A DNA stretch of 64,000 nt from Callorhinchus milii. Lineage: Eukaryota. Where the stretch lies: assembly GCF_018977255.1 (NCBI RefSeq), contig NW_024704751.1:14198001-14262000 (forward strand), written 5' to 3'. Shown in pieces: positions 1 through 64,000 of the stretch (within the stretch, counting starts at the first letter, position 1; each line of letters begins with the position of its first letter). The notes under the pieces were generated by a model, which had not been told where the DNA came from, made no database searches, and worked only from the letters and a program-made list of their open reading frames with translations. The position numbers were made by a program, and so were the translations under genes.

Positions 1-654
1 ATTTTGTGGGCTAAGGCGGGAGCCAATTGCACATAGACAGTCGTGGATTGAGTGACCCTATTATTATTTTTATTTAATTAAGTAAATATTTCCCAGACAT
101 GCTGTCAATGTTTTTCTCTGCCTGTAATAATAATAATAATAATAATAATAATAGAAAGGGGATAATTAAATGAAAGGAGTTGATCAGTTTGTGGTGGGAC
201 AGAATTGGATGGGTAAAGGCTATATAATATAATATAATATATATAACGTGTATTTTTTTAAAAATTATGGTGATTGACAATTCAAAGAACACCACTTGTG
301 GATGGATGTTGCAACACACCAGCAAATCCCGTGATCCTGCCCTCCAAACCAAAAGTAGGTGTGTGTTAACAGTGACGAGTTGGGTCTAAGTCTGGAAAGA
401 AGGAAAGCGTTTGACACTAGTCCCAACAGACTAAAAAAAAACGTTTCTCTTTACAATTAACACATCAGATCTCGATTTGTGATCAGGTTTTTTTTTCTTT
501 TTGTCTCTCTCTCTCTTTCCTTTCTTTCCTTGGCAATTCTCAGTAACTTGCAGCAAACTCGTTTAAGCTTAAAAAGTTGTGTGCTTCCCTTTCTCTTTCT
601 CGCTCTCGCTCTCGCTCTCTTGTCACAGGTAAGAAGATCTCACTCAGTTAAACC

Positions 655-3600
655 ATGTCAGTGAGTCAGGTTTCGACTGTGGACAGAGTGGAGGCTTCAC
701 CAAAGAGCAACAAACCAGACAACACAGCTTTCACCCAGCAAAGGCTCCCGGCTTGGCAGCCCATTCTGTCGGCAGGTTATGTCCTCCCTCTGTTCATCGT
801 GTTTGGGTTGATATTTATTGGGATCGGACTCGGGTTACACTTCACTTCCAACAGCATCATGGAAAAACAGGTGAGTGAGTGACTAGTTATCTACCTGCCT
901 GCATATCTACCTTCCTACCTACCTACCTGCTCCTTCCCCTATCACTTACTTCCTGGTTCTTTGTAGCTAGATTATTTGTCTTTTCCCCCTCCCCCCACCT
1001 TCTCTTTGGAGCTAGGAGCTAATATTTAGGGTTTTTAACTAAATTTAGGGTTTTTAACTAAAGTTCTGGGTATTGCATCCACTTTTAGTCAGTTTCACGC
1101 GTTCCCGCAGTGACAAATTGGTCTTAAAGTTGCAGGATTTTTTTGTTTGTTTGTTTGTTTGTTTCCCCATTAAAAATGTCAGTGGCAAAGAGAACAAATC
1201 CTCACCTCCAAGGTTATCGGTCGTTATGGAGTCTGTATTGACCCGAAAGTAAAAGCAAACTATCCCAATGTTCCCAGATGCAGAGATGCAGAGTTGGGGT
1301 GTAATTTAATCCTCAGGCTGAAACCTTTTACATCCATTCCTACCATTTATTTGCTTAATCTTCAGTGGAGGCCAACCTTTTTGGTCAGGCGAGAAAATAA
1401 ATGTTCTTGATTTATGGCCACGGCATAAACATTGCCACTCAGTCCTGTAGCTCAGTGGTTAGAGCACTCGCCTTGCATGCGAGACACCTGGGCTCAATTC
1501 CAGGCAGGTCAGGGCGAAACCTTGGGCAAGTTTCCTTACTCCACACGCCTAATAATAATAATCCCTCCAAAAAACAAAACAATAATAAATTGGTCATTTC
1601 AATCCACGACTGTTTGTGGGACTGCTGTGCACAATTGGCTGCTGTGTTTTGCCCACAAATACACAGTCAATTCACTTTACAGCATATTCTGTGAAGCTCT
1701 TTGAGACGTCGAGACGACGTGAAAAGCGCTATATCAAATGCAAGGATTATTACTGTTATCACTGTAAAATAAATTGACTGTATATTTGTGGGCGAAATAA
1801 GATATCGCGCCTTATTGTGTCATTGAGATGTCTCAAAGCGCTTAACGGAATATAGTGTAAAGCAAATTAGTTGACTGTGTATTTTATGGGCGAAACGCGG
1901 CAGCTATTTGTGCACAGCAGTTTCCCACAAACAGTCATTGATTGAGTGACCCATTTTTTGGAGGGATTATTAGCTCCTGGAAGCGATCCGCAATCGACTA
2001 ACAACCAGGTTCTTACTTACTGCTGGGCAAACAGAGGTGCGTGGAGTAAGGAAACTTGTCTAAGGTTTTGCACTGTCGGGCAATTGAACCCAGGTCCTCT
2101 CGCTTGCGAGGCGAGCGTGCTAACCACTATGCTATGGAACTCCTCAAGTGTTAAGCATTAAGCGTCTGGTGCAAATGATATGATGACCCAGGAATTGTAA
2201 GGTGTAACCAAAAGTTTGCACTTTTCTGTTTTCTCCTAGATCGATTATACAGGTGACACAAGCGAGCATGCTTGCTACAATTGCAGTATGAATGCAAATA
2301 AGAACTGCAAATGCACAATAAGATTCACGGTGACCCAGATGATGAAGGTAATTAACTGAAGTCCATTCATATCTGAATAAGTAACTGCTCTTTGACTTCC
2401 AGATTTTAAAAAAATAATAAACTTTGCAGTTGATGTCGCACATTTAATGTGGGAAGGACATGTCAAAGCGCTTCACCGGACATAGCTGTAGGCGAACACG
2501 GCAGCTGATTTACACACATCTTACAAACAGACACAAAATGAATGACCAACTTTATCGGGGGGTTGTTGGGTGGGGCACTGGGAGAAACTCCCTTTTTTCG
2601 AGTAGTGCCATGGTATCCTCAACGCCCACCTGTACAGAATAACATCTCAACAACCACAACCTGTATCTACATAGTGCAGGGGCAGTGTCAGATGATGAGC
2701 AGTGAGAGTGGAGGTGAGAGGTGAGAGTATTGGTGAAAGAGGTGACCTCATCTGAAGGACCTCACTTCCGACAATGTAGTACAGAGGAACTGTCTGGTGG
2801 AGTGGCCAATAGACCTGACCATATGTCTGAGTACTTAACTGCGCAGCAGGACTAATGCTTTGTTAGTCAGAATGTAATGAGAATGGAAACCCTCTGCTTA
2901 AAGTTCTAACTTGTCGTCATCATCAAACCAGGCACCATCAATGTTCACTCACAGAGAATACTGTGTTTCTCTCTAGGGGCCCATCTTCATGTACTACGGA
3001 TTATCGAATTTCTTTCAAAATAATCGGAAGTACGTAATCTCCCGGGACGATATCCAACTTTTCGGTGATTTAGATAATTTCCAGGTAATGTCTTTCAAGG
3101 AACGGTAAAGCTCCAAACAGTTCAAACCGTGGAAATAAATGACTTCCTTCATCTCTGCTTCTCTGTTTTCTCAGAACCCTTCCAATTACTGTTTTCCATT
3201 TGTCCGAGACAGTCAGAAACGCCCAATTGTTCCATGTGGAGCCATTGCAAACAGCCTTTTCAATGGTGAGTTAATGAGTATTGTGTATCAACGGAGAGTT
3301 CATGTTTGTTCACTTTACAGTATACTCTGTGAAGCATCACTCGACTTGAAAATAATTACTGCAAAGCATTTTGAGGCGTTTCAATATAGTAAGGCACAAT
3401 ACAGTAAAACAGTAAGTATAAATCGTTGCATCACATATCTTTACCCTGAATGTTTTCTTCCAGACTCCTTCACCCTATATAAAGTCGGGAATGACAACAA
3501 TCGCTCTCAAGTTGTCCTGAAGAGCAAAGGAATTTCTTGGTGGACGGATTACAACGTCAAATTCAAGAACCCGGTTACAACCAACAATAACAGCGTTCTG

Positions 3601-5506
3601 CAGGCAGCATTTGATGGTAAGTTTCATTTGCTTATATGTTAAGTGGATCAAGATCCTCAACGTGACCTACAAAGCCCACTCTTCACCCATACAAATACTC
3701 CCACCCACCGACCCACCTCATAATGGCAACTCCAGCAGTCACCCCCCAAAGCATACTCTGGGATCCCCATGTTTTGGCTCTTGCCAACCTGCACCTAATA
3801 CTCTCGGGAAATAGGTAAGCAGGGTGTGTCCCTCCAGAGGGAGAGTGAGCATTCCATTCTAGACACTTGCAAAATTTCCATATGTATGTGGCATGCACGC
3901 AATAATCTATCTGGATAATAACAACAACAAGAAATTGCATTCATATCGCGCCAATCACGTCGGGAGGACATCCCAAGGCATTGGACAATGTGGGTTGGGA
4001 TCAGAGAGGGGTGGAGTGCAAGTGGGAGGGGGTGGAGGAGGGAAGATGACAGATTGCACGGTCAAAAAGGAAGGTCTTGAGACACACCAATGGGTTTCTC
4101 CATGTGTTGGACACCCAGCCGAGCAAAACCCAAAATGTTTGTTTGAGTGTGGTGCTCATCTCGGCTTATTTCGCCCACAGGGTATACAGTCAATTCACTT
4201 TACAATATATTCTGTGAAGCACTTTGAGACATCTCAAAGACGTGATAAGGTGCTGTATCAAATGCAAGGATATGATTATTATTATTTCTGCGGTCAGCTC
4301 GTTCCAAGGCCAATTCGATCAATTATCTCGATTCAATTCTAGGAACCGTCAAACCTTTGAACTGGCTTCGACCTGCCTACGAACTAGACACGAATCCCCA
4401 AAACAACGGCTTCCAAAACGAAGACTTCATTGTGTGGATGCGGATCGCGGCTTTGCCCACGTTTCGCAAACTCTACCGGCGAATCGATGAGGGACTGACC
4501 GTTGGGAAATACGACCTGGAGATAGCGTACAGTATCCTTGGAGACAGTGTAAACATAGAGGGGGTTGAGAGAGGGAGAGGGAGGGAGAGCTAAGATAACA
4601 GACCGAATCATATTGAAATGTTTCCTCCATCTCAATTATGATCGAACCGAGCTCATTTGCTAAAGTAGCTCAGGTTACTCTGCGTCCCATGACTGTGTTT
4701 GTTTGGAAGTCTCAAATGGAGTGGTTTCCAAACAGCATTCCTCCATAAGGAAATGTAGGGGGGGGGGGGGTGTGCGTGCGGAGGGAAGGGGAGAAGATAG
4801 ATTATGTCCTATAATCAGGGAGAGGTCCCTCATGCTGTCCCAGTGTGTCACGGGAACCCTGCACCGGAAACAGCTCACGAGATACAGAGAGAGAGAGAGA
4901 CGGCGGGACACAATACTACAATACTATGCATTTCCAGTTACTATATTGAGTTCAGCTAGGAACGTTGCATTTTACACCATGTTATTAAAGAGCAGGGTTT
5001 TGCCACTACACAGTGGGCCGTCCCCGGCCACTTTCAAAGAGTCACAGTGGGACCGCAGCCCAATTGGATTCACACCCCGCTGTGTAGGCGTCTGCAGGGA
5101 AACTGAGTCTCCTCCAGGTGTGGGGCAGGAGCAGGGATCCATTGTGACCCTTCTTAGCTCAACCCTGACAGCACTGTGGGATTCTCACGGTGACGTTTCA
5201 CCACGAGGTGAGCGAGTGCCTTGTACCGTACGGAAGGCTTGAAATGTCAGATGGATCCATCAGGTCTGTAAAGACATCCTAACAGCAAAAAACTTTGGCC
5301 TTGACCCATTGTATCCAGATTATCCGGTGCTGAGCTTCGACGGACGGAAGCACATAACGTTCAGCACGATATCCTGGATGGGCGGCAAGAACTCATTCTT
5401 GGGCATTGCTTACCTGGTGTGTGGGTCCCTCTGTGTTGTGACTGGCATTGTGCTGCTTATCGTCTATATCAAATACCAAAAACAGCACCACGGCTCTGCT
5501 GAATAG
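655..5506 (+). CDS. TMEM30B: CDC50/TMEM30 family P4-ATPase (flippase) beta subunit, TMEM30B-like, 350 aa, 7 coding exons
   Basis: Exons 655-870, 2240-2347, 2977-3084, 3175-3265, 3464-3616, 4343-4531, 5319-5506; all GT-AG, phases join into a 1053-nt ORF. CDC50 motifs [94 protein letters not shown]; two TM helices. Residues TQQ, QNN, WTDY and C-terminal VYIKYQ resemble TMEM30B more than TMEM30A (recalled sequences). Family call is firm; the paralogue label is less so. Confidence 0.9.
1441..1752 (+). mobile_element. tRNA-derived SINE, short subfamily
   Basis: Head AGTCCTGTAGCTCAGTGGTTAGAGCACTCGCCTTGCA... with box A/B-like motifs; body GTGGGACTGCTGTGCACAATTGGCTGC; tail AAGCGCTATATCAAATGCAAGGATTATT. 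Related copies occur throughout the window. Confidence 0.85.
1800..2142 (-). mobile_element. tRNA-derived SINE, long subfamily (inverted relative to 1441-1752)
   Basis: Reverse complement of the same head, body and tail, plus the internal CAGCAGTAAGTAxGAACCxGGTTGTTAGTCGATTG segment. Confidence 0.85.
4532..5318 (+). other. U12-type (minor spliceosome) GT-AG intron, last intron of the TMEM30 gene
   Basis: 5' end GTATCCTTG at 4532 matches the U12 consensus RTATCCTT. Branch point CCTTGAC at 5299-5305 lies about 13 nt before the AG at 5317-5318, with no polypyrimidine tract. Splicing restores the frame AY-NYP. Confidence 0.9.
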
Positions 5507-6312
5507 CGAGCTGCACAACGGCACCCAAATCGTTCTGCGATTAGTTCTACCTGTTGGACAGAAATAGCGAATTATCATGGAATGGTTATTAGAAATTAAC
5601 TCCTTATATGAAGCGTTTAAATTTTACTTCATCTTTTTGGGAATGAGAAGAGTGTCAGGTCTCTTTAATTTACCCGTCGCATATTTCCCAGTTGTGAACT
5701 CTGTATTGATTTAATTACATTATGAAAAAGGTGCTTCGAAACACATCCCAAATGACTGTGTCTTCTTGCAAATGTTAGTTAGTTACTTGAAAATGTTTAC
5801 AGCGATTGTTTTGCTCAGCAAATGTAGTCGGGTGCATTAACAAATTAGGGCTTGTGAAGGACCCTCTGGGTACACAGAGGCTGGAGCCAGAAGAGGTAAT
5901 AATGTTCCAGGAGTAAGACTGAGCACAATCACTAGTACTCGGTGGTGGAGGCGGGAGAATAATTCAGATCACTATCATTGATCTTATTGATCAATTATTA
6001 TTATTGCGTTTTGCCCACAAAATGCAGTCAATTCACTTTACAGTCTATTTTGTGAAGCGCTTTGAGGCATCTCAATGATGCGATAAGGCTCTATATTAAA
6101 TGCAAGGATTATTATTACTATTACTATCTTACTTTTTTTAAACTCCTAAAAGTTTCCGTTACTTTTTCAAACAGGGTTTCTTTACGGTCCAGGCTTTCTG
6201 CACCCATCACTTCAATGTTTATTTCACCCTTGAATAAGATTTTGCGGATTGTAACAAAACGTCTTGAATTGGCAAAGCCGTTGGCTATGCGTGGAGCCTG
6301 AGCTGCACGCTT

Positions 6313-6422
6313 TGGGTGGGGGTGTGAGGGGGTGGGGGTGTGAGGGGGGGTTGGGGGTGTGAGGGGGTGGGGTGTGAGGGGGTGGGGGTGTGAGGGGGTG
6401 GGGGTGTGAGGGGGTGGAGGGA
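6313..6422. repeat. G-rich simple repeat (GGGGTGTGAGGGGGTG)n
   Basis: Directly visible tandem units. Confidence 0.85.
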
Positions 6423-9138
6423 GCCTGGTCCAATCTTAATTGGGATCTAGGACACATTTAGACAAGAGCTAATGGAAAAGTGAATTTCGGAATTTCCGCA
6501 ATCTGGGATCATCTTAAATTTGGGGGCAGAATGGTGTCACAGGCTAAGACTAGGTGGAATTTCAGGCCTCGGGAGCTGGGAACTCAACTGCTGGCTCGGC
6601 CCAGGGATAATATAGGGTCAATTATCATAGCACCGAGCTCCTACCTTCAGCTGAGAACAATCAACTCAACACAAATATTTTCCTAATCTCTCCCTTCGTT
6701 TTTATTCGATGTTGATCGGGACTCCAATGACACTGATCGAACGGGAATGAATGTGCGGGAGGAACGGTCTATCTGGAGGGTCCCAGAGTAAAACAGTAAA
6801 TAAATACAAAATACACACGCTTTCTCTCTCTCTCTCTCGTACTCATAATCCCTCAATTCCTTTGCCGATTAACTACACCAATTCCCTCTTGTCACCCCGG
6901 GTAACCCATTTGTACAGTCATCACTCAGTATTTCCCTTCAAGTCACTCAAACCCCTTCCCATTTTGCTAAAATACAGGAAGAGCTATGTTCATCTGAACA
7001 AGAGGAGAGAGTTTCTATGAAAATTTAATCAGCTATGGCAGCAGCCTGGTATCAAATTGCCTACTCGTAACTCCTTTTTGGCAGGCAGGTGGGAACAGAT
7101 CAAATGTGCGACAGCACTGTGACTGCAGACAGAACTTGCACCCTTCCACTGCCATTTAGACAGGAGGTAACTTACTGTGAGAGAGGAACAGGCTCCAGTG
7201 ATCTGACAGTTTTATTGCAAGATCATTTCTCCATTGCGGACAATTACCAGTTTGCAATTGCGAAGCCTATATTTCAGCTTGCGCACCTGACACTGACTGA
7301 GCCGCTATTTCAGCTTCTGCTTGTATCAAGTTTTTCCAAGCTTGAGAAAAGCAGGACTTTGAACTAAAAAAAAACAATAATTTGGTCACTCAATCCACCA
7401 CTGTTTGTGGGACACTGCTGTGCGCAATTGGCTGCTGCTTTTCGCTCACTGGAACTGGAAAGTAGAGCGTCCGATTAACAACCCCAATTATTACTAAATC
7501 CTGTTGGTGAAAGACAAGCCACTGCCCCACCTCACACACACACACACACGTGTGCAAGATGTTGCTTTGTAACATAATAGTAAGAAAATGTCTCCCGCGT
7601 ATATTTTTGTATTGCTAATAATGATAACCCTTGCATTTGACATAGCGTCTTGTCACATCGTCGAGACATCTCAACGCACTGCCCCGAAGATACTGTAAAG
7701 TGAATTGACTGCGGATTTTGTGGGTGAAACGCTGCAGCCAATTGCGCCCAGCAGCGTCCCGCAAACAGTCGTGGATTGAGACCGATTCAAACCCAAGACC
7801 GATTCAATGGTGGGTTGAAAAACGATCAAAGAGGCCCCAATGTCCAGCTAAAAACAGGGGGGTCAAATAGGTGGGCCTTCTTCCTGAGTAGCTGAATAAG
7901 AGGGGTGGGGGGGGGGGTTGTGGGTGAGGGTCATGAGAAAGTTGCCGTGACCACACACCGCCCATTGTGACGCCACAAACCGAGCGATCTCTCAGCTGCT
8001 CCTTCTCAACAATCACAGCAAAAAATCTGGCGCACGAAATCGGTCTCCAGCCGCGGGGATCGCTGGAGACGTCGTACAGGATTTCTTTTGTCAATCTATC
8101 GGTAAGAACGGGAGTTTTACCCCCCCCCCCCCACTACCACCACCACCACCACCTCTGGAAGCCATCCGCGCACGTTCCCTCTCCCTCCTCGGTTGAGGGA
8201 ATGGTTGTCCTGCTCGGGAAAGCCGTCCGTCCGTGTCCGTCTGTCCGTCTGTTCATTGTGACATCAGCAGTCTGCAGAAGAACGAGTTCACGTTACGCTC
8301 CAACCCGGCCCCGAGCCTTGGCTTCAACCCATCGATTAACCCCAAAAATACTAAGTTGACGAATAAACTTAATCACGGGTGCAGGGAGGGAGGTTTCTCT
8401 GAACGTTTTCTGTCCTTGTACAACGCAATGCGATACAAAATGACATGCATGCAGCGCCCTTCGCGACGGGAGGACGTCCCAAGGCGCTGGATAGTCAGGG
8501 ATCAGGACCCTAACTGTAACACACCCGTTAGGTACAGAGCTGCAGAGAGCTGGGAGGGAGCAACGAGGTTGGAGGTTAATTCAAACTCGTGTGGAATAAG
8601 CCTATTACTTAGTCTGAGGCTATTTCTGAAACAACGCAGTGATGGCGTCAGGAGGGATTCATCCTTTGGAGGGATGAAAGAGGCTGAAATTTTCTGTTAG
8701 GAGGGAGAGACTCAAATGTACTGCACAGGCTCGTTAGGCAAGTTATCGTGTGTGCACTCTGCACTCATTCCATGTTCACATTCATCACACGAACATCCCC
8801 AACTTCCAAACTAACCCAAGGGTTTCTTAATTCACGTCTGAATTTCACCGCTGACGACTCAGCACTTTGTTGAGAAGCTTTCAAGAGCGGATGAGGGTGG
8901 CGGTGGGGTGAGGGGCTTCAAAGAAGTCAGGTGTATTGCAAATAACACAACAAAGATGATCGAGCATTACACAGCCATGAAACACCATTAAAAAATAAAT
9001 TTGCAGAACTGCAGTCAGATAGAATTGAAAGGATCCACAGAAGTGATACAGGAGATTTTATACAGAATTCTTTCAAAAAACAATGTATATTCTCTTCTCC
9101 CCTTAAGAGTTCTTTGTGAAAGCTCTCGAGCCTAGGCC

Positions 9139-10296
9139 ATGTTTGATATAGAAATGTTACAGGACGACTCCAGTGTGAGGATGAACACATCCTCGCCCCC
9201 GTCGCCTCTCATGGCCATCGGGCAGATTATACTCGACCTCATTCTGTTCCTCTGCTTGTCTGTCCTCATCGTCAACATCATTAACTTCATCACCAAGCGG
9301 GTGGAACCCCCCACGGCCAAGGTCAGTGTCTCTCTCTCTCTTTAGAAAATGTTGTTAAACACTCAATTTCCTTTCAGGGGCTCTCTTGCTGACTCTTTAG
9401 AACTAAAAAAAAAATTCCTATCTTTGCCCCCCCCTCCCACCACCCCCCCCGCCACCTCACCCCCCCCCACCCTTTGCAAACGCGTGTTTTTAAAACGTTA
9501 CTTATTTCGATTGGGATACAAAATGAAATCGATCGCTCCTCCCTCACTCCACGGTCGTTTCTGGGACGTTACTGTGCGCAATTGGCTGCCGTGTTTAGCC
9601 CACAGTAATAGACGGTCAATCCACTTTTAACGTATATCCTGTGAAGCGCTTTAAGAAGTCTCAACAGCACAATAAGACGCTATATTAAATGTAAGGATTG
9701 TTATTATATTATTATATAACTTGTCCCCTCCAAGGGAAAAGGACTTAGTGACAAGTTATCAGCAGAGGCGGGTTAGGCATATGTACAGCAAAACAAATTA
9801 CATTTGTAAATCGCCTTCCACGTCAGGCGGAGAATTTATATGAAGTATAAATATGTAGGTGCATGTATAAATACATCGATAAATGCAGCTGGGATATTGA
9901 CAGTGTGATGACTTAAGTGGCAGAGACAGGGATGAGTTATCGGGAGTTTACTGTGTGTAAAAAAAAAATTGCTGTAGAATCAAGAACCAAATTATTAATG
10001 ACCTTTTGCCATTTTCAATTCAGGAAAAACATTGCAATCTTTCCCCTCTAACAGCTGATGAAACAAGGCGGCTACATTACGGCATTAACATCCAGAAGGT
10101 TTTGCTGAAAAAGATGCAGCTCGTGGAGCTAAAGATCGGGTTGCTGAAAGCCATTCTGAACTCCCTGAAGAAGAAAAGAAAACTAAAGACGTCTCGCAAA
10201 CACAAAATGTGCAGCTGCTCTTATTGCATCGCCAATACCTTCGGCTCCGAAATTAACTGCGCTGAACAGACAGATGCACTGCTGGAGGATATGTAA
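9139..10296 (+). CDS. TMCO2-like transmembrane/coiled-coil protein, paralogue A (151 aa, 2 exons)
   Basis: GCCATG at 9139; exon 1 9139-9321 (TM segment IGQIILDLILFLCLSVLIVNIINFI, donor AAG|GTCAGT). Exon 2 10024-10296 (acceptor TTTTCAATTCAG, phase 0) encodes GINIQKVLLKKMQLVELKIGLLKAIL...CSCSYC. AATAAA at 10311-10316. Confidence 0.75.
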
Positions 10297-10391
10297 CGCT
10301 AAATATCTAAAATAAATAACTTTAATTTCAATATACTGAATTGCTGTGTGTCCTGGTACCTTAAACCCTAACGGATACTACGAGATTGTGG

Positions 10392-10712
10392 AGTCCTGTA
10401 GTGTAGTGAGAGGACCCGGGTTTGATTCCCGGACAGGGCGAAAACTTAGGCAAGTTTCCTTACTCCGAATGCCTGTTCACCCAGCAGTAAGTAGGAACCC
10501 GGTTGTTAGTTGATTTGTGGATAGCTGTAATGTAATAATCCCACCCACACCCAAAAAAAAAAAGTGGTCACTCAATCGAAGACTGCTTGGGTGCGACTGG
10601 CTGCCACATTTTGCTCACAAAATACAGTCAATCCACAATATATTCTGTGAAGCACTTTGAGATGTCTCAACAATTTAATTACGGCGCTATATCTAATGCA
10701 AGGATTCTTCTT
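10392..10712 (+). mobile_element. tRNA-derived SINE, long subfamily
   Basis: Head AGTCCTGTAG...GGTTTGATTCCC, internal CAGCAGTAAGTAGGAACCCGG, common tail. Confidence 0.8.
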
Positions 10713-12855
10713 ATTAAAGAGGTCACACCAATCCCCTTTGTAAATTGCAATTCTCCAAATAATCCTCACATGACAGGTTACTGTACATAGTGTGTGCTAT
10801 AATACTAGTCTGACCCACACCCCAGTCTGCTTCTCTGGATTTGAAGGAACTTGACCATCCCAGTCGACTTTGCATGGTTCATAAAATAAGGGGTTTACTG
10901 TTTGCATATGCTGAGGGGTCAGAGCAATGGGTAAAACATTACGTGGAAGCACTAAGCTCAGGGTAACCTGCTCTGTTAAGCAGATGTAGGCACCGTCCTA
11001 TTTGCCTTACAATTTAATGGCTACAACGTGCACAGCAGCTTCAGAAAGACGGGTTATAAAACCACAGCAATAAAAACGCTCCATAAGCACTAGCAATGTC
11101 AAAACCGACCCATCGTCCAGCTCTGAAGGATGACACACGTTAGGGGGGGGGCAGTATTGGTGGAGTGGATGGGAGGTGGAGAAAAATACAGCCATTTATT
11201 ACAATATATTCTGTGAAGCGCTTTGAGACGCCGAGAAGACGTAGTAAGGCGCTATATGAAATGCAAAGATTAGTGTTAGGGTTAGTGTCAACTGTGCGCT
11301 TTCATCAATTCACCTTTATAAACTACAATACTCCAAATAATCCAGCAAAGGAAAACAGGAATGGATGGATGGATGCAATTCAGCCCATCAGACCTGTTTC
11401 AGCCGTTTAGCAGATCCTGACAGATCTCTTCAACCCCCCCCCACAAAGTCCCGCCATTTCACTGTATTTCAGCGACTTGGGGGTCCTCTCAACGTGAAAT
11501 GCTCTGTACAAATGTAATTTGTTGTTGTGGTACTCTTAGCAACACATATTGAACGCAGACTGGGACACCAATTGTCAGGATTAAAGGTACAAATTCATAC
11601 ACAGAAAACAGCAAAGGCTTTTGTGTTCCTCAAACTCCACCCATTCAGGCCATTTATTTCACACTTGTAATATTTTTGCAGTTTGGTAGGTTTTTTTTAA
11701 ATAAACAGAGGAAGATGAACTGGGATACGTCCTCGGCTTATCAGAATGTGCACGTTCATTTAAATCCACAAAATTCATCTGAAATTTTTTTCTTCTTTTT
11801 TTTACAAAGACAAACTCAAAAAAAAGTAATACACGTTACATCACAGGCACTAAATAAAGGTGTGTTTATCACAATGCTGATTTAAGGTATAACCTGGCTT
11901 TCCTTCTCGTCTTTTTTGGTAAAAAATATAAAGTGAATTGACTTTGTGTTTTTGATTTGCAAGCGGCATTTAAACAAACAAAAGGTTGAGAGTTTTTCTC
12001 TCCGAGAAAGAAGAATCCAGGCTCAAAGCAGAATTGAAGTGGATGACAAAATGCACTCACGCTATCTATTTGCATAAAATGAGGGCAGCAGAACCATTTT
12101 CGAAGCTTAAGGTAATTTGCTAAAAATTTCCAGGTGCCAGATTTCAAACAAAAAAAAACTTAGGATTGTAGTAACTAGTGTAAAACTTGGAGTTACGGAT
12201 ATGTTTCGTTGCTCACTTCGACTTATCTGTTGATGGGACAGCTTCAAAAAACTTAAAGGGACTTAGTTACGTCTGTGTCAGAGAGAGAGAGAGAGAGAGA
12301 AAGACTGGGGTGGGAACAAAGTCAAGGAACGCAGCACAGTTGCAAGTGATAGCATAGCAAAAAAGACAAGCTATGAAATTAAAATTGACTCGTGATTTAC
12401 CGCTAATTCTAACACAACATACTACAGGCACAAAGCAGTTTCCGAGGAATCTTTTCAGGTGTCATTGCCACACTGAGGCGAGCTGGATGTAGGGAAGCAC
12501 TCCTTCTCTGTGGCTGACGGCATATGTTACTGTCAGTCTGTATTACCGAGCCTGGCAGGTGGGTTTGTAAATAGGTCTGGGCGACTTCAAGTGCTATTGC
12601 ATTCTTAACACAACAACACAGCAACTTCAAGTATGATAACAGTCCTCCACTGCTCAAACACAAGTTGGTCCACTCCCTGGTAACACAAGCTAAATGCATT
12701 CAGATCATCACGCAATGCCCATCAATATCACTCTCTTGATGCGAGTTTGCATCCTCAATGGAATGAGAAATTAAAATTAATCAAAAAAAAAAGTCAGATT
12801 TCCTCCCGAGGCCAGAGAAACCGTTTCCTGCTCTCGTTTTACTTTAAATATATTA

Positions 12856-15800
12856 TCAGTCCTCTTTCTTGTCCTTTAAGGCACGGAGTCTCTCCAGGAG
12901 AGGAGGGTGTGAGTAATGCCACATGGAATACAGCCAGTCAGCGACTGGGAAGCCTAAGTTATCCTTGTTCAGTTTGATCAGGGACGAGTACAGATCCGTC
13001 GCTTTTCCCAGGTTCTTCGCGAATGCGTCAGCTTGGAACTCGAACCTTCTGCTCAGGACAGTCAGGCAAAACGACAGCACCTGCAATTCAATAGAAAATC
13101 CATCCCCATGTCAGATCGTAACGCAACCTGATTTAGCGACTCTTTTCAGCACAAAGCTGTAAGAGAGCAAAACGGCGCCGAACGCTGTGACCTCACCTCG
13201 TTGTAGGGCGAGAATATGAACTGAAAGATGATCATCAAGCCGATGAGAGTGGGCTGGCTGTCGTAGAAGCCGAAGGCGGAGAAGAGTTCCTTTCTGTCCA
13301 TGAGGACAGCGAACAGGAAGAAGCAAAAGAACGAATTCACCTGTAATGAAAGGCATGGTTGGTTGCACACGCTCGCAATTCCAATCATCGCCGATGCTGT
13401 TTGCCTTTGGGACTCCGTCTCAGGCCCTTCGGTCACCCTCCTACCCCCACTCTCCCTACCCTCCAACCCTCCTGATCACAACCCCCAGCTCGGCTCCAAA
13501 TTCCTGACTTTCAAGAGCCTGGCGACGTCCTCCCGGCATGAAAGACGCTATACGGGTGTAAGTTGTTGTTAGCGGCTGGTAACATTTTTGGAAGGAGGGA
13601 CATGTATTTGATGAGAGTTCCAGATCAGCAAAGGATCAAAGTCACTTCTGCCCATTTGATCCTACAAACAACTTACACTTTTACAACCATCTTTCGTGTA
13701 GGATTCATCAGGCTGCGCTACTTTCTTCATCCCACGCTCGGAATGTATGCATGCATGTATTTATTTTAAATCAAAAACTTGTGGCCTTGAAGATGGATGT
13801 TTTACATCCTTTAAAGTCTCCTTCAAAGTAATTAATGGGGACATTTTGTAAGCCACGGATTACCTGACTGATGACAATGTTCTTGACTGTGTGACCCAGT
13901 TTCCAGTGTCCAAGCTCGTGCCCGAGCACAGCCAGAACCTCTTGGTTGTTGCAACCTTGTCGCTTGTTCTGAAAAGGAACACAGATTTTGCTCTGAAATC
14001 ATAATATTCCTTGCATTTGATAAAAGCGCCTCATCGCGTTGTCGCATCGGGTGGAGCTGCTGCACGGCACATTACGGTAGCGTTCGGTCTCAGCGTCCCA
14101 GCCCTGCACCGGCATCAGAAACTCAACGGGCAACTTTACTTTGGGTTTGAGCTTGGCCTCCGATGCCTCGGCTTCACCGCCGTCCCCTGCAGCTGTGGGG
14201 GCATCAGAGCTGTTCTCGTCGACAGCCCCTTTGTTTAGCGGAGAGTGGTCCTCCAGCAGAGTGTCAAACAGCACGATCCGCTTGTTCTTAAAGAATCCGT
14301 AGAAGTAGGCGTTGCTGTGCGACGATCTTTTCGATCCTAGTTAAAGAGAATGAATACTTACAGCAGGATTCAAATGTTAATCCTTTCCTCGGATACAGCC
14401 TCCAGAACATGCCATAACATTTTAAAGCATTGCACGGAAAATCCCCGACAACTGGAGTTTTTCAGTAAACACAGCAGCCATTTTGCACCCACCAATGTCC
14501 CACAGACAGGCACGAAGTGAATGGCCAATTTACTTGGAGGGCTGTCGGCCAGGACACTGTTAAGACACTCCATTTTCCTTTCCGAATAGAGTTATGGCAT
14601 CTTTCACATCCACCTGAACAGGCAGAGAGGACATTGGTGTAAATGTCTCAAACGAAGGACAGCAGTGCTTCCAAATCAGACTAAGCTAGGAGTTCAAAGT
14701 GCCAACGTGGGGCTTGAAAATCATAACCCAGAGACAAGAACGCTTACCAACTGAGCCAAGCTGACGCGAGGCTTAATCAGGTATAAAAATTGCAAAAGAC
14801 AATCCATGAAAGATGATCATCGAGTTACCAAGTGATCTTTAATATATTAAAAAAACATAAACCTACTAATAATAATCCTTGCATTTGATATAGTGCTTTT
14901 CACATCTTCTCGACGTCTCAAAGCGCTTCACAGAATAGATTGTAAAGTGAATTGACTGTATGTTTGTCAATTCTCAGGGGAAGTACTGGTGTCCTGGAGA
15001 TGAATAATTGCTATTGTTAGATAGGGAATGCTATACAGCTCTCTGACCAGTTATTGCCACTCAGGAGCGCTGCCTTTATAAAGGTCTTGCATTGTCACAT
15101 GTCGCATCTCCTTGCGTAATTCATATTACGCAAGGAGATGAGACAGTTTTAAACAGCTAAACCTGGGTAGCAATGTCATGTAGAATGTAGCAAAGCCAAA
15201 GGTATTAAATGTACTTATATCAACCAGCAATACAGTGGACTGCACATCAATAGGCAACTTGCTGCATTCAAAGATGTTCCGCCGTCACAGGTTGCCTATT
15301 AATAAGCCTGAGAGCAGGTCACAGAAACCAATGGAGCTTCACTGCCTTACCCTCTACTATGTAAACCTTGGTGAGAGGAAAGCTGATACTCTTGGCCATT
15401 TTCTCGATGCTCTCCTTCAGTTCCCCTTCAGGAAGTGGAGTGAATTTATCAAACAATGGTGCGATGTAGTCAGCATAAATGGTCACCAGTACCTGAAACA
15501 TACAGCGCGAAAGAGGAGGAAAGAGTTAGAAATGAGGGGAGAAAAATTGAATAAGGGCACATGATAAAACATGAAAAAGCAGAACTTTAGACTCACCAGG
15601 GAGACGATCAATGTGAAAAGCCAAGCGTAGATAAAGAAATAATCTCCACCGATTTTGATGATGTACAGAAGCAGCGAAGTCACAGGGAGTAAAATACACT
15701 GAGTCACTGCAAACTTCTTCAGGGCATCTTTAAAAAAGAATCCCAACGTCTGCGGAAACCAAACGAAAATGCGATGCGATCAGCCCAGAAAATAACATTG

Positions 15801-18800
15801 GAAGACTTTGCCAGATTAAAAGATACACATATTCTGTTTACACAAAGTACGAGATTCCTTGTATCTGAAGGCAGAAGTGTCGATTCCTTCAAACACAGAT
15901 TAGATAGTTTTTTTTTAGGAAATAATATTATGGGATATAGTACATAGGTAGTTCAGGACATATGTGCATGCAACCAAGTGGAGCTTTGTCTTTTTTTGGT
16001 CTTGCATTACTTATGTTCTTAAGAATGAATAAACTACCATTAAAAATATAGATCATAATTTGGTTTTCTCCCGACATCCAATTTATATTTGAATGAGTGG
16101 CGCAACTTGCAAACCGTTATGTGTAGCCATTTAGAAATCTGCTGCCTTTACAGACCTGCTGGTTGAAGCCATGCCTCTCCTCAATGACAAACGTATTGTA
16201 GAGACTCCAGGGTAGACCAGTCACTGCACTGAACAAGGTAGCAAGGAATAGGAACGCCAAGGATTGGGTTATCTGTCAAGTATAAAAGAAAAGGAAACAT
16301 TTGAAAAGTTAAATTCATTGTAAAACAGTGCCACTGCAATGATCCTCAAAAGGAAAAAGGACTTTAGCACAAAGTCATCTGCATGATTTTGGACATTTGC
16401 AGTTGATATTTGACCAGAACAATCTGCAGTCTACAATTCATGCCGCACAAATAAAGCTGTTTGTTGTGCGTCAACTATAAGTAATTCATAATAATAATAA
16501 TAACAAAACTGTACGCTAATTACCTCATATGCAGGGCCAAACCCAAAGCGCCCAGTCATGTGTCCAGACACTCGCCATAGCAAAGGGATTCCTCCCAACA
16601 GCAGAATCAGCTGAAACAATGGAGAATGATTGTAATCAAAATAGGCAATGGCACCGGCCACATGCAGATGCAATAAATCAGAAATATTTCTTGAGATAGA
16701 ATGCCACACTGGCGGAACTAAATGGGATGTTTAAAAAGGAGATGGCTAGATACTTGGGAAGTCAAGGGATTGAGGAGCATCGAGGAAAGGCAGAGAAAAT
16801 GAAATTCAATGGCAGATTGGGCCATTTTAACCCCGTCCCCACCCCACCCAAAACTTCACGTGACAAACTACAAAATTATATTTCTATAGCGCCTTTCATG
16901 TCGACAGGACGTCCCTACGTGAAAAGTGCTATACAAAACAATCTTTCATCTTACCTCCTGCAATTTAAGAATGGGTACCCACTACTCACAAGAGTAGCCG
17001 CAGTACACAATACAATCGCAGGTTAAAGTACACCGATGTTACTCACCGTTCCTTCAGTCTCAGAATAAAGGCCAGACCAGAATCCAAAGGTACTTTTGTC
17101 CAGTTGGTAGAGGCGAGATTTCTCAAAGGTTTCAGAGTCCATGATCGTCCCCAGCTCCTCTGGGACCAATGTAGTGTTTCTGTAAGTCTTGCGCTAAAGA
17201 GGGAGAAAGATTTTCATAAAGAGCCAGAAAAAGGGATACAAGGAAAGCTTTCAAACATCAAACATGGACACTTACAGCACAAACAACAACAAATTACATT
17301 TGTTTGGCGTCTTTTACGTCAGGAGCACGTCCCAAGGCGCTGGACAGTCAGGGATCCACACCCGAGCTGGTGGTTGGGATTAGGAGGATAGGAGGGCGGA
17401 GTGGATAGTGGTAGGAGGATGAGCAAAGGCACGGTCGAAGAGAAAACACTCAACACCTTTTCAGTGGAACTCCCAGAAGCATTACCTGATATTATTCCGG
17501 TACTCCCGCGTCCCCATGCATCACTCCTACCCCCTTTTCCAAACAAGATGAGCCCCGCCTCAGCAATTGCCCGTTCAATACCAGCTCCCTTGCTCTTCAT
17601 CCACCCCTCAAGCTCTCCAACAGCAAAGCTTTCAAACATCAAGCAAAACCCAAGCCTTTCATTACCATTCGCCTTCAGTGTGCTAACCCAGGACACTGCA
17701 ACTGAAAGCATCATTAAGAAATTGATGATTTACCAATGTGCCTTACACTGAAGAGAGAGGAAGCAATATCGCCCAAGGATAGTCTGACTCACACAATGTC
17801 TCTTCGTGTATACTAGTACAACTACTGGATGAGCCACTGACGCACAGGAATTGACCAGCAGAGAGCGAGACCCGAAGAGGACTCGGTGAAGAACTTCTTT
17901 TGAAAAAAAACGATGACATTAGCATTGATCTGAAACCCTGCTCGTTTCAATCCAAAAGATTAGTGAACTTTTTTTTTTTGCCACTGATTAATAAACCTAC
18001 AAGTTCCACTTTACGCCCTTGCAAAGTATTTTTTGTTGCGTTTCGTAACAGAATTTAATGAAAAAAAAACCTAAAACTCTGAAGCTCGCAAGTTGTCTTT
18101 GGGGGGGGGAAGCCACCGATTATTCCAGTACTTCGTACATTGACTTGGATCTAAATGTCCTGCACGTAGGGAGCCAATGTTCCCTGAAGCCACAGAAGGA
18201 TTATAGAAATGTTCGAAGACTGCCCCAGTCTCAATCGTGCTTATCGCAGTTGCCTAATAAATACTTCCTCTAATCTGCCCAAAAAACAGTTATTTGCATA
18301 AAAACTGAAACTGGTGAAACGGTTTGATATCACAACAGCTGCGGAGACACCACTTACCGAGGGACTCCCAGCGGGTCAGGCAGATATAGTTTGCACCGAG
18401 AAAAATAATAATCCTTGCATTTTATACAGGGCCTTAACACGCCTTCGAGACGTCTCAAAAGCGATTCACAGGATATCCTGGAAAGTGAACTGACTGGATA
18501 TTTTGAGAATCTCTGAACCCCAGATTCATTCAATGAATAAACCAGTCCGTTCGCGGTAACCAATACAGGTTTCCATCATACTCTAAGCAGATTACTATTG
18601 ATACAAATTGGGTTTTACACCAAAAAAAAATGTACTTTTTATTTTAGCGTCAAGAGTTCTACATCGGATGACTTCCAATTCAGACACCAGCATGGCACTG
18701 TGCTGAGGCACAACGCAAAGGAACAGACATAAGGTTCAAAGTCTCAATGAAACGATAAGGTACGATATCAAAATATACCATATTCAGGTTTGACCCCTGA

Positions 18801-19942
18801 AATGTGCCAAATTTCAGAAGATTTAGCGAATTGATTTTTTTTTTGGAAAAAAAACATGTGTGGCATCAGAGTATCTGGGGCAGAGGTGTCTCAGAGTGGG
18901 GGGTCCCTGGTATGGAGGTAGGTGGGGTATATGTGTGTGTTTTGGGAGGGGTGGGGGAAATATACGGGCAGAATCTTTTGGGCTGAGAGTGCACGATATC
19001 TCTAGGGGTGGGGGATGAGGGTATCTCTAAGGGGGTGGGTATCTGTTAGGGGGGATGAGGCTATCTCTAGGGGGTGAGTGAGGGGATGAGGGTATCTCTA
19101 GGGGTGTGGGAGGGGGGGTGAGGATATCTCTAGGGGTGGGGGCGTGGGTATCTCTGGAAGATGGGGGAGCAGGGTGAGGGGTGGGGGGGTATCTCTGGGG
19201 GTGGCGGGGTATCTCTGGGGGTGGGGGGAAGGGAGTGAGGGGGTGGGGAGTATCTCTAGGGGCGAGGGAAGGGGAAGGGGAGTGAGGGGGTGGGGGGAGG
19301 AGGGGACTGAGGGGGTGGGGGGGACTGAGGGGGTGGGGAGGGGAAGTGAGAGGGTGGAGGGGAGGGGAGTGAGGAGGTGGGGGGGGAGTGAGGGGGTGTG
19401 AGGGGAGTGAGGAGGTGAGGGGGGTGTGAGGAGGGGAGTGAGGGGGTGGAGGAGGGGGGAGTGAGGGGGTGGAGGAGGGGAGAGATTAGGGGGTGGTGGG
19501 AGTGAGTGAGGGGAGTGAGGAGGTGGGGAGTGAGAGGGTGGAGGAGGGGGGAGTGGTGGTGGGAGTGAGTGAGGGGAGTGGTGGTGGGGGGGAGGGGAGT
19601 GTGAGGGTGGAGGAGGAGGGGAGTGGTGGTGGTGGGGGGAGTGAGTGAGGGGAGTGGTGGTGGTGGTGGGGGGAGTGAGTGAGGGGAGTGGTGGTGGGGG
19701 GAGTGAGTGAGGGGAGTGGTGGTGGGAGGAGTGAGTGAGTGAGTGAGTGAGGGGAGTGGTGGTGGGGGGAGTGAGTGAGTGAGTGAGGGGAGTGATGGTG
19801 GAGGTGGTGTGTGTGTGTGGGGGCGGTCGCCTCTCACCTGCCGTCGGGCGAGGTACGCTTCCCACATGTACACGGCCCAGGAGAAAAGTAACACCGAGTA
19901 AAAGATCTGCCGCTCGGCCCCGAGCTCCGCCCAGGGCTCCAT
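12856..19942 (-). CDS. ZMPSTE24: CAAX prenyl protease 1 / zinc metalloprotease STE24 homologue, 473 aa, 10 exons
   Basis: Exons (transcript order) 19942-19838, 17193-17047, 16610-16524, 16272-16156, 15749-15597, 15492-15351, 14336-14140, 13968-13864, 13340-13197, 13080-12856, all GT-AG, 1422 nt. HEXXH motif (HELGH), [50 protein letters not shown]-terminal KKED. Candidate polyA signal (minus strand) at 11653-11658. Confidence 0.97.
14400..14765 (-). mobile_element. Older Deu-domain-like SINE
   Basis: Contains GGCCAGGACAC...CACATCCACCTGAACAGGCAGA...GTGGGGCTTGAA...ACCAACTGAGCCAAGCTGAC, resembling the reverse complement of the recalled DeuSINE (SacSINE1/AmnSINE1-type) core and tRNA head. Confidence 0.65.
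18990..19820. repeat. G-rich low-complexity/minisatellite tract in ZMPSTE24 intron 1
   Basis: Repeated TATCTCT(A/G)GGGG units at about 18997-19265, then GGAGTGAGG/GGTGGTGG-type repeats. Confidence 0.9.
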
Positions 19943-20145
19943 GTTGATGATGTTGATGATGATGTCGTGGTGGTGGTGACGGTGACGGTGGCGGTGACGG
20001 TCCCTCTCTCTCTGCGACGCTCTGATTCTCTTTCGATGCGATTCCGTCGGTGTCCCTCCCGCCTCCGCCCCGGACTGCGCTCCGCTGATGTCGCTCCGGG
20101 TGGACCGCAAGTTCCCCCTTTTTTTGGTTCCGCCCCAGCGATTTG
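19820..20145 (-). promoter_or_regulatory. CpG-rich 5' end of ZMPSTE24
   Basis: High CpG density around exon 1 and upstream, with a GC-box-like CCCGCCTCCGCCCC near 20058-20071. Confidence 0.6.
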
Positions 20146-20581
20146 TTCCCCCCCCCCCATTCCACTGGGGCTGGTGTCACTCTCTCTCTCTTCCCCCCAC
20201 CACCACCACCTCCTACTGGAGGTGGTCCACTCTCTGACCCCCCATTCATATTATTGAAAATATTATATTATTATTATTATTATTAATATTATTGTTGAAA
20301 ATAATAAGGAGACGCGTCGTACGCTCGGTTCAATACTTTTACGACGCTTTTGGGACGGCTCAGAAGACGCCATAAGGCGCTGTCACAAATTGCCGGGATT
20401 ATTATTATTATTATTGTTGTTGTTGTAAATAACAAATTCAATGCTATCCCAAACAATTGCAAGGATTACCGTCAACCGTCGCGCTCGCATTTGATGCAGC
20501 GCCTTTGTGGCATCAAAGCGCTTCGGTGGTCTCTGTAAAGTACGATTGGCCCCGCAACATAGTCGTCTGCACAGTCACTAA

Positions 20582-20891
20582 TATAATCCTTGCATTTGAT
20601 ATAGCGCTGTTCACGTCGGGAGGACGTCCCAAAGCGCTTCACAGAACACACTGTAAAGTGAACTGACTGTATATTTGTGGGCGAACGCGGCGGCCAATTG
20701 CGCACAGCAATGTCCCACAAACAGTCGCGGATTGAAAATGACCAATTTATTATTGTTTTTGGTTTTGGAGGGTTTATTATTAGGCTCTGTGTGGAGTAAG
20801 GAAACTTGCCCAAGGTTTCGCCCTCTGCCTGGAATTGAACTCAGGTCTCTCGCTTGCAAAGCGAGTGCTCTAACCACTGAGCTACAGGACT
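20582..20891 (-). mobile_element. tRNA-derived SINE, short subfamily, near full length
   Basis: Nearly identical to 49190-49460 and to the reverse complement of 1441-1752. Confidence 0.85.
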
Positions 20892-21556
20892 ACACATTAC
20901 ATTAATGCCTGCAAATTGCTTTGAGACGTCCACCCCACCATGTGAAAGGCACTATATGAAATGCAAGGATTATTATTTTATTTGTGTCGGTTTGCTGGGG
21001 CTGGAGCTATCTACTGTAATTCCATCCCGCTTCATCAATGTGCGAGTAACAGTATCCCCTTGTTGGAGCTATCAAGTGTCAACGTTTTAATTGACGTTTT
21101 AATGTCTTATTATCCAAAGGATAGCACTTTTTTCAATCCAGTGCTAACCCCGCTACTACTATGTCAGACAAAAAACTGTGAGTTCAAAGTCCCAGTACGA
21201 GACGTAAACCCTCAAACCCTCTGACCCAGAAGTGAGAGCTCTATTTGCCCACAAAATATACAGTCAATTCACTTTACAGTATATTCTGTGAAGCGCTTTG
21301 AGACATCTCAAAGACGTGATAAGGCGCTATATCAAATGCATGGATTATTATTACTATTATTATTATTAACTGAGTCCAACCACTCCTCTAATCAATAGCA
21401 AATGAGAAGAAAGCTGAAATAATAAAACGTGCCATTTCTGGACATGAAACATTTTACTGTGGCGATTGTCATACAATAGGTAAATTATACTTTATAATTT
21501 TCTCTATCAGAAAGGTTTTTTTTTTGGTGGATGTGTGTTCGTGCGTGCGTCGTGCG

Positions 21557-23098
21557 TCAGCATATCCTGTCCTCTCTCTCTCTCTCAGTGGTGGGGTGGG
21601 AGTCCATCTCGGTGCTGAAGGGGCTTGGCGTGTGGCATCTCGAACAGATACAACTGGACGACCGGCTCGTGCACTCGGACTCCGTCACTCGGCGAGTCAT
21701 TTTCTTGGCAAACTTCATAATCATGTCTTCCATATCCCGGATTTTCATCTCCATCTGTTGCAGCTTCCTCATGATCTTCTCCTGGATGGCCAACCCTCTG
21801 CGGAAACGCTTGATCTCTCTCCTCTTCTTCTCCTTCTTCAGATAGTTCTTGTCCATGGAGGGTCCGATCTTTAGGTACCCCGCGTACTTGTCCCACATTT
21901 TCTGTAAAGATACCAATTTGGATTACCAACAGCGCTTTATGCTTCCACCGGACTTTTTGGAAACGACAGTATCAACAACAATACAGTAACGATAATCCTT
22001 GCATTTGATACAGGACCTTCAGGTTGGGAAGAGGTCACAAAGTGCTGTAAAGTGTCGTATAGTGACTATTATTATTATTATTATTATTATTATGTGTATT
22101 TGTAGGCATTAAATGGTTTACACATAAATAACCGTGTGCAATAAGTAAGTTCTTAACATGTATCCAGAGAGCTCGCGTTTGAAGAGCGACATCGTCTGGG
22201 AAACTTATCATTACCCCACGCTCCGAGAGAGATCGGAATGCGTTTACATTACAAGTGCGAACAGATAATAATAATAAAATAATCCGTGCATTTGCGTCTT
22301 CGAGACATCTCAAAGCGCTTCACTGTATATACTGTAACGTGAATTGACTGTATATTTTGCGGGCGAAAGGCGGCAGCCAATTGCGCACGGCTGGGCAGAA
22401 GAGAGATCTCAAATATCCCCCTCCAGCAGCTCGGTCTGTCTTAACCTCAGGCACAAAAGTAGCTGACAGGAGCTGTCCTGCACACAACGGCTGACTCCCA
22501 CACTTTGAAATCTGCCTCCCTCGCCTCCTTCAAGGTCCTTCTCAAGACTTTCCTCTTTGACCGTGAGCCGGGTCGATGACATGATAAGGCCCTGTATCAA
22601 ATGCAAGGATTCGGATTATTATTATTACAATTTTATATTTCAATGCGGGCGCGAGCGACTGACCCTTAACATGCACGAGACCTTTCGTTTCTTCAGGAAG
22701 TTGAAGAAGAGGACCATGAGAATGATGAGGAAGGCCACCAGAAAGGCTCTGACCAGGAAATTATCGAGCAGAGCGGAGACACTGGACTCCTGGATCGAGT
22801 GGGGGACGCACCAAGCTTTAGCCGAAAGCCCGGTCAAGTCGTTGGGGACGGTGTCCGTGCGGACCCTGGGCCACGTGCGACAGCCGGTGGTCTCGCAGTG
22901 ATCGTGGTAAGGGGGGCGCTTAGCAAAGAAGAGCTGGGAGATCAGCCCGGCCATTATCACACCCAGAGCAATGCCAATCATCCAGCCAACCAGCCAGGCG
23001 ATCAGCTGGGCTGCGTGTTGCACAGCCACAGTTGGCAAACTGATGGGGACGCACGCGCTCTCTCTCTCGGGACACGGGGGTGTGGGGGGGTCACGCAT
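21557..23098 (-). CDS. TMCO2: Transmembrane and coiled-coil domain protein 2 orthologue (paralogue B; up to 259 aa, 2 exons)
   Basis: Exon 1 23098-22664 (ATG, two hydrophobic segments, donor AGG|GTCAGT); exon 2 21901-21557 (acceptor TCTTTACAG, phase 0). LLDN...AFLIIL and GLAIQEKIMRKLQQMEMKIRDMEDMI...CICSRC match recalled human TMCO2 (LLDN...SFLIL, [24 protein letters not shown]...CSCSDC). It lies between RLF and ZMPSTE24 in the same orientation, as in human. Start codon uncertain. Confidence 0.8.
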
Positions 23099-23967
23099 TG
23101 TGAAGTCAACAGCTGTCGGTTGAACCTTTGTGATGCTCCATTATCACGTCGTCACTCACAGCCAGTAGGAGAGTCCTCCCCTTGCCTTCCACCCTCCCAC
23201 CCTCTCTTTCTCCCCTCTCGCCCCAACTCCCCCCCACCCCCACCCCCAACCTGCTAGTGAACCCTTTGTGACATACAGGATCAATAAAAACGCGTGCCAT
23301 GGATCTGGGCGCCAGCGCACACTCACACACACGCGCGCACACACACACATAGACACAGACGGACAGAGACACACACACAGACATCGATAAACACACAGAC
23401 AGACGTAGACAGACGCACACAGACCGACAGACACAAATTATTTTAAGACATCCACCCGACCCGGCAGACAATTGTGACACTGGAGAGTCCCACAAAAGGG
23501 GATTGAGGGGAGGAATTATTAATGGATGGGATCAAATGTACTGATGGTCTCTCTTTCCCCCCCCGCCCCCCACCCCCCCCCCGCGCGCTTGTGACCTTGT
23601 GAAGCGAACTTCAAAGTTACAAATTTTATCTGTGTGAAAAAAAAACATTTTATTTGCGAGAATGTTGAAGGAGTGACTCTACTTATCTAATAAGTCTGAT
23701 TGGGAGACACTCAGCCCCGGTCTGTTTGACCATGAATTTAGAAAATAATCCCTCTATTGTCTGGCTCCATCTGACAGTCTGTGCAACCGCACTGCTCAGA
23801 CAACTGCTTTTTGGCGTCAGAACCCACACGGATTTAACCCATTCATGTCAGATTTTCTGCTGCAGTTTCCTGCAGGGAGTAATCCAGTTCACAGCTGGAA
23901 CTCTGCCCAGCAACGACGCTGAGGTGTGCAATATACAATGTACTGTAAAGTGTAGTGACTATGTTTA

Positions 23968-24335
23968 CAATAATCCTTGCATTCGATACAGCGCCTTATC
24001 GCGTCTTCGAGACCTCTCAAAGCGCTTCACAGAATATACTGTAAAGTGAATTGACTGTATAGTTTGTTGGCGAAAAGCAGCAGCCAATTGTGCACAGCAG
24101 CGTCCCCACAAACAGCCCTGCATTAAGTGACCAAATTATTTACTATTTTTGGAGGGATTATTACCCCCGGAAAGCGATCCGCCAATCGACTAACAACCGG
24201 GTTCCTGCTTACTGCTAGGTAAACAGAGACGCGTGGAGTAAGGAGAATTGCCTAAGGTTTTGCCCTCCTGGGAATCGAACCCAGGTCCTCTCGCTTGCGA
24301 GACGAGCGCGCTAACAACCACGCTTACGGGACTCC
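23968..24335 (-). mobile_element. tRNA-derived SINE, long subfamily
   Basis: Tail to head present; GGGAATCGAACCCAGG is the reverse-complement B box. Confidence 0.85.
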
Positions 24336-24741
24336 TAGGAATAGGAAACGCAACAGGCAACAGTCGTACGGCTTCCAAGGTATAAACGTTTCGCAAATTC
24401 CGCTGGAGTCAGGATGCCAATGAGAAGCTGCAGAGGGTTCGCCGCTGTGGAATCTTTACGTTCTTGCCCATTACAGCAGGGGGCAGAGTGACTGCAGTTT
24501 ACTGGAGGTGACCCCAGGGACACTGGAACTGAGACGACAGCTGGGGAAAAAGGAACCTTATCCCTCAAGCTGACAGGTTTGGACGGATTCCACGACCTCC
24601 TGTGTCTGCTGGTAGTGCTGAGGAATGAGCTCCCACATAATGAATTGCACTGTTTCTGCTCTCAAGAGCACTAACCCTCCCTCCTCCAGCCCGCAACACG
24701 CAGCCAGAGCCGGAGACAATCCGTCCACTGTGACTTGCCAC

Positions 24742-24778
<37 letters not shown>

Positions 24779-25673
24779 TAAAGGACCAAAAAAAAGGAGG
24801 ACTATTATTATTCATTACCTACAGCCTTCTACATCTTTAATAATAATAATTCGGTCACTCAATCCGCGACTGACTGCTTGTGGGACACTGCTGTGCGCGG
24901 TTGGCTGCTGCGGTTATGCAGTCGATTCACTTTACGGTATATTCTGTGAGACGTCTCGAAGAGGTGATAAGGCGCTATATCAAATGCAAAGATTATTATA
25001 AACACGGCCAAAGCGACTGAACGCCTATTGCTAAGGCAACCGTGGAGACAATTCCCAGAGGCCCCGCTGGAGTGCAAAGCAATGTAACTGGATGAGAACA
25101 GGAGATAAGACATTCCATTCATTGCCTGTCCTCTCCCCCCCACCCCGACCTGATTGCAATCTCTGAAACAAGGGCCTCCAGGAATCTGTTTGATTCTCCT
25201 TTCAAGTAAATAAACCTGAAATCTCTCTCTCCAATAGTCTGACCTTTTGCCTTGCAAGGCAAGGTTTTATTTGAGGGAGGGAAGGGGGAAAAAAAGTGTC
25301 TACTTGTATTCGCTCCAACGTGGACAATAACCAGGGTCAATACGAGGCAAATCTCTTCAATAATCCCCGTTTTTTTAAATGGTCATTTTTCACTTTAAAA
25401 GTGGAAACGATGGGAGTTGGTGCAAACAGGTTCTGAAAACAAAGGGGACCTTGTTTTAAAGTTAGGAGATCGGAAAACGTTGGGAAAAGAGTCGAACGCA
25501 TTGTGCCCCCATCGGGACAGAATGAAATAGGACACATTAAAAAAAAGGAGGCAGATAGATCAGGGATTTGGGAAGAAGGTGAGGAGGAAGAGGTGGGATT
25601 CCCAAGCAAGGCAAAACTTTAGGCGAGTTTCCTTACTCCGCACACATCTGTTTACCTATCAGTAAGTAGGAAC

Positions 25674-25946
25674 AACAACAATTACATTTGTAAAGCGCCC
25701 TTCATGTCGGGAGGACGTCCCAAGGCATTGAACAGTCGGGGATCTGGACCCGAACATAGCAGGGCAGGGTTGGGGTGAGGGAGGGCAGAGAGAGGTAGGA
25801 GGGCGGCTGAAGGCACGGTCGAAAATGAGGGTCTTGAGTTGTGCCTTGAAGGAGGCAACAGAGGGAACGAGGCGAAGGGACTGTGGGATGGAGTTCCAAA
25901 GGGTGGGGGCTGAAAGCCTGGCCGCCGATGTAGGGTGGGTCGAGTG
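25674..25946 (-). mobile_element. L2-type LINE 3' fragment nested in a SINE (25609-26168)
   Basis: Minus-strand translation ...APTLWNSIPQSLRLVPSVASFKAQLKTLIFDRAFS, typical of the L2 RT C-terminus; (TTG)n tail. Confidence 0.8.
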
Positions 25947-26420
25947 GGAAACCTGGAGTACTTTCTGGGAGTAATAAACCCTCCACACGCACAAAATTTA
26001 GTCACTGAATCCATGACTGTTTGTGGGACAATTCTGTGCGCGATTGTCTGCTGCGTTTCGCCCACATATAGAACACATAGTCACAACGCAATATATCCTG
26101 TGAAGCGCTTTGAGACGTCTCAACGACCTAAAAAGGCGTTGTATCAAATGCAAAGATTATTATTATTTATTGAGATATCTCGACTCAAATTGCCAGCGCA
26201 AAGAAATCCGAATTCAGTGCTCAAACGAGGTTTGACTGAGACGTGTTACCATGGAGCGTCACAAAGGGTTGAATGACGCAGTCCTTTACCTCACAATCAT
26301 TTAGACTGTATTTTACTGTCAGTTGCATTGTGTCGGGGGCAGTTTGTGTTTAGCACTGGGGGTAACGCCGGTTGTCAAATGCTTAGTTAATTTTGCGCGA
26401 GTGTGTGTGCGCAAAAAAAA

Positions 26421-28225
26421 ATGGTTAGATTAGCTTCCGATTTATTCTCTTCCAAGTGTCCCTCTAATCCCAACCGATGCGAGGCTTCGGAATCCACCAC
26501 CTGGTGCCGAATCCGTATGGAAAACATCCCAAATGATTTCACCAGCTCGGAATGCAGTTCGCCTCCCAACTCGTCCGATTCCTTGGGGGCAGGCGACTCC
26601 GACTCAGAGACTTTAAATAACTTGACAGCGACTGCCATCCTCATCACCTGTTTAGTAACCCTGGTATCTATCATCCTCTACATGCTCATGAGGCAGAATA
26701 TTCACTCTCTATTCAAGGTTAGCTCCTCGAAGAATGGGTAGCAGCTGGAAATCTCTCTCTGCTAGGAGCGAAGAAGCTTGGTCCTGGCATTATATTATTC
26801 CTCACCACACAAATATTTTGATGTCAAGATCCTCACACTCGTTTTCAAGTCCCTTCACGTCCTGGCACCTCCCTACCTCTCCAACCCACGACCCGCTGCT
26901 TCCACTCGACTGGCTCCAGCCTCCTCCGTGTTCCTTGTGCCCTCCGGTCCACTATGGGTGGCCGCGCTTTCAGCCGCTACGCTCCAAAACTCACGAACAC
27001 TCTTCCTCTATTCCCCCCCCACCTTGCCCCTTCCTTTGCCATCTTCGGGTTGTGCCTGAAGATCTTCCTCTTCGATCCTTCCTACGGTCACCTCCCCCTT
27101 CCTTCCAGCTTGACACCGTGCTCCGCTGTTGACAAGAGCTCTGGGACGCTGGCCTGGGTGAGGGGCGCTCCATAAATGCAAGTTGTTGTTATTTATTTAT
27201 TGCTTTGCATGGAGGGTAATTAGTGATTGGAACAATTCCCAATCTCCCACCCCCCACCTCCCACCCCCACCCCCTATGCCCAAATGTGCCCCTCATAGCG
27301 CCCTTGTCTCTGGGTCAGAAGGCTGTGAGTTCAAACCCCATACCTCACAACCTGAGATCACAGCCCAGTCTGACCAGTGCTGAAAGACCCACTGCGTTGT
27401 CACAGGTTCCTTCCTTCAGAGGAGACTCTGAACCCTTGGTCCTCCTGCCCAGCCCAGGGGGTGTTAAACAAACATCTGACGCTGTTCAACAGGTGTCTCT
27501 CTCGACGTTCTGGCCGACATTCCCCCCACCCACCCCTCAATTAAGTGGTCACTCACCTAATGGGTGTTTGGGCTCATGTGCCAATTTGCAAACCTTGCAA
27601 TTGCCGAAAGATACAGTCACTACACTTTACAGTAGTTACCTGTTCTAGGCATTTGCCCACAAAATACACAGTCACTACACTTTACAATATATCCTGTGAA
27701 GCACTTGCAGGCGTCTCAACGACGTGATAAGGCGCCATATCAAATTTAAGGATGTGTTATTAGGCACTACATCGAAATCGAATCCCAAAAGATTATTCCT
27801 AGTTTGTTTTTCTTAGTTGGAGCTTCGATGCAATTCAGAAATCGGTGTGAATTTCTTTTAAGGTTATGACGGATTTAAGAGTTAGTGGTGAGATTGGCAA
27901 TGAAGTTATGCTCTGTCCCCAGAATTTATGCGAAAAGTGCCTGCAGTTTTTGGAAAGAAAATTCGGGATGGACTTGTTATCGGTGAGAGAGGTACAATGT
28001 CTGCGGAGGGCGCTGTGCGTACAAGAGAGGTTGGGGAGGAGGCTACACCAGGTGGAGTGGAAGCTTGGTGCCATGGAAGATACCATCGTTTATCTCGTCG
28101 ATCAAATAGGGCAGCAGAAGAGGCTCCTGAAGCAGAGAGCAAAGTCTTCCCCTCGCTGCAGGGTGATCTGGTATCAGAGCTCCTGCGTGTCTCGGAGAGA
28201 GCCGGAATCACTGCACATACAGTGA
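26421..28225 (+). CDS. TMCO2-like transmembrane/coiled-coil protein, paralogue C (2 exons; 187 aa from ATG 26517 or 219 aa from ATG 26421)
   Basis: Exon 1 ends at 26717 (TM segment ATAILITCLVTLVSIILYMLM, donor AAG|GTTAGC). Exon 2 27863-28225 (acceptor TTTCTTTTAAG, phase 0) encodes RRALCVQERLGRRLHQVEWKLGAMEDTIV. AATAAA at 28282-28287. Confidence 0.7.
26770..27192 (+). mobile_element. L2-type LINE 3' fragment (decayed) in the intron of paralogue C
   Basis: Frameshifted peptides KILTLVFKSLHVLAPPYLS and GGRAFSRYAPKL; tail ATAAATGCAAGTTGTTGTT. Confidence 0.8.
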
Positions 28226-28356
28226 ACGCAAGTCACTTTACTGTCAGAACCCAATGAACCGTTCACTGTCCACTTTGGCCAAATAAAAAAAATTATTAAA
28301 TCAGCGCAGAGTGAATGCTGCTTCTGTTGTGCCTGTCGCCATCATTATAGCAGCAA

Positions 28357-28772
28357 ATAATGAACCTTGCATTTGATATAGCGCCTTATCACATCATTGA
28401 GATGTCTCAAAGCGCTTGACAGGATATATAAAGTGGTGTGACTGTGTATTGTGTGGGCGAAACGCGGTGATAATTTGCGCGCAGCAATGTCCAACAAACA
28501 GTCATGGAGTGAGTGACCAACTTTTTCATTTGGGGAGATTGTTGGCCAGGACACCGGGAGAGAGAAACTCCCTACTCTTTTCAAATAGCGCCGCGGGATC
28601 TTTAAAGTCCACCCGAACAGGCGAACAGGACCTCGGTTTAACGTCTTATCCAAAAGACGGCACCGCTGACAATATAAAGCCCCCCTCCCCCAGCACTGCA
28701 CTGGTGTGTCAGCTTAGACTATGTGATTCCCAAGTCCTGACCTGGGGCTTGAACCCACAACTGTCTGACTCT
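28357..28772 (-). mobile_element. Deu-domain-like SINE carrying the common L2-related tail
   Basis: TTGGCCAGGACACCGGG...GGGATCTTTAAAGTCCACCCGAACAG...CCTCGGTTTAACGTCTTATCCAAAAGACGGCACC matches the recalled Deu core in reverse complement. Confidence 0.75.
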
Positions 28773-29131
28773 TCACAGGATACACTGTAAAGTGGATTTA
28801 TATCTCCTTCCTTCCTACCTCCCTCCCTCCTTCCCCCCCTCTCTCTCTCTCTCTCTCTCTGTATATCCATCCATCTATTGGGATGATGTGAAATGCGCTA
28901 TACAAATGTAATTGTTGTGTTTTTTTTAATCTCGCGATCTTTTTCTGTCCGTCAATCAATTCAATCAATCAATCAATCAATCAATCACTCAATCCATGAC
29001 ATCCCTGTCTATGTGTGCGCTGGTTCCTGCTCTTTGTTGCTTGCTGGGTTTGCTCCCACCCCCAATGCTGCTGCCTTGCCCAGTGCCCTGGTGATCGGCT
29101 TGTTGTAGTTACACAACCAGGGGCTGGGAAC

Positions 29132-32100
29132 ATGGACGACTTTCAGCCTGGGGAAGAGCAGGAAGAGGTACTGTAGCCTTTTCACACATTCCTGGCATCT
29201 CCCAGCGCTGTCTTGGGGCTGATCAGACCTTCCGCGAAGCTCCCTGCTCTGTGTGTGTGTGTGTGTGTGTGTCTGTCTCTCTCCTTTGTCCATTTCCTTT
29301 GTCCATTTGCCACGTTGCAGGATTTTATTCTCTGGGGATTTAAACAGCATAAAAAATACATTTAAAAAAAACCCCAGCATTGCAATGATTTGCAATAAAT
29401 ATATATTTTGCGTGTTCTTTTAAAAAAAACTTGGCTGCAAATTTTTTGCCCAGCAAACACCCAGAGGTTTCCTTCTGTTTGTATGTAGTTTCTCCCTTTC
29501 CTTTACTCCTAGGGTTAGATTAGGGGGGGGGGGGGGGAGGGGGAGAGGGAAGAGTCTATCAAAAAGCTTTGATCGAGCCCTTTCCTTATTAATATTGGCG
29601 TCAGTTTGAGTACAGAGGCAAGATGTGCAATACCGAGAAACCCTTTTTAATTTCATCTCAATAAGCTCTTATATAATTAAAGACCTTTTATTATCCCGAG
29701 CTGCTTTCTTCCTCATTGTCCATCACTAATCCCCTTTCTTCCCTCCCCCCTCCAAAGCTGTCATCATTTAATTGCATTGAACTAGTTAGCCATCTCCAGG
29801 CTCGGAGGGGTGTGCTGCGTTGAGCGAGATGGTGTAACACATCACACAGCAGTCAGACCAATTTGCAAGGGACCACCAATAGCAGAAATGCCAAGGCCAA
29901 TTAAAATGCTTGGCCAAATATTCCCCCCCCTCCCCCCCACCGCCCCCAAGATAAAATTGGTCACTTGCTTCAGGGCTGTTTGCTGGGACGTCGCCTTGTG
30001 CAAACTGGCTGCCGTGTTAGCCCGTAAAACACAGGCACCCACCACCCCCCCCCCCCCACTTTATGCTGAATCCTGTGAAGCGCTTTGAGACATTCCTCCC
30101 GATGTGCAGAGGCTTTACACCAGATGTAAGGATGAGAAATGCAAGTTTGCTAAAACAAAGGAGCGTTAAGTAGAAAACTTTTATATATGTGTATATATGT
30201 GTATAAATCCCAAGTGAATTTCTTAACAAAGCCGTTTCCAACGAGGTTAAGAACTCTCAAATCACCTCTACTACGACGTGTTTTCTTTACGCAGCTGCTT
30301 TTGGTCTCTTTTTCAGAATGCCTTTGTTGTTGACGATATCAGCACCATCATCAAAGAAGTGAGTACATTATTCTGGATCTCATTTTTCTAATTGGATTTT
30401 AGTTTTGTCCCGGCAACCGTCTGATTTGATTTCTGACGCTGTTCTTTTTTTAATTTCAATCTCGACATTCCCAGGCGGTGGAGAGCACAATTGGAGGGAA
30501 CGCTTACCAGCACAATAAGGTCAACCAATGGACCTCAACCGTGGTGGAGCAATGTTTGAACCAACTCACCAAGTTAGCCAAACCCTTTAAATACATTGGT
30601 GAGTGCTTAATAATATAATATATTATAATAATTTGATACAGCCCCTTATCGCCTCTCTGAGACTTCCCAAAGTGATTCACAGAATATACTGTAAAGTGGA
30701 TTGGACTGTGTTTTGTGGGCGAAAAGCAGTAGCCAATTGCGCACAGCAGTGTCTCAGTCATGGATTGAGTAACTTTTTTTTCAGCAATTATTACCCCGGA
30801 AGGCAATACGCCAATCGGCTAACAACCTAGTTCCTACTTATTGCTAGGTTTGTGGAGTAAGGAAACTTGCCTAAGGTTTCGCCCATCCTGGGAATCGAAT
30901 CCCGTTCCTCTTGCTTGCGAGGCGAGTGCGCTGACCACTACACTACAGCACTTCACTACGTGATGCCTCTATTTCAGTTGCCAGACTCAACAATAATTAT
31001 CTGTGAATTAAATGTGATGCTATAGCAATGAAAAAGCCTTGATTGGGGTAAATAAAGATATGTCCACTCAATAACACTGGAAAAAAAAGGGGAGATCAGA
31101 AGAATCTCTTTATACAGAGCTGTTTTAGAGGACCAAATGCCTCATTATATAATATTTGCTGTCAGTTTTACTGCCAACTGTTCAACAACAATAAATTACG
31201 TTTGTATAGCAACTTTCACATCGGGAGGACATCCCGTGGCGCTGGACAATCGGGGATTTGGATTGGATCAGGAAAGGTGGAGGGCCGGGAAGTAGGGGTA
31301 GGCGGCTTACCGAAGGCACGGTTGAAGAGGAGAATCTTGAAGTAAAGTTCTTAGGACAGTTACGCCTCCAGCTCCTTTAATATTAAAATATTAACCAACA
31401 CTTGGAAGGGTGTAACAACTGCACGAGAACTTTTGACATGTTGACGATTTAAAACAATCCACGTCGATTAATAATTTTAAGGGAAATTTAATTCGAGATT
31501 TGCAGAAAATTCCAATGGTCAGTGAGGTTGTCTCAAGTCGGGTGCTTCAGAATTTCTTTCCAGTCGAGACAGTTCACAGTTCTTGATCAATCCTTCAATA
31601 AAAGCATATCCAGCTCAATGGCAAGGATCAAATCAGCTCAGAAAAAGCTGCCGGGTGGGAGGGCAAAAATGCAAAGAAAAACAGCGTCCGAAAGGTTTTC
31701 CTAATGGCGAACAACACAATATAGGTCTGAGTTTCTGCTGTTTTCAACAGACTCACTTGCCTTTCTTCTAATTTCCAGTGACCTGCGTTATAATGCAAAA
31801 GAACGGAGCAGGCTTGCACACCGCTAGTTCGTGCTTCTGGGACAATTCAGTCGATGGTAAGAAATTATTTTATCGGTCAGTAAGACTTTCACCGCGGTTT
31901 TAATGTGCGGTAAAATTTCCCCTTGTGAAATACAATGTATGTGGTAATGTACACGTAAATACACCAACGCTTGAGCTAAGGGATCCACAGGGAAACATCG
32001 TAACACATATGGGGTCGTGGACATTTTATTGGGTTTGTATCTTAAAAGGCAAAAACACACCTTGTGTTACGTTTTACATCTAAGTGCTGTTAGCATCACC

Positions 32101-32196
32101 TTGACTTGACCGGTTTGTCTTTTAGGGAGTTGCACTGTCAGATGGGAGAACAAGACAATGTATTGCATCATTAGCATCTTTGGCCTCGGTGTGTAG
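29132..32196 (+). CDS. DYNLT1: Dynein light chain Tctex-type 1-like, 116 aa, 5 exons
   Basis: Exons 29132-29167 ([12 protein letters not shown]), 30317-30358, 30475-30598, 31779-31856, 32126-32196; GT-AG, 351 nt. Tctex1 motifs [64 protein letters not shown] at 32472-32477. May be a paralogue rather than the true DYNLT1 orthologue. Confidence 0.9.
30625..30950 (-). mobile_element. tRNA-derived SINE in DYNLT intron 3
   Basis: Same head, body and tail as the other copies. Confidence 0.8.
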
Positions 32197-32597
32197 AAGC
32201 AAAACGCTGGCAAGTGCGAATGGATTCTCACCGGGACCCCTTTTTTGAAAAAAAATGTTAATTTTTCTTCAACTGTGCTCGACGCAAATGTGTCGGAAAA
32301 TGTGAGCGTTGTACGTGTCTACATCAAGACACACGTACACAAGATATGGTGGGTTTCAGTTACAAGAATCGCAAGCACGGCCCCCAAAACACAAAAGAAA
32401 TTGAATTATTCAGTCGCTCGGGAGATCACTGCACTCTAAGTGAGATGAAACGGAGTGGAGAGTCAGTTAAAAATAAAGGGAATGAATACTGCAATTTGGT
32501 CCCTGGTTTTTTGTTTGCTAAATTGAACCACGATCTGATTAAAGAAAAAAGCTACACAGTAGTCAGCTAAGTAGAGGGAGAATCCTATATTTATAAG

Positions 32598-32780
32598 TAC
32601 AGTAAAATCCACACAAGTATGATCTCTATAAGTCGTATAATCAATCACCTAAGTCATACATCTGCCCGAGTCCTTTTCAAGAGTTTATAATACTATGCAA
32701 GTTTGACATAAGTCATACTTTGCATAAGTCATATTCAATGTATGGTCGCAACTGATATGACTTATGTGAAGTTTACAGTA
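32598..32780. mobile_element. Putative Tc1/mariner-pogo type MITE
   Basis: Terminal inverted repeats: left TACAGTAAAATCCACACAAGT vs reverse complement of right end TACTGTAAACTTCACATAAGT (17/21 match), TA at both ends, internal ATAAGTCATA repeats. Confidence 0.55.
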
Positions 32781-33433
32781 CCAATGTAGAAATCTTGCAA
32801 GAAGTCAAACATTTAGAAATTGGCTAAAGCAGAAAAACGCCACCTGCTCTACACGCTCCGACTTTCTAAACTATTCTTTTAACCCAATGCTGTCAAGACG
32901 GTCAATCGATTTTAGCGGAGGAGGATAAATGCATTCATTCAACCTAAAATGGGCCAGGACACGCTTTTGCTGGAACAAAAAGAGTATTTAATGAGTAGAC
33001 TGGTGCTAACGTCGTATTGATCCCCGTGGATATCTAGGTGAACTTTTTTTTAATAGAAAAAAATCATTACAATTTATGATACAAATCCATCAATACAATG
33101 CCTTGTGAAAAATCGCCATTTAATTGACCAAGTGTACTATTCTCAAAACCCATACATAAAGGAGATGTAGTGTACATTATTACAGAAGAGCACCAGTTTT
33201 GTGCACATTCAAGTTCTTTTTCCGTGAGAACTACTAATCCCCCATAAGTACCCTAATACTTGTTCAGATTACACACGTCATGCACAAAACCAGAACAAAC
33301 TAAGGGTTCGTTTTCCCAAGTGGAAGCCCCCAGTTGTGTTCGCTTTTGTATACTCTGCAGCACTTGTCAACACTCTATATAGGTTACAGTATAGTGATTT
33401 CTGGTTTGCAAAATAAGATTTACAAATAGTACT

Positions 33434-36400
33434 TTAGGAACTCCCCACACAGAGCTCGTCGCTCTTTTTCGTGGGGAACAGTTCGATCAGGGGAGTGGAG
33501 AACTCGGACCTTTCCAGGACGACCACTGGCCGCAGAAAGTGCAGCTGCTTTAAGGCGAGATCTCCGCAGTCTGTCAGTGCCTTGTCCAATATAGTCCTCA
33601 AGTTCTCCAGAGTAGGCGACTGCCCTGGCGAGATGAGAGGCTGGATTGCCGTGAAGGTGCTGTGCACGGCGGTGTCTGCGTTGAACTCGCCGTAGCCTTC
33701 CTTCCCGGATCCTCTCAATCCAGAGTCGATCCGGCTCTCGTTTTGCGGAGTGTTTGATCTGCAGCGTTTGGTGGGCTCCCAGTGCCACGATTCATCGACC
33801 TCCGGCTCGGTCTCCTCGCTCTCTTGGATAAACTTCAGAAACGAGGCTTCGAAGCCGATGGGTTTGTAGGTCGTCAAGTCGAACGGTTTGGGCGGAGGGT
33901 CTGCGCTGTCCTGGAGATTGCCGGTGCCGAACAGCGAGTCCTGCGTCACGGCAGAATACACGCAGGGGTCGGTTCTCTGCGGTTGTCCCTCGGTTTCGGA
34001 TTTCCTTTTCTGAGGCTGCTTCAGCTTCACGAAGAGCGAGCCGTTCTGGTTCCCGCTCTGTTTCACCAGGTTGGTGAGTATCCCTCCGTTTTTAGGCAGA
34101 AACACCTGGTTCGCATCGTTCTCTTTGAAGCTCGGGCCCCAGTTTGTCACCCCGGTGGCGCTGGCGTTGACGGCCTTACCGGGAAAGCCTCCGCCGCAGC
34201 TCGGGCTGTTCCCGTTTCCCACGCTGCAGCTATGCAGCGGCTGCCCGTGACCTCCCGCGTCAGGTTCGTTCTTGATCTCCAGCTTCAGGGGAACTTCGCC
34301 GTTCTGTTGCCTGAGAACGCTGCAGCTGGGAGTCTCCTCGTTTGGTTCGGACAGGACTTTTTTCGGAAGCGTCAGCGGATCGGATCCCAGCTTCTCGCGG
34401 AGTGTGGCGTCGGGGTATTTCTTGCAGACCAGGAGACAACTGCAGTTCTGATTGATGTACGTAGCCGTCATTTTGTGCTGCGTCTTGTAGTGCCTCACGG
34501 CGCTGTGCCGGCTCAGCACCACCGATCGACACCCGAGGACCATGCAGGGAAACTGATCCCTCAGCAGCTCGGTCTTACAGATCGCAAAGCCGTGCTCTTT
34601 ACTCTTGAGCACAAAATGCTGCTTGCGCGACCGCCTCGAGTCCTTCTCGTGCCTGGGACACTCGGAGGCGAGCGCAGATGGGCCCCGGTCGCAAGCCTCG
34701 TCCTGCGCTGCAGAGTCACACGAGTCGTCGGGATAAGCGCCCGGCCTGAACCTCCCCGGATCGCCGTCGGAGCGGCGCTTCCTGCGACGGCGCCCGAAAC
34801 TCGACCGGGGTTTTCGGCCTCTGCTGTCGTATTCGAAATCGGACTTGTCCTTCGGAGACGAGTCGTACGTGTCGTCCTCATCGTCTGTGAGCTGCTCCTC
34901 GTCGCTCTGGAAGTCGGGGTCGGCCCTTTCCGTCGAGTCGCAAGTGTCCTCGTCGGTCAGGTGCGCCGGGTTGAAGATTTTCAACCGAGGCTCAGCTTTG
35001 GAGGCGCCTTCAGCTTTAACGTCATCCCCTTGAAAGTCAGGCTCCAGGTCGTACCAATTGTTCTTGCGGGGTCTCAGTAGTATGGACTTGTAATGGTTTT
35101 TGTGCTGCCTCTGCACGTGCCGCAGGTAGCTGGAGCGGATGGAGTAGGTGCGACTGCAACCGTCGATGCTGCACTTGAATTGCAGGCCGAGCTCCCGCTT
35201 CACTTGATAATCCACGTCGTGCGCCTGCTGTAAATGGCGGCGGAGGTCGCTGTAGGCGTTGAACGAGGAGATGCAGTCGGGCTGGTTGCACGGGTGCTTT
35301 CGACGCTCAACTCCCGGAAGACTGTGGATTTCACTGTAGTGCCTCAGGAGGACTCGAGGATACTGGAAGCGTTTGGTGCAGCCTTCGATCTTGCACTTGA
35401 AGATCTTCTTGACTTTGGCGTTGTCTTTCTTGGCGCTCCCCTGCTCGGCCTCCAGACACATCTGCTCCCGGTTGTACTGGTGGACGGTCTGGTAGTGGCG
35501 GATCAGGTTCGGCTGGCCCGTGAAGGCCGCCGTGCAGCCCTTGTGGATGCAATGGTACGGTTTGTGATACTTATTCAGCATGTAGCACAGGTTGGTTTTC
35601 GCGCCGACTCTCCTGCTGCCTCTGCCCTCCTCCTTGAACTCGGAATCGTCAGCGCTGTCCAGCGGGACCGAGCCGGTCTCTGGGCTCCCGTTCAGGTGCA
35701 TCTCCTCGGACTTCAAAGATTCCGTGGACTCGGAAGATTCCAGCTCGGTGGTAAACGATTCGTTCGTCGTGTTCTCGGAATCGCTTCCGCTCTGGCGCCA
35801 GTCTCCGCATTCCATGCTGTGTCGCGCATTCTCCTCCACCCCCAATAAAGCATAGTCTTTAGACTGGTAGGTGTTAACCGGGTGGGAACAACCGCCCTCG
35901 CTCGTGGGGAGCTTTGTATTCTGAGGCAAACAGAGCCTCTCTTCCACTTTCACACCACCCAACAAGGTGCTCGCAGGCAGGCACAGGCTGTTGTTGTTTT
36001 CAGTTTTGATCAGTAAATTTGGTACTGCCAGCTGTTGATTTGCATTGCTAGGAACTGAGATACAGTTTATATAGGATAACTTTGCCTTCATGTCTTCTTT
36101 ACTGAACATGTGCATCTGTTTATAGTGAGTTCTAAGGTTCGTTTTTCTGGTGAACGTTCTTAGGCAGATGTGGCATTTGAAGGGCGCAAACCTGAGTTGA
36201 AAGCGGTTTAACTGAAGAACCTTGTCCCGGGCGTATTTGTGGGTTTTTACATAATGGTTGACGAGGCCATCTTTGGTCATTGCCTTAAAGACACACCCTT
36301 CGTGGTCGCAGACAAATGGCTTAATGATTCCCGAGCCCTCGTTCGAAAGGTCGCTTTGGGAATTGTGGGAAGAAGCGTTCGTGGGAGGTGCTGGAAGAGA

Positions 36401-39400
36401 GACACTCCCAATAGAGATCACTCCTAAGGAAGTTGAAGCTGAAGTGGAAGCACAGACCTTCTCATCCACCAACGCTCTCGACTGATCCAACTGCAGCTTC
36501 TGCAGAGCTCTGATAAGGCCGTCCAGGTTCGGAACATCAGCAACACTGGCAGCTTTGGCAGGTTGGTTTGTGCAAGGATTCTCTCTTGCAATCATCTCCG
36601 GAGTATCGTTGAGCAACGGACATTTGATCTTGCGAGCCAGGTGGCCTCCCAGCGATTTGGGGTTGGAAAACTCCTTGAAGCACCTGGAACACACAAACTT
36701 GTCGTCCTTAAAAATAGCCGGCCACTTGGCGTTCCGATTATTCTTGGGCCTCTTGATTTTCAGAGGCTTCAGCAAAAGGTTCTTATTTTCGCCAGACTCC
36801 TCCGTTAGCCGAGTTGCGGACGCTGCCGCCTGCTCTTGTGACCCCTGTAATGTGGAAACGTCAACCACATCGCCGCACTCTTCCTTTATCTGCCTCTTGC
36901 CCTTGTAGTAACTCGGATGAGCCACTTTCACGTGCTTCTTCAGTTCCTTTGCCAACGTGTACCTCATCACACAGCCATCGACCCCGCAAATGAAGTGATG
37001 CAGATGTGCCAGGACATCTGTGAGGTCGCGGCAGTTTTGGTTGGCGGCCCGATTTAGCTCCGGATGCAGCGTTGCCGCTTTCATCATGTCCTCAATGTCG
37101 CTCAACTCCTTAAAGGACGCCAGCTTCTCTAACGGTACCAGTAGGTTTTCAGAATAGACGCTCGGAGAATTGCTCTTGCCGGGTTTAGTCTCGCTCACGA
37201 GCCCCTGATCTCCCCCACCTCCCTCGCTGCCACTGTGGCAGGAATTGCTCGGACACCGTGCGGGCGTGGCATTGATTTCACCCTCTTCCGTTCTCTGGGC
37301 CAGAGAAGAACTGCAGCTTTGCAAAGACTTCCCGGCGACGTCATTCAAGGCCTCGCCGCCACAGAGATTCTTGTCTGGAGTTACGGAATGATTGCCGGCA
37401 GCAACCAGACTTTCCGGGGAGTCCGTTTCCTTGGTTTTCACAGCTGGGTTTTCCCAATTTGTTATGCCGTGCGTTTGCAGGTGGTTTTCGAACTCGCTCT
37501 TGGAGAAGTAGAATTTCTTGCAGCCGGCGGTGTTGCAGGAGTAAGCGGCTTCTCTGTAATGCTGAGCTTCGTGGTGGTAAAGCAGGCAGGACCCGCTGAA
37601 AACCTTGCTGCAGCCCTTAAAAGTACACTTCGATCTGAATTCCTTATGCTGCTTTCTGTGCCTCACCAGCTCCGCAAAGGCCTGAAAGCTGGCGTTACAG
37701 TCCATCTGAATGCAGATATAGGGCTGCAAGCCCGAGTGTACTTTTAAGTGAGCTTTAAGATGGAAGTCGCTGACAAAATGGCGCCGGCAATACTTGCACA
37801 AGGCCTTCCTGTTGTTCATTTCGAGAAAGTGCCTGACATTATCATCATTGTCCAAGTGGTCGTTCTTTAAGTGCGCGGTTAGATTTTTGTAGTATTTGAA
37901 AGATCTTGAACAATCTGTACCAGGACACGGATAACTTTCAGTCCACGGGGACAGTAAAGGTTCACTGGCTTGAGGCTTGGCCAAACCGGCTTTCCCTTCC
38001 TCTGTTGAATCACTTCCACTGAAAACTATGTAGTCATTTTCTCCCTCTTTTTCATTTTCTTCACCCGCTGAAGGCTGGGGCTTGGGAGATGTGGCCACAT
38101 TGAATAGAGCTTGAGTCAGCTTAGGCGTGTCCTCTTTCTTTTTCGGTTTCCTCTCTCGTTTGGGTTTCTTTATGTGTTCCTTCACGTGCGGGGTGAAAAG
38201 CTCCTTCTTCTTGAATTTCTTCGCACAAATGGGACACGAGAAGATCCCATCTCTGACGTGCGTCTTGGCATGGTGTACGATTCTGGCCACCACATAATCT
38301 TTCTTGCACAGTACACAAAAGAACATGTTCTGGAGCCACCTGTAGTATCTCTCGGACATGACCTTTTCCTTCTTTTTGTAAGGAACGTCCGTGAATCTCT
38401 CGAGCTGCTCTTTCATTCTCCTCTCATTCTCCAAATCTTGCATCCTACTCATCTGATCAAAGAGTTCGTTATCGTTGGGTTCGTCTTCGCTAAGTTCATC
38501 CTCGGAAATTTCAGTCGCTTGATCACCTAGTTGCCCACGGCAATGTCGTTTCAGAGTTTTCCAATCCCAAAACTCCGGATCGAAGGGCCAGTGGGCTTTC
38601 AAGGCCAGCAGGAGTTCACAGCGTAATGAATTTGGTATAGGGCCATTTTCTTCATTGCACTTTTGATCGGGCTGGTTATATAGCCTTTCCACTTCACGGT
38701 ACGCTTCCAGGCCAGGCTCCAGCAGGAATTGAGTGAGCTGACAAGCTCGCCGAACCTCAAGGTCCTCCGGCATCAAGCATGCAATGGTTTTACAGATTGA
38801 TATTTGCATTTCTGAATTGGTGTTGGACTGAATACGGAGGGCTCCTACACACAGCTCAATGGAAATGGGGAGACCAGCTCCTTCAGCCTAGGAAAGAAGA
38901 GAAAAGAAGAGTTACATTAGCTTCCACCCTAAAGAAGACTTTAGGATCTTTTGGCAGTGTGTCCACCCAGCCCCCCTGACACAAAAGGTGTTATATAAAT
39001 GTAAATTTGTATTGTATAAGTTGCATTCCATCAATATATTCTATATGAGTAGTAGCACATAATTCCTTGCCAGCTTCTGCACAGTGTGTCACTGATTACA
39101 CACAACTGAGTAGCTGATTGTGGGGGATAAAATCGGAAGGCTTTGCTCTGACCTTTTTAAGGAAGGCATTTGGAGTAATGCTTGCAGAGATATGACTTTA
39201 CGAGAGCTGCCAGCTCTCTGGCATCTTGTTGAAGGGACCAATCTTCAGGTGGAGCTGACAATAGCGTCAGTGGGATATTCCATCACATGGGGGTGGGATT
39301 GGCACTCAGTCAGACGCTCCTCACCAGATGTACACATACTCCCACGTGGCAGCAGGGGGCACTGTCTCGTCACCACAAGCAGGAACGCTGACCTACATTC

Positions 39401-42400
39401 TCTTCCCTAAGCCGGAGATAAGGTCCAGCGGGTAATACCAATTGTTAATAATACACCACGCTCCACGCTAACCTTACAATTAACCATTGTCCCAGTGTTT
39501 TATCGCTGTAGCAAATTGGGCAACTCCACAGCAGATTTTCTTTGAAAAACAGCTTACAAATTAATAGATGGGATTCTTCCATGAGAGAATCACTGAAAGG
39601 CAGAATAGTTGTGGTTACGTCAGCCTGCGTGTTAAATTTATGCAAATTCAACTGAAGGCAAATACGAGCTAGAAGCAACAGCAAGGAACACAAATGCCAC
39701 TAATTTTAGAAGGGGGTTTATGTTTATCACTGTCTTGGTATGCTTCGCTGCTTTGTCAAATTTGAGACAGCGCTGCACAGAAAGAAGGGATTACTTGGAA
39801 AGATGTGAAGCAGAACAGCTTTATACAGTTCCACGCATCAACCGAAACCTTACATAATCAAAAGCAGGAGCAGAGAAACACTGAATACAGAAGTGGTTGA
39901 ATACTGCGCTGGGCAATACAACAAAGTAAGTGGATTATATGCAGCCAACAAAAAAATCAGGGTCAGTTCTATTCACGAAAACCACCAATAACTGACAAGC
40001 AGAGAGAGAGACGACCATTCTACATGGAAAGGAATTTCTTTGGACAGAACTCCTGCAAAATTAAAGGACTAATGTCATTAAATGTAATAGCATTTCTGTT
40101 CCATTTATAAAATTAAGAATGCTCTCAAAAATCTTACTTCAGATTGGATGACTTTTATAAGGAAGAATATATGGTACACAGTTCTTGCGCTGATTCCCAA
40201 TTGCCGACAGCGCTCCAGGAAGGAATCCAAAGAGGGGTCCATTCTCCGCTGTAACTTGCTCCAAAAAAGAGTGAGTTCCCTTTACAGAAAGAAAAACATT
40301 TTAGATCAGTGTATTTGAACAGGGACTTTCTGGGGAGATTTGAAGGTATTGTGGATTGAAAAAAAAACAATGGCAGCACTAAACCAGCTTTTCTTTCCAG
40401 TACATCTTGTTTCACCTTTTACTCTTCCTCTTGCCCCCTCCTTCCCCATCTTCTGGTCGCGCCTGCCTACGGTCATCGCACCCCCCACCCCACTCCCCTC
40501 CAGCTCAGGGTTGTGCTCCGCCACTGTCAAGCGCTCTGGGACGCTACCCTGTGTGAGGGGCTCTACATAAATGCAAGTTGTTGTTGTTCACATCTGGTTG
40601 CCTCTGACACTCTAGATAACAAATGCAGACTCACTATTAAGAGGAAGTTTACGTTAAACTGTTCCAATTCGACTTGATGTTTATTAAACATGGTTGGCAC
40701 TACAATATTCATTCAAGCTTTTACTAACTAACACAATTTTAACAATGCAACAAAGAGGAAGCTGTGGCTAATCCTATAAAGTAGGATTAGTAGAGTTGAG
40801 GAAAGCTCGATTTCAATTTACAAAACAGGGATACCAAACTAAGAGGCATGATCGGATTTCCCATATATTTTAATTCCCAAATCCTGTAAAGCAGGGTCAA
40901 GCACAATAAATGTTGCATTATGCAGCTGTACTAGTCTTATTTTGAATATAGGTATTTTCGCACCACAAAATACAGTCAATTCACTTTACAGTATGTCTTG
41001 TGATGCGCTTTGAGGCATCTCAACGACATGATGAGGTGCTATATCAAATGTAAGGATTATTACTTATTTTATTATTCATGATCTAGGCATAAATGAACAG
41101 CATGACCAATTGAAGGCACGGTCCCTTTCAGAATGGGTGTGCCAATGTGATCTCCCCAGCCAGTGCTATATATAGATTCTCCTTCTGGATTCTCTCAGAT
41201 CTTTCACAGAGGCAGAAAGCAGGAGATTAGTTTATAAGAGCACAAATAAATCCAAAACATAAAGCAATCGATGTCAGACACAGGGCGAAGGAACCTAATA
41301 GATGGAAGGTTTACAGAGGGAGTGATTCTTCCTAAGATCTGGTGTAGCCTTCCTTTTAACAGTAGATGTGCATTCTTACTCATGACTGGGGTAAACCAAA
41401 TGCATGTCTTTTCAAAAAGCCTCCTGATCAGAGGTGAATTTGCTCAGCTTCAGATCAAGGCACCAATAAGGAGATCCCATCTCCTCCTCTAAGCTTATGC
41501 CAACCCATCACCTTGTCTCAAAGTGCTCACAGGATAGAACGTATAGTGGTAAGATTACATATATTTTGTGGGCAAATGCAGCAATTAATCTGCGCACAGC
41601 AACGTCTCTTTATGAGTGAGTGAGTGACTCACTCACCAAGGAGTGAGTGATTAATTTTATTTGGGGGATTTGTTGGCACAATTTTATTTGGGGAATTGCT
41701 CTCCCAGAACACTGAGAAATCCTGTTCATCATTTAGCTGCTGAAATAAATACTGGATTTTACAAATGGGATGATTTAAAGCAAAACAAACAAGAATGGCG
41801 CAGTGGCACAGGTGTGGAGAACAAACATCGTCACCACAAGGCCTCCGTTGTACATCAAGCCCGACATGCTAAAATAATCACAGATGAACAGATACATTTC
41901 ACCAGTGATAGTGTGGTAGCAGCAATCTGTAACAATTATCTCTCGCTCGCCTATGAATAAGATCAGCACCGTTAGGATAAAATTCAACATGAGGGGGTGG
42001 TGGGAAAGACACGGGGAAGTGGAGGGAGAAACACTAGGAAAACAGAGAGATGAACTCTTTTGCGTGCAGGGAAACCCAGCATTACATTCCCAGTAACACA
42101 GATAACAATAATAATCCTTGCTTTTGATATGGTGCCTTATCACGTTAGAGACGATTCAAAGTGCTTCACAGAATATATGGTGAATTGACTGTATATTTTG
42201 TGGGCGACTTATTAAGATATTCTTAATAAATCCAAAGAATGTGGGTGTGCGTGTGTGCAGATTTGGAGGCCGTGTAAAATCTTCAAGGCATCAAGAACTT
42301 ACCAGGAACAATAGACACTTTCTTGCTGCAGTTGATGGGTCAAGAAAGTTGTGCACAGAATAAAGGCGGTGTTTTCCTGGCCTTCAGACTCCAAGTTACA

Positions 42401-45400
42401 AATAATGTCCAGCACTTCCTTGCAGTCAATGCGTGTGATCTAACAAAAACAAGAGTTTGGGATGAGACTGGAAAGTGTTTTATGGTCACATTATTCCTTG
42501 AACCAAATCATTACAAATTCCAGAAGGTAATAATAATATGCCTTGCATTTGATATAATAATAATCCCTGCATTTGATATAGCTCCTTATCACGCCTTCGA
42601 GATGTCTCAAAGCGCTTCACAAAATATACTCCAAAGTGGATTGATTGTGTAGTTTGTGGGTGAAACGAACGTAGCAGCAACATTAACATATAAACGAAAT
42701 GGACAAGTGGAACTGCAATTTACAAAGTTGATTTAAGTACAAAAGAAAAGAAAATCTACAGTTTAAAATAAAATTTTCCAGTGGAAAACTATCAATTGGG
42801 GGGGAGGATTTTTTTTGTTGCAAGTGTCGTAATTGCTTCAGCTCTTACAAGTACAGCATTAACAACAACAATTTGTACGTATATTGAGCCCTTCACGCCT
42901 GACAGCACCAAGGAGCGCGAACACGGTGACCACATAATTAGCTCACTCACCTCTTCTGCTGCCTCCTCATTGGGCCCTGTACTGCACAGGCAGGTGAGGT
43001 AGATTTGTCGAAAAGTACCTTTGCTGCTAATTTCAGGGGTTTCTGTGCAACACTTTGCAAGCAGCATTGCCTCAAGTGTACGATCGGACTTCAGTAGGTG
43101 TTTAATTCGGATCTCAAGGTACACTGGCCCCTCCTGGGTTAAGTAGCTTTTCACTGTACAAACAAAATAATATTTAGTCCTGGCATTTGGTGGTAGCAAA
43201 GTTCACATCAGGAGGATGACGCAAAGCGCTTCACAGAATTTACTGAGAAGTATAGTAACTATGTATTTGAGGTCAAATGCAGCAGCACATTTGCACACCT
43301 CTTAAACCGTCTTAAAGGATAATAATCCTATGATACTAATCCTTGCATTTGATATAGCGCCTTATCACGTCTTCGAGACGTCTCAAAGCGCTTCACAGAA
43401 TATACTGTGAAGTAAATTGATTGTACATTTCGTGGGCGAAATGCAGCAGTTCCGCAGGTGCGAAAATGTGCTGATGCATTTGACAACAAATGCTGTCCCA
43501 CAAACAGTCGTGGATCGAGTGACCAAATATGTTTTTTTTTTAATAATGGATTTAAAAGGAACATTACAGCTACAGAACTTTATGTAAAGCTGTGTTATTC
43601 TCACCTTCTTCAGCCTCCACTGTTTCTCGTGAAAGAATGCATCGCAGGGCTTTATTTCTCCATGCACCACCCTCTACAGAAATAGCCAGTAGTGCCTGGA
43701 GATCATTATTCCCATAATCCATCAGCACATTGTGAGATTCCTGTCAAAAAGATTAGAGATCAATGATAATTCATCAATAAAGACACACAAATACCCAAAG
43801 TCGGTCTGTGTATCATTTTATTTGCTGAAATATAGCATGAATAGATTTTGAACAAGATTTATATTTGAACCCGCTATGAATCGGCCATTTCATTCAAAAC
43901 ATTAATGAGTTCAATTTTAATTTCAAACACTTTTCTCTACACGGGAAGCAAGCACAATAGATATTCTGGTGCTAACGTTCTTTTATTTTTGCGTCATGCG
44001 GAGTATGCTGGAAGTTCTGTTTGTAGAATATTACTTGTTGAATAAAGAAGAATGGATCGTATGATAAGTATTGTGTTGTGGGTAGTTCTTGAGATCGCTC
44101 TGAATGGGCCTGCATTCACCTGATAAGAGGTGAAGGAGAGCGACAGAATGAACCAAAAATGGAGATGTCTGTAAGGCCGCTACAAGAGGTTAGATTGGGG
44201 GGCAACAAATATGGGGTGGGGGAAGTTCAAAGAAATATCGAGTTCCTTCTGAGAACGAAGAATAAATTTCAGCAGAGCACACATGGAAAGGTCACATTTA
44301 GCACCGGTGGTGGAAAGTATAACCTTGCTTATGGGGACAAATCAATTCAAAGTGACTTTAAAGCATGCAACATTTGATAAAAAATATTCCCCTGTGTACA
44401 ACCACTTCAAGCAGAAAGAAGGCTTCGGTCACACATCTACTCACTTGCAATGTCTGCTGCAGCTGCTGCCACACGCCTTGGGGAACCTCATCTGCAGGCA
44501 GGGACAACAGCAGCTCAAAACAGCTCCTGAAAACATCAAACACAGGCAAGAACCATTAACCAAGCTCCTTTTATGTTTCACAATTCTAACGCAGAAGAGA
44601 TTATTTGCTGCAGAAATCAAACATTTTTTGCACCGCTCGGTAAAACGGAGTACTGTTATTTGGTAACGGATGAAGTTGGACACTTCAGGCATTTTATTAA
44701 TTAAAATAATTATTAAAGAGCGGGTACCGTCATTCAAATGCAGTACACAGCCATTTCACAGGACAGAGGGCATGATGTTCTTGAGAGAAGATATCAGTAT
44801 CATTTACCCTATCCCCTACTCTTTCACTAAAACCACAGACTGGAGCACAGTTAGTTCCTTTTCCAGTGAAAACCAACCTAACAGAGGTCTTCAAAATTCT
44901 GAAAGACTTTGAGAGAATAGATAATGAAAGATTACTCCCAATGACCGCTAAATTAATAGCAAGGGGGCACAAACTCAAGATTAAGGGGCGGGGGGGGGGG
45001 GGGGGGGGGGGTTCTTAGAAGAAACTATCAATGCAGAGGGTTATTACAACAAGCAAGGCTTTGCCAGTTGTGACGACTGATTAATATTTAAAAGGGAGTT
45101 TGAGAAACATCTGAAGCAAAATATAAAAGGATACATGAGCAAGGAAGTGGAATTAGAATAGCTAACCCCAGTAGAGCAGGGAGTATAAGCATAGGTTTGT
45201 TCTATTGGTTAATTTACTTCCGCCTACGCTGTAATTTTAATGATTTCAGCTATCACACAGTCCTCTGCCAAACATCTTGGCCCAAAAACTGATTGTAATG
45301 GACGCTAGCAGATCAAGAGACGTGTGAAACGTTATGGAACTTGAGCCTCCTCACTGTGAAGCACATGCTGTTATCGCTACGCTACAATGGTGTCCACAAT

Positions 45401-48400
45401 CCATCACCTGGCAAAGGTTTAACTTAGCTATTACTTCACTGAATGACAGCTACAAAAGCAGATCATTTTCTTAAACTGAGCGTTTAGCTGCAGAAATCTA
45501 CACAGGACCTGAAAGTGTCCAAATACCATTTAAAAAAAAAGCCTAAAAGGAGCAGCAGGCAGTGCTTTGCAGCAAGTCTGACTGTAAGGGTTGGACATTT
45601 GCTCAGATATTATGGCCCAATTGACCATTCGGTTGAACAATAAAAAAATAGAATTAGAGATAAATTTACTACTCCTGAAGGACTTCACATTATTTTCCCT
45701 GTATTTTTCGAAACAGACTAATACAATTAAAAAAAAAACTTACATTGCTAATCGACCGAGTACAAAATTAACATGAGTACATTCTGTGGTGAGGTAAGGC
45801 CTGGCACTCGTGTAACTCTGGATAGAAATCCGATAGACTTCCAACAATGGCAGTGGCTCCTCAGAAGCTTTCTCCCCGCATTGTACCAATATCTGAAGAG
45901 GGGGAATAGAAAGACGACTGATTACGCGTCAGCAATCATAATTCTCAGAGGGTAATGCACAAACACCAGTAGGTCAAGCCATTATTAGTAACCTATATAA
46001 AGTAGAGAGGACTTCCATCACTCTTTAACCATAAGATGTTTTGAGTGCATCAATCCCAGGATCACCGATGAAATGCTTTCAACAAACCAGCACAAGAAAT
46101 TGATAGATTAGCAGTACGAATGCTGCTTCAGGGTAAGAATGCTGCTTCATTTACGCCCTTGAGAAACTTTCTTCTCTCCACCCCCATTTCCTCAACTAAA
46201 AGAGATTCTGTGTGGAAGGCAAAAATTAGTGTTTTTTTTTGCATAGCTAGAATTCTACTTTCTCTATGCGGGGGCAGGGATGAGGAACAGAGAGGGAAAT
46301 ATGTAGAAATCATTCACAACACTATGAAAGTTAGAATACACATTTGTGAGAATATGAGCATCTTAATCTTTCCAATGCCGTAAGCTGTCATCCCGAGATA
46401 AATACAATTTGTTGTAGTTAATCATATATCTGTTTACTTAACTTTTCGTACAGGCTTCCTGCTGACAGGAAGGAATACAACTGCTGCTCATTTAATTATT
46501 TTGTTATTTTAATTGACTTATTAGACGTTTAAAGAGATTGGACGCATCATATCCAACCTTCCTTCATGTAAAAGCTGTCTGAACTTTTCAACTTTGGTGT
46601 ATGGTATAATATTTCATGCTGAGTTTAGAGTTTGTACTTCAAAATATGGTTAAGAGGGCACAGGGTCACACTTCCTAACACATGTATGGATAAAATCCAA
46701 ACTGGTTTCTCTTCATTTCTCTCAAATAGGCTTATTTAAAAAAAAATCTAATCCTAATTGTCTGAAGTGCAACCATCGTATTTCAAGAACACTCCTTTTA
46801 GCAAATCTGCATTCTTTATTAATTACTGAAACCTTCTTGTTTGCTAACAGTTAAGGACAAAATTTTGGTTATTTTCATCCAATACATGCATCTGATTATT
46901 TATGCGATGGTTCTTCCAAGTATTCATCATAATCCAGTGCGGGGAGGGGGCGGCAGAGAGAAGGGAGTGAGAAGCGGCAAGAAAAATGAAGTATGCGGGG
47001 AATGAAATAAAAATATAAATATGCTGGGGTGGGGGGGGCGAAGAGACACTAGTCAGTGCTCCCATTTCTGACTGACCACTGCTAGAAAATGCAAATGAGA
47101 CATTAGGTGAAAATATTAGTGGATACGCCACCCTTTGTTACTCACTTGGATGAGGTAACATAAGGTGCCAGGTATCCACAGAACTATACCTCAGCGCATC
47201 ATCTGTGCTCTCAGGAGTGAAGTGGAGAAGATACCTAAAATTATTTGAGCTCCGTCTACATGCATTTATCCAAACCCAAGCTGCATTGACTAGTCTTGCT
47301 ATTCTTGCTTCCTCTCTATGGTGGAGGCTCTCAGTAACCTTGGTTGCCCTGCTGCACGAAAGACCAACAAACCAAACTGCCACACAAATAACCAGCAAAT
47401 TAGTTATCAACAAAAGGCTGGTTTCATTTCTCCAATTTTGGACCTTTGCAACTGCACCTCACGCCATTCTCTAGTTTAAGGCACAAAAGGCATTTTTTTT
47501 GTCTTCCCAATGTACCTTTCGCTGGTTCAGTTCTGTGTAACAACAAGCAAGACATAAGGTCCAACTTGGCAAGCTTCCTGCACTTAGAGACGGTGACAAA
47601 CTAATGAGCCACTCAAATTACTAAGGCGTTTGTTGTAACTGTCTTGGAATCTTTGGCAAAGCTCCCAATATGAAGTTGTGGCCGACTGCGGAGGAGAGAA
47701 ATGCCCTCCAGCTCCCAATATCTTAAAGCCAGGTAAAGGAATGTATCAGATCCACAACATATTTGAAACTAATTAAAATATCATAAAATAATAGAAGTCA
47801 TTCCCATCTCAAGATCTTGTGTTACTATAAAAAACGTCTAGCCTTTGATGACAGCACTGTTATTCTTACGTTGAACCTACAGATCCCAGTGTTATCCTGA
47901 TCCGGTTCCTTATTTGTAACTGTGACATAAACAGCATCAGTTACCGAATAAAATCAGAAGTAGCTTTTAGCCACGGATTTCAGATTTAGCATCAGGGCCA
48001 TGTTTGCAACTCTCAGCACCCAGCAAGATAAGCATTTAACAACGGTGCACTATTTAGCTTTCACTGCTGTAGATGTACTAACAGGAGTGGGGGGGGGGCG
48101 GGGGGTTTACTCACACTGTTCTGAAAGATAAGAAACTGCTCTCCCCTGATTACATAACTATTTTGATAAGGATGGTGAGTGAACAGTTTTGCCATCCGCA
48201 TGAATCTGAGCCTACAATGTTGCAGCAGCAAGAGGCAGATAGGGGGAACAGAGCAAGAAAGAAAAACAATGAGCGGGAGAAAGTAGCAAGAGAAACAAAG
48301 CAAATAATTAACATTCTAAGCAACAACCCACGCCATTACGCTTTTCCATAATTCCAGCGACAACCATGGGAACATTTCTGACAGACGCAGTTTCGCAGCA

Positions 48401-51400
48401 CGCATTCATCAGGGGCTCTGAGGGCAGCAACAGCTCATCCTCGTCAAAAGCAGACCGCCTTTCCTGCATTAGCCACTCATTTCTGAACCAAATCTAGCAT
48501 AACGATCAAAGCATGCAAGGGATATCTTCACAATTTGATATAAGGTAAGGGGGGGGGTCCGTTCCCTCCAGGGTGAGAGTGCACATTCCATTCCAACAAT
48601 CTATCTTTGGGATTTCCAGGTGTAGGTAGGTTGCATGGAAATCTCAGCTTGGTTTGGATTCTCTCAAGCACGGTGATGGGTTGGTTTCCGCGTGTGTCAG
48701 ACATTCACAATTTAAATGCTGTCATCGCTGCACCAAAATCATCGATACTCGATTTTCAATCCACCACAAAGGAAAATTCCTTATCAGCAATACGCACACT
48801 GTACTTTATAAGCAAAGCATAATTACAGTTAAGCACAATTAACTCCATGCAAATTTCTGATGAATTTTACGGACAACCAAAAGAAATGATTATGTGCATC
48901 TGAACTGATAACATCCTTCATCTCCAACTCCCAATTTCTCTTCGTTAACAATTATCTGTATCCTTTGCAGCTTCGCTTTCAACCAAAGGATCCAATACGA
49001 AATGTAGATTGACACACAGACAGACATTTCTGTACTCAGCTGGGAGGACCTCCTGGTTAGCAGGACCTCCTGGTTGGGAGGTATTTTTTTTTAAACTCAC
49101 AAGTTTTACAAAACTGTTGAATTTACAATCTCACTGCAGTTTTCACATTGGAAATCAATTCAGGGACGCATGAAATCCACATAACAACAACAATAATACT
49201 TGCATTTGATATAGCGCTTTTCAGGTCTTCTAGACCTCTCAAAGCGCTTCACAGAACACACTGTAAAGTGAATTGATTGTATATTTGTGGGCGAACGCGG
49301 CAGCCAATTGCGCACAGCAATGTCCCACAAACAGTCGTGGATTGAAAATGACCAATTTATTATTTTTTTGTTTTGGAGGGATTATTATTAGGCTCTGTGT
49401 GGAGTAAGAAAACTTGCCCAAGGTTTCGCCCTCTGCCTGGAACCGAACCCAGGTGTCTCGCTTTATGGCTTTTGCTTTCTGTTCCACCATCAGTAGCCGT
49501 GCCTTCAGCCACTATACCCTGAAATTGTGGAACTCTCCCTCATTCCCCCACCTTGCCCCCTCCTTCCCCACCTTCAAAGCCTTGGTGCTGCTCACATAAG
49601 GGGAAATATACCATCAATTCTCATGCACTCTAAAATAGCTGACTAGATCACCCTCGCCACACATTCTAACAACACGGAAGTAAAAAAAAACTATTTACCC
49701 CTGGGCATACACAATGTTCTCTTCTTAAAGGAACACAGCACGTTATTTGTTTCTTGCATAAGTTGCAGACACGATTGTCAATGTAAAAAATGCTGCTTCA
49801 GAGAGCAAACCAGCTATGGGAGAGCAGGAACTTGTGGGGTTTTCCTGCCATCTGGCGCACACAGATCAGCTTCAGCAAACAGAAAAACAAACCCTGAAAA
49901 GTCTGTTTTACTATAAACAATGTGCACTGTGGGATCAAGGTTACTCAGTAATTGACACCTCATCACACAGGAATGTTAATGTTCAGTGGGAAACTTCAAA
50001 GAGATAAACGATTCACTGGGTGTGAAATACACAATAATAAATCAGAACCCCTCTCTTCTAGATAGTGTACTTGACTGAGAAGAGTTTAACTTCTTCTGTT
50101 AAATTGCATTGTTTGTACTCTTTTACATGGTTTTCTTTCATAGTTTGGAAAGATGGAATACAATTTTAAATGTTGGAAAATAAACTATTAAAACACCCAA
50201 AAAAGCAGACAACAACTGGCATTTATGTAGTGCGCTTCAAGTACGTAGCATCTCAGAGCACTCGAATCGTGCTTACAAGGTCTCCCTAAACAGTTTCAAC
50301 ATTTAGAAGTATTACATTTAGAAGGTTACAATGGAAAACCGAAGAAATGAATAGTAGGTTGCATTGACATTTGTTGAGATGAAAGCTCTCAATTACTCAA
50401 ACTAGTGAAAGCAAGACAATGAGAATATAACTGCACAATGCAGGATATTGTTGGCTAAAGTGGATAATTTTCACTATCGATAAGAAATAAGTTTCACACA
50501 CAAAAAGGAAAATGTTATCGTTATTGGAAAAATCACTGACTGGGTCAGGGTCACTCAAGAGTCGATACTCCTCCATCTCAATATAAAGGGCTTTGTTGTG
50601 AACTGCATCCTCAGCTCTTGACAAATAAACACAGGGGTACACACATGCCTGTCAATAAGAAAATAATGAATAAAACCAAATTTTGGCACTGCAGATGGTC
50701 TTATGACTATACTATCCGCATACCAAACAAGAGAAGGTGGACTAGCCAAAGAATGAAGTTCATTAATCCTGCCAGGAGAGAAGAACACCAATAGGGCGAG
50801 ACGCTTATGTGTAAGAATCTTATCGAAAAAGTTTTAAATGGTACAGACAACAATGTGCTTAAAGGTAGATTCAAATCTCACGTAAAGAAACCATTCAACT
50901 TCCCAAGCACTGCCCATGAAATCAGTTGTTTGACCAAAAACATTGGCAAAGAGAGACGAGGCTTGTTAGTGGACAGCTATTATTGTCTTTAAGTGAAACC
51001 CTCAGTTACATAAAGACCATTCCTTTTCCTGAACTCGGAAGTTGACTCCTGACATCAACTACGAACCATTCAAGTAGTGGCTTCAGTTGGCTCGTATGCT
51101 ACATGCGACAAAGCATGGCCAAGTCAACATGAAGGTGCTAACTACTAAAGCAAGCCAAATTATAATAATCCTTGCATTTGAAAGAGCGCCTCATTATGTC
51201 GTTGCAAAGTCTCAAAGTGCTTCACAGAATATATTGTAACGTGAATTGATTATATATTTTGTGGGCGAAACGCGGCAGTCAATTGCGCAAGCAGTGTCCG
51301 ACAAATCATCGTGGATTGAGTGACCAAATTATTAATTTTTTTGAAGGGATTATTACCCCCGGAAAAGAGATCCGCCAATCGATTAACAATTGGGTTCCTA

Positions 51401-54400
51401 CTTACTGTTCCTCCATTGGTAGACGCGCTTTCAGCCACTACACCTCAAAACTCTATCCCTCAACACCTTCCTTCCCCATCATCAGGTCAAGCCTGAAGAC
51501 CTCCGATCTGACCGTGCCGACGGTCACCTCTTCCCCCCAGCTCGGGGCTGTGCTCTGCCACTGTCAAGCAGTCTGGGATGCTACCTTTCTTGAGGGGTGT
51601 TATATAAATGCATGTTGTTGTTACTGCTAGGTGAAAAGAGGCGTGTGGAGTAACAAAGCTTACTCTTTGTAAGCTTTGTTAAGCAACAGGGTTTTGCCCT
51701 GTCCGGAAATCAAACCCAGGTCCTCTTGCTTGCGAGGCGAGCGCACTAACCGCTAAGCTACAATACGCCACTGTTTCTCACAAATGAAAATCCTCAAAAC
51801 TTTCTAAGAAATCCTCAAAAGCAAACTACACAAGAGTAGATGGTGCCACAAAGACGTGAAACAGCACGCAACTGCAGGCAAGAGTGGGAATTGATTGAGG
51901 ATACAGATCGCAAGAGGCTGGCCACGTGGGGACACCGTCACCAACGGATGCAAACAAATCAAAGCTCTTAAGGGTTTTTCCTAAAGCTTTCATTTCAATC
52001 ACACAAAGCTTAATTTGCTAGAGTTCCTTGCAAAATACAAGTTAGTGCAACAACAAGGATAATGAAGAGAAGACATTTCAACGTTGGTTTAAAGTCTGTT
52101 ATTAAGGTTTGATAACAGGTTAGTGTTCGGGCAATTAACAGACTACACCGTAAATTACATTTCCATCACTGTGTTGATACTGCAGAGGGGGTTCTAAAGA
52201 AAAATAAAAGTTCTGAAAAATGCCCCCCCACCAATAATGACTAATATACATCCATCTGTCACTCAGTGATATAAGCAATACGTATCCTGAATTTTACCAA
52301 CAATGACAATGGAGCAACACAGCAGCAGGAACCCAACTCTTGCATCTTCTGTGTCCTTAAATGACCGCAAACCAAGGAGATGGAGCTTTCAAAGCAGTTA
52401 CATTACACAGTAGTTTGTTACAAAGATTCCCTTATGCTTTTCATAAAACTGGCCTTGATGCCTTTGGGCTGGGGAAAAGCGAGAGAGAGTGAGTGTGTCT
52501 GTGTGTGTGTAGGGGGTTTGGGATTGGTGGAAACAAAACCTTCCCGCTCTCACTGCAGCATTTAATTTGCAAGAAAAATATCAAGTTGGTGGAAACTTAC
52601 CTTCAACTGGATTAATGACATTGCACGAAGGATGTAAAGTTACCATAAATGCAATAAGTATCACATAGCAAAGTGGAAAACTGGTGATGTATTACATCAT
52701 TTGCTTAAGACCTTTCCTGCATTCATATGGTGCCTAAACAAATCTCGACCAAAACCATCACAACTGGATGACAAATACCACATGTTGCCAAATGAGACCC
52801 AAAGACACATGTGCTCAGCTAACCATTCCAGAACTACGGAACAGTATAAATCCCCCTCTTTTGCGCAAAGAACACCTGTGAAATGATTCCATGGAGAATC
52901 ATTTCTATTTAAGGCGTTTCTAAAAAGTGCACACCATATTGCAGGTAGACAATGTCAGCTTGGTTTACACGAGGGGCACTAAAATAAAACCATGATTGTG
53001 GAAATATTACCAATAATTGCTTAAACACAAATGATTAAGCGCGTTTTGAACCAAATGAGCGGTTTCCACACTTTGATTTTAAGTAACAAACAGAATTTGT
53101 CAGAACCCATGGAGGCCATTTGACCCATTGTGTCTGTAACACTGTCACCTGTTTTATTCCAAGTTAATTTTTTGTGAGATGTCTCAAAGCGCTTCACTGA
53201 ATATACTGTAAAGTGAAATTTCTGTATATTTTGTGGACAAATTGCGCACAGCAGTGTCCCATAAGCAGTCGAGGAAAATTAAATAAAATAAATCAATTGG
53301 TACCCATATTCCTCAATGTTTTTACAGTTCACGTGTTTATCCAGTTACAAAAATGATCATATTTAATAAGAAATGATTAATTAGCAACAGCTTTCCAATA
53401 ATTCATTCATTGAACATTATATACAATAAAACAGAGTTTTGGGTCAATTCGAGCATTTATGCTTCAATGTGTTGCCTGAGCTAACATTTAACACTAATTC
53501 TATGATCAATGTCTCCGTCAAACACTACCAAGGAAACGGGCCCAGTTGGTTTTAGAGCAAGTCAGGTCTGTTGGGGAATAGCACAGAAAATGTATGATTC
53601 TAGTTTTTCAATGCACCCACCAAAGTTCAGAAAAACTAACCTCTGCTAAGAAAATGCTGCAACGTGATTTTACTACACTCACTCGGTGATTATTTTAAAC
53701 TCTTTCTTGATTTGAGTTCACAAACTAAAGCTATAAGCTCCACACCATAACATTCTCATTCACATCAGTACATCAATACTGTTCTGCTCTGCAGCAAGCT
53801 ACGCTGGCCTCATTTACACGGGATTCCCGTAAAGGTTAATATTGATAAAGGATTACAGGTTCTATAGATCTGATTTAGACAGAAACGGAGGGTAATAGCG
53901 ATGCCATTTGCCAATGTTCACATTACCAACCATACATTACCAACCATACTGCAATTGCAAGTTGCAGTATGCATCAACCCAATGAGCAAAAATGACATGT
54001 AACTCTACCTTTGGGCCTCGGCATTTTGTAGGCCAGAGCAGCACCAGTTATTAGCCTACATTACAAGTTATTTTCCAGAGTTGATTATGTATCAGGGTTA
54101 CATCCAATTAAAACAAAAAGGGCATGTCACTATGGTGTAAGAGGGAACAGGAGCAGAATTCAATCTCTCTTGTTCAATTCCACAAACAGTCTCAAAGTTT
54201 CTCGAAGGATGCGGCATGTACCAGGCCAAAACCAATTTCCGTAGTTTTGTCAATACACATATCAAGCAAATCATTTAAAAACATTAACATAGACTTTATT
54301 CTGTAATATTTTATGGTGTGGGGAAGAGAAAAATAATCAGTTCAAGCACTAAACTGATTATGATCTAGCAGCAAAAACAATAATAAATTGGTCATTTTCA

Positions 54401-57163
54401 ATCTACGACTGTTTGTGGGACATTGCTGTGCGCAATTGGCTGCCGCGTTCGCCCACAAATATACAGTCAATTCACTTTACAGTGTGTTCTGTGAAGTGCT
54501 TTGGGACGTCCTCCCGACATGAAAAGCGCTATATCAAATGCAAGGATTATTATGATTATTATTTTTAAAAATGGCATACGGGAAAAATATCCATAAAATA
54601 ATAATATTCTTATTATTAAAATAACCATATATTTTTTGTGTTCTGCACTTCAAACTGCTATTGTACATTCTGAGACCATATCTTTCGTGCAGAACTCACT
54701 CTATTGTGACATTTTGGAAGTTCTATTCGAATGACCTGAAGAAAGGGGTGGGGGGGTGGGGGAAGGAGGAGAGCAATCTCCTCAGCCTTCACTCATTCAT
54801 GGTATCGCTGGACCAGAACTTCAAAATGTCACATGGAGGAAGAAGTTCTGCACAAAATGTCTGCTCCCAAGCATACAGAATGAAATACAAAGATTACAGA
54901 AAGATCAGAGAAAGTTACAGAAGCCTCTGCGTATAAGATTTAAAACACTGGTGCAGCATGCAGTGCACTACTTCTGCATTCTTGAAAATCAATTTTTGTT
55001 GTAAATAGTTTAATTTAGCTTGTAAATTTCAATTGCAATTATAGGCTGCATAGTACATAAACAGTTGGTTCCTGAGATAACAATGAACAAGAATATTTCT
55101 GAAATACAGCACGTCACTTTTGTGTTGCAAGCAATCTCTGGGCATCTCAGCTGTGCTTCACAAGAATTTTTTTCACATAAACTTCATAATACTGTATTTA
55201 TTTGCTTTGCTCTCGGTTCAGAGGAGAGTAAGCAGCAATACAGCACACTCGTTTCTCATGTCTGTCAACTTGCAAACTTATAAATGTCAATTAGCAAGAA
55301 CCAGTTAGTAGAGGACCAGTACACTGAATTCAATGTTACCTCTATTACAATGCAAACAAGGGCAGAATAGCAGTTAGGAATGGCTTCAAGTCAGAAATGC
55401 AATACTTACATTAAAGAAAACAAAATCAATGATACCCCCAAGACGACAAGAAAAATGTCACCCTGCTAAACGAACACTTTGCTAATACGATTGCGAATAA
55501 CATTCTAAGCAAAAATAGGCAGGCCACCGATTTTTTTTTTAAAAAAATCAAGCAGTGATATAACTCCAGTAACTTGCAATCGAATTAAATAAGAGGTTTT
55601 TAAACAGCTGATAGTCGGGAATGATTTGGGAACTCGTATGATAAGAAAAGTCTTGCACGTTTCAAAAATAGAAAGAGCAGCACACACACACACACACACA
55701 CACGTAAAATGTGACCAATAACAACGACGAAATTAATCGCCATTAGCCCAATAATCAACAAAGTCCTTCAAGTTCCGTTTTTGTGAACCCATTGACATGT
55801 AAACGTTTCTCACACCCCCTTTCAAAAAAAATATATACACTGCAGAACTCCTCAGTGCTGAGCACCGTAATACGGTATATAAACAAATGCAATTCTACAT
55901 AATTGACACACAAGAGCCGCAATGTGTTTATTAAACGATCTGAGCCAAGAAGAGTCGACACGAGTACCACCCACCGCTCTCCGAAACAACGAAACGGGGC
56001 AGTTTCCGAAGCTAAAAGGGTCTTTTTTTTGTGTGTTTTAATTTTTTTTAAAAAAAAATATAAGGCACAGAGTCCGCCGCGAATGTCAGTGGATTTAAAC
56101 CGCTTTCATATTTTAAAATGTTTTCTATTTACGGATCAATTAAAAAAAATGAAACGCTGCCCTTTGAAAGGACTGGGACTGGGTGTGAAAAGGGAGGGGG
56201 GTGGGGGGGGGGGGGAGAGGAGAAGTGGGGGTTTGTGTGGGGTTGTATGGGGGGGAAGGGGGGGGGGGTCTTTGTGATCCTGGTCGTTGATGTTGCCCCT
56301 TATGGGGTTAAAAATGACCGGTGGGTTACTGTAAACGATGCTCTCTGGCTATTGTTCGGCTGAGAGGTGCTGAAATAGGACTGGGGGGGGGCGGGCGGGG
56401 GGGGGGACGGACACATTTAACTGTTGACTGGTCCGTATCCTTTGGCGCGTTAAGGCAACAACAACAACAACAACAAACGGCTTTTTCTTTCTGTGTGGGG
56501 GCGATAACTGGGGGGGGGGGGGGAGAGGAGGGAGGGGGTGTGTTCAGCTGTTAACCCCCAACACCACCACCACCACCAGCGAGAGCTGCGTTTATTCATC
56601 AGTGAGGGCCCGGGGGGAAAGCCCAGGGGAGGGAGTGAAGGAGCGAGGGGGGAGGGAGTGAGGAGAGAGAGAGGAGAGAGAGGGGGGGGGAGTGAGGGGA
56701 GGGGGGAGTGAGGGGAGGGTGTTTATGCGGATTACTCGAGTCGCGGTGGGCGAGGAGGAGAGAGAGAGAGAGAGATGGGGGAGCCCCTGCAGCCCCTTCC
56801 TCAGGGCTCCGCGGCCTACTCTGCCGCCCGCTCCCTCCCTCACTCACTCACTCCCCTCGTTCCACCATCCTTTGTACGGGCGTTTGATTACATTCAAGTT
56901 GCCTCTCTTTTTTTTTGGAGGGGGGGGGAGGGGGCGAGAGACTATATATATATATACACACACACACACTCACAAACATACATAGTATATATATATATTT
57001 GTCTCTCTCTCTCTCTCTGGTTTACCTGGCAGAAGTGCTGGCAGTATTGGGAGGAGGAGGACTCGGACGCGCCGCCGCCGCCCCCCCTGCACAGCTCGCG
57101 GTGGATGAGGTGCAGCCGCTCGCTGACGGGCCGCGGGCCCCGCTCGCTCTCCTCGTCCGCCAT
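33434..57163 (-). CDS. RLF: Zinc finger protein Rlf (RLF/ZNF292 family), about 2146 aa, 8 exons
   Basis: Exons 57163-57026, 45892-45744, 44526-44445, 43740-43605, 43153-42951, 42439-42303, 40279-40138, 38887-33434 (5.4-kb terminal exon with many C2H2 fingers); phases consistent. RLF-type motifs DCKEVLDIICNLESEGQENTAF, LLLALKAHWPFDPEFWDWKTLKRHC and C-terminus ELCVGSS. Synteny with TMCO2 and ZMPSTE24. Confidence 0.95.
44840..45225 (+). mobile_element. CR1-type LINE 3' fragment (decayed)
   Basis: GAGGTCTTCAAAATT..., AGCAAGGGGGCACAAACTCAAGATT..., TTTAAAAGGGAGTTTGA... resemble the recalled CR1 RT C-terminus and 3' UTR. Confidence 0.55.
49190..49460 (-). mobile_element. tRNA-derived SINE, short subfamily, head truncated by an L2 fragment (about 49480-49580)
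   Basis: Near identity with 20582-20850, followed by GCCTTCAGCCACTATACCCTGAAATTGTGGAACTC (L2-like). Confidence 0.8.
51163..51770 (-). mobile_element. tRNA-derived SINE (long) with nested L2 3' fragment (51408-51620, + strand)
   Basis: SINE halves flank an L2-like segment bounded by TTACTG direct repeats (51402-51407 and 51621-51626). Confidence 0.8.
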
Positions 57164-57570
57164 CTTCCCTCTGCACTGCTGCGCGTAGTCAGCGTCACGT
57201 GACCGCGGCTGTGGGGGGGGGGCGGGCGGGCGGCTCGTCCCCGCTCGCTCGCTCGCTCGGTCGCGCGCGCGCACGCACGCACGCGCCTCCCTCTCTTCCC
57301 CCCCACCACCACACACACACACACACGAGCGCGCGCGCGCCGAACTTCTGCGTCTGACTCGAAGCGCGACCCCGCCACGGGGGGGGGGGGGACGACGACG
57401 AAGGCGGCGGCGCGCGCGCGCGCAGAGAGAGAGCGAGAGAGCGAGAGCGCGCGTGACCTCCCCCCCCCGCCTTTGTGACGTCGCCGCCCGTGACCCGCGC
57501 CTTCTTATGACGTCATAGCCCCCCCCCACGCACTTGCGCCAAAGGCGGTCGCGGACGCTCAAAGAGGGAC
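57030..57570 (-). promoter_or_regulatory. CpG-island promoter / 5' end of RLF
   Basis: Very CpG-rich. Palindromic CRE TATGACGTCATA 57506-57517, near-CRE TGACGTCG 57476-57483, palindromic E-box GTCACGTGAC 57194-57203, YY1-type AAGATGGCGG spanning the ATG. Confidence 0.75.
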
Positions 57571-59419
57571 CGACTTTATAATCTATGATATTTATTGTAT
57601 AGAGAGCGAGAGGAAGGTACGGGTTTATAGTATGGATTCTATAAGGTTCACGGGGGGAGGGGGAGGGAGGGTGTGTGTTGTTGTTGTGGTGGTGGTGGTG
57701 GGGGGAGAACCCCTATGGATTCACCGCCTGAGGAACGCTCTGAAGAACGTTTTGGACACTCAGAGCAACTTCTGGTGGACACTGTGCAATGGTGGGCGGT
57801 GGGTGGGGGGGGAATCCTGTGGCTTTACGGCTGCAGAGGGATAGTGTAGGTTCGCAGTGAGGGAGTGGACATGTCCGGCGCCTTGGGACGTCCTCCCCGG
57901 TGGTGGAAGGCGCTTATAACGCACGTGACTTCGCTGTGATGCGGATTCAAGGTGTGTGTGTGTGTGTGGAGCGTATATGATGATATCATAATTAATAATA
58001 ATAATAATAAAAATGAGCGTGTAGGATTCTCAGGGTGAGGATGTATGAATTCGCAGTGTGACAAACGTCTAGATTCGTGTTGTGCTGACTGTACAGGACT
58101 CAAACCAGCTTGTCCAGGTTTAGAGTCGACGCGTGGAGTCCATTGGAGCCTCTCCATCTCGCCTGGAGCCTGAATCAAAACATTACAGAAAATACAGGTG
58201 CCTCCCTCATCACCATAGGGGGCGGCGATACCTATCCCACAAAGCACAGAATGCCTCACTTTTCGACTTTGATTTCATCTCTGGGCTTTTAAGAGCTGGA
58301 TCGACCACGACAAGCAGCCCAACCCAATATATATATGTATATATATATACTGGGAATTCATGATGGAGTGTAATTGTCGCCGGTGCACTGTAGAGATTGC
58401 TCAAGTGTTGAAGCTGACCTTATGTTGCACTCTGCTAATGACCATTGTGCTAGAAAAGAAACCGGGATGCCAAATTGTTTCAAAGGAACACGGTAAGTCA
58501 CTGGGTCTGTAAATCACATTCTTGGAAACTAGACCCAACTGCCTACGTGTAAAACAAATCTTAAAAGATTGGCGTAGGAACTCCACGTTGAATGTGTCCA
58601 AATCCAGCGCCCCCTCAACGACCCCTTGAACTGTTGAAAGGAAGAACAAAGTGAAGCCAGAGCAGAGAGTAAAACACAGTCCAACTGCAAGTGAATCAAG
58701 CAGTTAGTGACAGAAAGTGCTGGTACAGTTATGTGATAAGATCGCCTGCCCTCTTCCTCCCCCCGTGCAGCTGCAGAATGTAATGAGATACGCGGTTTTC
58801 GGAGATCAGCAAAACCCAAAGCCCACGCGAGGAGAATTGCAGGTGCGACGTTTTTTGTGCCAACGGCACAATATATAAAAAAAATAAAACGCGAGGAAGA
58901 CTCATTTTCATCTGCAATACATACGGTTAGCAAAGAGGGCGATACACTGCAGAGACCCTGGGTTTCTAAACGCTCTTCCAAGAGGAAAAAGTAAGAGTTC
59001 CTCTCGCACGAAAAAAAGGCTTATTTTCAGGGATGAAAACATAATGTTTTTGCTAAATGTCCTTGCGGATTTGAGTCAATTTGACTCGTTAGCTGCAAAT
59101 ATTGCACGGTTTTACAACGAACAGTTGCATTCGGGCAATTGTCACGTTATTTGCAAACTTGAATCCCATTTCATTTCACTTTTGATTTTCCCCCTCCAAA
59201 GTCACACATCTCGTTGCATTAATTCCCCTGACATCGAATGTGGTTGAAATAACGCAACCAATTGCAAACCGAGGAGGAGGAGGAGGAAGAGGAGGAAAGG
59301 GAGGAGGAGGAGGGGTAAAAAAAATACAGATTTAAAAAAACAAGTGACCGTAAAAATCAAAGGCTCTGAATGAATCATCGCAACACAGACTCGCACAGAG
59401 AGAGTGAGTGAGTGAGTGA

Positions 59420-59720
59420 TTGACAGGAGGGATCACGTGGTCCGTCAGGGCTCGCTGACCTTTAGCCCCCGAGACCCGGAAGCAGTCGGGGTTGGCGGCG
59501 ACTCGGGCCCGGAGCGGAGCCTCGGAGTTGGGTGAGTTTCTGTCCCCGCGTCTTCCAGGCGCTGCCGGGCGGCCCTGGCTGGGTTGGGGGTACCCCTTCC
59601 CTGCCTCTCGGGGGAGGGGTGTGTGTGTGTGGGGGGGGGAGGGGGTGTTAATTCTCCCCGAGGCGCCGGTTTGAGCAAAAAAAACCACTAGGCCTCGTTG
59701 CGACTGTTAGGCCTCAGTCT
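59420..59720 (+). promoter_or_regulatory. CpG-island promoter and probable non-coding first exon of ZNF593
   Basis: CpG-rich; E-box CACGTG 59434-59439, ETS motif CCGGAAG 59476-59482, splice donor TGG|GTGAGT at 59531/59532. Confidence 0.65.
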
Positions 59721-60797
59721 CTCCCGAGGACCTGCCCGACAATCTCCTGCATTAAGTCCCTCACTCACTCACTCGCTCACTCACTTACTTCCCCCCCTCC
59801 TCTGTTGGCGGGCGAGTCCCCCCCCGTCCCTGGGCACACAATTGGCTGCCGAGTTCGCCCACAGACCGCGCGCGCACACATCACCCTCGAGCGATAATAA
59901 TAATAATAACAACAACGACGACAACGACGACCACGACGACGACCACGACAATAGCGATCCTTGCGTTTGATACCGCGCCTCAGCCCGTCTTCGAGACCGC
60001 CCCGAAGCGCTTCGCGCAATATTATTCTTCGCCGTGAAGTGAATTAACAATGTTACAGTCCGTCCCCACCCCCCCCCCCCCCCTCCCCCACCCCCACCCC
60101 CGGGGTCTTTCAGGCAACAACAACAACAACTTGGGTTTGCGTAGCGTCACCTCACTCATGTCATTGAGACATCTCAAAGCGCTTCAGAGGATATAGCGGA
60201 TTGACTGTATCGATGACAGTCCGTCCGGGCTGGTGCAGTGCTCCAGCACATCGCCGGGGTGTCCCTTTTTGGGGACTCTGACCCCCTGCACTGGCCCTCT
60301 TCACGCAGACGTGATGGGAGGTCCCGCCACACTGTTCGTAAAGAGAAGGGAGTTTCTCCCCCAATGTCCTGACCGGAAATCCCGCCAGATTGAAGGTTGT
60401 GCGTGGGCCGTTGGCCGCCTTCGAACACAGTCACTACACTCGGCAGCACTTACCATCAAGGGTTTTGAGACATTTCAGGCCCCTATTCTCTCCCCCACCC
60501 CCTCAGCTCAAGATACCAGTCGCAGTGGGTGAAGTGCTTTGAATCGTCTTCCTGACCTGAAAGACAGCGTATCAGATGCAAGGATTTGATTTAATGTATT
60601 CCAAATGATTATCAAAACCTTGTTTATGGATATTGTCCATAGGGAAGTTTTTTCCCTTTAATAATGTTGACTTTTATTCATAGTTTATTTGTGAAGCATT
60701 TATTTATACTTTGAACCCTGTAAAATGATCAATATTTGAATGATCAAAGAGGGATTATTTCTGCCCGTTTCCTTCAAAGGATTAATCATCAGGGAAA

Positions 60798-62376
60798 ATG
60801 GGTAAATCAAAGCAGACGCGGAACCACAACAGTGACAAGAAGAAAAATATCTCCAAAATGTGGAAAACAAAAAGGCGAACAAAAGATTTAGACGAGATTC
60901 ACAAGGACATGGAAGCTGCAAATGCTCAGAAATTACTGCACCAAGCAGTAAACTTCGACGTGACAGGCAACGCTCAGTTCTATTGCTTACATTGCGCGTA
61001 AGTAGCCATTAATACCTTTGATGAATAATTTATTCTCTATCTCAAGATCAATTAATAATCCTATGAAGGAGTGAATTATTTATCTTCTGCGAGCTGAGGA
61101 GCTTCCACAAACTTCTCTCTTTCTCTCTGGGGTCCATTGTGACAGTTTTATCACTCAAAAAAATCATTTTTATTTTAAAATCTACTTGAATTGATTGCAT
61201 CGCCAGGGTGAGGGCTGCAGTACAGTACAATTTACACTTGTTTAGGGGTTTTCACATGGAGTAGACATCTCAAAGCTACTGCTGCCCTTCGGACGGGACA
61301 CAATACTGTGGTCTAGTCTGTGCCTTTGCTTCAGGTGGACATTAAAGATCCTGTGACACTATTAAAACACAGAATGGAGTTTCTTCCGATGTCCTGACAT
61401 CCAGATAAATTGGTCATTCCATTCACTTCATCGCTGTTTGTGATTCCTTACGCTCTGTCAAATTGGCTGCTGGGTTTGCTGACAAATGTGCAGTCACTAG
61501 ACTTGACAGCTGTTCTCTGTGAAGCAGTTTGAGATTGTGAGTGTTCAAGTCCTAGTAGTACCAAAAGATTAACCAAGTTGAAACTAAATCAGCATTTTAT
61601 TCACCAAACGAACATAAAATTCACATCCAAATAACTTTGCCTTTTTGTACCTTTACACATGGTATTGCCTCGGCCCCGCTTTCAGCTAAATATTCCCACC
61701 CATTAGCCTTGGATCAGTTACCTCATTAGGACTTGTAATGCGGTCTCAACATTTCACATGCTTTGTTTAAAAGGATCCGCTTCCTCTTTTAATGTAGCAG
61801 TGCTTGAGCACAGCCTCTGAGACCACTCATGGAGTTTCCTGACTTTTCCTTATTCTGAGAGAGGCAGAATAATTAAAGGAGACGGCAGGAGAAAGAGAGA
61901 TGGGTCTGACTTGATCAGTGGATCTTAAATTTCTTCAGTTTTCTATTTTAATTCCGCAGGGTTTAAAACTTTTTTTGTTTTTTCATTTTTCCCCCTCACA
62001 GTCGGTACTTCATTGATCAGAGAAACCTCCAGGAACATTTTAAAACTAAAGTCCACAAAAGAAGGTACAGTAATGCCATTTTTTAAATACGTAAAGATCT
62101 TTGTAGTGCCTGGAATTTTGGCCTTAATGTGGAATGAAGCCAGTTGACTTGAGCTGAGTCAGCTAACAGACCAAAGATCCATGTGAAAGGAACTACTGGT
62201 TCCTGGCTCTTTAAACATTCATTCTCTATTTGTGGTTCTCTAGGCTCAAGCAGCTGAGTGAAGCGCCATACACCCAGGAAGAAGCTGAGCGAGCAGCGGG
62301 CATGGGCTCCTACACCCGTCCACAGAAAGTCACGGTCAGAACACAGCCAACCGAGGAAAACATGTCTGTGCAGTGA
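60798..62376 (+). CDS. ZNF593: Zinc finger protein 593 (Bud20 homologue), 131 aa, 3 coding exons
   Basis: Exons 60798-60997, 62002-62064, 62244-62376; motifs [26 protein letters not shown]...[30 protein letters not shown]. Acceptor at 60778-60779 upstream of the ATG implies a 5' non-coding exon. AATAAA at 62634-62639. Confidence 0.95.
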
Positions 62377-63710
62377 GGCCGGCTGCCGTCGGCGCCCTGA
62401 GCCGTTCTTTAGAAAACAAGACTTCTCTTTTAACGGTTTCCAATGTTGGTGTATGTCAGTAGTGTTTGGGACAGGTTCAATTTCCAGTTCAAAAACTTGC
62501 CAATGTGGACCCTGTCAAACTGACAGCCTGTCTTGAAGACCAGCCGTGAAGACTCGTTCTCTGAGTAGTAATTCGTGCAGCCCCCGTTCCCCACACAGGT
62601 GACCTACAATCAATCCTCTGTTTTCAGGGAAAAAATAAATTCTAGCGAGAATACCCTCAAACTTGTTTGTTTTCTGATTTGTAAAAACATAGGAATCCAC
62701 TTTGTATCTAATTGGTATTTGGAGGCGAACAGAAATCAAGGGGTGAAGTCATTGCTGAGTTTGTCTTTCTTTTTTGGGGGGTGGAGGGGGGTAAGGATGG
62801 GACTGTATCTCTGGTAGCACTGAAACTGCTTGCTTCACAAAGTCTCTGTCAAGTGTAGTGACTATCTGTAGGCGAACAGAGCAGCTATTTTTGGGCACAG
62901 CAAACAGCTGTGAGGTGAATGACCAGTTTAATTTACTTTCTCTTCAAATAGTACCACAAAACCTTTAACACCCACTGCACAGGTAGACGGAACCTCAGCT
63001 TATCGTTTGTGTTTCCATTAAGGGATGTGGGGCAAGAGCTGGAAAGCGTGATTTATTTTTTAATAAACGGCACAGTGGCATAGATGTGTGATATGCAGAA
63101 AATGGAAGAAAAATACTGTTTTTAGGAAGGCATCTCTGATAATGCAGCATTCTTCCTCCCTAGTCCTACCCCCCAGTACTGTACTGCACCGTCGGCTTCA
63201 ATTGCAACGTACACATCAATGGGTGAGCCTTTAAGCCATTCTGCCACTGCTCTCTGGAACAACACCTCTGCCTCACCCCCTCCCCAGTTTTAAAGCCTGT
63301 CTTTAGACCTATCTCGTGTACTGTGCTTTCGGTCATCTATTCCTTACAGATACATACACACACGGCTCGGGTGCCTGGTCAGCTGTATGAAGCACTCAGA
63401 GATGCCCTCCCGAAGTGAAAGGTATGCAAATTGTATGTTAACCGTGGCTGCCACTGACCCTATTAAACGAGTCTCGCGGTCGTGTTGCTTAAATTAACTG
63501 GAAGAAGCTGAGCTGCTGCCTGAGGGCGAATTCTACAACTTGGAAGAGCTTCTGTTATGGAGAATCAGCCACTGATAGGAATGAATAGTCTGGTTTATTA
63601 CTGCTCCAGCCTGAAGCGTTGAGCCCTGACCGAGAGAAGTTTGTGGAATCCTGTAGAGTAGGACCTGGGTTCGATTCCCACCCGGTTGGGGCAAAACCTT
63701 AGGCAATATA

Positions 63711-63905
63711 ATAATAATGATAATAATAATAATAATCCTTGTATTTGATATAGCGCTTTTCACGTCTTCTCGACATTTCAAAGCGCTTCACAGAATATGC
63801 TGTAAAGTGAATTGACTGTATATTTGTGGGCGAAACACGGCGGCCGACTGCGCACAGCGGCGTCCCCACAAACAGCCGTGGATTGAAAACGGCCAATTTG
63901 TTGTC
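63711..63905 (-). mobile_element. SINE 3' portion
   Basis: Reverse complement of the common SINE tail and body, with an (AAT)n end. Confidence 0.8.
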
Positions 63906-64000
63906 GCTTTTTGTAGGGTTTATTATTCGGACGAGTTTTAGACGTCCCGACGACGACGTGATAAGAACCCCGTATCAAACGCAAGGAGTATTACCGTTCT

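Follow-up and report, generated by a model that had tools for sequence, protein, structure and literature searches.

The window, a 64,000-nt stretch of the Callorhinchus milii genome, contains three small two-exon genes (A, B and C) that flank a ZMPSTE24-type gene. The features discussed below are:

652..5506, plus strand: CDC50/TMEM30-family gene (PF03381), between KDM1A and gene A
8959..8974, plus strand: three-mismatch copy of the B/C promoter 16-mer (a weak match), 180 nt ahead of the A ATG
9139..9321, plus strand: gene A (candidate orthologue of TEX46) exon 1, with 61 codons and the membrane helix at residues 30-48
10024..10296, plus strand: gene A exon 2, coiled coil, CxCxxC and stop; PF15844 match, E 4.4e-06
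10311..10316, plus strand: AATAAA of gene A, 15 nt past the stop
12856..20176, minus strand: ZMPSTE24-type gene with PF01435 matches, named from a reading of its translation
21557..21901, minus strand: gene B exon 2, coiled coil and CxCxxC; PF15844 41.5 bits, PF17671 25.3 bits
22664..22954, minus strand: gene B exon 1, conserved coding part, extended to 23098 in the preliminary description and in RefSeq; TMCO2 position
23097..23171, minus strand: promoter block of B, homologous to that of C, with a half-CRE and two TCACAA words
26220..26297, plus strand: promoter block of C, homologous to that of B, with two half-CREs and two TCACAA words
26421..26717, plus strand: gene C exon 1, 99 codons, W-x-R-x-R motif, helix at residues 72-90
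27863..28225, plus strand: gene C exon 2, coiled coil; Cys motif degenerate in Callorhinchus milii
28282..28287, plus strand: AATAAA of gene C, 57 nt past the stop
33434..57188, minus strand: RLF, with PF25580 (TPR_Rlf) at E 3e-53 on the 33437-38887 exon; its upstream end is taken from the open reading frame list

B occupies the interval from ZMPSTE24 to RLF and has the same strand as both; C lies there too, on the opposite strand. KDM1A is outside the window on the minus strand, probably starting some 1.4 kb ahead of base 1, and was identified by a PF01593 search (PDB match E 3.5e-30); a SWIRM search missed it. KDM1A is head-to-head with A, its probable start ~10.5 kb from the A ATG, with one CDC50 gene between them.

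The preliminary description had proposed three two-exon genes with phase-0 introns after K or R, a transmembrane helix in each exon 1, and an AATAAA soon after the A and C stops, and all of this was confirmed. The three spliced frames are open and stop-terminated (A 151 aa; B 259 aa with the start at 23098; C 219 aa), and the introns (A 9322-10023; B 21902-22663, minus strand; C 26718-27862) are GT..AG and phase 0 in 3/3, preceded by K in A, R in B and K in C. Hydropathy finds one strong hydrophobic helix per protein with 3-6 K/R directly behind it and 0 ahead; together with the AlphaFold model of the catshark B orthologue it gives the architecture of the TMCO2 family (PF15844), a single membrane helix with a coiled coil behind it. 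The proposal that all three genes share the same architecture stands for the helix, the intron phase and exon 2, but not for the N-terminus. B exon 1 and C exon 1 are homologous (E 3e-13), profile comparison detected no similarity between A exon 1 and the B/C N-terminal motif, and no upstream A exon carrying that motif was found in the 64-kb window. The Cys motif of C, described as degenerate, is so in Callorhinchus milii but is intact in catshark C.

The spliced 259-aa form of B is identical to RefSeq XP_042194527.1 (Callorhinchus LOC103179610, 'uncharacterized'). A start at 23098 is doubtful: the true start is probably the conserved Met at 22954, since the orthologues begin there and the 23098 ATG falls inside the promoter block common to B and C. 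Started at 22954, B would encode about 211 aa and have a single helix instead of two. The donor at 22664 agrees with the length of the catshark orthologue; an alternative donor at 22682, used by an older RefSeq model (P0003), fits the orthologues more poorly. The B and C promoter blocks align at a score of 61 (best of 1000 shuffles, 42), and a 17-mer of the block occurs in two copies in the 992 Mb genome, ahead of B and C and nowhere else. The 16-mer match ahead of A was equalled in 38/5000 resamples anywhere in 300 nt and in 6/5000 at 160-200 nt; alignment of the whole promoters with A was not significant (158 and 772 of 1000 shuffles).

A, B and C form a genuine family of three genes, old and related to TMCO2. 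The coiled coils of exon 2 proved alignable, as first suggested: in a six-frame scan of the window with an exon-2 profile built from 5 proteins, all from other species, the three exon-2 frames ranked top (E 3e-37, 5e-20 and 2e-09; next 0.16). Spliced A scored 29.7 bits against a relatives-only profile (best shuffle 7.1, with 296/300 shuffles scored), and A exon 2 matched the relatives with an hhalign probability of 94.6. Comparison with the TMCO2 family also came out in favor: A exon 2 (27.3 bits), B exon 2 (41.5) and full-length B (38.6) exceed the curated PF15844 cut-off of 27 bits, as do the C orthologues of catshark (28.3) and thorny skate (28.7), with that of little skate just below (26.4). 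Scanned alone, Callorhinchus milii C exon 2 gave no PF15844 match.

B and C are conserved across chimaera, sharks and skates. B exon 2 is 84-85% identical in shark and skate; C is 57/99 identical to the catshark protein P0014 in exon 1 and 48/99 in exon 2. RefSeq contains orthologues of B or C, or family members, in Scyliorhinus (LOC119977490, LOC119977482), Amblyraja (LOC116988320), Leucoraja (LOC129709904) and Chiloscyllium (LOC122563531), and family members outside chondrichthyans in Acipenser (LOC131701559) and Latimeria (LOC135352971). C is taken as a third paralogue, encountered up to now in cartilaginous fish alone. The frames are kept in related species for B and C in shark and skate, but no A orthologue in sharks or skates was found in the protein collections searched, and no protein record there matches Callorhinchus milii A or C. 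All the RefSeq models are 'uncharacterized' except one bamboo shark isoform, called TMCO2-like, in which exon 1 of C is joined to exon 2 of B, an arrangement that implies an inversion. The expectation that annotation would miss these genes or label them uncharacterized is therefore borne out for B ('uncharacterized') and for A and C (no record), but not for the bamboo shark orthologue of B; that protein already carries the name TMCO2-like in RefSeq, so the family has been described in part.

A, B and C are the only family members found in the Callorhinchus milii genome, and such counts are lower bounds. Searching the whole genome with exon 2 of A and of B, exon 1 of C, a coelacanth DUF5531 protein (P0011), PF15844 and PF17671 gave only weak outside matches (E at least 0.019). 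The best outside candidates for extra paralogues (L003, L009, L015 and L019) contain stops. No family exon was found in 30 kb to the right of the window or in 200 kb around LACTBL1 on C24; in 90 kb to the left, a hydrophobic frame reached E 0.0011 with the exon-1 profile only and was deemed compositional.

B is the likely orthologue of TMCO2. The genes resemble TMCO2 (PF15844) in having a helix followed by a coiled coil and a Cys motif, with profile matches for A exon 2, B and 2/3 C orthologues, and B shares the place of TMCO2 between ZMPSTE24 and RLF. In human, TMCO2 lies between RLF and ZMPSTE24 on their strand, and in mammals TEX46 adjoins the 5' end of KDM1A. The locus contains three genes here as compared to one in mammals, where TMCO2 is single copy, and the N-terminal W-x-R-x-R motif of B and C differs from TMCO2. 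Human RLF, TMCO2 and ZMPSTE24 are placed within one 435-kb block in PMC2921284. PMC12917576 describes Tmco2 as testis-enriched and TMCO2 as of limited conservation across Mammalia, in contrast to the occurrence here in chimaera, sharks, skates and sturgeon. PMC6687282 calls TMCO2 tail-anchored with a C-terminal helix, whereas the helix precedes the coiled coil in A, B and C and in the Pfam model.

B also links this family to a second one. Full-length B exceeds the cut-off of PF17671 (34.6; cut-off 25 bits) at model positions 23-146 of 152 (E 2e-08), and B exon 2 was the one match among 4 candidates in the genome-wide PF17671 search, in which A was not scored. We take PF17671 (DUF5531) to be the TEX46 family; its model length of 152 and helix position fit mouse Tex46. 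The coelacanth protein P0011 scores 50 on PF17671 and 17.8 on PF15844. Helix and coiled-coil proteins draw weak cross-matches (several unrelated families appeared at E 0.0002-0.09), and the ESM Atlas returned only leads under 0.9, with TMCO2 at 0.79 and no name for the PF17671 family. One could suppose that the genes, although real, have a role in fish elsewhere than in sperm, and that the double Pfam match reflects only helix and coiled-coil composition and not kinship of TMCO2 and TEX46. We regard this as very improbable: the PF17671 match spans most of the model above a curated cut-off, the alignment from catshark to coelacanth has unvarying W, R, L, Q, E, K and E columns, the promoters of B and C hold half-CRE words, and mammalian TMCO2 and TEX46 are two-exon or testis-enriched in the papers cited here.

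Gene A is likely orthologous to TEX46, which would in turn likely be an ancient tandem paralogue of TMCO2. The assignment of A rests on the double Pfam match of B, the KDM1A position, a Tex46-like layout and grouping with P0011. In goat, TEX46 (chr2 6,109,430-6,116,042) abuts KDM1A (from 6,116,805), as given in Table S13 of PMC12538952. In mouse Tex46 the helix spans residues 34-51 and the coding exons measure 153+309 nt, lengths which imply that its intron is also phase 0; PMC10957234 gives 165 aa in its text. A is alike in having two coding exons (183+273 nt), a phase-0 intron after the helix, ~150 aa, a helix near residues 30-50 and a place near KDM1A. The intron phase is not diagnostic of TEX46 alone, since B and C also have it. 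The nearest relative of A is P0011 (32% over 135 columns; 37% over 60 aa for exon 2); the A+P0011 clade has support of 92/90, under the 95/80 bar, in a tree without tetrapod sequences where A is a long branch, and for the exon-2 tree the program warns that the join may be false. N-terminal similarity between A and P0011 is at chance level (438/2000 shuffles). Counted by hand, the distance from helix end to the invariant Gln is 37 in A, 42 in P0011 and 53 in B.

Further observations count against A being TEX46: its exons match PF15844 and, scanned one by one, give no PF17671 match; the CDC50 gene separates A from KDM1A; and no shark or skate orthologue of A came up in the collections searched. 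The Pfam result and the CDC50 gene, with the CxCxxC kept in A as in B and the sub-threshold tree support, favor a reading in which all three genes arose in cartilaginous fish as local duplicates of TMCO2, A lies near KDM1A incidentally and TEX46 arose separately. We consider this rather unlikely, as it needs a chance head-to-head placement of KDM1A within ~10 kb of a family member, A is closest to the coelacanth protein that is best on PF17671, and neither the region around LACTBL1 nor the genome-wide searches yielded another family exon. The preliminary view of an old, diverged local TMCO2 expansion with inversions is upheld as to age, TMCO2 relationship and opposite orientations, but the locus is probably more than that, with A at the TEX46 position.

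It is improbable, in our judgment, that B and C are functional and A is a recently dead or silent copy. A has no orthologue or annotated product in the collections searched, lacks the B/C N-terminal motif and has a weak promoter match, and in simulations drift to 95% identity left the frame open in 742/1000 cases without indels and 373/1000 with them. Its exons, splice sites, start context and AATAAA are nonetheless intact, and long neutral decay is unlikely: at 50% identity the frame stayed open in 14/1000 or 0/1000 cases, and the nearest relative of A is 32% identical. The one listed variant in A coding sequence in the DNA-like run X8 is synonymous, a weak indication. In the RNA-like contig sets X1-X3 (three of 13 listed runs) over 8500-13500, A exon 2 is uncovered and depth is near 2 at A exon 1 in X1 and X3, which weighs neither for nor against expression of A; ZMPSTE24 is spliced in such contigs (joint 13077/13194 in X1 and X3).

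We favor, with a probability of roughly 0.6, the reading that three intact paralogues flank ZMPSTE24, with B likely TMCO2, A likely TEX46 and C a third member, and that they are likely spermatid membrane anchors that shape the sperm head. Testis expression and the sperm-head role are suggested by analogy with mammals. TEX46 was found at the manchette and then in the post-acrosomal region, and the knockout is sterile (PMC10957234). The proteins are predicted to have no signal peptide and, by the positive-inside rule, a short N-terminus in the lumen and the C-terminus in the cytosol. Rat TMCO2 is reportedly associated with the acrosome. The AlphaFold model of the catshark B orthologue (helices 66-111 and 115-170; pTM 0.27; no PDB match by Foldseek) predicts a long helix running from the membrane into the coiled coil. 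The CxCxxC would bind zinc or be palmitoylated. As in mammals, transcription may occur at the haploid stage from a CRE-like promoter, and the coiled coil may tie the membrane of the acrosomal or post-acrosomal region to the manchette and to the perinuclear cytoskeleton. On this reading the genes would have arisen by tandem duplication before cartilaginous and bony fish diverged, and a later rearrangement would have left mammalian TEX46 next to KDM1A and mammalian TMCO2 next to ZMPSTE24 and RLF.

A wider reading, to which we give about even odds, holds that TMCO2 and TEX46 are sisters in one unrecognized spermatid tether family that pre-dates the cartilaginous/bony fish split. The elephant shark would keep the ancestral order KDM1A, TMEM30, TEX46, ZMPSTE24, TMCO2, third paralogue, RLF, and an inversion in some sharks would allow exon 1 of one paralogue to be spliced to exon 2 of another. 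TEX46 was reported only from amphibians to mammals in PMC10957234, which does not mention kinship with TMCO2. In the literature searched, no paper treats TEX46 together with TMCO2, none names DUF5531, PF17671, TMCCDC2 or PF15844, and no title among those listed concerns TMCO2 in fish. TEX46 is essential for mouse sperm-head shape and a proposed contraceptive target, and TMCO2 is dispensable and thought largely mammalian; if the wider reading is true, partial redundancy would explain fertile mouse Tmco2 knockouts as opposed to sterile Tex46 knockouts. If the genes have been paralogues since early jawed vertebrates, the invariant coiled-coil Gln, Glu-x-Lys and Glu would point to the functional surface. 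The finding would link known genes in evolution without introducing a new mechanism, and A and Callorhinchus milii C, neither of which has a protein record, enlarge the chondrichthyan gene set.

The inverted repeats near B and C represent common SINE copies. Of the 91 inverted-repeat pairs, the 25 longest include none that links the B and C introns; we therefore claim no specific invertible element. Rfam gave just two tRNA-like matches, probably SINE heads.

The three two-exon genes of the preliminary description are present where it places them, and their spliced frames, checked by script, are open over 151 (A), 259 (B) and 219 aa (C), with GT..AG introns all in phase 0.

Genes and frames in and beside the window
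9139-10296, +, gene A
21557-23098, −, gene B, conserved start 22954
26421-28225, +, gene C
652-5506, +, CDC50/TMEM30-family gene, possibly testis-type TMEM30C; head-to-head with KDM1A
60786-61001, +, exon that we read as ZNF593/BUD20, a fragment without Pfam match; head-to-head with RLF
L078:4985-9139 (DNA locus beside KDM1A), +, open frame of 1385 codons with coiled-coil character and no Pfam match, downstream of KDM1A; presumably LUZP1, by synteny

An exon-2 profile made from five proteins, all from other species, ranked the exon-2 frames of A, B and C as the top three in the window (E 3e-37, 5e-20 and 2e-09), far above the next-best frame (E 0.16). Pfam assigned exon 2 of A and of B to PF15844, the TMCO2 family, as had been proposed. 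Exon 1 of B is homologous to that of C (E 3e-13); exon 1 of A has nothing except a helix in common with them. Six genome-wide searches, whose counts are lower bounds, found no further intact member.

Annotation had been expected to miss these genes or leave them uncharacterised, and B matches RefSeq XP_042194527.1 (100%), titled 'uncharacterized LOC103179610', Callorhinchus milii. Low-sensitivity searches that also missed mammalian TMCO2 found no record for A, either in the protein size range 61-195 aa or in a set of 1.84 billion representatives (6 hits), nor any for the 219-aa C of this species in the range 211-2000 aa. The family, suggested as possibly undescribed, is already known, and RefSeq predicts orthologues of B in catshark, bamboo shark and skate (exon 2 identity 84-85%) and of C in catshark and two skates (catshark C identical at 57/99 residues in exon 1 and 48/99 in exon 2). 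Sturgeon and coelacanth yielded one member apiece. A is a new family member. Several shark and skate RefSeq isoforms (P0001, P0002, P0006) join B exon 2 to unrelated short first exons, have no membrane helix, and may be mis-predictions or soluble isoforms.

B stands as a gene, but its start is probably not at 23098: the orthologues start at the Met corresponding to 22954. The RefSeq ATG at 23098 falls within a promoter block of ~75 nt common to B and C (alignment score 61 versus best shuffle 42, n = 1000); the 48-residue extension and its additional helix are therefore probably not translated. The 17-mer ATGGAGCRTCACAAAGG of this block has only two sites in 992 Mb, 187 nt and 170 nt upstream of the conserved starts of B and C. 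The block contains half-CRE words, and half-CREs are bound by CREM in mouse spermatids (PMC3091680), which gives a lead only. A copy of the promoter word with 3 mismatches lies 180 nt upstream of A (chance level 38/5000 resamples anywhere in 300 nt, 6/5000 at that distance); the whole A promoter has no significant alignment to the block.

We put the probability that A is the TEX46 orthologue at roughly two in three. B also exceeds the cut-off of PF17671 (DUF5531), matching model positions 23-146 of 152, and a coelacanth family protein (P0011) reaches 50 with PF17671 against 17.8 with PF15844; we take PF17671 to be the TEX46 family. P0011 is the closest relative of A (32% over 135 columns). KDM1A (PDB match E 3.5e-30) is encoded on the minus strand immediately left of the window and is head-to-head with A, its probable start ~10.5 kb from the A ATG with one CDC50-family gene intervening. 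In goat, TEX46 directly adjoins KDM1A (PMC12538952, Table S13). A resembles mouse Tex46 in its early helix (30-48 versus 34-51), unlike B (66-84) and C (72-90), and has coding exons of 183 + 273 nt versus 153 + 309 nt (PMC10957234). Against this reading, the A exons scanned separately match PF15844 and not PF17671, and the A+P0011 clade (92/90) is under the support bar of 95/80 and joins long branches in an 8-sequence tree without tetrapod sequences, from which the hybrid P0004, partial isoforms and the near-duplicate P0017 were excluded. With low probability A is a recently dead copy (373-742/1000 simulated copies were still intact after neutral decay to 95% identity); long decay is unlikely because it would have broken the frame (0-14/1000 copies intact at 50% identity). 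The new, testable point is a candidate TMCO2-TEX46 paralogy in which the ancestral cluster would be preserved. A search largely outside subscription journals found no literature treating TEX46 together with TMCO2 or naming the PF15844/PF17671 families.

We take the mammalian neighbourhood to be LACTBL1-TEX46-KDM1A. On another contig, G000:C24:5,612,000-5,772,000 holds a C1q-like run and LACTBL1-, PINK1-, agmatinase-, DNAJC16- and caspase-9-like frames, named from reading translations. KDM1A is absent from this region, so the neighbourhood is split in this genome; no TEX46-like locus was found near LACTBL1 when sought through the mammalian neighbours of TEX46. KDM1A itself occurs twice in G000:C10:14,144,258-14,198,505 (ending at window base 505). 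The tandem copies, of 27 kb and 99.3% identity, meet at a gap of 30 N, and the assembly has probably duplicated one locus falsely from two haplotypes.

Every member examined has one strong helix, except the long RefSeq B with two, and none has an obvious signal peptide. The K/R bias across the helix (3-6 after, 0-1 before) predicts a lumenal N-terminus and a cytosolic C-terminus. AlphaFold, from a 10-sequence alignment, gave confident helices at 66-111 and 115-170 of the catshark B orthologue, with disordered ends (pTM 0.27) and no PDB match to the model. In the alignment of members, Gln, Glu-x-Lys and Glu of the coiled coil are invariant. In the mouse, Tmco2 is enriched in testis and knockouts remain fertile (PMC12917576); TEX46 is found first at the manchette and later in the post-acrosomal region, and when it is lost the acrosomal cap is deformed and sterility results (PMC10957234). 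The family proteins would most likely act as membrane-anchored coiled-coil tethers in spermatid head shaping, with a CxCxxC motif that may bind zinc or lipid.

The bamboo shark model XP_043573312.1 (P0004) is a hybrid of C exon 1 and B exon 2: its first exon is identical to C exon 1 at 54/99 residues and to that of B at 29/96, and its second to B exon 2 at 88/105. RefSeq gene models are colinear on a single strand, whereas C exon 1 (26421-26717) and B exon 2 (21557-21901) lie on opposite strands in the window, which implies an inversion in one lineage or one assembly. Either all of C was turned, giving tandem genes and read-through splicing, or a segment with both first exons was turned, swapping them; the phase-0 intron common to B and C would keep the product in frame in both cases. 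In catshark the B and C models are unmixed.

RNA-like contigs over the ZMPSTE24 3' UTR (11629-12856, −) reach down to ~11630 and stop ~1.3 kb short of the A polyadenylation signal, so there seems to be no overlap between the two convergent genes. Imperfect G-rich tandem repeats occupy about 800 nt (19011-19807) at the ZMPSTE24 first intron.
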